DNA of 63,598 nt, the filler included, from Nemertoderma westbladi (taxonomy: Eukaryota > Animalia > Xenacoelomorpha): NCBI GenBank assembly GCA_032718475.1. It is 3 parts of 3 records of this genome, joined end to end, with 100 filler letters (N's around TTAATTAATTAA, not from the genome) between each part and the next. Parts side by side here need not be neighbours in the genome. Positions count along the whole stretch, not along the records: positions 1 to 30,683 come from JAUCBJ010005436.1; 2 more parts are not named here. The stretch is one strand, 5' to 3'. Shown here in pieces: positions 1-63,598 of this stretch (position 1 is its first letter; each line of letters starts with the position of its first letter). The position numbers and the translations under genes were made by a program. Under the pieces are notes generated by a model. The model saw only the letters and a program-made list of their open reading frames with translations, was not told where the DNA came from and searched no databases.

Positions 1-1134
1 TTTTAGCTTATGACAAGTATTTGATTCACTACACTAGTCGAAACCAATCCGTGCGCGACCATTCACCCGCTGGATATTCCCGGGAGATTGGGTTCGACGG
101 TTTAATTTTATTGCTATGTAAGCTTAATGTATTATTCGACTGACAGTATTATATAATCTCTGACAATATTATTCACCTTCGGGAATATTAACAGTTCCTT
201 TAGGACGTGGCGCTTTATCTATATAAACAGAGTTATGACTTAAACTACTCACAACGATATGGCTTAATTATAATTCACATATATGGCGCATTCTTTAGGA
301 ATTGCTTCTTTAACAGGCTCGCTCATACGCAATGCTGCACAATACTGCACACTAATCTGCCAATCTTCACTGATTTTAATCACATATAAAAGGAACACAG
401 ACTGACTCATGTAGGGTCTATCAAATAACATTAGATTCACTTCAAACCACTTTAACATAAGTCACAATCGTTATTGATAACCCTTCTCTCTTACCTTCGG
501 TATATCAAGAATATTGGGTGTCGGGGTTATTGATCGTTATTCCAAATATAATAATTCATCAACAAATATAATGAATAACCGACAACAAATAGCAGTATAC
601 AATATTGATTGAGCAGGTAATTTTAGCAGTTTCAGCAGTTATTAAAAGCCGTGTGGCAGCAGTTGCCAGTTAACCACCAGTTAAAGGATATATGTCCTTG
701 TAATTAAACCTACTAGTGTTGAGCTAAAAAGCAGAAAACATAAAACACTACAAAGCCGTTCTTTCGTGGCTTTGAAAAACTCGTGACTACTGCTCTATAC
801 GAGTATACCAACCACTCTTGTTCCACGAAGCTCCCGTTCAACACAGAGAAAGAGCAGTGAGATAGGAAATTTTCAGTTCAGTACTCTGTGATTGGTCAAA
901 ATCAAGGCTAACTCAAAATTCTATTGGGAGATACAAAAACAAGGCTATGACGCAACCTCCCTAGGCTTGTTGGCCGATTAAACAGAGCCCAGATGCCTGC
1001 GTATAGCAAATCAGCCAATAAGCTGGTAACTTGCACTATTTTTAGTTATAGATCACTTTGAGAGTATTCTTAGCGACTGGGGGGGAACTGGCCAACAAGG
1101 CAAACTAATCAGTTATCCCACAAAAGCTTTTACA
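1..1134 (-). repeat. Partial, diverged inverted copy of the fold-back repeat at 26035-28099
   Basis: 1-~270 is the reverse complement of the spacer at ~26890-27163 (TTTAGCTTATGACAAGTATTTGAT vs ATCAAATACTTGTCATAGGCTAAA). ~280-600 matches the arms. It ends in CAAAAGCTTTTACA at 1134, like the terminus at 28099. Confidence 0.75.
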
Positions 1135-1242
1135 GCGGCTGTCGAGCAGCAGCAACATCCTAGCCAAGAGCCTAGTTCTCAGCGGCCCGATAGCTCCAGT
1201 AGTTCGGATACTGTAGAGCTGACACCCGAACGCGGAGCGAAG

Positions 1243-1800
1243 ATGGCGGATACGGTTTATTCGGACCCCCTTCTCATCCTTCCTGCAGCCGTACTCACTA
1301 GGGTATTGATTGCGGTGGAGGAACACCATATTGATTGGGCGAGAAGTAAGCGATCGACTAAGGATAGTTATGCGGGATACACAAGGGAAGAACTGGAGTC
1401 TATTGTCGAGTTGCAATGGAACTTCCCCGGACCTGGACTCCCGTTTGACTTATCGGAAGCTGCCTGGGAAGACATACACAGGATGGGAGTGACAAAAGAA
1501 ACCAGCGATCCAGCTGTATGGAAGAGGTCAGCAGCCGGATACGTGCAGGGATTCTTCAGCTCTATGGAGCGATTAGAGGAACAATTGTTTCGACAACCAC
1601 AAGGACCTCAAGAGCAGGGAAAGCTGCTTTATCAAGTTAGAGAAAGAATTCTAAGAATCAGACTAATCTTATCTGCCTTTGAGGAAGCTTCAAAAAGAAG
1701 ACAAGACACGTCGTTGCAAGTTGCTGTAAAGTTGCCGTTGGTTTCAGCGGGTGAGCCTCCAAGTTCAAAGAACTACCCCGTGGAAATCTCAGTTGGATGA
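1243..1800 (+). CDS. 5' ORF of outer BEL element (probable frameshifted gag N-terminus)
   Basis: 185-aa ATG-initiated ORF overlapping the next ORF in another frame; no recognisable motif. Confidence 0.35.
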   Translation: MADTVYSDPLLILPAAVLTRVLIAVEEHHIDWARSKRSTKDSYAGYTREELESIVELQWNFPGPGLPFDLSEAAWEDIHRMGVTKETSDPAVWKRSAAGYVQGFFSSMERLEEQLFRQPQGPQEQGKLLYQVRERILRIRLILSAFEEASKRRQDTSLQVAVKLPLVSAGEPPSSKNYPVEISVG

Positions 1801-3286
1801 GCGCTCAACCCATGGAGAATCAACAGACGCTACCTTTTCCCAAGTGGAAAGCGAAGCGACAGCAGAGAAACTGCATAAGAGGGATGCTATTGACATCTAT
1901 CTGTCAGACTATCAACGATTTGTAGGGGACGAAGAGTTGAGGAGACGGCTGGATGGACTTAGCCCTAATAGTGAAGGAGCCAAACTTGTGTTGGACGCAA
2001 TCGATGTAGATATGTTAGCTGCGAACCAAGCTAGATTTGATGAAAGCATCCGCCTCACTAAGGTTCAAGAGGAACAAGTAAAGAAAAAACGAATAGAAGA
2101 CAGAAAGACAGCAGCAGTAACAGCGGCAATGGCAAAGGCAGAAGCGGAAAGAAAGGCGGCAGAAGCAGCGGCAGAAGCGGAAAGAAAGGCGGCAGAAGCA
2201 GCGGCCGAAGCGGAAAGAAAAGCGGCTGTAGCAGCGGCGGAGGCAGTGGCAGAAGCAGAACGGAGGGCATCTGAAGAGACAACCCAACTAGAGTTGGAAA
2301 ATCTTCAAGAGAGGCAAGACTACATAAATAAACAGTTAACAGCTAGTCAAATGCAGATGATGAGACGATCTACTCCCAAACGGCAGGGATTTACATCATC
2401 TGATGAAGGCGATACCACCGATCCTGAAGGTGGAGGAAATAGATCTCGTCTAAGCAGCCGTAGAAGAATGTCCCACCGTCAGAAATTGCCTGATTTGCCC
2501 CCAACTGTTAGAAGGCAACTAACTAACACAGGCTTAGGTAGTACAGAACCCACAGACCAAATAATTAAAATAGAAAGACTCCCTACTATAGTAGATGATC
2601 CTGAAATAATTAGGCCTGTTCTTGAAATCACCCCTTCGGTGATAGAGACACCTGTGCTCCCAGAACCTATCTCTAAATTCCCTCTTCACAGCACTAAGCT
2701 ACCTGTGCCCCATGGAGCCGCCCCTGAAAATGTTCATGTCCCTGACTCCGAGCGAAATATTAATGGTTTGTCGCCCGTTGTCCCTCGTCCACCCGCTACA
2801 ACGTTGGCGTATCCTGCTTCGGCAGTTGATTGGGTGGATGAGAGACGGCGGGGGATGGATATTCTCCTCGGGAAGATGGAGGAGAATCAGGTTCGCTCCT
2901 CCCAACAGGTCCGAGAGTTAGAAGGGACTGTTCAACAGCTAAAGGGAACAGTAAGAGAAAGTAAGTTAGAGTTGCGAGAAGTGCAGCAAAATATCGCGTT
3001 AGAACGCGATAAATTAGTAAATATACAAAAGGGTATACCACCACCCTCTGTAACAATGTGTCAACCTGTTAGGTCTGAAGTATTTCATGCGCAAGGTGTG
3101 GAGCCTACACGCATCTATACTGCTAGTGAAGTAGAAACTACTATAGTAAACCCTATTAAGGGTAATTATAAACCTGTTGACAATGATATTCCATATAGAC
3201 TTGGTAATAATCTGAGAAATTTATATACCGATAACTCGATATTAAATAATACGATGGCCCAAGAACGAAGAAAAGAAGATGGCTAG
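1751..3286 (+). CDS. BEL gag N-terminal coiled-coil/low-complexity region
   Basis: 511-aa ORF with AEAERKAAEAAA repeats and a predicted coiled coil; overlaps the start of the gag-core ORF. Confidence 0.55.
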   Translation: MSLQVQRTTPWKSQLDERSTHGESTDATFSQVESEATAEKLHKRDAIDIYLSDYQRFVGDEELRRRLDGLSPNSEGAKLVLDAIDVDMLAANQARFDESIRLTKVQEEQVKKKRIEDRKTAAVTAAMAKAEAERKAAEAAAEAERKAAEAAAEAERKAAVAAAEAVAEAERRASEETTQLELENLQERQDYINKQLTASQMQMMRRSTPKRQGFTSSDEGDTTDPEGGGNRSRLSSRRRMSHRQKLPDLPPTVRRQLTNTGLGSTEPTDQIIKIERLPTIVDDPEIIRPVLEITPSVIETPVLPEPISKFPLHSTKLPVPHGAAPENVHVPDSERNINGLSPVVPRPPATTLAYPASAVDWVDERRRGMDILLGKMEENQVRSSQQVRELEGTVQQLKGTVRESKLELREVQQNIALERDKLVNIQKGIPPPSVTMCQPVRSEVFHAQGVEPTRIYTASEVETTIVNPIKGNYKPVDNDIPYRLGNNLRNLYTDNSILNNTMAQERRKEDG

Positions 3287-5312
3287 AACCAAAGCCTGTC
3301 AAGCGGTAAAGGTTGGAGAGATAGTCAAGTTCAACGGAGATGAGATGAAATGGTTACCTTTTAATGAATATTACAAAGATAACATACATAACTCTGTACT
3401 ATCCAATGGAGAGAAACTTAGATACCTCATCGAGTGCTTGGAAGGATCTCCCAAGTTAATGGCGTTAAAGTTTATTGGAGATCCAGATGGATTAAGACAA
3501 GTTTGGGATACACTAAACATCAGGTATGGTAATAGGACTAACATAGCTAGGTATTTATATGCGAAATTAATGGCGCCCCGAAAGTTTCTTAGCAGCGGGA
3601 TTATAGAGTTTTCCGACGAGATTCAGGAGATCTGTAGACAACTAGATTGGTTAGATAAGTCTCATGAATACCATAATTCTATGGTTGTAGGAGCCTTAGC
3701 ATCTACTTTGCCCAAGGGTGGAGTAGATACACGCTGGGACAAGAAAGTGTTATATATGATGGAACAACAACGAAGAGACCCTACCATGGCTGATCTCATG
3801 TCATTCTTTGATAGAGAGGTAAAATTACAGCTCCTAAAACAGTCCAGAGAGAAGACACCGGAAAATAAGGTAAGTGAGAAACCCGTTTCTAGGAGAAAGG
3901 TAATACCAGTCTGTTATACCGACGACGGCGAAAGCCAGACTTCTCAAGGAGAGGACAGCGGGAAAGACACTGAAAGATCTTATTATGTCAATAAAACGCC
4001 TAAAGAACAGGTAAGTAAATTCAAGTCTCGAACCCATGACAGGAGAGAACAGATAAGAAAAACTCCTCCTACGTCTCCTAAGAGAATTCATAGAAGAAAG
4101 CCCGAGGAAAGAACAAGTGTGCACCACACAGCACAGGTTAAAGTAAGTAACATCAAGCCCAAATGTGTGTTGTGCAACGGGCCCCACCGTTTAAGTGCGT
4201 GTGATGAATTCCTGAGGAAATCATTAAAAGATAGACGTGAAGTCATGTGGGATAAGCGGTTGTGTTATAATTGCCTCAGACGAGGACACCAACGGCGAAC
4301 CTGTTACTCCGACGCAAGGTGTGCAAAGTGCGGTGCAAAACATCATATCTTGTTGCACACTGAATTCGAACGAAACAGCCCGAGTCAGGTAAGTGAGTCC
4401 GAACTGCATGTCCAATTCAGTGATGTGAACGATACTGACCAAAGTTCTGAGATGGAAGGATTCTATACGGACGAATTCTTCGACCAAGACGAATCCTGTT
4501 ACCTAATAAATACCGCAGTGTATCGAGCACTTAAGTATGAAAGAGACCCCGACAGCGACCTCACCCTAACTACTTCTGATCGACAACCATCTTGGAAAGC
4601 GCCAACTTCCAATGTAGGAATCCGAGAATTTCCTGTAGTACAGTTAAGGGTCCACGGACCTAAAAGGAGTTATATAGTGAACGCCCTCCTTGACTCCGGT
4701 AGCACAGGAACATTCATCGACAAAGAACTAGCCGAAGACATCTTTGCTGGACAACCCAAGTTCCGAACTAAGCTAAACTTGTCAGGAATTATGCAGGTTT
4801 GGAAATCTACCGTAATAGCTGATTATTATGTAGGCGCGTTGTCCACCCCCCAGGATGAACTAGGAGAACATAGTATAAGGTCAGTAAAGATGGTGGCGAT
4901 AAAGAACTTCGCTACCAGCCAAGTGGAACCTTATAACTGGGATGAGGACGATTTCACCCAGCAGCTTGAAATACCTAGATTCGACACCGATTACCCTGGA
5001 ATGCAAATACTCATCGGTCAAAACACGCATGAAGCGCTCGAGACATTGGAGAAACGGCCTGCTCAACCGCAACCACTACAAGCTTATGCGGGAAGAACTA
5101 GAGTAGGTTGGTACCTTACTGGTCCGTCCCGTAGAACACTCATGGAAAGGTTGCCCAAAGAACGGGTCTACCACGTAAGTAAATGGGAAGTGGAGAGCAG
5201 TGAGGTGGACGATCCAACTGAGGGAATACCATACTCCTCAGATAATGACGATATTAACTCTAATGAAGATCAATGGAGACATTGCCTTGGGACGATTAAT
5301 CCAGAGGATTAA
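3279..5312 (+). CDS. gag-pro: BEL/Pao gag core (DUF1759-like) + triple zinc knuckle + aspartic protease
   Basis: KFNGDEMKWLPF..EKLRYL gag motif; CVLCNGPHRLSAC, CYNCLRRGHQRRTC and CAKCGAKHHILLH (BEL-type knuckles); ALLDSGSTGTFI protease active site. Confidence 0.9.
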   Translation: MARTKACQAVKVGEIVKFNGDEMKWLPFNEYYKDNIHNSVLSNGEKLRYLIECLEGSPKLMALKFIGDPDGLRQVWDTLNIRYGNRTNIARYLYAKLMAPRKFLSSGIIEFSDEIQEICRQLDWLDKSHEYHNSMVVGALASTLPKGGVDTRWDKKVLYMMEQQRRDPTMADLMSFFDREVKLQLLKQSREKTPENKVSEKPVSRRKVIPVCYTDDGESQTSQGEDSGKDTERSYYVNKTPKEQVSKFKSRTHDRREQIRKTPPTSPKRIHRRKPEERTSVHHTAQVKVSNIKPKCVLCNGPHRLSACDEFLRKSLKDRREVMWDKRLCYNCLRRGHQRRTCYSDARCAKCGAKHHILLHTEFERNSPSQVSESELHVQFSDVNDTDQSSEMEGFYTDEFFDQDESCYLINTAVYRALKYERDPDSDLTLTTSDRQPSWKAPTSNVGIREFPVVQLRVHGPKRSYIVNALLDSGSTGTFIDKELAEDIFAGQPKFRTKLNLSGIMQVWKSTVIADYYVGALSTPQDELGEHSIRSVKMVAIKNFATSQVEPYNWDEDDFTQQLEIPRFDTDYPGMQILIGQNTHEALETLEKRPAQPQPLQAYAGRTRVGWYLTGPSRRTLMERLPKERVYHVSKWEVESSEVDDPTEGIPYSSDNDDINSNEDQWRHCLGTINPED

Positions 5313-5520
5313 TACATCGCTTCCAGAGGAGCAGCTCCTCAAGAACTGATAGATACTCCGGACTGGTTAAGTGGACCCGACTTCCTAAGTAAAGAAGAAG
5401 ATGAATGGCCTCCTCAGCTTACCACGGCGGAGATTAGACAGGCCAAGGGAGCGGAGAAAGTAACACAACAACTCAATCGCCCAGCTGGTCGTTTATGTTT
5501 ACTGGAAAAAGACCGAAAAC
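5270..5520 (+). pseudogene. Fused remnants of Pao RNase H end and integrase C-terminus
   Basis: QWRHCLGTINP..ASRG..WLSGPDFL..WPP (RNase H tail) followed within ~100 nt by RPAGRLCLLE (typical BEL pol terminus). RT and the integrase core are absent. Confidence 0.7.
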
Positions 5521-5571
5521 TGTCCGGAAACTATGGAAGGCAAGATACTCTTCCTACGACCACTTCCCTAA

Positions 5572-6128
5572 TGTTAGCTTATTCAATCCCGCTAACACCC
5601 CATAAAGTTAAGCCGATAAGCAATATTGGGGGCCACGAGGTTGGGTAATCACCAATTCGTGTCACCCCAATAAAATGGGAAGGAGAAACACAATGAGGGT
5701 CAGGGGCCAAACCCCTAACCCAGAGAGAACAGGTGGAGTGAACGGGAACACTCCAAAGGGCGCCAACAAGGGTATCAACCAATCAGACGGGGGAAAGGCA
5801 TCGATTAGGTAGAGTAACAAGGCCAACCGTGCAATATAGCCAGTTGGCAGTAATCATATCAGTTCAGTTATCTCAGTATCATATTGGTGCTAGTTAGGTT
5901 AGTTAGTTTAGCTAGGGAAGGACCGGGACTTTAATTACCGTATCCCGCCTTCCGTGTGCGACAACATTATTCATATACCTATATCTATATACCCTATATC
6001 TATATATCCGTACAACCGATTATTATATACGACGAACGACAGGAACTCCTTTTACCTTTCATACACACGGCGGGGACGCGTGAACTAAACAACCGGATAA
6101 ACCGGGATCCTTCCTGGATCCCGTCACA
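5572..6128 (+). repeat. 5' LTR
   Basis: TGTTAGCTT...CCGTCACA, direct repeat of 21682-22238 with about 7 substitutions counted by eye. Confidence 0.95.
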
Positions 6129-6266
6129 GTAATTAAACCAGTGCTGCCGCCCTAGCTAAACTCAGTAATTAAAACCTAGCAGCTACCTGGCAGTAATTCC
6201 TCAGCGCTGCCTCAGAGCTGCCGCCCTAGCTAGCTAAACCACCAGCCACCAATCGAACCAACCGAG

Positions 6267-7987
6267 ATGAGTCTGTCGGGAGAGACAACGCCGACGCGGA
6301 CCCCAGACAAAGAATTAACGATCCGCGAGGCCGCAACCAGGCGGTACAGGCCCACAACGCCGGACCCATCGATAATGGGTCACCCGGCAGTTCAGGATGA
6401 GGGGGGCCGCCTGGAACCCGAGGTCGAGCCGAGAGGAGGAGAGAGCGGGATGGAGGGAGAAGGAGACGAGTCGACACGGGACGTGGGTCGAGGTACTGAT
6501 GTCGCCGGCCAGCCACAGGCCGAGGGCGAGGAGCGGCCCACCGAAACGGCGACGGTGGAGCCGACGGTACGACGCCGGACCCGAAGAGACGGAGGAGATG
6601 TCGGTACCGATGTCGCCGGCCAGCCACAGGCCGAGGGCGACGAGCAGCCCACCGAAACGGCGACGGTGGGGCCGACGGTACGACGCCGGACCCGGAGAGA
6701 CGGAAGAGAGGTCGGCGACGAGGACGTCGGGGTTTCTGATCGACTTCGACGGGCCGACAACGCGACCCAGAAACTGCTAAAGGAGGCCAAAGAGGGGGCG
6801 AAGATAGATAAGGTGAGACTGAGGAGACGACTAGGTGAGTCGAATAAACACTTTAAATATCTAATGCGCTTCGGGCAAAGAGAACTGGCCAAGGAGAGAG
6901 CGAGAGGGGTTGCCGAGGAACTGTATGACTTGTGGCAGTGTAGGGGTATGGAACCTAGCGTAGTGTACGTAGGGCCATACTTAGTCGATGCCCGGGGACT
7001 AAAATTAGTGGGTTGGGGGAGACCTGAGGAGGGCGAATCCGAGGTTAACCCCGAGGATTCGGCCTCGTCGGTCGGAGGAAGTTCCGGGAGGCGGGGGAAA
7101 GTCAGTAGGACTGGGAGGCGGAGGGAATCCGTTACGACCGATAAGTCTGATACATCCTCCGCGAAAGAAAGACGGGTGAGAGAGATAAATGCCGCGTACC
7201 GTCTCGATTTAATAGAGCAAGGTCAAAGGGAAGTAGGTAAACGGTTAGAGGAGGGGAGAGTGCTGCTAGAGAGGGAAATGGCGTTGATTAAGGAAACCGG
7301 AGAGAGGGCCGAAAGGGCCGCGAGAAGCCTTAGGGAGTGTGAGGAAGTAGGGAGGAAGGAACAAGAAGAACGCGAGGCGAGAGAGAAAAATGAGCGCAAA
7401 GAACGTGAGGCGGAACGTAGGGAACGTGAGGCGGAACGTAGGGAACGTGAGGCGAAAGAGGAAAACGAGTGCAAAGAGCGCGAGGAGAGAGAGGAAAACG
7501 AGCGTAGAGAGCGTGAGGTGAGACGAAGGAAGGGGGCTAGAAGAGAGTTGGAATTGGCCGAATGGGACGCACGAGAGTGTAAGGAGAGAATGGCAAGGAA
7601 GGAGTGTGAGCAAAAGGAACTAGAGAAACGTCAAGGTGAGCTTACAGGATACAAAGCTATACACACACGCGAACGGGAATTGGCGCGAATAGGGGTGTCT
7701 GAGAGTGGGGCTAGCTCGAGTATTCTCGAGGAGCCAGGGGCCGTGGATATATTTATTGATACCCCACTTACAGGGACCGCACGACAGACCCAAGACTGGT
7801 GTCACCATACGGGCGGGGGGGTAATAATAATGCTATAATAGACGTCGTTAATATTAATAGTACCGTATGGGATAACTCTAACCAAACCTTTATTGCAGCA
7901 AATAATACTTTACCTAGTAGCAGTAATTTAAATTTAAATACAGATAATAATTTCAATTTGAACGTGCAAAATATTCCGAGTGGTAAT
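6267..7987 (+). CDS. gag: Gag N-terminal region part 1 (Glu/Arg-rich coiled coil, then Asn-rich tract)
   Basis: ATG at 6267; internal ~114-bp duplication (DVAGQPQAEG..RRRTRRDG twice); EREARE repeats. Frame changes at a G run (~7815-7821) into the Asn-rich 7799 frame, which is cut by the CRE insertion. Confidence 0.6.
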
Positions 7988-7988
7988 T

Positions 7989-10712
7989 GAAGAACATTTT
8001 ATTTCGTCTTTATTAGTAAATATTTGGTAAATATTATTCTGTAATAATGTTAGATATAATTACGTATAATAACAAACAATAATACATAAATGTACAAACA
8101 ATGTAGGGTGAGTAAAGTAATTGAGCGCACTTTAATTTTGTTATAGTAATAGTTTTTACTTCCCCTTTCCCCCTTTACCCCTCTCTTAACCACCCCAGAT
8201 CCCGGTCCCATCACCGAAACCGAGACCTCGCCAAGACCTTCGACCCCCACGGAGGCAGAGCGAACATGACCGAAGTAGTGCAAACTGCAGTCTCCGCCGG
8301 ACGGCACCCAAGACACAGGCGTAGCCGCGGTTTCGCATAGACTCTCGCCTTGCAACCAGCGCTTCTGTGAGGTGTGCGATGAGGATTTTGGCCTCGGCAC
8401 ACCAGACACCATCTGTGGTTCCCACCAGTGGTGTGAAGGCCATCCGTCGATCTTCACACACTGGCTGGTAGTGTGCCTTCTTTTGGCGCGCCCTCTGCTC
8501 GAGGAGGGATTCTGTTGACCGGTTGGTTTGAATGTAGGAGGTAGCGTCAGGGTTAATAACCGCAATGTCGAACGACGCTATATGCTGATTGGACCAAACC
8601 CCCCGACTGACCAGGTCTGCACGGACCCCACCCACCACTCGACCCTCCGCGTCCAGATGACCACGAGAGAGAGTAACCTCACGCTCCACACTGGATGCAC
8701 CGAAGGCTGAAGCCAGTAGTTCACCATAGACCTCCCTCAGCTCGTCATGGCGCTTGATGACGAGGCCTCCTGACTTGCAGCTGAGGGCGTGCGTAGTAGT
8801 GAAGTGGCCGCCGCAGCCCTCGCATTTGGTGGGGAGACCTGGTGGAACCAAACCATAGCGAAGGGCGAGACTATCTCGGAACTCATCGGGGCTTAAGTCT
8901 GTGTGGTCCACGGCCGATGGTTGGGCTGTGAGCCAGCCGCCAGTGTTATTCGCAATGGCCCGTTCTACAGTACGACGGCGACTGGGTGGGAGGGAGGCCA
9001 CTGAATCCTCCATTTTGGACTTGTAGTCCGCGTCCTGGGCACTGCGGCTCGCCTTTAGGGTGCTTCCCAACTTGGCATTGTGGTCTGCCACGAGAAGTGG
9101 TTCACCCGAACAGATTGACTCGGCGACTACCGATGTCCCGATTGTGGAGGTAGCCCGTGCGGATGTCTTACGAGTGAGTGGGTCCCTCAGTCCTATCCCT
9201 CCATGGCGTGTGGGAAGGAGGACGATTTCCTCATCAACCGTATCCAGAGGGAAGCCAAACAGTGCTGGGATGAATTTCTTGACCAGTGCTGTGCGGATCG
9301 GGGCGATAGCAACATCCTCGGTTGGTGACACCCGGAGGAGGTAGTCCCACTCTGCCTGTATGCAGCGTGAGACGCCTGTGTGGGCAGCCTGGGGATATTC
9401 TTTGGCAATTTCGGCGATGGTTTCGATGCTGCTGACCCAGCCAGCCACCTTCTCAGCTAAGAATTTGGCGTGACCAACCTCCGAACCAATGTATCCGCCA
9501 AGGAAGCGGTGCCCAGACACGATCTGGATGCCGTGTGGACCAAACAATGCTTGGGCCTGATTCTCGAGCCCCGGCTTGACTATGAGAAAGCTCTTCTCTG
9601 GCTCAGGGTAGTAGCCTATGCTGGGGCCTAGTCGCTGCAGCACGTGCCACCAGTTCCTGATCCCATGGAGTGTACCAGCTGATGCAGAGTCGTCTGCGTA
9701 CCAGCTTTGTCGTTGTGATGGTGTTCGCTGTATCATTGATGGAGCGTTCATTGGTGGTGGCTCGATGGGAGGTAATGGTTGTGATAGTGATCGAGTCTCG
9801 GTGTATCTCCTTGAATGCGGTGACTGTGGGACACTGGTGCTCCTGGTAGGCGATGGTAAGGGTAGAGTGGTGGACAAACTCGGTTGAGGTGATAACTTGG
9901 GTGAAGAAGGGTCTGCTTGAATATTGCGTAATGCCCGAATCATTGGGAGGGTGGTGCACCCATAAACCAGCATTGCGAGGGGATCACCTTGTGTCATCCC
10001 TTCGGCACTCCATATGGGCGACTTTGAGCCAGACATGTAGAGGGCAGCGTGACCGTTATAAGCATTATACACAAAACGTGATGCTCGATGCCAGTAAATG
10101 CGACAGTTCCACAATGCTGCTGGGCGACTCAAGCTGTTGAATGCGTTGCTCGCGTCGACAAGCAGCATTGCCTGGGTCTCCTCCTCGGTGAAAATAGATG
10201 TCATGGCGTGTATGGCGCCCTCGAGTCCGGCTTTGACGCCCGTGCACAGTTGGTCCGCACCACACTCTGCGATTAGATCTGACTTCGTCGCCATCGCCAG
10301 GCAGTTTGCCAGCAGGCGGTATAAAACCTCCCCAATGCCGATAGGTCGGACACCCGGCTTCTTGTCAAGGCCGATCAACCGACAGGCCCTCAGTGCCCGG
10401 ATCTGGCCCCATGGTACCATGGTGTTAGAGAGGCGTCGTGCGAGACTGGCGACAGCTTCACGGAGGCGTGCACTGTGGGCTTCATAGCGTGTGAGTAGAG
10501 CACTCCAGAGTTCTGCGTCGCCACCGACTGGACCAGCGCTGCCTCGCAGAGTCTTGGTGACTTTCAGGACTATCTGTCCTGATATATCGACAGCCTCTAA
10601 TGGTGGGAGAACAGGGCACGGTTCCAGTGATTCAGGTCTTATAGGAGCCTGTAAGGGGTGCTTCCTTTGAAGGATGTCCCGGACAGTTACTCTATCTGGT
10701 TCACCTCCTGCC
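7989..10712 (-). mobile_element. 5'-truncated CRE-clade (RT + restriction-like endonuclease) non-LTR retrotransposon inserted antisense in gag
   Basis: ATT duplicated at 7986-7988 and 10713-10715; AATAAA motifs on the minus strand near 7997-8014; removing the insert restores GNLDLEN in frame. Confidence 0.85.
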
Positions 10713-10714
10713 AT
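8186..10714 (-). CDS. Reverse transcriptase + CCHC + RLE (PD-D/ExK) endonuclease, CRE-like
   Basis: GVRPIGIGE, LLVDASNAFNSL, QGDPLAM and WYADD RT motifs; CEGC..HALSC knuckle; RHD..RADL..FDIAV..KKAHY..FTPLV RLE motifs; uninterrupted 842 aa. Confidence 0.92.
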   Translation of the reverse strand: MAGGEPDRVTVRDILQRKHPLQAPIRPESLEPCPVLPPLEAVDISGQIVLKVTKTLRGSAGPVGGDAELWSALLTRYEAHSARLREAVASLARRLSNTMVPWGQIRALRACRLIGLDKKPGVRPIGIGEVLYRLLANCLAMATKSDLIAECGADQLCTGVKAGLEGAIHAMTSIFTEEETQAMLLVDASNAFNSLSRPAALWNCRIYWHRASRFVYNAYNGHAALYMSGSKSPIWSAEGMTQGDPLAMLVYGCTTLPMIRALRNIQADPSSPKLSPQPSLSTTLPLPSPTRSTSVPQSPHSRRYTETRSLSQPLPPIEPPPMNAPSMIQRTPSQRQSWYADDSASAGTLHGIRNWWHVLQRLGPSIGYYPEPEKSFLIVKPGLENQAQALFGPHGIQIVSGHRFLGGYIGSEVGHAKFLAEKVAGWVSSIETIAEIAKEYPQAAHTGVSRCIQAEWDYLLRVSPTEDVAIAPIRTALVKKFIPALFGFPLDTVDEEIVLLPTRHGGIGLRDPLTRKTSARATSTIGTSVVAESICSGEPLLVADHNAKLGSTLKASRSAQDADYKSKMEDSVASLPPSRRRTVERAIANNTGGWLTAQPSAVDHTDLSPDEFRDSLALRYGLVPPGLPTKCEGCGGHFTTTHALSCKSGGLVIKRHDELREVYGELLASAFGASSVEREVTLSRGHLDAEGRVVGGVRADLVSRGVWSNQHIASFDIAVINPDATSYIQTNRSTESLLEQRARQKKAHYQPVCEDRRMAFTPLVGTTDGVWCAEAKILIAHLTEALVARRESMRNRGYACVLGAVRRRLQFALLRSCSLCLRGGRRSWRGLGFGDGTGIWGG

Positions 10715-12177
10715 TTAGATTTGGAGAATAATAATAATTCAAATAATTTAAATAATGATCCAAGCCCGAATTTACAAAATAATTCAAATGATTTTGTTTC
10801 GAACGAACAAATTAATTCCGTTTCCGATATGGGTGCTATTAACGTAAACACGTCGGGCGTGTATGGCCAGGCAGATGGGGGCCTGGTAGGCCGTATAATT
10901 GGTAGGCCGGAAGTGGCGGGATTGAGCCAACCCAGAGAGGGCCTGGTAGGCCGCGTAGTTGGTAGGCAGGGGCCGACTGTGTTGGGTGGACCCAGTGAGG
11001 GCCTGGTAGGCCACGTAGTTGATGGGCGGGGAGTGGCTGGGTCGGGTAGACCCAGCGAGGGCCTGGTAGGCCACGTAGTTGGTAGGCAGGGAGTAGAGGG
11101 CCTGGTAGGCCACGCAATAGCAGAGGGAGAGGCGGGGGTGAATAGACCCGACCGCGGTAGGGTTGATGTGTCGACTAGAGAGGGATATAGTAGCAGGGTG
11201 AGAGATAGCGAAGTTAGATGTGGCGAGTGGGGGGGGGGGGGGGCTACAGGGGCCCCACAACAGCGAGTTAGTGGTGAAAGGGGGGGGGGGGGGCAGAGAG
11301 TGTCCCACAGCCGTCAGCGGATAATGCGCGGGCCAAAATAGGTAAACCGCAACACCCGGCGACGGAGAGTAATAGGGGGATTGCGAGTATCCCCAGCGGC
11401 GTGCGACCGAGCAGAGAGAGACAGGTTGACGTCGTGAGAGGGCGGACGAAGCGTCGAGCCCGATCAGAAGAGGGAAGAAGAACGGTGGGGTTTAACCGGG
11501 AGGTCGACGAGAGATCTCACGAGCGGGAACACTCCACTGAAAGGAGAAGAAGAGAAGACAGTAATATAAGTATCGCCGCGAATGAGAGAAGAGCAAGGAC
11601 GGATAGCGAGCCGTCGGTAGTCGAGATGAGAACGGAGAGTCAGTGGGGTCGGACTCCGGGAGATTGCCATCGCCCTGGAGAGATGCGACCCGGCGAGGCG
11701 CACTACGCGCCGATGGAGGGGTACGCGATGTACCGGTACGAAGACGAGAACAGTAGAAGGGGGGGTCGAAGAGAAACTTTCCGACGGAATATAGCTACCG
11801 ATCGAGAGTACGGTAGCCACGAGGAGGATTACTCGAGAGGAATAAACTTCGATCCCGAGCGAGGCATGCAGACTGTAGGACACACCTTAGGCCTTACTGC
11901 ACATACCATAGGCCATACTGAGAGAGGCAATGTAGGCGATAGGATAGTGCGGACAACGGGATTAAACCCGGAAGTCGCGGAATGCATACCGGCGAATAGG
12001 CCAGAAGCTGATAGGCCTATACCGGTACCAGTACAGCAGTATGACTACAGCATGCAGGGACATAACATATACCCAGGGGAGGGGGGAATTATTGCGGATA
12101 GGTGTATGGGCCCCAACATATTAACATCAACCCCAGTACCAAACATACCGGTGGGGGGGGGGGGGGGGACAGGGTGA
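10715..12177 (+). pseudogene. gag: Gag N-terminal region part 2 (Asn-rich, ~60-bp GLVGxVVGR repeats, Arg/Glu-rich)
   Basis: Continues the Asn-rich tract in frame; frames break near long G runs (~11229, ~11280, ~12152). Confidence 0.55.
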
Positions 12178-12235
12178 CATTCCCCCATCACAATATCAAC
12201 AATACACCCCAATAGGAGCAAGAACAACGAGACCC

Positions 12236-15200
12236 TTGGATGAAAATAGGTCGTGCGACACAGAAATATGGAGGGGGCCGCTACCCCCTATGACATATCC
12301 AAGTCAAAGGAAAGGTGGAAATAGGACAGACGGACCGCACCAGACAGGAGAAACTATACAACATCCATCGAACCTGTTGGAAGCACAGGCGATGGGGATG
12401 GCCACATTGATCGATGCGTTGAAAACGAGGATCGAGTTACCACCCGTGGAACCATTCAAATTCGATGGAAGTAGGCCGGAAGAATATCTACAGTTTCGGC
12501 GCATGTATAGTAACGAAATACTAACAAAGAACTTGACGCAGGCAGAGTGCCTAAAGTATCTGCAAGTATACACGGGAGGCCCAGCATACGATATCGTGAG
12601 GCAATATCAAGGAATAGAGGGCGGCTTCACGACAGCATGGCGGGCTCTGGACAGGGAATATGGGCACCCGGCCAAGATCATAAGGCAGACGCTGAGAGGC
12701 ATAACATCGGGTGGCCTACAGGATAATCCCGTTAGCATTAAGACGTTCGCTAACAAAGTCGAAAAGGCGCTAATCGTGCTGAAGACGCTAGACGCGCCAT
12801 ACGAGCTCAACGTGTCCAATAACATCACCACGATAGCGCAGGCACTACCGAACTGGCTGCGCAACAAGTGGAGGAAAATTGCCTTCTCCACTCGAGACAA
12901 GAAGGGTGCGGAACCGGGTCTAGAAGAAATGTCAAGCTTCTTAAACTACGAGGCTGTACTAATAACTGACCCAGTCTATAGCGAAGATAGCCTGGGAAAG
13001 GGACCGAAGACGGATTACCATAGACCGAAACCAGAGCACAATACATCAAACGCATTACCGAGGCTCAGGCAATCATTGCCATATGCAGCGACGCAGGGGA
13101 CTACGAGTCCACAGCTAGCCGAAGACAAGACCACACCATGGAACGGACAGGGGAACAATAACAACACGAATAAATATAACCCCAGTACGTCCAGTAGGCC
13201 GAATGCAAACAATAAGAATAGTAGGGACTTTGGTACAAACGCAGCTGCGATACGCAATGCGCTGTATAAGGAGGGCTACGACCCAAAGAGCAAATGCCAG
13301 CTACACGCAAATGCGCTTCATCAAACCATGAACTGCAGGTACTGGCAGGCGCTACCTAGGCAAGATCAGATAGATTATGCGTTGAGCAATAAAATCTGCT
13401 CGCGGTGTGTGATGAGTGGACATAGAGCTAGGGAATGCAAGGAGAAGCCGGTAAAGTTCGGTCAAAGGAGAGGCCAAACGATGGCAACGAGCACAGTAGG
13501 GGCGAAGAAGAGAGGAACAGTGCTACTTGGAGTAGTACCCGTGCGAGTGATTGGGGAAGGCAATCGATCAGTAACAACACTAATGCTGGTTGACAGTGGA
13601 GCTGCCTTCACATTAGTCGAGGAATGGGTGGCCGAAGAGATAGGATTAAGAACGAGGCCAAGCAGAATGGCGGTAACAACCATCTCTAGCAAAGATGAGA
13701 TCCTGGAGATGAGAACAGGACGGTGCGCAATTGCAGCGGTGGCACCGGGGTGCGACTACGGGGCAACCATCGACCCCATCCAAGTGATAGAGTCAATTAA
13801 TATCAATGCCAGGAGGCCAACCAACATCGAGGTCGAGGAATATAAATTCCTGGACGACATTGACTTCTCAATCCCAAGTGTGGACGTTAGGAAGGTATCC
13901 ATCATAGTGGGAATAGACTGCCCAACGGCCCACGAAAGAATGAAAACGGTCTTCGGCAAAGACAAGCAGTGTGACCCGGTGGCGATATTAACACCATTTT
14001 GGTGGACGCTGAGTGGCCCAATCAAGAGCAAGATACCATTTAGGATGTCGGAGACATCAGGATGCATGTTTGCGGGAACAATGCAGGAAATGGGTGATGA
14101 GGGAGCAGAGGAGCAGCTTAAAAGACTGCTCAGGCAAGATTTTGAGGGACTGAAAGAAACCGGGGTCGGGACCTCGGTAGAAGACAAGCAGGCTTTACAA
14201 AGCGTGGAGGAATCGATGACATGCGATGAGGGGCGGTATACTATAGGAATGGTATGGAAACTACCGAAGATACCGCTGCCCGATAATAGAGGGATGGTAC
14301 TCACGAGACTCCGCAAGCTGAAACAAACACTAAAACGGAGCCCCGAGAAGAATGAGTACATCCACAGAACGATTAAGAAGTACGTCGAGAAAGGATGGGC
14401 CGTGGAGTTACCGGTCGACGAACCGAACACGGACAGGACATATTACCTGCCACTCCACGTGGCTTTGGACCCAAAGAAAGGTAAACTGCAGATGGTAGTT
14501 GACGCATCGGCAAAGACCAACGGGAAATGCCTAAACGACTATCTGTTAGAAGGTCCAAACATATACAACTCGGGCATAGAGGTCCTACTTAGATTTAGAA
14601 ATGGGAAACACGCCATCACGTGTGACATAGAAGGCATGTTCAACCAAGTCCGTGTAACAGAGGAAGATAGCGACAGTCATCGCTTCTTATGGTATAACGG
14701 CGAGGAAGAACCGTCGATAATACCGGCATATAAGATGGTAGTACAAAACATGGGGGCAAAGTCGTCTTCATTTACGACGACTATGGCAGTGAGAGACACA
14801 GTGAAGGGGAAGGAAGATAGGTACAGCAGTAGGGCCGTCGATATGATTCGACGCGGCTTCTACATAGACGACGGAATGGAGTCTGGAAATACGGTTAAGG
14901 AGATACTGGACACGGGGCGCGAGGTTCGCGACATCCTAAAAAGATCCGGCTTTAACCTGACCAAATTCCAATCCAGTTTGGAAGAATTCATCAAGGCAAT
15001 AGAGGACAAGAGGCCAGAATCGACCATGGATAATCCCACAACAGCCAAAGGGCAGGACATGGCGAACAAGAGAACAGAATCTCAACAGAAGGCATTGGGA
15101 ATCGTGTGGAACAGAGAGACAGACGAACTGAAGTATCAGCTGAGCCAGGAGGGTGCAGACATCCACACGAAGAGGGGCTATGTATCGTATATAGCAAGGA

Positions 15201-15472
15201 TATACGATCCCCTAGGCCTAGCATCCCCATTATTAGTCACGGGGAAACAGATACTCAAGAGAGTATACAAATTGAAGGATGAGTGGGACATAGAGGTACC
15301 AGAGGAAATCAAGAAACAGTGGAGTAAGTGGACAGGAGACTTGGAGAAGATGGGAACATACAATATGCCACGAGTGTATTTCCCGGATGGGAACATGACG
15401 AATCTGGACCTACACATGTTCTCCGATGCGTCGTTGGAGGCGTACGGAGCGGCACTCTATTTAGTACAATGA
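12236..15472 (+). CDS. gag-pol: BEL/Pao gag core - zinc knuckle - protease - reverse transcriptase - RNase H start
   Basis: PFKFDG..CLKYL gag motif; CSRCVMSGHRAREC; LVDSGAAFT protease; YYLPLH, DIEGMFNQV and FYIDD RT motifs; IYDPLG and HMFSDAS..AYGA RNase H motifs. Confidence 0.93.
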   Translation: MDENRSCDTEIWRGPLPPMTYPSQRKGGNRTDGPHQTGETIQHPSNLLEAQAMGMATLIDALKTRIELPPVEPFKFDGSRPEEYLQFRRMYSNEILTKNLTQAECLKYLQVYTGGPAYDIVRQYQGIEGGFTTAWRALDREYGHPAKIIRQTLRGITSGGLQDNPVSIKTFANKVEKALIVLKTLDAPYELNVSNNITTIAQALPNWLRNKWRKIAFSTRDKKGAEPGLEEMSSFLNYEAVLITDPVYSEDSLGKGPKTDYHRPKPEHNTSNALPRLRQSLPYAATQGTTSPQLAEDKTTPWNGQGNNNNTNKYNPSTSSRPNANNKNSRDFGTNAAAIRNALYKEGYDPKSKCQLHANALHQTMNCRYWQALPRQDQIDYALSNKICSRCVMSGHRARECKEKPVKFGQRRGQTMATSTVGAKKRGTVLLGVVPVRVIGEGNRSVTTLMLVDSGAAFTLVEEWVAEEIGLRTRPSRMAVTTISSKDEILEMRTGRCAIAAVAPGCDYGATIDPIQVIESININARRPTNIEVEEYKFLDDIDFSIPSVDVRKVSIIVGIDCPTAHERMKTVFGKDKQCDPVAILTPFWWTLSGPIKSKIPFRMSETSGCMFAGTMQEMGDEGAEEQLKRLLRQDFEGLKETGVGTSVEDKQALQSVEESMTCDEGRYTIGMVWKLPKIPLPDNRGMVLTRLRKLKQTLKRSPEKNEYIHRTIKKYVEKGWAVELPVDEPNTDRTYYLPLHVALDPKKGKLQMVVDASAKTNGKCLNDYLLEGPNIYNSGIEVLLRFRNGKHAITCDIEGMFNQVRVTEEDSDSHRFLWYNGEEEPSIIPAYKMVVQNMGAKSSSFTTTMAVRDTVKGKEDRYSSRAVDMIRRGFYIDDGMESGNTVKEILDTGREVRDILKRSGFNLTKFQSSLEEFIKAIEDKRPESTMDNPTTAKGQDMANKRTESQQKALGIVWNRETDELKYQLSQEGADIHTKRGYVSYIARIYDPLGLASPLLVTGKQILKRVYKLKDEWDIEVPEEIKKQWSKWTGDLEKMGTYNMPRVYFPDGNMTNLDLHMFSDASLEAYGAALYLVQ

Positions 15473-17494
15473 GAGGGGGCTCATAAACCCAGACTAGCCT
15501 TTAGCAAAGCAAAGTCAACGCTGCCAGATTTAGCATCAGTTCCCAAGTTAGAATTGACAGCTGCGAGACTAGGAGTTAGAGCCACAGCCTACCTAGTGGA
15601 CACTATTCCCAATATAGTGGAGACACACTACTGGACGGACTCCATGGTAGTGCTTGGTTGGCTACATAACGAAAGGACGAGATACCCGATATTTGTCGCA
15701 AACAGAGTGGACGAAATAAGGGCGACCACAGAACTGGAAAGGTGGCACTACTGCCCAACAGACGAGAACCCAGCGGACTTGTTGTCGAGGGGCGTGGTAC
15801 GCCACACTTTCTTGAAGAAGGAAGTATTGTGGCAACATGGGCCACAATTTCTGAGCGATAAGGAGGCCTGGCCACCGATGAGAAAGGTGGATCCGGGCTC
15901 AGAAGTAGTGTCAGAGGGAGAAGAGGGAGATTCAGAGGGAGAAGAGATATACTCCCAGATGGTGAGGGAGATTAGGGACGTGCAACCAAGACAAGAACTG
16001 TGCGATAACCCGACAGATAAACTCCTCAGCTACAGTTCTAGTTGGTATAAGACCAAGAAACTAGTGGCGTACTGGAGAGCCTTTGGGAATTTCCTCGCGG
16101 GAGTCAGCAAGGACAAGAAGATCAAGATATACATAGATCTGGAAGGAGCGGCCAAGGCAGTCATCCGCTATGAACAACGGAAGAACTATGGCGACGAGGT
16201 GGAACGCGTCGGTAACCAACAACACCTTCGACGGGACAGCGAGCTGATCGCGCTGTCGCCACAACTTAATGACGACGGGATTCTAGTAATGAATTCCAGG
16301 GTGGGATACAACAACAGCATAATCGTACCACCGAAACCCATCATCATTCCAACAGGAGCGCCAATAGTTCACCAGATTATCTGGGACTCCCACAAGTCGA
16401 TATTGCACGGGGGCACCAACAGAACTCTCACGGAGATAAGGAGGACCTTTTGGGTCAAACAGTTGAGGAAGAAGGTAAAAGCGGTAGTGGGGCAGTGCCA
16501 GACCTGCCGACGAGCGAAGAAGGAGCAAGCCATACAAGATATGGCGCCACTACCAGCGAGCAGAGTAAGACAGCACGACGCGCCTTTTACGCATTGCGGT
16601 GTGGACATGTTCGGGCCGATAAAGATCAAGGTGATGCGGCACATGGAGAAACGCTACGGTATCATCTTCGTATGTAACAACACGCGGGCGGTAGGGATAG
16701 AACTCGCCCAAGACGCTACCGCATCAGCATTCATTAATGCCTTAGAAAGGTTCAGAGACCGCAAAGGTGGGACGATCGCAGTGATATACAGCGACAACGG
16801 CACCAACTTTGTGGGTGCAGAGAATGAGATGGCAGAGGCCTTGGACATCTTGGAAGGGGAGGAAGTCAGGGCGGCCATGAGACGACGACAAGTAAAATGG
16901 GAGAAAAGGACGCCGTATGCACCACATACACTAGGATGCGTCGAGAGACTTGTGGGCAGTTCAAAGCATCTAATGACGAAGCTAATGAACACCCACATGG
17001 TCACTGAGGACGTCTTACGGACAGTGCTTGTGAAGTGCGAGGGGATCATTAATAGCAGACCGCTATGATATGATGACCCTGAGTCACTAGACGTGCTGAC
17101 GCCTAGCCATTTTCTGATGGAAAGGCCAGCGACCATCGATATGCGGGGTGTAGACCCAGATGACATACACTCCCGCCAGAGTTGGAAAGTCGCTAAAGCA
17201 ATAAGCGCAGAGTATTGGAGGAGGTGGGTAGAATAATACTTACCCACACTCCATAAAAGAGGCAAGTGGAGGAAGCCGAATAGGGAGTTAAGAGTAGGAG
17301 ATCTCGTAATCGTTACGGATGATACTATCATCAACAACCAGTGGAGGTTGGCGAGAGTTGTAGGCACTTACTCCGATGAGGACGGAAGAGTCCGATCGGT
17401 AGAAGTGCGGATAGGTGGTAAGATAGGTGCGAAGGACAGAAAAACCTACAGGAGAGCTGTAGGGAAATGCTGTCTGCTAGAAGGGGCACCTTAG
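15473..17494 (+). pseudogene. pol: RNase H - integrase - C-terminal (DUF5641-like) part of pol, with a frameshift and stops
   Basis: PKLEL, WTDS and NPADLLSRG; HHCC zinc finger (HKSILH..CQTC); DDE triad GVDMFGP / SDNGTNF / GCVERL; in-frame stops at 17066 and ~17234; ends KCCLLEGAP-TAG at 17494. Confidence 0.9.
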
Positions 17495-17529
17495 TGGAGT
17501 TAGAGAAGAGTTTAGTCGTCCAAGCTTTG

Positions 17530-17600
17530 GACTGAGGGGGGTGGGATTGAGGGCGAGACGCCCTTCCCACGCAAATAAAAAAAAAAAAAAAAAATAGAAA
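17530..17600 (+). other. PPT-like tract + stem-loop + A-tract after the pol stop
   Basis: GAGGGGGGTGGGATTGAGGGCG-AGA-CGCCCTTCCCAC then AAATAAA and a long A run; conserved in the sister element at ~56078-56120 (minus strand). Confidence 0.65.
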
Positions 17601-17629
17601 ATAAAAATAAAAATAATAGTACATACTAG

Positions 17630-18110
17630 GTACGCAGTTAGTAGGCAGAAGTTGGTTAAGAGGTACGTAATACCTAGAGTCAGTTAGTTAGGAGGTACGT
17701 AGTACCGTCAGTTAGTTAGTTAGTTAGGAGGTACCTAGTACCGTTAGTTAGAGAGTTAGAGGGTACGTAGTACCGCTAGTTACTTAGACGGTTAGAGGGT
17801 ACGTAGTACCGCTAGTTAGTTAGAGAGTTAGAGGGTACGCAGTACCGCTAGTTAGTTAGAGAGTTAGAGGGTACGTAGTACCGCTAGTTAGTTAGAGAGT
17901 TAGAGGGTACGTAGTACCGCTAGTTGGTTAGAGAGTTAGAAGGTACGTAGTACCGCTAGTTAGTTAGAGAGTTAGAAGGTACGTAGTACCGCTAGTTAGT
18001 TAGAGAGTTAGAGGGTACGTAGTACCGCTAGTTAGTTAGAGAGTTAGAGGGTACGTAGTACCGCTAGTTAGTTAGAGAGTTAGAGGGTACGTAGTACCGT
18101 TAGTTAGAGA
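17630..18110 (+). repeat. 36-bp internal tandem repeat (GAGAGTTAGAGGGTACGTAGTACCGCTAGTTAGTTA)
   Basis: About 10 near-perfect units from ~17750 plus degenerate 5' units; each contains the palindrome GGTAC-GTA-GTACC. Confidence 0.92.
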
Positions 18111-18588
18111 GAGAGAGTAAGAGGTAGAAGGGTATATAGGATATAGATATTAGTTAGCAGTTAGTAGCGAGAGGGGGGCATATGAGTACAGCTGGGTAAA
18201 TCGTGTGGCCACACGACGCATACTGCTGTACTGCACAGGCCCACAGAGTAGGCCAGAATGTGGATTAGAGAATAGAATAATCCATAGGCAATAGTGAGTA
18301 GTAGGACAGTAGAATTAAAACTAAAATAAATAGAATAGGGCTGAAAGTTACAAATTGTGGCAACACTAGGAAAGTTATTCTGGAACATAATAAAAGTAAC
18401 GGACAGAAATCGAAATTAGGGTGTATTTATTAGCTTCAAAATTAATTAGTAATAATTTAGGCTAAAAGGGCGCAGTTAAGTAAGAAATAGGCCATTATCG
18501 GACCGTACAGAACATCTTAGATACATCACTCATCTGTATTGCGCCTTGGTAAGGCACCACCTTACAGGTGAGCGAGTGAGTGTTCGGA

Positions 18589-19757
18589 ATGGCGAGCAAA
18601 TTGATCAGAAAGAGAAAGGCGGAGTCAGGAGGAATGGAGATACTGGTGGATTTCACCGAGAGGCACCCGGAAGAGAAGACGAGAGGATACTACGAGAGGT
18701 TGGAAAGGGGTCACGCGGCACGAGCGCTGCAGGATCATTTCCGGGAGATGCACGAACAGCGGCTGGTCGGGACCTACGGGACGCTGTTGCTGGACAACGC
18801 GATCTTCCAACACTTCCACTACGTGGTGAAAGGGGACGAGGCGAAGTTTGGGATTCCGAAGTACCCGAGGGAATCACCGAGAAAGGACTGGAAGAGATTC
18901 ATAGAGTCCATCAACAGGGGAGGATATATGATCCTAGACGACGAGGGAACCGTGGAAGACGAGGCGGGTTCGAGACGAGGATCGGCGGGGTCGGCCAGGA
19001 CCATACTCCTACATTTGGCCGCGCCAAATGGGGACATCTTCCTATTCGATCTAGGAACGTATGGGAAGAAGGACGGGCCGAAATTGAACCGGTTGCCGAA
19101 AGCGGTACAAGTCTTGGTAAGAGAGAAGTCGACGACGAAAGTGGGATCGGCGATTCGCGAGGATGCGGAGAGGATCATCGGTCCGGACGCCACCAACCTC
19201 CTGGATATGCAGAAGGTCTTTATGGCTATGACGGCACCGGATGGGTTGGGGGTAGTCGAAAACACAGGCCAATGCGGGGCGGTGGCAATGGGCCAATTAT
19301 TGGCCCATGGATAATGATAAGTTTGCTTAACTTATTCATGACCGTGGTTATCGAGAGGGAACCAGCAGCATTTCTGTTATCGGGATCACCCCTAAGCTAT
19401 AGGAGAGCCTTTAAAGTGGCCTTCAACGGTCTGGTAGACCACCCGGGGCTGAAGGGCGAGTCGGTGTACTACAACAGCCGACATCTGGTAGACGGGGAGA
19501 CAGATACGCCGTATCAGAGATGGGAGCAGCTAGAGACGGATAGACGAGAAGTAAAGCGACTGGAAGAAGTCGCTAGACGGGAGAGGATAGAAGCAGAGGA
19601 GAGGGAAGAGGAGGCCAGGACGCAGAGTTACGGCTTCGAGGAACAGGCAGGCCTAGACGAACTTCATTGGACTTCGTCAGCGAGTTCGGGGGAGTCTCTA
19701 GGGCGAGAACTGGGATGTACGGTGGGATCACCGAAACAGTCGACGTCGGGGTTGTGA
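18589..19757 (+). CDS. DEDD-family 3'-5' exonuclease domain (WRN/EXD1/Mut-7/RNase D-like), frameshifted at ~19310
   Basis: ExoI ILDDEG; LLHLAAPNGDIFLFDL; LPKAVQVLV..KVGSAIREDA (ExoII); LLDMQKVF. ExoII is followed by a break and no ExoIII YxxxD is visible. Reading continues in another frame (WIMISLL..). Confidence 0.72.
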
Positions 19758-19760
19758 TAG

Positions 19761-20972
19761 ATGCCCATACCAGTGGGCGCCGAAGGCGACCAACCGCCAA
19801 GGAAGTTAAGGGAACTAGAGGGATGGAGAGCTACGGGCGAGAGCCAAGGCCGGAAGGGACATAGTGGATTCATCGGGATACCGGGGTTGAAGCCACTGCC
19901 AGAGGAGGAGGAGGACGACGACGAGTTCGGAGAAATGCCGCCCATCGAGAGGATAGGCCACTCGGACACGGACTGGGTTGGCGGTAGGGTGGTGACGGCC
20001 AGTGGGGCGAGGGCCTTCTGGAACAGATCCGGCAAGCGGACCTGGGTGCACGAGGAGCCGGCGATGGATTTCGCGGGGAGCACTATCAGGTTGGGCGAGC
20101 AACCGGGGACGGCACCACGGATAGTATTCGGGGAGACGATGCCCGAGAGGGGCGGAGAGATCGACGTAGACAGAGACACCAACGTGGAGAAGTTTGCCTA
20201 CCAGCGACTCCACAGACCGCAGAGATCGCTTGGGATGAAGGACGACGTGGGGCGGGAGACATTGGTACTCGGCTGCGACTACTGTGGCAGGCAGACCCAC
20301 CAGGAAAGGAGCTGCTTGTACCGGTTCCAAAAGGGAACCTTTTGTCTCTACTGCCGAGAGCCGAGCCACAGGATGGGGGCGTGTCCACGGTTGCATAACC
20401 GATGTCCAAAGTGCAACTTTCGGGGACACTTCGGACGCCAGTGCGACTGGATGGACGATGAGGAGAAGTTCAGGAGAATCGAGGAGTGGGCCGACATCGG
20501 GGCTATGACGCGCCAGCGCATGAAGGCCCAGGAGTTCAAGTGGGGTTTCTTCCTTATCAATCAGGAGGCTCACATGGAAATCATAAAGCGGAGGCTACCG
20601 TTTACCTATCAAGAGGTAGCAACGGCGGCGTCGTATGCCGGAGTGATGAACACACAAAGATATTTGGACAGGTGGACGCCACAGAACCGAGGGGAGTTTA
20701 GGGATTTCTTGGCGGAGCACGTGCCGCAAGCAATGAAAATGATCCTATGGGACGCCACCAGAGGGAGACAACAGGGCCACTCTGAGGGGCCACCGGTGAA
20801 GCGATATCGGGCACTAATAACACCAGCGCCCAAGGAGCCAACAACCGGAATCAGCAGGGAGGTGGCGGCAAAAGTCCGAAAGCAGAAAGCGGACCCCAGA
20901 GGAGCGGTGGTAACCAAGAAACGACCCAGGGAAGAGGACGCCAGGGGGAACTACCCCCAGAGGAACAGATAG
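19761..20972 (+). CDS. Triple CCHC zinc-knuckle protein (probable C-terminal half of the exonuclease ORF)
   Basis: CDYCGRQTHQERSC, CLYCREPSHRMGAC and CPKCNFRGHFGRQC (three CX2CX4HX4C); acidic EEEEDDDE linker; basic C-terminus (KKRPR). Confidence 0.75.
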   Translation: MPIPVGAEGDQPPRKLRELEGWRATGESQGRKGHSGFIGIPGLKPLPEEEEDDDEFGEMPPIERIGHSDTDWVGGRVVTASGARAFWNRSGKRTWVHEEPAMDFAGSTIRLGEQPGTAPRIVFGETMPERGGEIDVDRDTNVEKFAYQRLHRPQRSLGMKDDVGRETLVLGCDYCGRQTHQERSCLYRFQKGTFCLYCREPSHRMGACPRLHNRCPKCNFRGHFGRQCDWMDDEEKFRRIEEWADIGAMTRQRMKAQEFKWGFFLINQEAHMEIIKRRLPFTYQEVATAASYAGVMNTQRYLDRWTPQNRGEFRDFLAEHVPQAMKMILWDATRGRQQGHSEGPPVKRYRALITPAPKEPTTGISREVAAKVRKQKADPRGAVVTKKRPREEDARGNYPQRNR

Positions 20973-21644
20973 GTTCCTAGGGCCGGGGGGAGAGGAACTG
21001 AGACTTGAATGTGGTACGCCTGGAAGGCGCCGCGTGGGACGTACGAACTATTAAGTATAAATCAAGCTGATGCAAATAATTAAATAAGTGCAATTATATG
21101 TACATACGTAGTGATCAGTAGTTTAGCAATAAAAATATACGTTTGGAGTAAGTACTATAGTCATACAACCTTTCTCAATTAGCTACTGGGACTGGGGGGA
21201 TAACTGACTATGGCACTATGGACGAGACACCAGACGATTTCACACTTCTTGAGTGCGACGGCACAAGAGGGGGGGAGATTCGTCAGAAGGGATGAGATAG
21301 TCGAAGTGGGGTTGAGGGACGGAGTAATGGTGCGAAGTGCGGAGAGGCTGCAGACGCAATTCTAGTGTGGGGGGGAGAATAAGAGGCTGAGTGAGGGATG
21401 AGGAGGTCCGAGGGTTTGAGAGAGTTAGGGTGAGAGTGGAGAAGAGATAGGGCGAAAGTGTTGGGGAAACAAAAGTCGCATGAGAGATGAGCGTGATCGG
21501 CCCGACATGGGACGCCAGGCATATAGGGTAGCGTTATCATACCCATAGGGAGCGGCCTGGAAAGCCGGCTCCGAGAGAAAAGAATTCCACCCCTCACCCG
21601 ATACTAGATCGGGATCCAGCGGGATTGTAGCGCACTTAAGGTGG

Positions 21645-21681
21645 ATGCTATCTTCTCACCGGGAAGATAGCATGGGGGGAG
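21645..21681 (+). promoter_or_regulatory. 11-bp hairpin and polypurine tract abutting the 3' LTR
   Basis: ATGCTATCTTC-N7-GAAGATAGCAT followed by GGGGGGAG then TGT. Confidence 0.8.
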
Positions 21682-22238
21682 TGTTAGCTTATTCAATCCC
21701 GCTAACACCCCATAAAGTTAAGCCGATAAGCATTATTGGGGGCCACGAGGTTGGGTAATCACCAACTCGTGTCACCCCAATAAAATGGGAAGGAGAAACA
21801 CAATGAGGGTCAGGGGCCAAACCCCTAACCCAGAGAGAACAGGTGGAGTGAACGGCAACACTCCAAAGGGCGCCAACAAGGGTATCAACCAATCAGAGGG
21901 GGGAAAGGCATCGATTAGGTAGAGTAACAAGGCCAACCGTGCAATATAGCCAGTTGGCAGTAATCATATCAGTTCAGTTATCTCAGTATCATATTGGTGC
22001 TAGTTAGGTTAGTTAGTATAGCTAGGGAAGGACCGGGACTTTAATTACCGTATCCCGCCTTCCGTGTGCGACAACATTATTCATATACCTATATCTATAT
22101 ACCCTATATCTATATATCCGTACAACCGATTATTATATACGACGAATGACAGGAACTCCTTTTACCTTTCATACACACGGCGGGGACGCGTGAACTAAAC
22201 AACCGGATAAACCGAGATCCTTCCTGGATCCCGTCACA
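21682..22238 (+). repeat. 3' LTR
   Basis: Direct repeat of 5572-6128, followed by TSD CCTAA. Confidence 0.95.
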
Positions 22239-22293
22239 CCTAATCCGACAAATATCTAGGGACTCCATAACATAACAACATACGGAGGGGGTG

Positions 22294-22770
22294 TGTGACT
22301 ATATTATTTTATATTTGTTTTTTATTATTTTATATTTATGTACGTATTATTATGTAATTTTATTATAATCGTTTTCTTTAATTTTGTTTAGTAGAATGTT
22401 CTTTTAGCGATTATTTAGTAGATTAGTGCAATATATTACTTAAGTACTTATATATTATATATTTAGTGTGACGGCAAGAAATAATTATTTTTCTCTTTCC
22501 TTACTGTCCGTATCATATTATAAATACGTGACTACAGTAAGATGAAATCTCCGTACTTATTAAAGTACAATAAAGCTCCTACTATATTCAAGCATTATTG
22601 GTAAGCAGAGTATTAGGAATGCAAAGTTCAGATCCTCGTGTCTCGGCTAAACCAAGCTCTGGGTAGACCTTGGAAACGACTTGCCTCTTCTCACTGACAT
22701 TGCTTCGTGCGATATTGCTCTCATACCGTATATTAAATAATACATATAGTAGTGTGATGTCCCTTTAACA
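22294..22770 (+). repeat. Putative 3' LTR of the outer BEL element
   Basis: Follows a PPT-like GGAGGGGGTG; starts TGT; contains TATAAATA and AATAAA. The end (..TTTAACA) is a guess. Confidence 0.45.
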
Positions 22771-22789
22771 GTAGCGTAAAACGCAAAAT

Positions 22790-23110
22790 AAATCTGAAAA
22801 TCTAAAAATTTTGACCATCTGTAATTCTAGTCGATTAAGATATCGTGGCACCCACCGATATACTTAAAAGACAAAATTTAGAATCAGTGGTTAACGTCCC
22901 CAGACAAGTTCTGGAATAAATAGGTGCCCATCTTAAATATTATATAATTAATATTTATAAAAATCTATAAATCAAAATCTGTTAAAATTTAGATCCTTTG
23001 GAATTATAGTCCATTAAGATATTGTAGCACTTACCGATACTCTTAAAGGGACAAAATTCCTAAAATTAAGGATCCTCGTCCCCAGACATGTTCTGGAATA
23101 AAATTGTGTC
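22790..23110. repeat. Two diverged tandem copies of a ~180-bp unit
   Basis: ATTAAGATAT..ACCGATA..GACAAAATT..CGTCCCCAGACA..TTCTGGAATAAA occurs twice. Confidence 0.65.
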
Positions 23111-23155
23111 TATTTAATATTAAATAATAAAATTACGGGAATAAATTTAAATTCA

Positions 23156-24280
23156 TCTCTTTTAATGAATTTGATAAATTGTTATTAGCAAGTCGTTAGA
23201 CTTGATTACTGTAAGAATTGTTGACTGACTGGCTGGCTGACTGACTGACTGGCTGGCTGGCTGATCTACAGCCAAAACTACTCTAACGATTTTGATGAAA
23301 TTTTCACAGCATCTAGATACCGCGATTCTAAGGTCCCTGGCATGATCGGCTACTCCGTCCATAGCCTCTGGGCTCGAAAAATAGAGATAAACGAAAAAAA
23401 CGCCATAGGCGCAATGGTAAAATATCACCCATGACAGCTGGTGTCCTGATGAAAAATGGCTTATGTAATGCAATTCTACACAAGGCTTAGTATTAAATCG
23501 ATGAGGTTGCCAAGAGTATTATACTTAGTACACCCATACTGTTTGTTTAGGCCCTACCAACCACTCTGTGCAAACAAACATCAACTGGTTGGTTTGCTAT
23601 TCTATAGGGAGCCACCTAACAAGGAAGTACATACAGTGCCAACTTTATAATCATTCACTGGGTTAGCCGGCTATTACAGCCTCAGCTGAATAACTCTTCC
23701 CAATGCTTTCTATGGCGATCTACAAGGTTACTCTCTCTTCTATGTTAATTGACGTGTAAGCTGATTGACTGTTAGTTACACAGTGTGTTGGGTACTATTG
23801 GATTGCACTGTATTTATAATAATAATTGTTTTATTTTTAAATCTTTCGGCCAACATTAATTCTGTGGAGGCAGTATGCTTATAAGGTGGAATGTTTACTC
23901 AGCCTCATACTGATACTGTGTAAGGCTAACACTAACATTATAGTTTGAAATATATATATCACTGCTTATTATCTGTATCAGGATACACACTGTGGCATTC
24001 TAAATGTTTTATACTGTAGGTGATTGACATTGTGCAAGCTGAATGACTGTTAGTTCTTTCAGACCATAGCCAAACATTGTTGAGGGAATTTAGTTTAGTT
24101 CACTCTACTGTGCCATTCAACTGAATGAATTTGAGCAATTGCCAAATTACAGAGTGGGATCTCTCTCTGACCATAGGTAAATAGCCCTTCCATTCTGACC
24201 ATAGGTAAACATTGTTGAGGGAATTTATATTTGATTGATGACTTCCGACTTGCTTAACGGCGTCTTGACGCCGTCTCTAG
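23156..24280 (+). mobile_element. Probable non-autonomous Helitron
   Basis: 3' hairpin ACGGCGTC-TT-GACGCCGT followed by CTAG|T at 24277-24281; (TGAC/TGGC)n microsatellite near the 5' end; the 5' A|TC boundary is tentative. Confidence 0.55.
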
Positions 24281-24894
24281 TTTTATACAATTTATAACAT
24301 TCCCAAAATTCCATTAATTAATAGATCATGGGAGCGGAGATTCACCCTATTGAGTGTATTAGTGTGCGAGAATCTCCAATATATAGTCAATAGCCGATAA
24401 AATTCATAAAATCATATATAAAGAGGGATATTGACAATTAAAGAATTACTATTAAATAGCATCCCAGATCTGTATGCATGAGAATTACCCTAATTCTACT
24501 GCTAGCTTTCCATAATGTCACCATAGCAACAACCACGCTAGAATTAGAAGCGAGTTAACAGAACAATAAAAGCTTGCCCATTGAATAGCATACGGAATAA
24601 GTAGCACACCGCGAGTATCCAAGGATACACAATAACAACGTGACATTCTGGAAAGCACTTGACTAACGGACAAATGGCCCGAATGTGTGATAGAATGTGT
24701 ACAATTTGTGACAGTTACGTGGAATTTGTGCGTTTGTAGGTGAATGTTACTACTAAGGTGTGTTTACAGTAGCGAGTCGCAGTTGTGAAAGTAACCCTAA
24801 CTCTGCAGTAAGAACCTGAAGTAAATCTACGCCCTTGGGACGGACAGTGGAGTGACTTGTGCCGGTTGTCGTTGTCGTTGTGTAACTACTACGT

Positions 24895-26034
24895 TGGCGA
24901 AAAACACAGCGACGACGGTATATCGGCGCCGAGGATCTTGCACTGTCTGGGGGCTGAGAGGGGTAGGCGGCAAAGCTCGCTGGCCTAATTATAACTCATT
25001 ATAACATTGATAAACTCATATAGCAGATATGACTGAGTTGATAGAAGATGATCTTGGTATCAGGGAGCGATATACTCTACCTTTACAAGCGTTTGTTGAT
25101 AGCTTGATACGCGGCAACGCTAGTCCAACTACTACGAAGGACGATGGTCATTATATCGAACCGCCAATGTCCCAGGAACAACTCACGCATGAGTTGGACT
25201 ATAGAAAATTCACCGCTCGCTATACGCATCGTAATAGTATGTATATAGACTTCTTAACTACTGGTCATCCTATCGATTTACACGATACGGACGATGTAGA
25301 CACCGAAAGGGAAATGGTTTTATTTAAATATCATACCCAGCAGAAGCGGAACGATAAACTGAGACTCGAACACGATAATTCTATTCAAAACCGACTCGAA
25401 AGTGTAGGATGTTGAAGAGCTCGCTAGATATTCGCCAACCCTACCTGGCCGGATTAGGACGCGGTCTTCTAATATCGCCGTTTAACCCGTACAACCGTCC
25501 AGGCTTAACACCGATACAACCCGTCACCCAGGTGGAGGAGAGTGTTGTACGAAACGCTTTAGACGCTATTCTACAAAAGATCAGAAAAGAAACCTACGTT
25601 TGTTCAGATAAACTTAAATTGTAACAGCAAGTCCAAGCGGTAAATGGATTGGCTTTATCTCAGTTCGATCGGGAAATCCAGAATCTCTAGGACGATATCG
25701 AACTTGGACGACCCTATTATCTGCGAGAGTTTTTGGACGAACGTATCCAACGACAAGCGGAGGAAAATCAGCTCGAGGAGAAGCATATCGAAATGGACGA
25801 GACACCGGCCGTAACCCTAAACCTTCTGATGCAATTGTATTGCACCCTTCCCACAGGAGTTATAGCCCTCCTAGTAAAGTGGCTCGCCCCAAAGAGAAAA
25901 GGACTCTTGCTAGTCTCAAAAAACTGCGTAAATGCCATCCTCGCAAGAAAAACTAACTGTTTAGAGTATTCTTAGATTTTAGAAACTGTGATTTTTTATA
26001 TTTTATAGAATTAAATCCCATTTTCTGGGAGCGG
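24895..26034 (+). mobile_element. Internally deleted retroelement derivative (deleted copy of the 29128-30683 ORF plus a BEL pol-tail-like remnant and PPT-like GGGAGCGG)
   Basis: The leader TGGCGAAAAACACAGCG and ORFs 25029-25800 match 29128-30683 (minus) but lack ~0.7 kb of the middle. Confidence 0.6.
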
Positions 26035-28099
26035 TGTAAAGGCTTTTGCGGGATTGGCTAGTCATTTTTTCCCCGCGAAGTACTCTTTAGATGTTTTAAA
26101 GGACATAAAAGTCGTTTCCTTACTGTACCGGTATTTTAGTGGACATAAAAAGCTATTTTTCTGTATGTGTACTTTGGCGGACATAACTAGCAATCCTATG
26201 TCGCAATACGCCATAATACTCTCTACACAGTGTAGTTCAGATTACGACATCTATCAGCTGATTTGGTGTACTCGTGGAACTTTCTTTGTTCAGGCCCACT
26301 CTGTGCAATCACTCGACCAATCAGCGTGATTTTCAGTTTATTACACAGAGGCCTCCGGGAAATCGCGCAATGCATTACAGTTTATGTTTACCTTTTTCCT
26401 GACGCCACGAACATCGGCTGTGGAATAATTCTGTGTTTCAGACTTTAGCCAAACATTAGAACGGCTTGATTACCGGAACGTATAACTGTTACCATAACAA
26501 GCCAAGTCTTACGGTACCACCGTGCACTCAATGCATTATGGCCTTTCACCGCATTATTTTACTGCTATTTACTGTCGGTTATTAATTGTATCAGTTGATG
26601 GAATATTATTATATTTGGATAATATCGAGAAAGAATCATAAAAACCCCATCTTCTTGATATACTGAAGGTAAGAGACAGGTTACATATAGCAATTGCGAC
26701 TCATATTATATTGGTTTTGGAGTGAATCTAATGCTATTTCATAGGCACTACATGGGTCAATTGCTGTTCTCTTTATATGTGACTAAAATTAGTAAAGGTC
26801 GGCAGATTGGTATGCAGTATTGTGCGATAGAGTGCATGGTTTGACTGGTAACTAAGCATCTCCTAAAGAATGCGCCTTATACGTGAATCATAAGCCATAC
26901 CGTTGTGTTTAGTATAAGTCATAACTCTGTTTACATAATTAAGGCGCCTAAAGGAACTGTTAATATTTCCCGAAAGTGAATAATATTTGTCAGAGATTAT
27001 ATATTAACGATCAATCGAATAATACAGTAGGCTTACAACGCAATAAGGTCAAGTCTTCCGAATCCAGTCTCCCGGGTATATCCAACGGGTGAATGGTCGC
27101 GCACTAGGCTGGCTTCGGCTAATGTAGTGTTTATTTGTATCAAATACTTGTCATAGGCTAAAGTCGATTTATAATCTAAAAGACATATAAATTTGGCAGG
27201 TTAAACTGCTAAAGGTCTTAAAAGCGCGAACAGACACAATGGGAAGGCTATTGATTTACGTATAAGGCGCATTCTTTAGGAAATGCTTTGTTATCATTCA
27301 CAATCATGCACACTACCGCACAATGCTGCACACCGATCTGCCGACCTTCACTAATTTTAATCACATATAAAGAGAACAGCAATTGACCCATGTAGTGCCT
27401 ATAAAATAGCATTAGAGTCACTCCAAAACCACGATAATGTGAGTCGCAATTGCTATATGTAACCGGTCTCTTACCTTCAGTATATCAAGAAGATGGGGGG
27501 TTTTCTGATTATTTATCGAGATTATCCAAATATAACAATATTCCATCAACTAATACAATTAATAACCAACAGTAAATAGCAGTAAAATAATGCGGTGTGT
27601 ACTGGTACTGTCCCGTGCGAGACTGCACTGAGATATGCTGAGTTGAGTATGTATGTGAGATAACAGTTATACGTTTCTATAATCTAAGCCTACTAATGTT
27701 TTGCTAAAAGCTGAAACACAGAATTATTCCACAGCCGATGTTCTGGCATCAGGAAAAGGTAAACATAAACCATAATGCATTGCGCGATTTCCCGGAGGCT
27801 TCTGTGCTAATAAAATGAAAATCGCTCTGATTGGCTGAGCCGAACAAAGAAAGCTCCACGAGTACAGCAAATCAGCTGGTAGATGTCGTAATCTGAACTA
27901 CACTGTATCAAGAGTATTTTGATGCATTGCGACATAAAATTGCTAGTTATGTCCGCTAAAGTACACACATACAGAAAAATGGCTTTTTATGTCCACTAAA
28001 ACACCGGTACAGTAAGGAAACGGCTTTTTATGTCTGTTAAAACACCTACAGAATACTTTACGGGAAAAATGACTAGCTAATTCCGCAAAAGCTTTTACA
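26035..28099. repeat. 2.07-kb fold-back element, TG..CA ends, ~850-bp inverted arms around a ~360-bp spacer
   Basis: 26035-~26890 is the imperfect reverse complement of ~27252-28099 (TGTAAAGGCTTTTGCGG / CCGCAAAAGCTTTTACA); no TSD. Confidence 0.85.
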
Positions 28100-29127
28100 A
28101 CCCCAAGACACTCGGGTGTCACTAGTAGCGTCCAAATTTTTGATAAAAAACAACGATTTAACAGTGCCAAGAGCTGAACTAAAGGCCGCACTGTTTGCAA
28201 CTACTGTTGCCAAAAATATCCTGGACGAGACTGATTTTGTAATAATCTAGAACCGTTTTATGGACAGACGCAGCCATAGTGCTGGAATATTTGACTAACA
28301 CCTTCTGCGGTTTTAATTTATACATTACAAACCGAGTATCAATAATACTTAATCGCACCAAGTTAGATCAATGGAGGTACATCCCCGGACCCCAAAACCC
28401 GGCTGACATACCCTCCTGTGGTGCGACCCCTAACGAACTCTTAAATTCAACATGTTGGTTGAATGGGCCCGATTTCCTTTCCAAACCAGAAGACCAATGG
28501 CCTCCTCATATTACCCCAGAGGAAATGAGGCAAGTCAAGGGTTTAGAAATTGTTAAGCCAAAAACCAGGCCCTCTAAGTCAAAGCTTTTTAAGCCTGTTG
28601 ACATGGCAACCAACAGCTACGTATACAAAATTAATAGTCAAATTCCAAACCTTCCCCCGAATATTGATTTCCAACACAAACTGCCACTAACGACCCTGAA
28701 AAATCCAATGACCAACTACTGTTACCAAATGTGGATATGGGCTTATCCCCTCTAATATCTCGAACCATGAACCATTATAGCTCGTGGGATAAAATGTGTA
28801 GGGCTATAACCATACTAAAACAACTCTTTCACTATCGATACAGTACTAAGACCGTACCTTGATAGGATTAACTGCTAATGAGGTAGATAAATCCAATTTA
28901 CAGTTATTAAGAGTTTCACAAAGACTGGAGAAGCCTGAGAAATATTACCAACACAGTGTTGACCCCCTAACTCCATTAATGGATAAATTCTCCAGCATAA
29001 TGATAAATGGTTTAATTCGAGTTGGAGGTCGCTAACGCTTTACTAACGCTCCAATCTCTAGAGATACTTTGTTTCCCATACTAATATTCGACCCGGAAAT
29101 TCAGATCAAGTTGATACAGGACGTTCA
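28100..29127 (+). pseudogene. Degenerate BEL/Pao RNase H to integrase-linker fragment
   Basis: PRAELKAA, WTDAAIVL, NRV, QWRYIPGPQNPADIP, WLNGPDFL and LIRVGGR motifs with stops and frameshifts. Confidence 0.8.
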
Positions 29128-30545
29128 CTACATAAGGATTTGAGCTTCTGGCTGGGCTAAAGCTGGTTCTTCTCTCTCACCCATTTCTATGTGTTTCTCT
29201 TTGAGCTGATTTTCCTCCGCTTGTTGTTGTAAACGCTCGTCTAGGAACTCTTGTAGAGAATAGGTTTGTCCACGTTCGATGTCTTCCTCGAGGTTCTGGA
29301 TTTCTCGATCGAACTGGGGTAAAGCTAATTCTTTCACCGCTTGGACTTGTTGCTGCAATTTGCGTTTCTCTAAACAATCGTAAGTTCCTTTTCCGATCTT
29401 CTGCCGAATAGCATCTAACGCATTTCGTACAACGCTCTCTTCGACTTCGGTAACGGGTTGTATCGGGGTTAAGCCTGGACGATTGTACGGGTTAAACGGC
29501 GATATTAGATGACCGCGTCCCAATCCGGCTAGGTAGGGTTGGCGAATATCTAGCGAGCCCACTACCGGAGTGCCGCCGATTAATTGTTCGGGTAACACAA
29601 GATCTTTAAACAGTGAGTACAGTTCAGGGGGATCCGTTATACTATTAGGATCAAGCGTTTGAGGTCTCACTAAGGAATGAGGAGGTCTGACCGAGTATTC
29701 TGGAACTCTGATCATTGGTTTATTTAAGGATCGTTTGAGTCGAGCGAGCGTAGGTGATACGTCGAACAGGTTTCGCTCAAAACTCCCATAAGTATATCGT
29801 GTAAAACTGTGTTTAGCGCAACGTCTCCGCGGATGTTTATGTCTTTCCGTTTGCTGATTGGGTCTAGGGCATTCGTCGCAGTAATACCAAAGATGCAAGT
29901 CCTGCAGGGGTAACGCGGGTGATCGTTCTCCAGTTTTACAATATTCCTCCATCTGTTCAAAGCTATCTGGGATGACAGGTAGCGGTCGATCGGCGGTAAG
30001 ATACATCATAGTGAAATAGAGCCGTTTGAGTTCTATCATAGGGTCATGATGTATACCTTGAGGATATCGAGTTTCTAGATTTTGCTGACTGGCAATATTG
30101 AGATATGTTTCTCTCAGGAATTCCAGATAATCGTTGAAGTCGCTGCGTTTATCCGGCTCTTCAACGTCTACTCTTTCGAGTCTGTTTCGAATAGAATTCT
30201 CGTGTTCTATTCTCGGTTTATCGTTACGACTCCGCTGGGTATGATATTTAAATAAAACCATTTCCCTTTCGGTGTCGACATCATCTGTATCGTGTAAATC
30301 GATAGGATGGCCAGTAGTTAAGAAGTCCATATACGTACCATTACGATGCGTATAGCGAGCGGTGAACTTTCTATAGTCCAATTCACGCGTAAGTTGCTCC
30401 TGGGACATTGGCGGTTTGATATAACAACCATCGTTCTCCGTAGTAGTTGGACCAGCGTCGCCACGTATCAAGCTATCAAAAAACGCTTGTAAAGGTGAGT
30501 ATATCGCTCCCTGATACCAAGATCATCTTCTATCAACTCAGTCAT
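29128..30545 (-). CDS. Unknown repeat-encoded ORF (probable retroelement 5' ORF / gag N-terminus), 3'-truncated
   Basis: 447-aa open frame (30471-29128) with a Cys/His cluster (CDEC..HKH..CAKH) and coiled coil; ATG at 30545 in another frame; paralogous to 25029-25800. Confidence 0.5.
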
Positions 30546-30683
30546 CTCTGCTATTATGAGTTTATGAATATTATAATAGTTTATATTTAGGCTAGCGGGA
30601 GTCGCTGCCTATCCACCCCTCTCTGCCCCCGGTCAGTGCGAGATTCTCAGCGCCGATGTACCATCGTCGCTGTGTTTTCGCCA

Positions 30684-30783
30684 NNNNNNNNNNNNNNNNN
30701 NNNNNNNNNNNNNNNNNNNNNNNNNNNTTAATTAATTAANNNNNNNNNNNNNNNNNNNNNNNNNNNNNNNNNNNNNNNNNNNN
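30684..30783. other. Artificial contig spacer
   Basis: N44-TTAATTAATTAA-N44 (stops in all frames). Confidence 0.95.
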
Positions 30784-33700
30784 AGTTAGAAGTTGTGGGC
30801 ACTGAGAGCGCCACATAGTAAGAGAGTAGAGGGTATGGTATATAGGTATACCATAGTAGCAGTAGTAGGGTACATAGTACCGTTGGAGTCAGAAGTTGTG
30901 GGCAGCGAGAGCGCCACGTAGTAAGAGAGTAGAGGGTATGGTATATAGGTATACCATAGTAGCAGTAGTAGGGTACATAGTACCATAAGAGTTAGAAGTT
31001 GTGGGCAGCGAGAGCGCCACGTAGTAAGAGAGTAGAGGGTATGGTATATAGGTATACCATAGTAGCAGTAGTAGGGTACATAGTACCATAAGAGTTAGAA
31101 GTTGTGGGCACTGAGGGCGCCACGTAGTAAGAGAGTAGAGGGTATGGTATATAGGTATACCATAGTAGCAGTAGTAGGGTACATAGTACCGTAAGAGTTA
31201 GAAATTGTGGGCATTGAGAGCGCCACGTAGTAAGAGAGTAGAGGGTATGGTATATAGGTATACCATAGTAGCAGTAGTAGGGTACATAGTACCGTTGGAG
31301 TCAGAAGTTGTGGGCATTGAGAGCGCCACGTAGTAAGAGAGTAGAGGGTATGGTATATAGGTATACCATAGGAATAGTAGTAGGATACGTAGTACCATAA
31401 GAGTTAGAAGTTGTGGGCACTGAGAGCGCCACATAGTAAGAGAGTAGAGGGTATGGTATATAGGTATACCATAGTAGCAGTAGTAGGGTACATAGTACCG
31501 TTGGAGTCAGAAGTTGTGGGCATTGAGAGCGCCACGTAGTAAGAGAGTAGAGGGTATGGTATATAGGTATACCATAGTAGCAGTAGTAGGGTACATAGTA
31601 CCATAAGAGTTAGAAGTTGTGGGCAGCGAGAGCGCCACATAGTAAGAGAGTAGAGGGTATGGTATATAGGTATACCATAGTAGCAGTAGTAGGGTACATA
31701 GTACCATAAGAGTTAGAAGTTGTGGGCAGCGAGAGCGCCACGTAGTAAGAGAGTAGAGGGTATGGTATATAGGTATACCATAGTAGCAGTAGTAGGGTAC
31801 ATAGTACCGTTGGAGTCAGAAGTTGTGGGCATTGAGAGCGCCACGTAGTAAGAGAGTAGAGGGTATGGTATATAGGTATACCATAGTAGCAGTAGTAGGG
31901 TACATAGTACCGTTGGAGTCAGAAGTTGTTGGCAGCGAGAGCGCCACATAGTAAGAGAGTAGAGGGTATGGTATATAGGTATACCATAGTAGCAGTAGTA
32001 GGGTACATAGTACCATAAGAGTTAGAAGTTGTGGGCATTGAGAGCGCCACATAGTAAGAGAGTAGAGGGTATGGTATATAGGTATACCATAGTAGCAGTA
32101 GTAGGGTACATAGTACCATAAGAGTTAGAAGTTGTGGGCAGCGAGAGCGCCACGTAGTAAGAGAGTAGAGGGTATGGTATATAGGTATACCATAGTAGCA
32201 GTAGTAGGGTACATAGTACCATAAGAGTTAGAAGTTGTGGGCAGCGAGAGCGCCACATAGTAAGAGAGTAGAGGGTATGGTATATAGGTATACCATAGTA
32301 GCAGTAGTAGGGTACATAGTACCATAAGATTTAGAAGTTGTGGGCATTGAGAGCGCCACGTAGTAAGAGAGTAGAGGGTATGGTATATAGGTATACCATA
32401 GTAGCAGTAGTAGGGTACATAGTACCATAAGAGTTAGAAGTTGTGGGCATTGAGAGCGCCACGTAGTAAGAGAGTAGAGGGTATGGTATATAGGTATACC
32501 ATAGTAGCAGTAGTAGGGTACATAGTACCGTTGGAGTCAGAAGTTGTGGGCAGCGAGAGCGCCACGTAGTAAGAGAGTAGAGGGTATGGTATATAGGTAT
32601 ACCATAGTAGCAGTAGTAGGGTACATAGTACCATAAGAGTTAGAAGTTGTGGGCAGCGAGAGCGCCACGTAGTAAGAGAGTAGAGGGTATGGTATATAGG
32701 TATACCATAGTAGCAGTAGTAGGGTACATAGTACCGTTGGAGTCAGAAGTTGTGGGCAGCGAGAGCGCCACGTAGTAAGAGAGTAGAGGGTATGGTATAT
32801 AGGTATACCATAGTAGCAGTAGTAGGGTACATAGTACCATAAGAGTTAGAAGTTGTGGGCACTGAGAGCGCCACGTAGTAAGAGAGTAGAGGGTATGGTA
32901 TATAGGTATACCATAGTAGCAGTAGTAGGGTACATAGTACCGTAAGAGTTAGAAATTGTGGGCATTGAGAGCGCCACGTAGTAAGAGAGTAGAGGGTATG
33001 GTATATAGGTATACCATAGTAGCAGTAGTAGGGTACATAGTACCGTTGGAGTTAGAAGTTGTGGGCACTGAGAGCGCCACATAGTAAGAGAGTAGAGGGT
33101 ATGGTATATAGGTATACCATAGTAGCAGTAGTAGGGTACATAGTACTATAAGAGTTAGAAGTTGTGGGCAGCGAGAGCGCCACATAGTAAGAGAGTAGAG
33201 GGTATGGTATATAGGTATACCATAGTAGCAGTAGTAGGGTACATAGTACCATAAGAGTTAGAAGTTGTGGGCAGCGAGAGCGCCACGTAGTAAGAGAGTA
33301 GAGGGTATGGTATATAGGTATACCATAGTAGCAGTAGTAGGGTACATAGTACCGTTGGAGTCAGAAGTTGTGGGCATTGAGAGCGCCACGTAGTAAGAGA
33401 GTAGAGGGTATGGTATATAGGTATACCATAGTAGCAGTAGTAGGGTACATAGTACCGTTGGAGTCAGAAGTTGTGGGCAGCGAGAGCGCCACATAGTAAG
33501 AGAGTAGAGGGTATGGTATATAGGTATACCATAGTAGCAGTAGTAGGGTACATAGTACCATAAGAGTTAGAAGTTGTGGGCATTGAGAGCGCCACATAGT
33601 AAGAGAGTAGAGGGTATGGTATATAGGTATACCATAGTAGCAGTAGTAGGGTACATAGTACCATAAGAGTTAGAAGTTGTGGGCATTGAGAGCGCCACAT

Positions 33701-36700
33701 AGTAAGAGAGTAGAGGGTATGGTATATAGGTATACCATAGTAGCAGTAGTAGGGTACATAGTACCGTTGGAGTTAGAAGTTGTGGGCACTGAGAGCGCCA
33801 CATAGTAAGAGAGTAGAGGGTATGGTATATATGTATACCATAGTAGCAGTAGCAGGGTACATAGTACCGTTGGAGTTAGAAGTTGTGGGCACTGAGAGCG
33901 CCACATAGTAAGAGAGTAGAGGGTATGGTATATAGGTATACCATAGTAGCAGTAGTAGGGTACATAGTACCGTTGGAGTCAGAAGTTGTGTGCATTGAGA
34001 GCGCCACATAGTAAGAGAGTAGAGTATGGTATATAGGTATACCATAGTAGCAGTAGTAGGGTACATAGTACCGTGGGAGTCAGAAGTTGTGGGCATTGAG
34101 AGCGCCACATAGTAAGAGAGTAGAGGGTATGGTATATAGGTATACCATAGTAGCAGTAGTAGGGTACATAGTACCATAAGAGTTAGAAGTTGTGGGCATT
34201 GAGAGCGCCACGTAGTAAGAGAGTAGAGGGTATGGTATATAGGTATACCATAGTAGCAGTAGTAGGGTACATAGTACCATAAGAGTTAGAAGTTGTGGGC
34301 ACTGAGAGCGCCACATAGTAAGAGAGTAGAGGGTATGGTATATAGGTATACCATAGTAGCAGTAGTAGGGTACATAGTACCGTTGGAGTCAGAAGTTGTG
34401 GGCAGCGAGAGCGCCACGTAGTAAGAGAGTAGAGGGTATGGTATATAGGTATACCATAGTAGCAGTAGTAGGGTACATAGTACCATAAGAGTTAGAAGTT
34501 GTGGGCAGCGAGAGCGCCACGTAGTAAGAGAGTAGAGGGTATGGTATATAGGTATACCATAGTAGCAGTAGTAGGGTACATAGTACCATAAGAGTTAGAA
34601 GTTGTGGGCACTGAGGGCGCCACGTAGTAAGAGAGTAGAGGGTATGGTATATAGGTATACCATAGTAGCAGTAGTAGGGTACATAGTACCGTAAGAGTTA
34701 GAAATTGTGGGCATTGAGAGCGCCACGTAGTAAGAGAGTAGAGGGTATGGTATATAGGTATACCATAGTAGCAGTAGTAGGGTACATAGTACCGTAAGAG
34801 TTAGAAATTGTGGGCATTGAGAGCGCCACGTAGTAAGAGAGTAGAGGGTATGGTATATAGGTATACCATAGTAGCAGTAGTAGGGTACATAGTACCGTTG
34901 GAGTCAGAAGTTGTGGGCATTGAGAGCGCCACGTAGTAAGAGAGTAGAGGGTATGGTATATAGGTATACCATAGGAATAGTAGTAGGATACGTAGTACCA
35001 TAAGAGTTAGAAGTTGTGGGCATTGAGAGCGCCACGTAGTAAGAGAGTAGAGGGTATGGTATATAGGTATACCATAAGTAGCAGTAGTAGGGTACATAGT
35101 ACCGTTGGAGTCAGAAGTTGTGGGCATTGAGAGCGCCACGTAGTAAGAGAGTAGAGGGTATGGTATATAGGTATACCATAGTAGCAGTAGTAGGGTACAT
35201 AGTACCATAAGAGTTAGAAGTTGTGGGCAGCGAGAGCGCCACATAGTAAGAGAGTAGAGGGTATGGTATATAGGTATACCATAGTAGCAGTAGTAGGGTA
35301 CATAGTACCATAAGAGTTAGAAGTTGTGGGCAGCGAGAGCGCCACGTAGTAAGAGAGTAGAGGGTATGGTATATAGGTATACCATAGTAGCAGTAGTAGG
35401 GTACATAGTACCGTTGGAGTCAGAAGTTGTGGGCATTGAGAGCGCCACGTAGTAAGAGAGTAGAGGGTATGGTATATAGGTATACCATAGTAGCAGTAGT
35501 AGGGTACATAGTACCGTTGGAGTCAGAAGTTGTGGGCAGCGAGAGCGCCACATAGTAAGAGAGTAGAGGGTATGGTATATAGGTATACCATAGTAGCAGT
35601 AGTAGGGTACATAGTACCATAAGAGTTAGAAGTTGTGGGCATTGAGAGCGCCACATAGTAAGAGAGTAGAGGGTATGGTATATAGGTATACCATAGTAGC
35701 AGTAGTAGGGTACATAGTACCATAAGAGTTAGAAGTTGTGGGCAGCGAGAGCGCCACGTAGTAAGAGAGTAGAGGGTATGGTATATAGGTATACCATAGT
35801 AGCAGTAGTAGGGTACATAGTACCATAAGAGTTAGAAGTTGTGGGCAGCGAGAGCGCCACATAGTAAGAGAGTAGAGGGTATGGTATATAGGTATACCAT
35901 AGTAGCAGTAGTAGGGTACATAGTACCATAAGAGTTAGAAGTTGTGGGCAGCGAGAGCGCCACATAGTAAGAGAGTAGAGGGTATGGTATATAGGTATAC
36001 CATAGTAGCAGTAGTAGGGTACATAGTACCGTTGGAGTCAGAAGTTGTGGGCAGCGAGAGCGCCACGTAGTAAGAGAGTAGAGGGTATGGTATATAGGTA
36101 TACCATAGTAGCAGTAGTAGGGTACATAGTACCATAAGAGTTAGAAGTTGTGGGCATTGAGAGCGCCACGTAGTAAGAGAGTAGAGGGTATGGTATATAG
36201 GTATACCATAGTAGCAGTAGTAGGGTACATAGTACCATAAGAGTTAGAAGTTGTGGGCATTGAGAGCGCCACGTAGTAAGAGAGTAGAGGGTATGGTATA
36301 TAGGTATACCATAGTAGCAGTAGTAGGGTACATAGTACCGTTGGAGTCAGAAGTTGTGGGCAGCGAGAGCGCCACGTAGTAAGAGAGTAGAGGGTATGGT
36401 ATATAGGTATACCATAGTAGCAGTAGTAGGGTACATAGTACCATAAGAGTTAGAAGTTGTGGGCAGCGAGAGCGCCACGTAGTAAGAGAGTAGAGGGTAT
36501 GGTATATAGGTATACCATAGTAGCAGTAGTAGGGTACATAGTACCGTTGGAGTCAGAAGTTGTGGGCAGCGAGAGCGCCACGTAGTAAGAGAGTAGAGGG
36601 TATGGTATATAGGTATACCATAGTAGCAGTAGTAGGGTACATAGTACCATAAGAGTTAGAAGTTGTGGGCACTGAGAGCGCCACGTAGTAAGAGAGTAGA

Positions 36701-39700
36701 GGGTATGGTATATAGGTATACCATAGTAGCAGTAGTAGGGTACATAGTACCGTAAGAGTTAGAAATTGTGGGCATTGAGAGCGCCACGTAGTAAGAGAGT
36801 AGAGGGTATGGTATATAGGTATACCATAGTAGCAGTAGTAGGGTACATAGTACCGTTGGAGTTAGAAGTTGTGGGCACTGAGAGCGCCACATAGTAAGAG
36901 AGTAGAGGGTATGGTATATAGGTATACCATAGTAGCAGTAGTAGGGTACATAGTACTATAAGAGTTAGAAGTTGTGGGCAGCGAGAGCGCCACATAGTAA
37001 GAGAGTAGAGGGTATGGTATATAGGTATACCATAGTAGCAGTAGTAGGGTACATAGTACCATAAGAGTTAGAAGTTGTGGGCAGCGAGAGCGCCACGTAG
37101 TAAGAGAGTAGAGGGTATGGTATATAGGTATACCATAGTAGCAGTAGTAGGGTACATAGTACCGTTGGAGTCAGAAGTTGTGGGCATTGAGAGCGCCACG
37201 TAGTAAGAGAGTAGAGGGTATGGTATATAGGTATACCATAGTAGCAGTAGTAGGGTACATAGTACCGTTGGAGTCAGAAGTTGTGGGCAGCGAGAGCGCC
37301 ACATAGTAAGAGAGTAGAGGGTATGGTATATAGGTATACCATAGTAGCAGTAGTAGGGTACATAGTACCATAAGAGTTAGAAATTGTGGGCATTGAGAGC
37401 GCCACATAGTAAGAGAGTAGAGGGTATGGTATATAGGTATACCATAGTAGCAGTAGTAGGGTACATAGTACCATAAGAGTTAGAAGTTGTGGGCATTGAG
37501 AGCGCCACATAGTAAGAGAGTAGAGGGTATGGTATATAGGTATACCATAGTAGCAGTAGTAGGGTACATAGTACCGTTGGAGTTAGAAGTTGTGGGCACT
37601 GAGAGCGCCACATAGTAAGAGAGTAGAGGGTATGGTATATAGGTATACCATAGTAGCAGTAGCAGGGTACATAGTACCGTTGGAGTTAGAAGTTGTGGGC
37701 ACTGAGAGCGCCACATAGTAAGAGAGTAGAGGGTATGGTATATAGGTATACCATAGTAGCAGTAGTAGGGTACATAGTACCGTTGGAGTCAGAAGTTGTG
37801 TGCATTGAGAGCGCCACATAGTAAGAGAGTAGAGTATGGTATATAGGTATACCATAGTAGCAGTAGTAGGGTACATAGTACCGTGGGAGTCAGAAGTTGT
37901 GGGCATTGAGAGCGCCACATAGTAAGAGAGTAGAGGGTATGGTATATAGGTATACCATAGTAGCAGTAGTAGGGTACATAGTACCGTTGGAGTCAGAAGT
38001 TGTGTGCATTGAGAGCGCCACATAGTAAGAGAGTAGAGTATGGTATATAGGTATACCATAAGTAGCAGTAGTAGGGTACATAGTACCGTTGGAGTCAGAA
38101 GTTGTGGGCATTGAGAGCGCCACATAGTAAGAGAGTAGAGGGTATGGTATATAGGTATACCATAGTAGCAGTAGTAGGGTACATAGTACCATAAGAGTTA
38201 GAAGTTGTGGGCAGCGAGAGCGCCACATAGTAAGAGAGTAGAGGGTATGGTATATAGGTATACCATAGTAGCAGTAGTAGGGTACATAGTACCATAAGAG
38301 TTAGAAGTTGTGGGCATTGAGAGCGCCACATAGTAAGAGAGTAGAGGGTATGGTATATAGGTATACCATAGTAGCAGTAGTAGGGTACATAGTACCATAA
38401 GAGTTAGAAGTTGTGGGCATTGAGAGCGCCACATAGTAAGAGAGTAGAGGGTATGGTATATAGGTATACCATAGTAGCAGTAGTAGGGTACATAGTACCG
38501 TTGGAGTCAGAAGTTGTGGGCATTGAGAGCGCCACATAGTAAGAGAGTAGAGGGTATGGTATATAGGTATACCATAGTAGCAGTAGTAGGGTACATAGTA
38601 CCATAAGAGTTAGAAGTTGTGGGCATTGAGAGCGCCACATAGTAAGAGAGTAGAGGGTATGGTATATAGGTATACCATAGTAGCAGTAGTAGGGTACATA
38701 GTACCATAAGAGTTAGAAGTTGTGGGCATTGAGAGCGCCACATAGTAAGAGAGTAGAGGGTATGGTATATAGGTATACCATAGTAGCAGTAGTAGGGTAC
38801 ATAGTACCGTTGGAGTCAGAAGTTGTGGGCATTGAGAGCGCCACATAGTAAGAGAGTAGAGGGTATGGTATATAGGTATACCATAGTAGCAGTAGTAGGG
38901 TACATAGTACCATAAGAGTTAGAAGTTGTGGGCATTGAGAGCGCCACGTAGTAAGAGAGTAGAGGGTATGGTATATAGGTATACCATAGTAGCAGTAGTA
39001 GGGTACATAGTACCGTTGGAGTCAGAAGTTGTGGGCATTGAGAGCGCCACATAGTAAGAGAGTAGAGGGTATGGTATATAGGTATACCATAGTAGCAGTA
39101 GTAGGGTACATAGTACCGTTGGAGTTAGAAGTTGTGGGCACTGAGAGCGCCACATAGTAAGAGAGTAGAGGGTATGGTATATAGGTATACCATAGTAGCA
39201 GTAGTAGGGTACATAGTACCATAAGAGTTAGAAGTTGTGGGCAGCGAGAGCGCCACGTAGTAAGAGAGTAGAGGGTATGGTATATAGGTATACCATAGTA
39301 GCAGTAGTAGGGTACATAGTACCGTTGGAGTCAGAAGTTGTGGGCATTGAGAGCGCCACGTAGTAAGAGAGTAGAGGGTATGGTATATAGGTATACCATA
39401 GTAGCAGTAGTAGGGTACATAGTACCGTTGGAGTCAGAAGTTGTGGGCAGCGAGAGCGCCACATAGTAAGAGAGTAGAGGGTATGGTATATAGGTATACC
39501 ATAGTAGCAGTAGTAGGGTACATAGTACCATAAGAGTTAGAAGTTGTGGGCATTGAGAGCGCCACATAGTAAGAGAGTAGAGGGTATGGTATATAGGTAT
39601 ACCATAGTAGCAGTAGTAGGGTACATAGTACCATAAGAGTTAGAAGTTGTGGGCATTGAGAGCGCCACATAGTAAGAGAGTAGAGGGTATGGTATATAGG

Positions 39701-42498
39701 TATACCATAGTAGCAGTAGTAGGGTACATAGTACCGTTGGAGTTAGAAGTTGTGGGCACTGAGAGCGCCACATAGTAAGAGAGTAGAGGGTATGGTATAT
39801 AGGTATACCATAGTAGCAGTAGCAGGGTACATAGTACCGTTGGAGTTAGAAGTTGTGGGCACTGAGAGCGCCACATAGTAAGAGAGTAGAGGGTATTGTA
39901 TATAGGTATACCATAGTAGCAGTAGTAGGGTACATAGTACCGTTGGAGTCAGAAGTTGTGTGCATTGAGAGCGCCACATAGTAAGAGAGTAGAGTATGGT
40001 ATATAGGTATACCATAGTAGCAGTAGTAGGGTACATAGTACCGTGGGAGTCAGAAGTTGTGGGCATTGAGAGCGCCACATAGTAAGAGAGTAGAGGGTAT
40101 GGTATATAGGTATACCATAGTAGCAGTAGTAGGGTACATAGTACCGTTGGAGTCAGAAGTTGTGTGCATTGAGAGCGCCACATAGTAAGAGAGTAGAGTA
40201 TGGTATATAGGTATACCATAAGTAGCAGTAGTAGGGTACATAGTACCGTTGGAGTCAGAAGTTGTGGGCATTGAGAGCGCCACATAGTAAGAGAGTAGAG
40301 GGTATGGTATATAGGTATACCATAGTAGCAGTAGTAGGGTACATAGTACCGTTGGAGTCAGAAGTTGTGTGCATTGAGAGCGCCACATAGTAAGAGAGTA
40401 GAGGGTATGGTATATAGGTATACCATAGTAGCAGTAGTAGGGTACATAGTACCGTTGGAGTCAGAAGTTGTGTGCATTGAGAGCGCCACATAGTAAGAGA
40501 GTAGAGTATGGTATATAGGTATACCATAGTAGCAGTAGTAGGGTACATAGTACCGTTGGAGTCAGAAGTTGTGGGCATTGAGAGCGCCACGTAGTAAGAG
40601 AGTAGAGGGTATGGTATATAGGTATACCATAGTAGCAGTAGTAGGGTACATAGTACCGTTGGAGTCAGAAGTTGTGGGCAGCGAGAGCGCCACATAGTAA
40701 GAGAGTAGAGGGTATGGTATATAGGTATACCATAGTAGCAGTAGTAGGGTACATAGTACCATAAGAGTTAGAAGTTGTGGGCATTGAGAGCGCCACATAG
40801 TAAGAGAGTAGAGGGTATGGTATATAGGTATACCATAGTAGCAGTAGTAGGGTACATAGTACCATAAGAGTTAGAAGTTGTGGGCATTGAGAGCGCCACA
40901 TAGTAAGAGAGTAGAGGGTATGGTATATAGGTATACCATAGTAGCAGTAGTAGGGTACATAGTACCGTTGGAGTTAGAAGTTGTGGGCACTGAGAGCGCC
41001 ACATAGTAAGAGAGTAGAGGGTATGGTATATAGGTATACCATAGTAGCAGTAGTAGGGTACATAGTACCGTTGGAGTCAGAAGTTGTGGGCATTGAGAGC
41101 GCCACATAGTAAGAGAGTAGAGGGTATGGTATATAGGTATACCATAGTAGCAGTAGTAGGGTACATAGTACCGTTGGAGTTAGAAGTTGTGGGCACTGAG
41201 AGCGCCACATAGTAAGAGAGTAGAGGGTATGGTATATAGGTATACCATAGTAGCAGTAGTAGGGTACATAGTACTATAAGAGTTAGAAGTTGTGGGCAGC
41301 GAGAGCGCCACATAGTAAGAGAGTAGAGGGTATGGTATATAGGTATACCATAGTAGCAGTAGTAGGGTACATAGTACCATAAGAGTTAGAAGTTGTGGGC
41401 AGCGAGAGCGCCACGTAGTAAGAGAGTAGAGGGTATGGTATATAGGTATACCATAGTAGCAGTAGTAGGGTACATAGTACCGTTGGAGTCAGAAGTTGTG
41501 GGCATTGAGAGCGCCACGTAGTAAGAGAGTAGAGGGTATGGTATATAGGTATACCATAGTAGCAGTAGTAGGGTACATAGTACCGTTGGAGTCAGAAGTT
41601 GTGGGCAGCGAGAGCGCCACATAGTAAGAGAGTAGAGGGTATGGTATATAGGTATACCATAGTAGCAGTAGTAGGGTACATAGTACCACAAGAGTTAGAA
41701 GTTGTGGGCATTGAGAGCGCCACATAGTAAGAGAGTAGAGGGTATGGTATATAGGTATACCATAGTAGCAGTAGTAGGGTACATAGTACCATAAGAGTTA
41801 GAAGTTGTGGGCATTGAGAGCGCCACATAGTAAGAGAGTAGAGGGTATGGTATATAGGTATACCATAGTAGCAGTAGTAGGGTACATAGTACCGTTGGAG
41901 TTAGAAGTTGTGGGCACTGAGAGCGCCACATAGTAAGAGAGTAGAGGGTATGGTATATAGGTATACCATAGTAGCAGTAGCAGGGTACATAGTACCGTTG
42001 GAGTTAGAAGTTGTGGGCACTGAGAGCGCCACATAGTAAGAGAGTAGAGGGTATGGTATATAGGTATACCATAGTAGCAGTAGTAGGGTACATAGTACCG
42101 TTGGAGTCAAAAGTTGTGTGCATTGAGAGCGCCACATAGTAAGAGAGTAGAGTATGGTATATAGGTATACCATAGTAGCAGTAGTAGGGTACATAGTACC
42201 GTGGGAGTCAGAAGTTGTGGGCATTGAGAGCGCCACATAGTAAGAGAGTAGAGGGTATGGTATATAGGTATACCATAGTAGCAGTAGTAGGGTACATAGT
42301 ACCGTTGGAGTCAGAAGTTGTGTGCATTGAGAGCGCCACATAGTAAGAGAGTAGAGTATGGTATATAGGTATACCATAAGTAGCAGTAGTAGGGTACATA
42401 GTACCGTTGGAGTCAGAAGTTGTGGGCATTGAGAGCGCCACATAGTAAGAGAGTAGAGGGTATGGTATATAGGTATACCATAGTAGCAGTAGTAGGGT
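30784..42498 (+). repeat. 103-bp satellite array, left arm (~114 units)
   Basis: Unit AGTTAGAAGTTGTGGGCACTGAGAGCGCCACATAGTAAGAGAGTAGAGGGTATGGTATATAGGTATACCATAGTAGCAGTAGTAGGGTACATAGTACCGTTGG; 103-nt periodicity of the ORF track. Confidence 0.97.
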
Positions 42499-43250
42499 AA
42501 GAACATCTAAGAACCCAGCATACACAACAATACACCCTCCGATAAGTTTATGCGCTCGCACGCAGACCCCCAGCGATACTCCCTCCTACCAACAACAACA
42601 GTACTAGTATCAACTCAATAAACCATCCCTACTCCTCTCCACTAACCCATCCCACAACAAATCCCCCCACAACTGACACCCAGGTACCAGAACCCTACCT
42701 GAACTCGACTACCATAATCACCAACTCACTCTCAATGCTGCTCCATGCACCCAACCAGACACCCACCGTTACTCATGACCCTCAACCTACTCAAAGTGAA
42801 ACCTCATACCATACCCTCCTACACTCATAACTATGGCGCTCACAATGCCCACAACTCTGACACCCACGTACCAAGTACCCTACACAATGCTACTAAGGTA
42901 TACCTCATACCCCATACACACTACTTACTATGTGGCTCCACATGCCCACACTTAATGCCTCCCACGGTACAATGTACCCTACACTGCTACTATGGTATAC
43001 CTAAACACCATACCCTCTACCACTAACTACTTAGCCAGTGCCCACACCCAAGCCCACTACACTCCCCCGGTACTAGTCCTGCTACAGTATACCTATGTAC
43101 CAATACCCTCTACTCATCCACTATGTGGCGCTCTCCGATCCCCCAACTACAACCCACGGTACTAATACCCTACTACAGCTACTATGGTAAACCTATATAC
43201 CATACCCTCTACCTCTCTTACTATGTGGCCGACTCTCAATGCCCACAACT
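42499..43250. other. Degenerate A/C-rich turn between the inverted satellite arms
   Basis: Scrambled sequence that converges gradually on the reverse-complement satellite unit. Confidence 0.8.
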
Positions 43251-46200
43251 TCTAACTCTTATGGTACTATGTACCCTACTACTGCTACTATGGTATACCT
43301 ATATACCATACCCTCTACTCTCTTACTATGTGGCGCTCTCAATGCCCACAACTTCTAACTCTTGTGGTACTATGTACCCTACTACTGCTACTATGGTATA
43401 CCTATATACCATACCCTCTACTCTCTTACTATGTGGCGCTCTCGCTGCCCACAACTTCTGACTCCAACGGTACTATGTACCCTACTACTGCTACTATGGT
43501 ATACCTATATACCATACCCTCTACTCTCTTACTACGTGGCGCTCTCAATGCCCACAACTTCTGACTCCAACGGTACTATGTACCCTACTACTGCTACTAT
43601 GGTATACCTATATACCATACCCTCTACTCTCTTACTACGTGGCGCTCTCGCTGCCCACAACTTCTAACTCTTATGGTACTATGTACCCTACTACTGCTAC
43701 TATGGTATACCTATATACCATACCCTCTACTCTCTTACTATGTGGCGCTCTCGCTGCCCACAACTTCTAACTCTTATAGTACTATGTACCCTACTACTGC
43801 TACTATGGTATACCTATATACCATACCCTCTACTCTCTTACTATGTGGCGCTCTCAGTGCCCACAACTTCTAACTCCAACGGTACTATGTACCCTACTAC
43901 TGCTACTATGGTATACCTATATACCATACCCTCTACTCTCTTACTATGTGGCGCTCTCAATGCCCACAACTTCTGACTCCAACGGTACTATGTACCCTAC
44001 TACTGCTACTATGGTATACCTATATACCATACCCTCTACTCTCTTACTATGTGGCGCTCTCAGTGCCCACAACTTCTAACTCCAACGGTACTATGTACCC
44101 TACTACTGCTACTATGGTATACCTATATACCATACCCTCTACTCTCTTACTATGTGGCGCTCTCAATGCCCACAACTTCTAACTCTTATGGTACTATGTA
44201 CCCTACTACTGCTACTATGGTATACCTATATACCATACCCTCTACTCTCTTACTATGTGGCGCTCTCAATGCCCACAACTTCTAACTCTTATGGTACTAT
44301 GTACCCTACTACTGCTACTATGGTATACCTATATACCATACCCTCTACTCTCTTACTATGTGGCGCTCTCGCTGCCCACAACTTCTGACTCCAACGGTAC
44401 TATGTACCCTACTACTGCTACTATGGTATACCTATATACCATACCCTCTACTCTCTTACTACGTGGCGCTCTCAATGCCCACAACTTCTGACTCCAACGG
44501 TACTATGTACCCTACTACTGCTACTATGGTATACCTATATACCATACTCTACTCTCTTACTATGTGGCGCTCTCAATGCACACAACTTCTGACTCCAACG
44601 GTACTATGTACCCTACTACTGCTACTATGGTATACCTATATACCATACCCTCTACTCTCTTACTATGTGGCGCTCTCAATGCACACAACTTCTGACTCCA
44701 ACGGTACTATGTACCCTACTACTGCTACTATGGTATACCTATATACCATACCCTCTACTCTCTTACTATGTGGCGCTCTCAATGCCCACAACTTCTGACT
44801 CCAACGGTACTATGTACCCTACTACTGCTACTTATGGTATACCTATATACCATACTCTACTCTCTTACTATGTGGCGCTCTCAATGCACACAACTTCTGA
44901 CTCCAACGGTACTATGTACCCTACTACTGCTACTATGGTATACCTATATACCATACCCTCTACTCTCTTACTATGTGGCGCTCTCAATGCCCACAACTTC
45001 TGACTCCCACGGTACTATGTACCCTACTACTGCTACTATGGTATACCTATATACCATACTCTACTCTCTTACTATGTGGCGCTCTCAATGCACACAACTT
45101 CTGACTCCAACGGTACTATGTACCCTACTACTGCTACTATGGTATACCTATATACAATACCCTCTACTCTCTTACTATGTGGCGCTCTCAGTGCCCACAA
45201 CTTCTAACTCCAACGGTACTATGTACCCTGCTACTGCTACTATGGTATACCTATATACCATACCCTCTACTCTCTTACTATGTGGCGCTCTCAGTGCCCA
45301 CAACTTCTAACTCCAACGGTACTATGTACCCTACTACTGCTACTATGGTATACCTATATACCATACCCTCTACTCTCTTACTATGTGGCGCTCTCAATGC
45401 CCACAACTTCTAACTCTTATGGTACTATGTACCCTACTACTGCTACTATGGTATACCTATATACCATACCCTCTACTCTCTTACTATGTGGCGCTCTCAA
45501 TGCCCACAACTTCTAACTCTTATGGTACTATGTACCCTACTACTGCTACTATGGTATACCTATATACCATACCCTCTACTCTCTTACTATGTGGCGCTCT
45601 CGCTGCCCACAACTTCTGACTCCAACGGTACTATGTACCCTACTACTGCTACTATGGTATACCTATATACCATACCCTCTACTCTCTTACTACGTGGCGC
45701 TCTCAATGCCCACAACTTCTGACTCCAACGGTACTATGTACCCTACTACTGCTACTATGGTATACCTATATACCATACCCTCTACTCTCTTACTACGTGG
45801 CGCTCTCGCTGCCCACAACTTCTAACTCTTATGGTACTATGTACCCTACTACTGCTACTATGGTATACCTATATACCATACCCTCTACTCTCTTACTATG
45901 TGGCGCTCTCAGTGCCCACAACTTCTAACTCCAACGGTACTATGTACCCTACTACTGCTACTATGGTATACCTATATACCATACCCTCTACTCTCTTACT
46001 ATGTGGCGCTCTCAATGCCCACAACTTCTGACTCCAACGGTACTATGTACCCTACTACTGCTACTATGGTATACCTATATACCATACCCTCTACTCTCTT
46101 ACTACGTGGCGCTCTCAATGCCCACAACTTCTAACTCTTATGGTACTATGTACCCTACTACTGCTACTATGGTATACCTATATACCATACCCTCTACTCT

Positions 46201-49200
46201 CTTACTATGTGGCGCTCTCAATGCCCACAACTTCTGACTCCAACGGTACTATGTACCCTACTACTGCTACTATGGTATACCTATATACCATACCCTCTAC
46301 TCTCTTACTATGTGGCGCTCTCAATGCCCACAACTTCTAACTCTTATGGTACTATGTACCCTACTACTGCTACTATGGTATACCTATATACCATACCCTC
46401 TACTCTCTTACTATGTGGCGCTCTCAATGCCCACAACTTCTAACTCTTATGGTACTATGTACCCTACTACTGCTACTATGGTATACCTATATACCATACC
46501 CTCTACTCTCTTACTATGTGGCGCTCTCAATGCCCACAACTTCTGACTCCAACGGTACTATGTACCCTACTACTGCTACTATGGTATACCTATATACCAT
46601 ACCCTCTACTCTCTTACTATGTGGCGCTCTCAATGCCCACAACTTCTAACTCTTATGGTACTATGTACCCTACTACTGCTACTATGGTATACCTATATAC
46701 CATACCCTCTACTCTCTTACTATGTGGCGCTCTCAATGCCCACAACTTCTAACTCTTATGGTACTATGTACCCTACTACTGCTACTATGGTATACCTATA
46801 TACCATACCCTCTACTCTCTTACTATGTGGCGCTCTCGCTGCCCACAACTTCTAACTCTTATGGTACTATGTACCCTACTACTGCTACTATGGTATACCT
46901 ATATACCATACCCTCTACTCTCTTACTATGTGGCGCTCTCAATGCCCACAACTTCTGACTCCAACGGTACTATGTACCCTACTACTGCTACTTATGGTAT
47001 ACCTATATACCATACTCTACTCTCTTACTATGTGGCGCTCTCAATGCACACAACTTCTGACTCCAACGGTACTATGTACCCTACTACTGCTACTATGGTA
47101 TACCTATATACCATACCCTCTACTCTCTTACTATGTGGCGCTCTCAATGCCCACAACTTCTGACTCCCACGGTACTATGTACCCTACTACTGCTACTATG
47201 GTATACCTATATACCATACTCTACTCTCTTACTATGTGGCGCTCTCAATGCACACAACTTCTGACTCCAACGGTACTATGTACCCTACTACTGCTACTAT
47301 GGTATACCTATATACCATACCCTCTACTCTCTTACTATGTGGCGCTCTCAGTGCCCACAACTTCTAACTCCAACGGTACTATGTACCCTGCTACTGCTAC
47401 TATGGTATACCTATATACCATACCCTCTACTCTCTTACTATGTGGCGCTCTCAGTGCCCACAACTTCTAACTCCAACGGTACTATGTACCCTACTACTGC
47501 TACTATGGTATACCTATATACCATACCCTCTACTCTCTTACTATGTGGCGCTCTCAATGCCCACAACTTCTAACTCTTATGGTACTATGTACCCTACTAC
47601 TGCTACTATGGTATACCTATATACCATACCCTCTACTCTCTTACTATGTGGCGCTCTCAATGCCCACAATTTCTAACTCTTATGGTACTATGTACCCTAC
47701 TACTGCTACTATGGTATACCTATATACCATACCCTCTACTCTCTTACTATGTGGCGCTCTCGCTGCCCACAACTTCTGACTCCAACGGTACTATGTACCC
47801 TACTACTGCTACTATGGTATACCTATATACCATACCCTCTACTCTCTTACTACGTGGCGCTCTCAATGCCCACAACTTCTGACTCCAACGGTACTATGTA
47901 CCCTACTACTGCTACTATGGTATACCTATATACCATACCCTCTACTCTCTTACTACGTGGCGCTCTCGCTGCCCACAACTTCTAACTCTTATGGTACTAT
48001 GTACCCTACTACTGCTACTATGGTATACCTATATACCATACCCTCTACTCTCTTACTATGTGGCGCTCTCGCTGCCCACAACTTCTAACTCTTATAGTAC
48101 TATGTACCCTACTACTGCTACTATGGTATACCTATATACCATACCCTCTACTCTCTTACTATGTGGCGCTCTCAGTGCCCACAACTTCTAACTCCAACGG
48201 TACTATGTACCCTACTACTGCTACTATGGTATACCTATATACCATACCCTCTACTCTCTTACTACGTGGCGCTCTCAATGCCCACAATTTCTAACTCTTA
48301 CGGTACTATGTACCCTACTACTGCTACTATGGTATACCTATATACCATACCCTCTACTCTCTTACTACGTGGCGCTCTCAGTGCCCACAACTTCTAACTC
48401 TTATGGTACTATGTACCCTACTACTGCTACTATGGTATACCTATATACCATACCCTCTACTCTCTTACTACGTGGCGCTCTCGCTGCCCACAACTTCTGA
48501 CTCCAACGGTACTATGTACCCTACTACTGCTACTATGGTATACCTATATACCATACCCTCTACTCTCTTACTACGTGGCGCTCTCGCTGCCCACAACTTC
48601 TAACTCTTATGGTACTATGTACCCTACTACTGCTACTATGGTATACCTATATACCATACCCTCTACTCTCTTACTACGTGGCGCTCTCGCTGCCCACAAC
48701 TTCTGACTCCAACGGTACTATGTACCCTACTACTGCTACTATGGTATACCTATATACCATACCCTCTACTCTCTTACTACGTGGCGCTCTCAATGCCCAC
48801 AACTTCTAACTCTTATGGTACTATGTACCCTACTACTGCTACTATGGTATACCTATATACCATACCCTCTACTCTCTTACTACGTGGCGCTCTCAATGCC
48901 CACAACTTCTAACTCTTATGGTACTATGTACCCTACTACTGCTACTATGGTATACCTATATACCATACCCTCTACTCTCTTACTACGTGGCGCTCTCGCT
49001 GCCCACAACTTCTGACTCCAACGGTACTATGTACCCTACTACTGCTACTATGGTATACCTATATACCATACCCTCTACTCTCTTACTATGTGGCGCTCTC
49101 GCTGCCCACAACTTCTAACTCTTATGGTACTATGTACCCTACTACTGCTACTATGGTATACCTATATACCATACCCTCTACTCTCTTACTATGTGGCGCT

Positions 49201-52200
49201 CTCGCTGCCCACAACTTCTAACTCTTATGGTACTATGTACCCTACTACTGCTACTATGGTATACCTATATACCATACCCTCTACTCTCTTACTACGTGGC
49301 GCTCTCGCTGCCCACAACTTCTAACTCTTATGGTACTATGTACCCTACTACTGCTACTATGGTATACCTATATACCATACCCTCTACTCTCTTACTATGT
49401 GGCGCTCTCAATGCCCACAACTTCTAACTCTTATGGTACTATGTACCCTACTACTGCTACTATGGTATACCTATATACCATACCCTCTACTCTCTTACTA
49501 TGTGGCGCTCTCGCTGCCCACAACTTCTGACTCCAACGGTACTATGTACCCTACTACTGCTACTATGGTATACCTATATACCATACCCTCTACTCTCTTA
49601 CTACGTGGCGCTCTCAATGCCCACAACTTCTGACTCCAACGGTACTATGTACCCTACTACTGCTACTATGGTATACCTATATACCATACCCTCTACTCTC
49701 TTACTACGTGGCGCTCTCGCTGCCCACAACTTCTAACTCTTATGGTACTATGTACCCTACTACTGCTACTATGGTATACCTATATACCATACCCTCTACT
49801 CTCTTACTATGTGGCGCTCTCGCTGCCCACAACTTCTAACTCTTATGGTACTATGTACCCTACTACTGCTACTATGGTATACCTATATACCATACCCTCT
49901 ACTCTCTTACTACGTGGCGCTCTCAATGCCCACAACTTCTGACTCCAACGGTACTATGTACCCTACTACTGCTACTTATGGTATACCTATATACCATACC
50001 CTCTACTCTCTTACTACGTGGCGCTCTCAATGCCCACAACTTCTAACTCTTATGGTACTACGTATCCTACTACTATTCCTATGGTATACCTATATACCAT
50101 ACCCTCTACTCTCTTACTACGTGGCGCTCTCAATGCCCACAACTTCTGACTCCAACGGTACTATGTACCCTACTACTGCTACTATGGTATACCTATATAC
50201 CATACCCTCTACTCTCTTACTACGTGGCGCTCTCAATGCCCACAATTTCTAACTCTTACGGTACTATGTACCCTACTACTGCTACTATGGTATACCTATA
50301 TACCATACCCTCTACTCTCTTACTACGTGGCGCTCTCAATGCCCACAATTTCTAACTCTTACGGTACTATGTACCCTACTACTGCTACTATGGTATACCT
50401 ATATACCATACCCTCTACTCTCTTACTACGTGGCGCCCTCAGTGCCCACAACTTCTAACTCTTATGGTACTATGTACCCTACTACTGCTACTATGGTATA
50501 CCTATATACCATACCCTCTACTCTCTTACTACGTGGCGCTCTCGCTGCCCACAACTTCTAACTCTTATGGTACTATGTACCCTACTACTGCTACTATGGT
50601 ATACCTATATACCATACCCTCTACTCTCTTACTACGTGGCGCTCTCGCTGCCCACAACTTCTGACTCCAACGGTACTATGTACCCTACTACTGCTACTAT
50701 GGTATACCTATATACCATACCCTCTACTCTCTTACTATGTGGCGCTCTCAGTGCCCACAACTTCTAACTCTTATGGTACTATGTACCCTACTACTGCTAC
50801 TATGGTATACCTATATACCATACCCTCTACTCTCTTACTACGTGGCGCTCTCAATGCCCACAACTTCTAACTCTTATGGTACTATGTACCCTACTACTGC
50901 TACTATGGTATACCTATATACCATACCCTCTACTCTCTTACTATGTGGCGCTCTCAATGCCCACAACTTCTGACTCCCACGGTACTATGTACCCTACTAC
51001 TGCTACTATGGTATACCTATATACCATACTCTACTCTCTTACTATGTGGCGCTCTCAATGCACACAACTTCTGACTCCAACGGTACTATGTACCCTACTA
51101 CTGCTACTATGGTATACCTATATACCATACCCTCTACTCTCTTACTATGTGGCGCTCTCAGTGCCCACAACTTCTAACTCCAACGGTACTATGTACCCTG
51201 CTACTGCTACTATGGTATACATATATACCATACCCTCTACTCTCTTACTATGTGGCGCTCTCAGTGCCCACAACTTCTAACTCCAACGGTACTATGTACC
51301 CTACTACTGCTACTATGGTATACCTATATACCATACCCTCTACTCTCTTACTATGTGGCGCTCTCAATGCCCACAACTTCTAACTCTTATGGTACTATGT
51401 ACCCTACTACTGCTACTATGGTATACCTATATACCATACCCTCTACTCTCTTACTATGTGGCGCTCTCAATGCCCACAACTTCTAACTCTTATGGTACTA
51501 TGTACCCTACTACTGCTACTATGGTATACCTATATACCATACCCTCTACTCTCTTACTATGTGGCGCTCTCGCTGCCCACAACTTCTGACTCCAACGGTA
51601 CTATGTACCCTACTACTGCTACTATGGTATACCTATATACCATACCCTCTACTCTCTTACTACGTGGCGCTCTCAATGCCCACAACTTCTGACTCCAACG
51701 GTACTATGTACCCTACTACTGCTACTATGGTATACCTATATACCATACCCTCTACTCTCTTACTACGTGGCGCTCTCGCTGCCCACAACTTCTAACTCTT
51801 ATGGTACTATGTACCCTACTACTGCTACTATGGTATACCTATATACCATACCCTCTACTCTCTTACTATGTGGCGCTCTCGCTGCCCACAACTTCTAACT
51901 CTTATAGTACTATGTACCCTACTACTGCTACTATGGTATACCTATATACCATACCCTCTACTCTCTTACTATGTGGCGCTCTCAGTGCCCACAACTTCTA
52001 ACTCCAACGGTACTATGTACCCTACTACTGCTACTATGGTATACCTATATACCATACCCTCTACTCTCTTACTACGTGGCGCTCTCAATGCCCACAATTT
52101 CTAACTCTTACGGTACTATGTACCCTACTACTGCTACTATGGTATACCTATATACCATACCCTCTACTCTCTTACTACGTGGCGCTCTCAGTGCCCACAA

Positions 52201-55200
52201 CTTCTAACTCTTATGGTACTATGTACCCTACTACTGCTACTATGGTATACCTATATACCATACCCTCTACTCTCTTACTACGTGGCGCTCTCGCTGCCCA
52301 CAACTTCTGACTCCAACGGTACTATGTACCCTACTACTGCTACTATGGTATACCTATATACCATACCCTCTACTCTCTTACTACGTGGCGCTCTCGCTGC
52401 CCACAACTTCTAACTCTTATGGTACTATGTACCCTACTACTGCTACTATGGTATACCTATATACCATACCCTCTACTCTCTTACTACGTGGCGCTCTCGC
52501 TGCCCACAACTTCTGACTCCAACGGTACTATGTACCCTACTACTGCTACTATGGTATACCTATATACCATACCCTCTACTCTCTTACTACGTGGCGCTCT
52601 CAATGCCCACAACTTCTAACTCTTATGGTACTATGTACCCTACTACTGCTACTATGGTATACCTATATACCATACCCTCTACTCTCTTACTACGTGGCGC
52701 TCTCAATGCCCACAACTTCTAAATCTTATGGTACTATGTACCCTACTACTGCTACTATGGTATACCTATATACCATACCCTCTACTCTCTTACTATGTGG
52801 CGCTCTCGCTGCCCACAACTTCTAACTCTTATGGTACTATGTACCCTACTACTGCTACTATGGTATACCTATATACCATACCCTCTACTCTCTTACTACG
52901 TGGCGCTCTCGCTGCCCACAACTTCTAACTCTTATGGTACTATGTACCCTACTACTGCTACTATGGTATACCTATATACCATACCCTCTACTCTCTTACT
53001 ATGTGGCGCTCTCAATGCCCACAACTTCTAACTCTTATGGTACTATGTACCCTACTACTGCTACTATGGTATACCTATATACCATACCCTCTACTCTCTT
53101 ACTATGTGGCGCTCTCGCTGCCAACAACTTCTGACTCCAACGGTACTATGTACCCTACTACTGCTACTATGGTATACCTATATACCATACCCTCTACTCT
53201 CTTACTACGTGGCGCTCTCAATGCCCACAACTTCTGACTCCAACGGTACTATGTACCCTACTACTGCTACTATGGTATACCTATATACCATACCCTCTAC
53301 TCTCTTACTACGTGGCGCTCTCGCTGCCCACAACTTCTAACTCTTATGGTACTATGTACCCTACTACTGCTACTATGGTATACCTATATACCATACCCTC
53401 TACTCTCTTACTATGTGGCGCTCTCGCTGCCCACAACTTCTAACTCTTATGGTACTATGTACCCTACTACTGCTACTATGGTATACCTATATACCATACC
53501 CTCTACTCTCTTACTACGTGGCGCTCTCAATGCCCACAACTTCTGACTCCAACGGTACTATGTACCCTACTACTGCTACTATGGTATACCTATATACCAT
53601 ACCCTCTACTCTCTTACTATGTGGCGCTCTCAGTGCCCACAACTTCTAACTCTTATGGTACTACGTATCCTACTACTATTCCTATGGTATACCTATATAC
53701 CATACCCTCTACTCTCTTACTACGTGGCGCTCTCAATGCCCACAACTTCTGACTCCAACGGTACTATGTACCCTACTACTGCTACTATGGTATACCTATA
53801 TACCATACCCTCTACTCTCTTACTACGTGGCGCTCTCAATGCCCACAATTTCTAACTCTTACGGTACTATGTACCCTACTACTGCTACTATGGTATACCT
53901 ATATACCATACCCTCTACTCTCTTACTACGTGGCGCCCTCAGTGCCCACAACTTCTAACTCTTATGGTACTATGTACCCTACTACTGCTACTATGGTATA
54001 CCTATATACCATACCCTCTACTCTCTTACTACGTGGCGCTCTCGCTGCCCACAACTTCTAACTCTTATGGTACTATGTACCCTACTACTGCTACTATGGT
54101 ATACCTATATACCATACCCTCTACTCTCTTACTACGTGGCGCTCTCGCTGCCCACAACTTCTGACTCCAACGGTACTATGTACCCTACTACTGCTACTAT
54201 GGTATACCTATATACCATACCCTCTACTCTCTTACTATGTGGCGCTCTCAGTGCCCACAACTTCTAACTCTTATGGTACTATGTACCCTACTACTGCTAC
54301 TATGGTATACCTATATACCATACCCTCTACTCTCTTACTATGTGGCGCTCTCAATGCCCACAACTTCTAACTCTTATGGTACTATGTACCCTACTACTGC
54401 TACTATGGTATACCTATATACCATACCCTCTACTCTCTTACTATGTGGCGCTCTCAGTGCCCACAACTTCTGACTCTTATGGTACTATGTACCCTACTAC
54501 TGCTACTATGGTATACCTATATACCATACCCTCTACTCTCTTACTATGTGGCGCTCTCAATGCCCACAACTTCTAACTCTTATGGTACTATGTACCCTAC
54601 TACTGCTACTATGGTATACCTATATACCATACCCTCTACTCTCTTACTACGTGGCGCTCTCAATGCCCACAACTTCTAACTCTTATGGTACTATGTACCC
54701 TACTACTGCTACTATGGTATACCTATATACCATACTCTACTCTCTTACTATGTGGCGCTCTCAATGCCCACAACTTCTAACTCTTATGGTACTATGTACC
54801 CTACTACTGCTACTATGGTATACCTATATACCATACCCTCTACTCTCTTACTACGTGGCGCTCTCAATGCCCACAACTTCTAACTCTTATGGTACTATGT
54901 ACCCTACTACTGCTACTATGGTATACCTATATACCATACCCTCTACTCTCTTACTATGTGGCGCTCTCAATGCCCACAACTTCTGACTCCCACGGTACTA
55001 TGTACCCTACTACTGCTACTATGGTATACCTATATACCATACCCTCTACTCTCTTACTATGTGGCGCTCTCAATGCCCACAACTTCTGACTCCAACGGTA
55101 CTATGTACCCTACTACTGCTACTTATGGTATACCTATATACCATACCCTCTACTCTCTTACTATGTGGCGCTCTCGCTGCCCACAACTTCTGACTCCAAC

Positions 55201-55560
55201 GGTACTATGTACCCTGCTACTGCTACTATGGTATACCTATATACCATACCCTCTACTCTCTTACTACGTGGCGCTCTCAATGCCCACAACTTCTAACTCT
55301 TATGGTACTATGTATGTACCCTACTACTGCTACTATGGTATACCTATATACCATACCCTCTACTCTCTTACTATGTGGCGCTCTCAATGCCCACAACTTC
55401 TAACTCTTATGGTACTATGTACCCTACTACTGCTACTATGATATACCTATATACCATACCCTCTACTCTCTTACTACGTGGCGCCCTCAGTGCCCACAAC
55501 TTCTGACTCCCACGGTACTATGTACCCCGCTACTACTCTCATGGTATGTTTATATACCAC
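43250..55560 (-). repeat. 103-bp satellite array, right arm (~119 units)
   Basis: Reverse complement of the left arm, variant for variant (paired ORF coordinates sum to 85053), extending ~1.3 kb further. Confidence 0.97.
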
Positions 55561-55569
55561 ACTCCCTAT

Positions 55570-56030
55570 TCTCTAACTTCTAACTCTCCTCTTACTCTTA
55601 CTAACTTCTAACTAGCTTTCTAACTTCTAACTTCTTACTAACTCTTACTAACTTCTAACGAACTTCTCTAACTTTCTAACTTCTTACTAACTCTTACTAA
55701 CTTCTAACTAACTTTCTTACTTCTTACTAACTCTTACTAACTTCTAACGAACTTCTAAATAACTTTCTAACTTCTTACTAACTCTTACGAACTTCTAACT
55801 AACTTTCTTACTTCTTACTAACTCTTACTAACTTCTCACTAACTTTCTTACTTCTTACTAACTCTTACTAACTTCTAACGAAATTCTAACTAACTTTCTT
55901 ACTTCTTACTAAATCTTACTAACTTCTAACTAACTTTCTAACTTCTTACTAACTCTTACTAACTTCTAACTAACTTTCTAACTTTCTTACTTCTTACTAA
56001 CTCTTACTAACTTCTAACTAACTTTCTACT
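55570..56030 (-). repeat. Short AGTTAGAAG/AGTAAG-type tandem repeats
   Basis: Recurrent CTTCTAACTAACTTTCTTACTTCTTACTAACTCTTACTAA blocks between the satellite and the BEL integrase tail. Confidence 0.85.
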
Positions 56031-56039
56031 ATCTCGCTT

Positions 56040-57312
56040 CTTATTTTATTATTTGCTTATTATATTTTATATTTTTATGTGGGAAGGGCGTCTCGCCCTC
56101 ATTCCCAACCCCCTCAGTCCAACATATTGGACGACTAAACTCTACGGTGCCCCTTCTAACAGGCAGCACTTTCCTACAGCCCTCCTGTAGGTCTTCCTAT
56201 CTTTGGCTCCTATCTTGCCTCCTATCCTCACTTCCACCGACCGGACTCTTCCGTCCTCTTCGGGTAAGTATCTACCACTCTCGCTAGTCTCCATTGGTTA
56301 TTGATAATTGTGTCGTCAGTGACGATTACCAAGTCACCCTTCTTCAACTCCCTAATTGGTGTTTCTCCACTTACTTCTCCTATGCAACGTCGGGAGATAT
56401 TCTTCTACCCATCTCCTCCAATACTCCGCACTTATTGCCTTGGCGACTTTCAACTTTGACGGGAGTGTATGTCATCTGGGTCAACACCCCGCATGTCGAT
56501 CGTCGCCGGCCTCTCCATTAGGAAATGTGCTAGTACGTCCAGTGATTCCGGGTCGTCATTCTCTGGATATAGCGGTCTGCTATTAATGATTCCCTCACAC
56601 TTGGCTAGCACCGTTCTGAGTATGTCCTCTGTCACCATGTGGTTGTTCATAAGCTTGGTCATTAAACGCTTGGAACTACCGACTAGTCTCTCTACACACC
56701 CAAACGTATGTGGCGCGCACGGCGATCTCCTTTCCCACTTCACTTGCCGTTTTCTCATAGCCGCCCTGACATCTCCCTCTAGGATGTCGAAGGCCTCGGC
56801 CAACTCTTTCTCCGCTCCCACGAAGTTGGTCCCGTTATCTGAATATATCACCTTGATTGTTCCCCCTTTGCGGTTTACAAATCTTTCTAAGGCATTAATA
56901 AATGCCGATGCTGTAGCGTCCTGCGCAAGTTCTATTCCCACCGCTCTTGTGTTGTTGCAGACGAAGATAATGCCGTAGCGTTTCTCCGTGTGCCGCATCA
57001 CCTTTATCTTAAAACGGCCCGAACATGTCCACGCCGCAGTGCGTGAATGGCGGGTCGTGTTGTCTCACTCTATTGGCCGGTAATGGCGCCATCTCCTGTA
57101 CGGCCCTCTCCTTTCTCGTCCGTCGGCAGGTCTGGCACTGCCCCACTACCGCCTTCACCTTCTTCCTAAGTTGGGTGATCCAGAACGTTCTTCGTATCTC
57201 CGTGAGGGTCGGATTCGTGCCTCCGTGTAGTATCGATTTATGCGAGTCCCAAATGATCTGGTGGACTATTGGTGATTTATTGGGGATTATTATGGGCTTC
57301 GGTGGGATAATT
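56040..57312 (-). mobile_element. pol: 5'-truncated BEL/Pao integrase and 3' tail, sister of the 5572-22238 element
   Basis: RYGIIFVCNNTRAVGIELAQDATASAFINALERF..YSDNGTNFVGAE..GCVERLVGSSK nearly identical to the protein at ~16640-17060; same KCCLLEGAP end and stem-loop. Confidence 0.9.
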
Positions 57313-57472
57313 AGAACATATTATGTTCTAACTTAGAAATTGTATATTCTATTTGGTTTTTAGATTCAACAGTAAGTAAGAGGCAGAGTTGACAAGACGA
57401 CACACACAGAGACAGAAAGATTAAAAAAATTAAAAATAGTTGTTGGTAAATAATTATAATTGCGTTACTTAC

Positions 57473-58123
57473 CGAAATGTGCGATTCCCAGCGTCTCTTT
57501 AACGTGATTGGCTACGGCTAAACCAATGGGGTGCTCGGAATGTGATTCAGCAGTTCCAACTATAGCCAATAGACGATTTAGATTGCATAGTTCCGGTGAC
57601 ACAAACAGCGTTGTGTAGACGACTCTGGGGACTCCGTGAGTTATCGTTCCGGTCTTGTCGAATATTATCGTCCGGATTTTGCACAGAGTTTCCAGCGGTT
57701 CTCCTCCTTTTATGAGGATCCCGTTGGTGGCTCCGACTCCAGTACCAACCATCACCGCTGTTGGCGTAGCGAGACCCAACGCGCAGGGACACGCGATGGC
57801 AAGCACCGAGATGGCCACTCGGAAGGCGAACTGTACGACAACCTCCGAGTCGATGGAGTCGGAGTCGGAAACCTTACGGGAATCCGTCGTGTATCCGACC
57901 ACTTTCGGGTGGGTAAACCCAATAGCCAACCAGATGGTTAGGACGCTTATTGATATGCCTATTACTATGGGGACAAAGTAACCGGAAATGACGTCAGCGA
58001 CGCGTTGTATTGGAGCTTTGGATGTCTGCGCCTCTTCCACTAGCTTCACGATTTGGGATAAAGCCGTATCCGAGCCAACGTGGGTTGCTTCCACAATCAG
58101 GGTCCCTTGTTTGTTAATAGTTC
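57473..58123 (-). CDS. ATP7: Exon of copper-transporting P1B-type ATPase (ATP7A/B-like)
   Basis: ALSQIVKLVEEAQTSKAPIQ, IACPCALGLATPTAVMVGTG, DKTGT phosphorylation site and SEHP motif; exon ends at a G|GTAAGT donor at 57472; the 5' side runs into the gap. Confidence 0.95.
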
Positions 58124-58223
58124 NNNNNNNNNNNNNNNNNNNNNNNNNNNNNNNNNNNNNNNNNNNNTTAATTAATTAANNNNNNNNNNNNNNNNNNNNN
58201 NNNNNNNNNNNNNNNNNNNNNNN
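58124..58223. other. Artificial contig spacer
   Basis: N44-TTAATTAATTAA-N44. Confidence 0.95.
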
Positions 58224-60047
58224 ATATATATATATTTAAGGGGAGAAATACTGATTTTAATTTTTACTGAAGCTACTACACTTCAATGGTAAATTTTACC
58301 AAATATTTTAATCTACGTACGCACATGAGGATGGCTTTTTAAAAATTTTATGCATTAATGTAAATATTAATAAACTATTCTTTTTTTTTTTAATACTTAC
58401 CATAGTTCTAAAGAATGTAATATTTTAATTATTCATGCACCTGAAACCTCATTTATTTATTTTTTTTATTGTTTTATACATGACGCCGAATCTTTATTAT
58501 ACCGTATAATTTACCCATTGAACTTACCACGGGGACCCTCTCGGAAACAAGGCTCGCCTTAAGGGGCTATCCCCGGTGCGCAATGTATTTATTATAAGCA
58601 TTCTGATTGAGTAATAACTATAATACATAATAACATTTTTATAGCGTCAAATTTATAATAACATAACTTCAGTTTCAGTTTTGATATTGTTCCTTATGTT
58701 CCTTATTGTTCCTTATGTAATGTTTGTTGTTATTTAATAATTGTGTTATTTTAATGTTCCTTTTAATGTTATACTTTGAGCACCATTAAACCAATACCAA
58801 TACCAATACCAACTCTCCATGGTTACAGGATAATGAGAAGTAATTTATTTTGGAGGATATGGAAACCGCCTTTTAATTTAAATATGTAATTGACATCTTA
58901 CAGTTGTATGATTAAATCCGGTACTTTCTCAAGTGTGTTATTTTTTGGTGTAGATTTTAATTACAGCTTTGTTCGCCTATGTTCCGCCTGTATTCTATTG
59001 TGTTCTGCTGTGTTCTACTGTGTTCTGTAAAAAGATATATCCTAAGTTTCATAATGATGACAATTTTTACAAGTACACGGGATACACGGGATAAACACGC
59101 GACATGACGACAAAGACGGTGATGATGACGTCGAGAACCACGCAGGGCAATGACGACGGAGACGTTGACGTTCACGTTGCTGATGACAATAACGTTGACG
59201 ATGATGTTTACGTTGACGGACGAACAATGTGTCTCTTCCATTAGCTACTGTATTTTATGGCACCTACTGTAGAACCGACAGACACGCCCAGTGAAGTGAA
59301 GTCAACATCCTTTTGGTCATGAACATTTATGTTTTTAGGAAAACTAATGGAAACTTCCCTTCACCAATAGGGCGAGCTTCCCACCTATAGTGTCACAATA
59401 TGGGTGCGGCACCCCAGCTTATTGGTCTGCCTGTACATACAGTATCTACAGTATAACATTGAATTAAACAGTTCATCTACCTTTTATATCAATAAAACAA
59501 GCTGATTTTGAACGATTATCGATAATGTAGGAAGTTCCATATAGTCTGTATTAAATTTGATTGATGGTTAAACTGGGATTGCTTGATTTTGTTTTGCTAG
59601 AATGCTCTGGAAAATACCACTCAAATTCCTTTAATTCTCCCAATAATCTCTATACTCCCGCAACACATTTTTCCACAATTTTTATTTTTTTTTTCCAGAA
59701 TATGGATTATTTATTAAAAATTGACTTTATATTTGCAGTATACAATATAAGTAATATATATTCGAGCAAATTCAAGACAATTAGCATAGCACAAATAGTA
59801 AGGGGTAATTTCTTTATATTTCTTAAATTTCTTTGTTCTTCGTCTCTATAAGGGAAAGACATCGACTTCACAAAGATATTCGCTGATTCCTTTTAACTCA
59901 ACGACATAACGGCCAATCTTCCTGGAGCAGGTGATGGTGTGGACGTCGCCGGCACTGGTACCGCAGAGGTTGGCAGAGTTGCTGACCCGACAACGGAGGA
60001 ACCCATCGTCTTTGACTATCTACTTTGCACCGATAATCCACAGCAGC

Positions 60048-60505
60048 TCAACCCCTCATTTCACCCCCGCTGCCTCCGATGGCCGCCCCGTTGTTTGTGA
60101 GCCGGATGGAGATTTCTCCCAGGTTGGCGTTATGAACTGGCCGGTGGCGTGATGACCTCGACCCGCGCAGGCACATGTGGGCGGCCCGAACCAGCAAAAA
60201 ACTGATGTGTCGTCGGATCCAGGTAACACACTCTGTGTAGCTGATCTCCCGCTTATCCGCCAACAGAACAGCAAGGTGTTTGAAGAACTGCGCCGTGGAT
60301 GGTGAGATTCCCCCGAAAGCAGACATGATCAGTGGCGTGAAGGTCGCCAGCTCGACTTCCCTGACTCGTTCTTCATACCGACCCCGCTTCCGCGCCTCGT
60401 AATGGAGATGGGCGCCCTCTAGTGTCATTGCTGCATTGGTCGGAGCGAGAGGATTGAAAACTGAGACGTCCAAAAAGGTTCTCTGGAATCTCGATCCCCA
60501 AAACT
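60048..60505 (-). pseudogene. 3' fragment of a second CRE-type RLE non-LTR element
   Basis: FWGSRFQRTFLDVSVFNP..EARKRGRYEERV..FTPLIMSAFGG..WIRRHISFLLVR..CLRGSR, homologous to the C-terminus of 8186-10714. Confidence 0.8.
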
Positions 60506-62196
60506 ATTTTTACAATTACTATTTTTATTTTTATTACCGGTACTATTTTTTTTTACTAAATTTAATCATTATCCACTAAAATTAAGCACTAATATACTAA
60601 AATTAATCATCCATACCTATTTTTTATTGGCACTGGTATGGGGCGCCGTTTGTGCCAAAAGTCATTGAAAATTCTCGTTCCAAGTTCTCGAGGCCTACCG
60701 GTCAAGGCGTACTATTGTAAGCGGATCCAATTCGCTGCACTACCTAGCGGAAAATTGGGAAAGTGGCTTTTTACCAATATAGTTGGCTAGGTGATATTAC
60801 CAATATAATGTCACCTAACAACCAACGAAGGCAATATACACTGCCAGTCACAGGGGGATATGAGAGGCTACAAGCCATCTCAGTGGGGACGAAGGAAGCT
60901 AGTACGTGGGCATCAGAGAACAGGGAGTGTCAAGGGAGGGAAGAATAGATTAGCCAATGGTGAGGCAGATTACCTTCGGATTAATATGCATCCATTGGCC
61001 AGGCCAAGTACTAAGTAGCAATGTTCCATATGTGTTAGTAATATAACCGTTGCCTTTATTACCTGTTGTTCAGTTGGTTTATCAGAGTGTGGAAGCAAGA
61101 CGGTTTAGACCGTCGTCGTCGTCATTAACCGTGCTATTATTGTATTCTGATTGTGTTATTATTGTATTCTGTCATTACGAAGAACTGCCACTAAAAACTC
61201 AGTTATTCTATCGGCCACCAGCCTTTCAGATACCACAAGCCTTTCAGCAGCCAGTGGACGTGGCGACGCGTACTATCCAAACGAAAACACACCGGTCGGG
61301 ATTCCCTCGCCAACTCGGGGATCCCGTCGCAACTACGTACTGTATATACAAGGCCATGATATCGAGTTAACTGGGGGCAAGATTTTTTTTACAACAATTT
61401 GATATTTTGATATGGGGAGAGTTCTATAAATTTTCAATTGCTGCAATTTGGTCAATGGACGTAATTGAAGCATCCTCGTTAATAGGCGAGTCAATCTAGC
61501 TGAAAAAGGGGGTCAACCCATAACAAATTCGCAATTGACCCAAACCAATTTTTTTTTATTCTAAATTACCTTGTTAATACCCCCAAAAAAGTCTATAAAA
61601 ATATATTATGCGGATCACTTTCAATTTGCTGTTTCTTTCCTTAGCAGCGTGGATTTTACATAGCAACAAGGGGTCTAGTGGTGGGATTTTCTCCAAATTT
61701 GGTACAGACAAACTTTACTCTAATGACTAGCGATTGACTGAAGTATGCACTTCTATATAGTTAGTTACCAATTTAGTTTCCAGAGCAACGGAAATTTGTC
61801 TAATAATTTAACCATTTTTAATACAAATTTTGCTGGTACAATATAAGGACCTTATTTACACAACTTCTCTACTAAAAGGGTGGATGTAACCACGCCCATC
61901 GGATTTATCGACCTCAAAAACCCTTATCCCCAAAAAATGTATTTGTTATATGATAAACTATTGTGATTTTCTAACTAAAACAAATAAATAAATTACACCT
62001 AAAATCAATAGAGTAATCACAATTTAATAATGTGTAAAATCTTCACTAACATTAATGAAAATAGGGTTTTAGGTAGGTTTAGCTAGTAATTTCGCCGGTT
62101 CCGACATCCTACCTCCCTCTTGAAATATTTTGTAGTAGCTAGTTCTTATTACTATTTGTATAGAAAATGTTCCAAAAGATATTAGCTATTCATTTT

Positions 62197-62452
62197 TAAA
62201 AAAATTATGTTCTAGAACAAATACTTTTTGTTCTAAAACATTTTTTAGAAAAATATCTGGATTCTATTTAAAACGCTTGGAATCGTTCTAAAACATGTTC
62301 AAAATCAATAAAAAAAATTTCAAAATTTGATTTTTTTCACAATTTTTTTTATTGATTTTAAGAACGATTCCATGCGTTTTAAATATAATCCAGATATTTT
62401 TCTAAAAAATGTTCTTGAACAAAAAATAATTGTTCTAGAACATAATTTTTTT
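62197..62452. repeat. ~250-bp imperfect palindrome (MITE-like hairpin)
   Basis: AAAATTATGTTCTAGAACAA..AAAATATCTGGATT..GGAATCGTTCT mirrored by AGAACGATTCC..AATCCAGATATTTT..TTGTTCTAGAACATAATTTT. Confidence 0.8.
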
Positions 62453-62868
62453 AAGGGGGGGGGGGGGGGGGGGGGGGGGGGTACACCATTTTCGGACAAC
62501 TCTTCGATTTATCACTCTCAGCGTTTCAAAATTGTTTGGTTTTGGATAAAATTTGGCATATAGGTGCCTAAGATGCTATTTTACATGACAGGTCAGAAAA
62601 AAAAATTTTTCGCTATTTAATATTAGTTAATACTAGTTAACAATAAAAAAAACTTGGTTGCGCTTAAAACCCTAAGGCTTTTACAGTTTTGAACCTATTC
62701 ACATGAAAATTTTTTATTATTTTATTATTATTTTTATATTATTTATTATTACGCCAAATACTGGCAAATAGGCGATATGGTCATTAATTAAAATTAGATC
62801 AAATTCAAATTTACAATAAAAACATAATTACTTTAATAAATAAATAAACGGTAAAATTATTTGAAGAG

Positions 62869-63430
62869 TTAGGACCTTGCCCAGGAACACAAAGGTCGGA
62901 GATTTGCAGGGCATTCGAGCAGATGGTATAATGTGGCCGCCCCCCCGCACAGTGAACATATACAGCTGTCTTGCGCCTCATGGTAACTCGAGTTAGTGCA
63001 AATCTTGTAGTGGAAGCCGTTAGTGCTGAAGCGGGTTATTATATGTCGGTTGGTGTAGTTTGGGTCCTGCCATCTGGGGTTTGTAAATGCCAGTGAGTTC
63101 CAAAATTGGGGATTAATCTCTTGTATTTTTCCGTTTATGAGAATCAGGTATTGCTTGTATACGGGTGTGTGAGGTAGATTTAGGAGCTGAACAAATTCAG
63201 ATATCAAGGTGTTTTCGTTGCAGATAGCTGTGACGAGACGATTTGAGGTAGATTTGTGTAGACAACATACTTTCTTAAGGTAGGCGGCTTTAATTTTATC
63301 GAGTGTGACCATGTTGGTGACAGTTAGAAACGGCCAAATCTCACGGAAACCGTAAAGTACAATTGGGCTTATTTTGAGTTTGAACAGTTTTACTTGCGGT
63401 CTGGAGTGATAAAATGTTTGGTTTGTTGAT
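62869..63430 (-). pseudogene. 3' end of a non-LTR retrotransposon ORF2 (RT thumb + C-terminal Cys/His motif)
   Basis: KLFKLKISPIVLYG..IW..LDKIKAAYLKK..STSNRLV and CSLCGGAATLYHLLEC; AT-rich (TAA)n-like tail downstream. Clade not determined. Confidence 0.7.
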
Positions 63431-63598
63431 TGAGTATATCGCTGATAGGGCTTTTACACATAATTTTTGTTATATGTTTTTGTAAAGGTTAATGAACTTT
63501 GAAAGGTCTTTTTTTTATATGGAAAATTTTTTATATGATAGATCAAAGATGGGGCAACATAACTATCAGGCGAAATTTTGTTAAAATAATTCTGCACC

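Follow-up and report, generated by a model that had tools for sequence, protein, structure and literature searches.

The window analysed here is a stretch of 63,598 nucleotides, filler included, from the Nemertoderma westbladi assembly GCA_032718475.1, and its positions 1–30,683 correspond to JAUCBJ010005436.1. This record carries a BEL/Pao (Belpaoviridae) element with an additional coding region that separates pol from the 3′ LTR. The 557-bp LTRs and the CCTAA on both flanks bear out the initial annotation, which had recognised the BEL/Pao element, the pol stop at 17494, the polypurine tract and the position of the additional region inside the LTRs and target site duplication (TSD). The backbone is made up as follows:

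5567–5571, no strand: left copy of the TSD, CCTAA
5572–6128, + strand: 5′ LTR, 557 bp, TG..CA, with 7 mismatches and no gaps relative to the 3′ LTR
5906–5938, + strand: part of the LTR and candidate self-primer, able to pair with what directly follows the 5′ LTR through two blocks of 12 bp and 9 bp that share a register
6129–6161, + strand: primer-site position, pairing with 5906–5938, with no tRNA-type TGG start
6234–7838, + strand: open frame read as the 5′ part of gag from its position and codon use, split by the nested element
8186–10714, − strand: ORF of a nested non-LTR-like retroelement outside the cassette, RT-like motifs by eye
11278–17494, + strand: remaining gag and pol (PR, RT, RNase H, IN), from Pfam domains
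17686–18115, + strand: tandem array of 12 copies of 36 bp, in the spacer between pol and the cassette
21645–21673, + strand: perfect 11-bp hairpin abutting the polypurine tract upstream
21674–21681, + strand: polypurine tract GGGGGGAG
21682–22238, + strand: 3′ LTR, 557 bp
22239–22243, no strand: right copy of the TSD, CCTAA

The LTRs, with their TG..CA ends and CCTAA duplication, are of the kind expected for BEL/Pao elements, those of Belpaoviridae spanning 0.2–1.2 kb (PMC8742986), and a polypurine tract precedes the 3′ LTR as in this superfamily, where its length is about 10 nt. Pfam recognises Pao-specific gag and pol domains (Peptidase_A17, 1.4e-27; DUF1759, 5.2e-11; Integrase_H2C2, 8.4e-13; RVT_1, rve and an aspartyl protease), in the order PR-RT-RH-IN. 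The copy is decayed. The gag-pol frame changes near 12125–12177, pol is interrupted by in-frame stops at 15470, 17066 and 17234 before its TAG terminator (17492–17494), and two Cys-His boxes are evident in gag, from 13295; BEL/Pao gag typically has three, with known exceptions (excerpts of PMC554778). Excluding the nested element, whose ORF has no Pfam family, the length is about 13 kb, compared with 4.2–10 kb for Belpaoviridae (PMC8742986). Homologue searches found no loci related to pol.

The primer site departs from the BEL/Pao pattern of 18 nt complementary to tRNA-Arg or tRNA-Gly: no tRNA primer site starting with TGG follows the 5′ LTR, the first TGG being at 6188. The sequence at the primer-site position is complementary to the LTR, as in elements of the Tf1/sushi type. 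This pairing is equalled by 0 of 2000 shuffles in alignment score, 0 of 500 in duplex energy and 1 of 1000 when ungapped, and it ranks second among 776 40-mers of the element; with a z of −4.4, the self-pairing leader is a candidate for self-priming. A self-encoded tRNA primer is unsupported, with no tRNA gene and no Rfam match near threshold. The position of the transcription start is a guess based on TATA/Inr-like motifs near 5833 and 5859. Like Tf1/sushi, Tcn1 and TAR, which are self-primed LTR elements (excerpts of PMC6317226), the N. westbladi element lacks a tRNA-complementary site and has a sequence adjoining the 5′ LTR that pairs with its own LTR. It belongs, however, to a different superfamily, its pairing is bipartite (12 + 9 bp), and the LTR partner would lie about 45–80 nt past the guessed transcription start and not at the start itself.

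ORF3a and ORF3b, an exonuclease-like and knuckle cassette

The region in the env position comprises the following features:

18565–18567, + strand: possible, weak splice acceptor CAG, 21 nt upstream of the first ATG
18589–19307, + strand: first part of ORF3a, a 241-aa piece with an N-terminal extension and a DEDDy-like exonuclease core
19307–19308, no strand: copy-specific break, placed by loose contig ends and alignment; the frame changes and the ExoIII region is missing
19308–19760, + strand: presumed tail of ORF3a in a different frame, probably joined to the first part and ending in TGA TAG (19755–19760)
19761–20972, + strand: ORF3b, 403 aa
19902–19925, + strand: acidic run in ORF3b
20274–20315, 20343–20384 and 20403–20444, + strand: three exact CX2CX4HX4C knuckles in ORF3b
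20871–20930, + strand: basic tail of ORF3b, with KKRPR at 20916

The exonuclease motifs, acidic linker and basic tail already reported for this region are confirmed at their coordinates. The motifs of ORF3a are ILDDEG (18931–18948), HLAAPNGDIFLFDL (19012–19053), LPKAVQVL (19093–19116), KVGSAIRED (19138–19164) and LLDM (19198–19209), and its acidic residues are D117 (18937) and E119 (18943) of ExoI and D192 (19162) of ExoII. There is also a basic cluster, RKRK, at 18607–18618 and a charged, likely helical stretch at 19527–19619 in the tail. The acceptor at 18565–18567, with 11 pyrimidines in 20 positions, is tied with three other sites and does not stand out.

The relationship of the 241-aa piece to DEDDy exonucleases was addressed with a profile built from 39 bacterial members of PF01612 (one of 40 loci, L102, had no usable frame and was dropped). 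The piece scores 11.8 bits, which none of 1000 shuffles reaches, and is the best of 165 six-frame segments from window positions 1–30,600, the runner-up having 0.5 bits. In hhalign it matches the family with an E-value of 5e-5 and a probability of 67%. An alignment made without guidance places D117, E119 and D192 on three columns that are invariant in all 31 rows, and the K of KVG is conserved. Among four subfamily profiles only the WRN-like one lifts the piece past the 99th percentile of shuffles, with 4.8 bits, a score that 2 of 1000 shuffles attain; with the NrnC, RNase D and PolA profiles the piece does not rise above shuffles, and no donor subfamily is singled out. In the ESM Atlas the top match is PF01612 at 0.90, a score of 0.9 being reached also by 4–10 of 100 shuffled proteins, and all ten of the top named matches belong to one family or clan; the third cluster (0.89) is commonest in Rotifera, which is a lead.

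The exonuclease profile match proposed in the initial annotation is thus obtained with the targeted profile but not with Pfam: the piece, which lacks the last third of the domain, has no match in Pfam, NCBIfam or PHROGs and does not reach the curated Pfam cut-off for PF01612. Homologue searches at longer lengths gave 3107 candidates, none at E ≤ 0.01, and a further search gave 57, none at E ≤ 10; relatives were not found among viral and metagenome contigs, phages or PDB sequences. The single match among 1.84 billion protein representatives, a 2805-aa protein aligned in 14 short stretches, was set aside as repetitive, and one of two plasmid matches at E 5 lies in what looks by eye like an AraC-type regulator gene.

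Structure prediction, suggested earlier as a check, gave a similarly divided outcome for the RNase H-like DnaQ fold of the family. The single-sequence fold has a pLDDT of 33 and its best structural match (Z 3.7) is PAS-like noise. The alignment-guided model reaches a pLDDT of 72.5 but is circular, not being independent of the alignment; among PDB structures it comes closest to EXD2 (E 4e-4), then to RNase D of Trypanosoma brucei (E 2.5e-3, 24% identity), with Egalitarian, Rrp6, WRN, Nibbler and Exd1 at lower rank. Both models predict a strand at the D-x-E of ExoI.

The YxxxD of ExoIII is missing: the piece ends where the family carries its last motif, and the sequence of other copies differs before 19308. 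Three X2 and four X3 contigs have loose ends before this position, and one X5 contig match begins at it. The break is therefore specific to this copy, as had been proposed along with the loss of ExoIII; an intron here is neither needed nor supported. The piece is likely to be a DEDDy-type 3′–5′ exonuclease-like domain broken in the present copy, and we infer that unbroken copies would carry out exonuclease catalysis.

The three knuckles of ORF3b agree exactly with those first described: none of 20,000 shuffles of the ORF contains three, and only 1 of 20,000 contains any. Their Pfam match (E 0.013) is under the cut-off, and they resemble retroviral nucleocapsids (best E 0.04) and 7c42 (E 0.1) weakly. 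The ESM Atlas offers only CCHC-clan leads, all below 0.9, and a homologue search with the ORF gave 26 candidates, none at E ≤ 1. The exonuclease and the knuckles had been read as a single protein of about 790 aa. At 19755–19763 of this copy, however, the middle frame closes in two adjacent stops that abut the ATG of the knuckle ORF (TGA-TAG-ATG), and at the pol stop density of this copy random decay is expected to produce such a junction only about 0.002 times in 790 codons. Since this is improbable as decay, two ORFs, ORF3a and ORF3b, are more likely than one long protein. A 19-residue hydropathy scan detects no hydrophobic or transmembrane segment in the cassette (Kyte–Doolittle maxima of 1.07, 1.35 and 0.36 in the three ORF segments); on hydropathy, the signal peptide and transmembrane anchor of an env-like gene are lacking and this identity was rejected.

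Copies of the family and selection on the cassette

Other copies are known as short contigs from four runs (5548, 8308, 4844 and 99 contigs). Diverged contigs over the region number in the thousands, and the BEL/Pao family with its cassette appears abundant. Overlapping diverged contigs link the spacer with the exonuclease, the tail with the knuckle ORF, the knuckle ORF with the 3′ UTR and the 3′ UTR with the polypurine tract; no single run contig spans the exonuclease through to the LTR. There is no direct repeat above 9 nt or inverted repeat above 8 nt between the cassette flanks, nor a second copy of the cassette in the window. These observations support the earlier view that the cassette is carried by the family and is not a nested insertion.

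Variation among copies was compared for 31 of about 660 variable places, which were chosen by the tool, come in many cases from one contig and are not independent: among the 19 segregating sites listed in coding sequence, 15 are synonymous, against an expected fraction of 0.287 (29%; p 8e-6). Read in the two wrong frames, the same 19 sites give 4 and 2 synonymous changes. A dN/dS near 1, named beforehand as a refutation, is thus not what these sites suggest. Sites private to the present copy appear neutral (5 of 12 synonymous), and the sole coding-frame indel among the 12 listed is of 3 nt. Codon use (RSCU) of the cassette correlates in rank with that of gag-pol (0.73), the values for the nested element and the outer gag being 0.02 and −0.07, and its purine content matches gag-pol too. 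Many diverged copies, a synonymous excess and gag-pol-like codon use together argue for a long-resident, selected cassette and against a nested insertion. In our judgement the region is very probably a cassette under selection that pairs an exonuclease-like part with knuckles and belongs to a BEL/Pao family.

Known systems and possible roles

The closest known systems are the DEDDy ORF3s of bdelloid rotifer retrotransposons and the RNase D of T. brucei (TbRND). Juno and Vesta, two of the rotifer elements concerned, are Ty3/gypsy-like. DEDDy ORF3s occur in these LTR retrotransposons and in Athena/Terminon elements (Rodriguez, Kenefick, Arkhipova 2017, excerpts of PMC5408684), where 3′-end processing of element RNA was proposed as their role. 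Like them, the N. westbladi element has an exonuclease ORF 3′ of pol, in the env position and without a transmembrane segment, and the arrangement as such, put forward as possibly novel, is therefore already represented in rotifer LTR elements. What is new is the BEL/Pao host, a superfamily not discussed in the excerpts of that source, the three-CCHC ORF that follows, and the synonymous excess. In rotifers intragenomic variation of the ORF3s is neutral and DEDD has changed to DEED (excerpts of PMC5408684), whereas the third acidic residue here is D (D192).

TbRND (PDB 7c42/7c45) combines an exonuclease with four CCHC fingers, which contact the RNA on the upstream side of the cut, a combination its authors call very unusual (excerpts of PMC7797062). 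Like the cassette, it sets tandem CCHC motifs behind a DEDD exonuclease of the RNase D group, and 7c45 matches the guided model. TbRND is, however, a cellular mitochondrial enzyme that trims gRNAs, with its four fingers in a single chain, while the three knuckles of the element lie some 350 codons off and probably belong to another ORF; orthology is not claimed. With EXD2, the WRN exonuclease, Nibbler (Mut-7), Exd1 and Egalitarian (PF01612) the piece shares the ExoI DxE, the ExoII D, the KVG...D motif and the predicted topology, but identity is only about 15–24% and its N-terminal extension of about 110 aa is unmatched. The env-bearing Belpaoviridae Tas, Cer7/Cer13 and Atlas have the same backbone and likewise carry extra coding sequence 3′ of pol, ahead of the LTR (PMC8742986; excerpts of PMC9094657 and PMC554778); the present cassette differs in having no env features, and no exonuclease is mentioned in PMC8742986 or in the excerpts of the other two texts. 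No description of an exonuclease in a BEL/Pao element was found in the literature covered, mostly open-access main texts. An exonuclease-like domain may already have been described in a nematode BEL (Cer) element.

We tentatively favour a role for the cassette in processing RNA of the element itself by trimming its 3′ ends, perhaps that of the predicted self-primer among them. By analogy with other ORF3s, the proteins would be made from a subgenomic RNA produced by splicing. Together, the exonuclease and its knuckle partner would hold single-stranded element RNA and shorten it from the 3′ end, with the knuckles bound upstream of that end like the four of Trypanosoma RNase D. In its most detailed form, the proposal has the loop of about 190 nt between LTR position 5938 and leader position 6129 cut endonucleolytically; this would leave a tail, and the exonuclease would shorten it back to the LTR-leader duplex, providing a 3′-OH for minus-strand synthesis. 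In Tf1-type self-priming RNase H makes the cut and an exonuclease is unneeded, which counts against this primer-trimming version. RKRK at 18607 and KKRPR at 20916 we take to resemble nuclear localisation signals, and such clusters in both ORFs would fit a cytoplasmic particle role poorly. The present copy cannot perform the proposed role because it has lost ExoIII, carries three stops in pol and has a split gag. The further idea that a BEL/Pao lineage has abandoned the host tRNA as primer and supplies a primer-maturation machine of its own, built on the plan of trypanosome RNase D, seems to us unlikely.

A close rival, possible if doubtful, is that the proteins counter silencing by binding, shortening or destroying host piRNAs or siRNAs, their precursors or antisense element transcripts. 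The basic clusters would suit it, the modelled fold would fall in the same group as Nibbler/Mut-7 and Exd1, and the family appears abundant. An arenavirus NP exonuclease removes immune-triggering RNA in the service of immune suppression (excerpts of PMC7968707), and a possible, inconsistent link between ORF3s and copy number is reported for rotifers (excerpts of PMC5408684). Yet Mut-7 and Exd1 are not singled out structurally, EXD2 and TbRND ranking higher, and a diffusible suppressor would help all elements and be held less easily by purifying selection. It is rather unlikely that ORF3a lacks catalytic activity and serves, in the manner of Exd1 or Egalitarian, as an RNA-binding adaptor, localising or packaging element RNA (to germ cells, for example) beside a nucleocapsid-like chaperone: both proteins are among the guided-model matches, the knuckles weakly resemble nucleocapsids and gag shows two Cys-His boxes where three are typical (excerpts of PMC554778), but D117, E119 and D192 are all retained on invariant columns.

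Chance motif likeness in an orphan accessory protein that is no DEDD nuclease is quite improbable. The empty protein-family searches, the one repetitive protein among 1.84 billion, the hhalign probability and the shuffled proteins that reach the same Atlas score all speak for it; against it, the Atlas, the targeted HMM and the unguided alignment all point to one family and to the correct order and spacing of three invariant residues, and the break sits exactly at the expected ExoIII. We consider it very improbable that the enzyme acts on DNA as an RT proofreader or cDNA-end polisher, like WRN and polymerase exonucleases, helping to keep a large genome. Such a function would accord with the sole positive subprofile being WRN-like, with WRN and apicoplast polymerase exonucleases among the guided-model matches, with an element length beyond the family range (PMC8742986) and with the tie between nidovirus ExoN and genome size (excerpts of PMC7968707). 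The exonuclease is, however, unfused to RT and partnered with RNA-type knuckles, and the family is highly diverse. A passenger without a role in the element, whether captured from the host or inserted separately as a nested element, is largely refuted and scarcely credible: the synonymous excess, the gag-pol-like codon use and purine content, the absence of flank repeats and the contigs connecting spacer, cassette parts, 3′ UTR and polypurine tract outweigh both the broken state of this copy and the want of one contig from exonuclease to LTR.

The role of non-env ORF3 enzymes has been an open question since the rotifer DEDDy ORF3s, for which a selection signal was not found. The cassette described here extends DEDDy ORF3s to the BEL/Pao superfamily and adds an RNA-binding knuckle partner, and the synonymous excess among copies implies that it matters to the element. 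As the exonuclease is too diverged to be recognised by Pfam or among 1.84 billion protein representatives, such cargo is probably under-annotated; the abundance of the family offers natural variation. If RNA trimming extends to maturation of a self-primer, or if the proteins disarm piRNAs, this would add a novel step to the replication of retrotransposons or to their conflict with the host, and a primer-maturation machine would be the first function assigned to a retrotransposon DEDDy ORF3.

The element and its leader

The cassette examined here, an exonuclease-like piece with its presumed tail followed by a knuckle ORF, is located downstream of the pol stop (17494) and upstream of the polypurine tract (PPT), within the LTRs and target duplication of the element outlined below.

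Main features of the element and cassette in the window
5572-6128: 5' LTR, 557 bp, single partner of the 3' LTR within the window
8186-10714, minus strand: nested non-LTR-like retroelement ORF, 842 aa, with RT-like motifs seen by eye, interrupting the gag region
18589 to about 19307: cassette piece 1, starting with ATG
19308-19757: cassette piece 2, in a different frame, ending TGA TAG
19761-20972: cassette piece 3, 403 aa, its ATG directly after TGA TAG
21674-21681: PPT GGGGGGAG, directly before the 3' LTR
21682-22238: 3' LTR, 557 bp, with TG..CA ends

The LTRs show 7 mismatches and no gaps over 557 bp, and the target duplication CCTAA flanks the element on either side. Pfam families in the pol region occur in the order DUF1759 (5.2e-11), aspartyl protease, RVT_1, Peptidase_A17 (1.4e-27), Integrase_H2C2 and rve, a series which identifies the element as BEL/Pao. 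This copy is dead: pol carries in-frame stops at 15470, 17066 and 17234, and gag is interrupted by the nested frame, which matched no family in a Pfam search and has, by eye, C-terminal CCHC and restriction-like endonuclease-like motifs. The host site is another BEL/Pao-like element (1030-5312), in which inspection by eye shows a triple Cys-His box in gag and an LLDSG protease motif (3246-5312). In-frame tandem repeats occupy 6492-6715, 7366-7523 and 10879-11094 (units of 111, 33/21 and 60 bp), in the gag region and beside the nested element. A 36-bp array of 12 copies (17686-18115) separates pol from the cassette and shares the word GCTAGTTAG with an LTR segment near 5890, while an 11-bp perfect hairpin (21645-21673) immediately precedes the PPT. 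Elsewhere in the window, an 11,037-bp inverted repeat of 100% identity (30784-41820 / 43233-54269), built of a 103-bp satellite and adjoining short N runs at 30684-30783, probably reflects a folded-back read or an assembly error, the alternative being a very recent inverted duplication.

No tRNA-type primer site was found after the 5' LTR, where the first TGG is at 6188. Positions 6129-6161 are complementary to LTR positions 5906-5938, one block of 9 bp and one of 12 bp sharing a single register. Shuffled sequences reached the alignment score in 0/2000 cases, the duplex energy in 0/500 and the ungapped identity in 1/1000; the region folds with a z of -4.4, its minimum-energy structure containing the 12-bp block without the 9-bp block. 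The pairing ranks second of 776 element 40-mers, behind a low-complexity TA-rich stretch following the tandem array (18129-18150), which can pair with the LTR around 5975-5995 and whose top score was reached by 1/100 spacer shuffles. Further partial copies of the LTR complement lie at 6165-6173 and 6224-6253. The arrangement resembles Tf1/sushi self-priming as described in excerpts of PMC6317226, and the leader is a candidate for self-priming from the element's own LTR. The sole donor-like motifs in 5860-6260 are CA|GTAATT at 6129, 6165 and 6193; the one at 6129 coincides with the LTR end, so that a splice from there would remove the primer site from subgenomic RNA.

Cassette layout and the exonuclease-like piece

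All motifs named in the initial annotation were found in the cassette coding region, including its three CCHC knuckles, present as exact CX2CX4HX4C copies in the 403-aa ORF (three were reached by 0/20000 shuffles). None of the three pieces has a transmembrane-like segment, and the cassette is therefore not an env gene. The proposed single protein of about 790 aa is not supported: at the stop density of this copy's pol (3 per 1790 codons), 0.002 adjacent pairs of new stops are expected in 790 codons. Because the TGA TAG pair is improbable as decay and an ATG follows it directly, two ORFs, expressed by reinitiation or a second splice, are more likely, although a frameshift near this junction may join the frames.

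The first piece gave no match in Pfam, NCBIfam or PHROGs or among PDB sequences, no relative was established by word-indexed or full HMMER homologue searches, and contig collections gave no informative match. In the ESM Atlas, PF01612 clusters ranked first (0.90, 0.89, 0.89) and 10/10 top named matches belonged to the same family or clan, a result taken as a lead only. Since library and database searches were uninformative, profiles were built from bacterial PF01612 members (40 regions fetched, with a usable frame in 39). The pooled profile gave the first piece 11.8 bits (single-sequence E 5e-6), a score reached by 0/1000 shuffles; when six-frame segments from the first 30.6 kb were scored (165 in all), the piece came out top, with the runner-up at 0.5 bits. 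The WRN-like profile was alone among the four subfamily profiles in giving a positive score (4.8 bits, 2/1000 shuffles), and hhalign gave E 5e-5 and a probability of 67%. In an unguided MAFFT alignment, D117, E119 and D192 of the 241-aa piece fall on three columns invariant across 31/31 rows.

An unguided model and its structure search gave no usable fold or match. The alignment-guided fold (pLDDT 72.5) matched EXD2, T. brucei RNase D, Egalitarian, Rrp6, WRN, Nibbler and Exd1 in the PDB, as well as giant-virus 3'-5' exonucleases; having been folded with the PF01612 alignment it is circular, and thus indicates compatibility only. Overall, the piece is very probably a member of the DEDDy family.

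Copies, loss of ExoIII and selection

Contigs from four DNA runs (at most 3 samples and 3 studies, the best run possibly being the window's own source) were aligned to 18150-21750. The runs gave 5548, 8308, 4844 and 99 contigs, covering 30, 30, 30 and 29 of 30 bins at identities from 99+% down to <90%. No contig in these runs spans the whole cassette, and diverged contigs bridge the spacer and exonuclease (18483-18895), the tail and knuckle ORF (19674-20120), the knuckle ORF and 3' UTR (20855-21057), and the 3' UTR and PPT (21535-21675). In the MAFFT alignment, the first piece stops where the PF01612 family continues with a K..S.W..L...Q..YA..D segment. Three contigs of one run (X2) and four of another (X3) have loose ends before 19308, where the sequence differs in other copies; the suspected deletion of ExoIII is thus borne out, as a loss specific to this copy or subfamily.

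Selection was assessed on 40 tool-chosen sites listed from about 660 variable places, 31 of them coding. Among segregating coding sites 15/19 are synonymous, where the observed substitution spectrum predicts a fraction of 0.287 (binomial p 8e-6, which is too small because the sites were tool-chosen, many come from one contig, and they are related by descent); the direction of the excess is clear. It is seen in each ORF (10/13 and 5/6), wrong-frame readings of the same sites give 4/19 and 2/19, and sites private to this copy are neutral-like (5/12). Twelve indels were listed (35 more exist), the single coding one among those listed being 3 nt. The flanks show no detectable termini of their own, and cassette codon use correlates with gag-pol at 0.73, with the nested element at 0.02 and with the outer gag at -0.07. 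The cassette belongs to the element family and has long been resident in it; as the initial annotation held, it moved with the element and is not a separate insertion.

Possible roles of the cassette

An exonuclease-like domain may occur in a nematode Cer element. We found no description of a BEL/Pao exonuclease in the main texts searched. The term 'exonuclease' is absent from PMC3118150, PMC9094657, PMC554778 and PMC2774666, PMC11662393 uses it solely about LINE endonucleases, and the ICTV profile of Belpaoviridae gives gag, pol and env as sole genes (PMC8742986; excerpts of PMC3601003 and PMC7968707 provide further background). Excerpts of PMC5408684, PMC5718144 and PMC6431247 describe DEDDy ORF3s in the bdelloid LTR elements Juno and Vesta and in the Athena-type Terminons; these show DEED and neutral variation (PMC5408684), unlike the cassette here, and no knuckle partner is mentioned for them in those excerpts. 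The pairing of an exonuclease-like piece with CCHC knuckles here is like that of T. brucei RND, whose CCHC fingers bind RNA upstream of the cut (PMC7797062, in part).

That the first piece is not a nuclease at all is quite improbable given its profile score, despite the empty library searches. Passenger cargo, with the synonymous excess and gag-pol-like codon use set beside it, is extremely unlikely, and an idle RNA-binding adaptor is unlikely. Proofreading of reverse transcription is very improbable. A counter-silencing role, by contrast, is a close rival of the reading given below, and only somewhat less probable. Both ORFs carry basic clusters resembling an NLS, which speaks against a role confined to the cytoplasm.

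Taken together, this is very probably a real, selected and family-wide accessory cassette carried by a BEL/Pao element and disrupted in the present copy. Its enzyme class, the CCHC pairing as in T. brucei RND, selection and the predicted self-primer suggest, tentatively, that the exonuclease would trim the 3' ends of the element's own RNA. Both proteins would have to be expressed and suitably located; the knuckle protein may assist in the manner of the T. brucei fingers, and the predicted self-primer, which would require an exact 3' end, may be among the ends trimmed.
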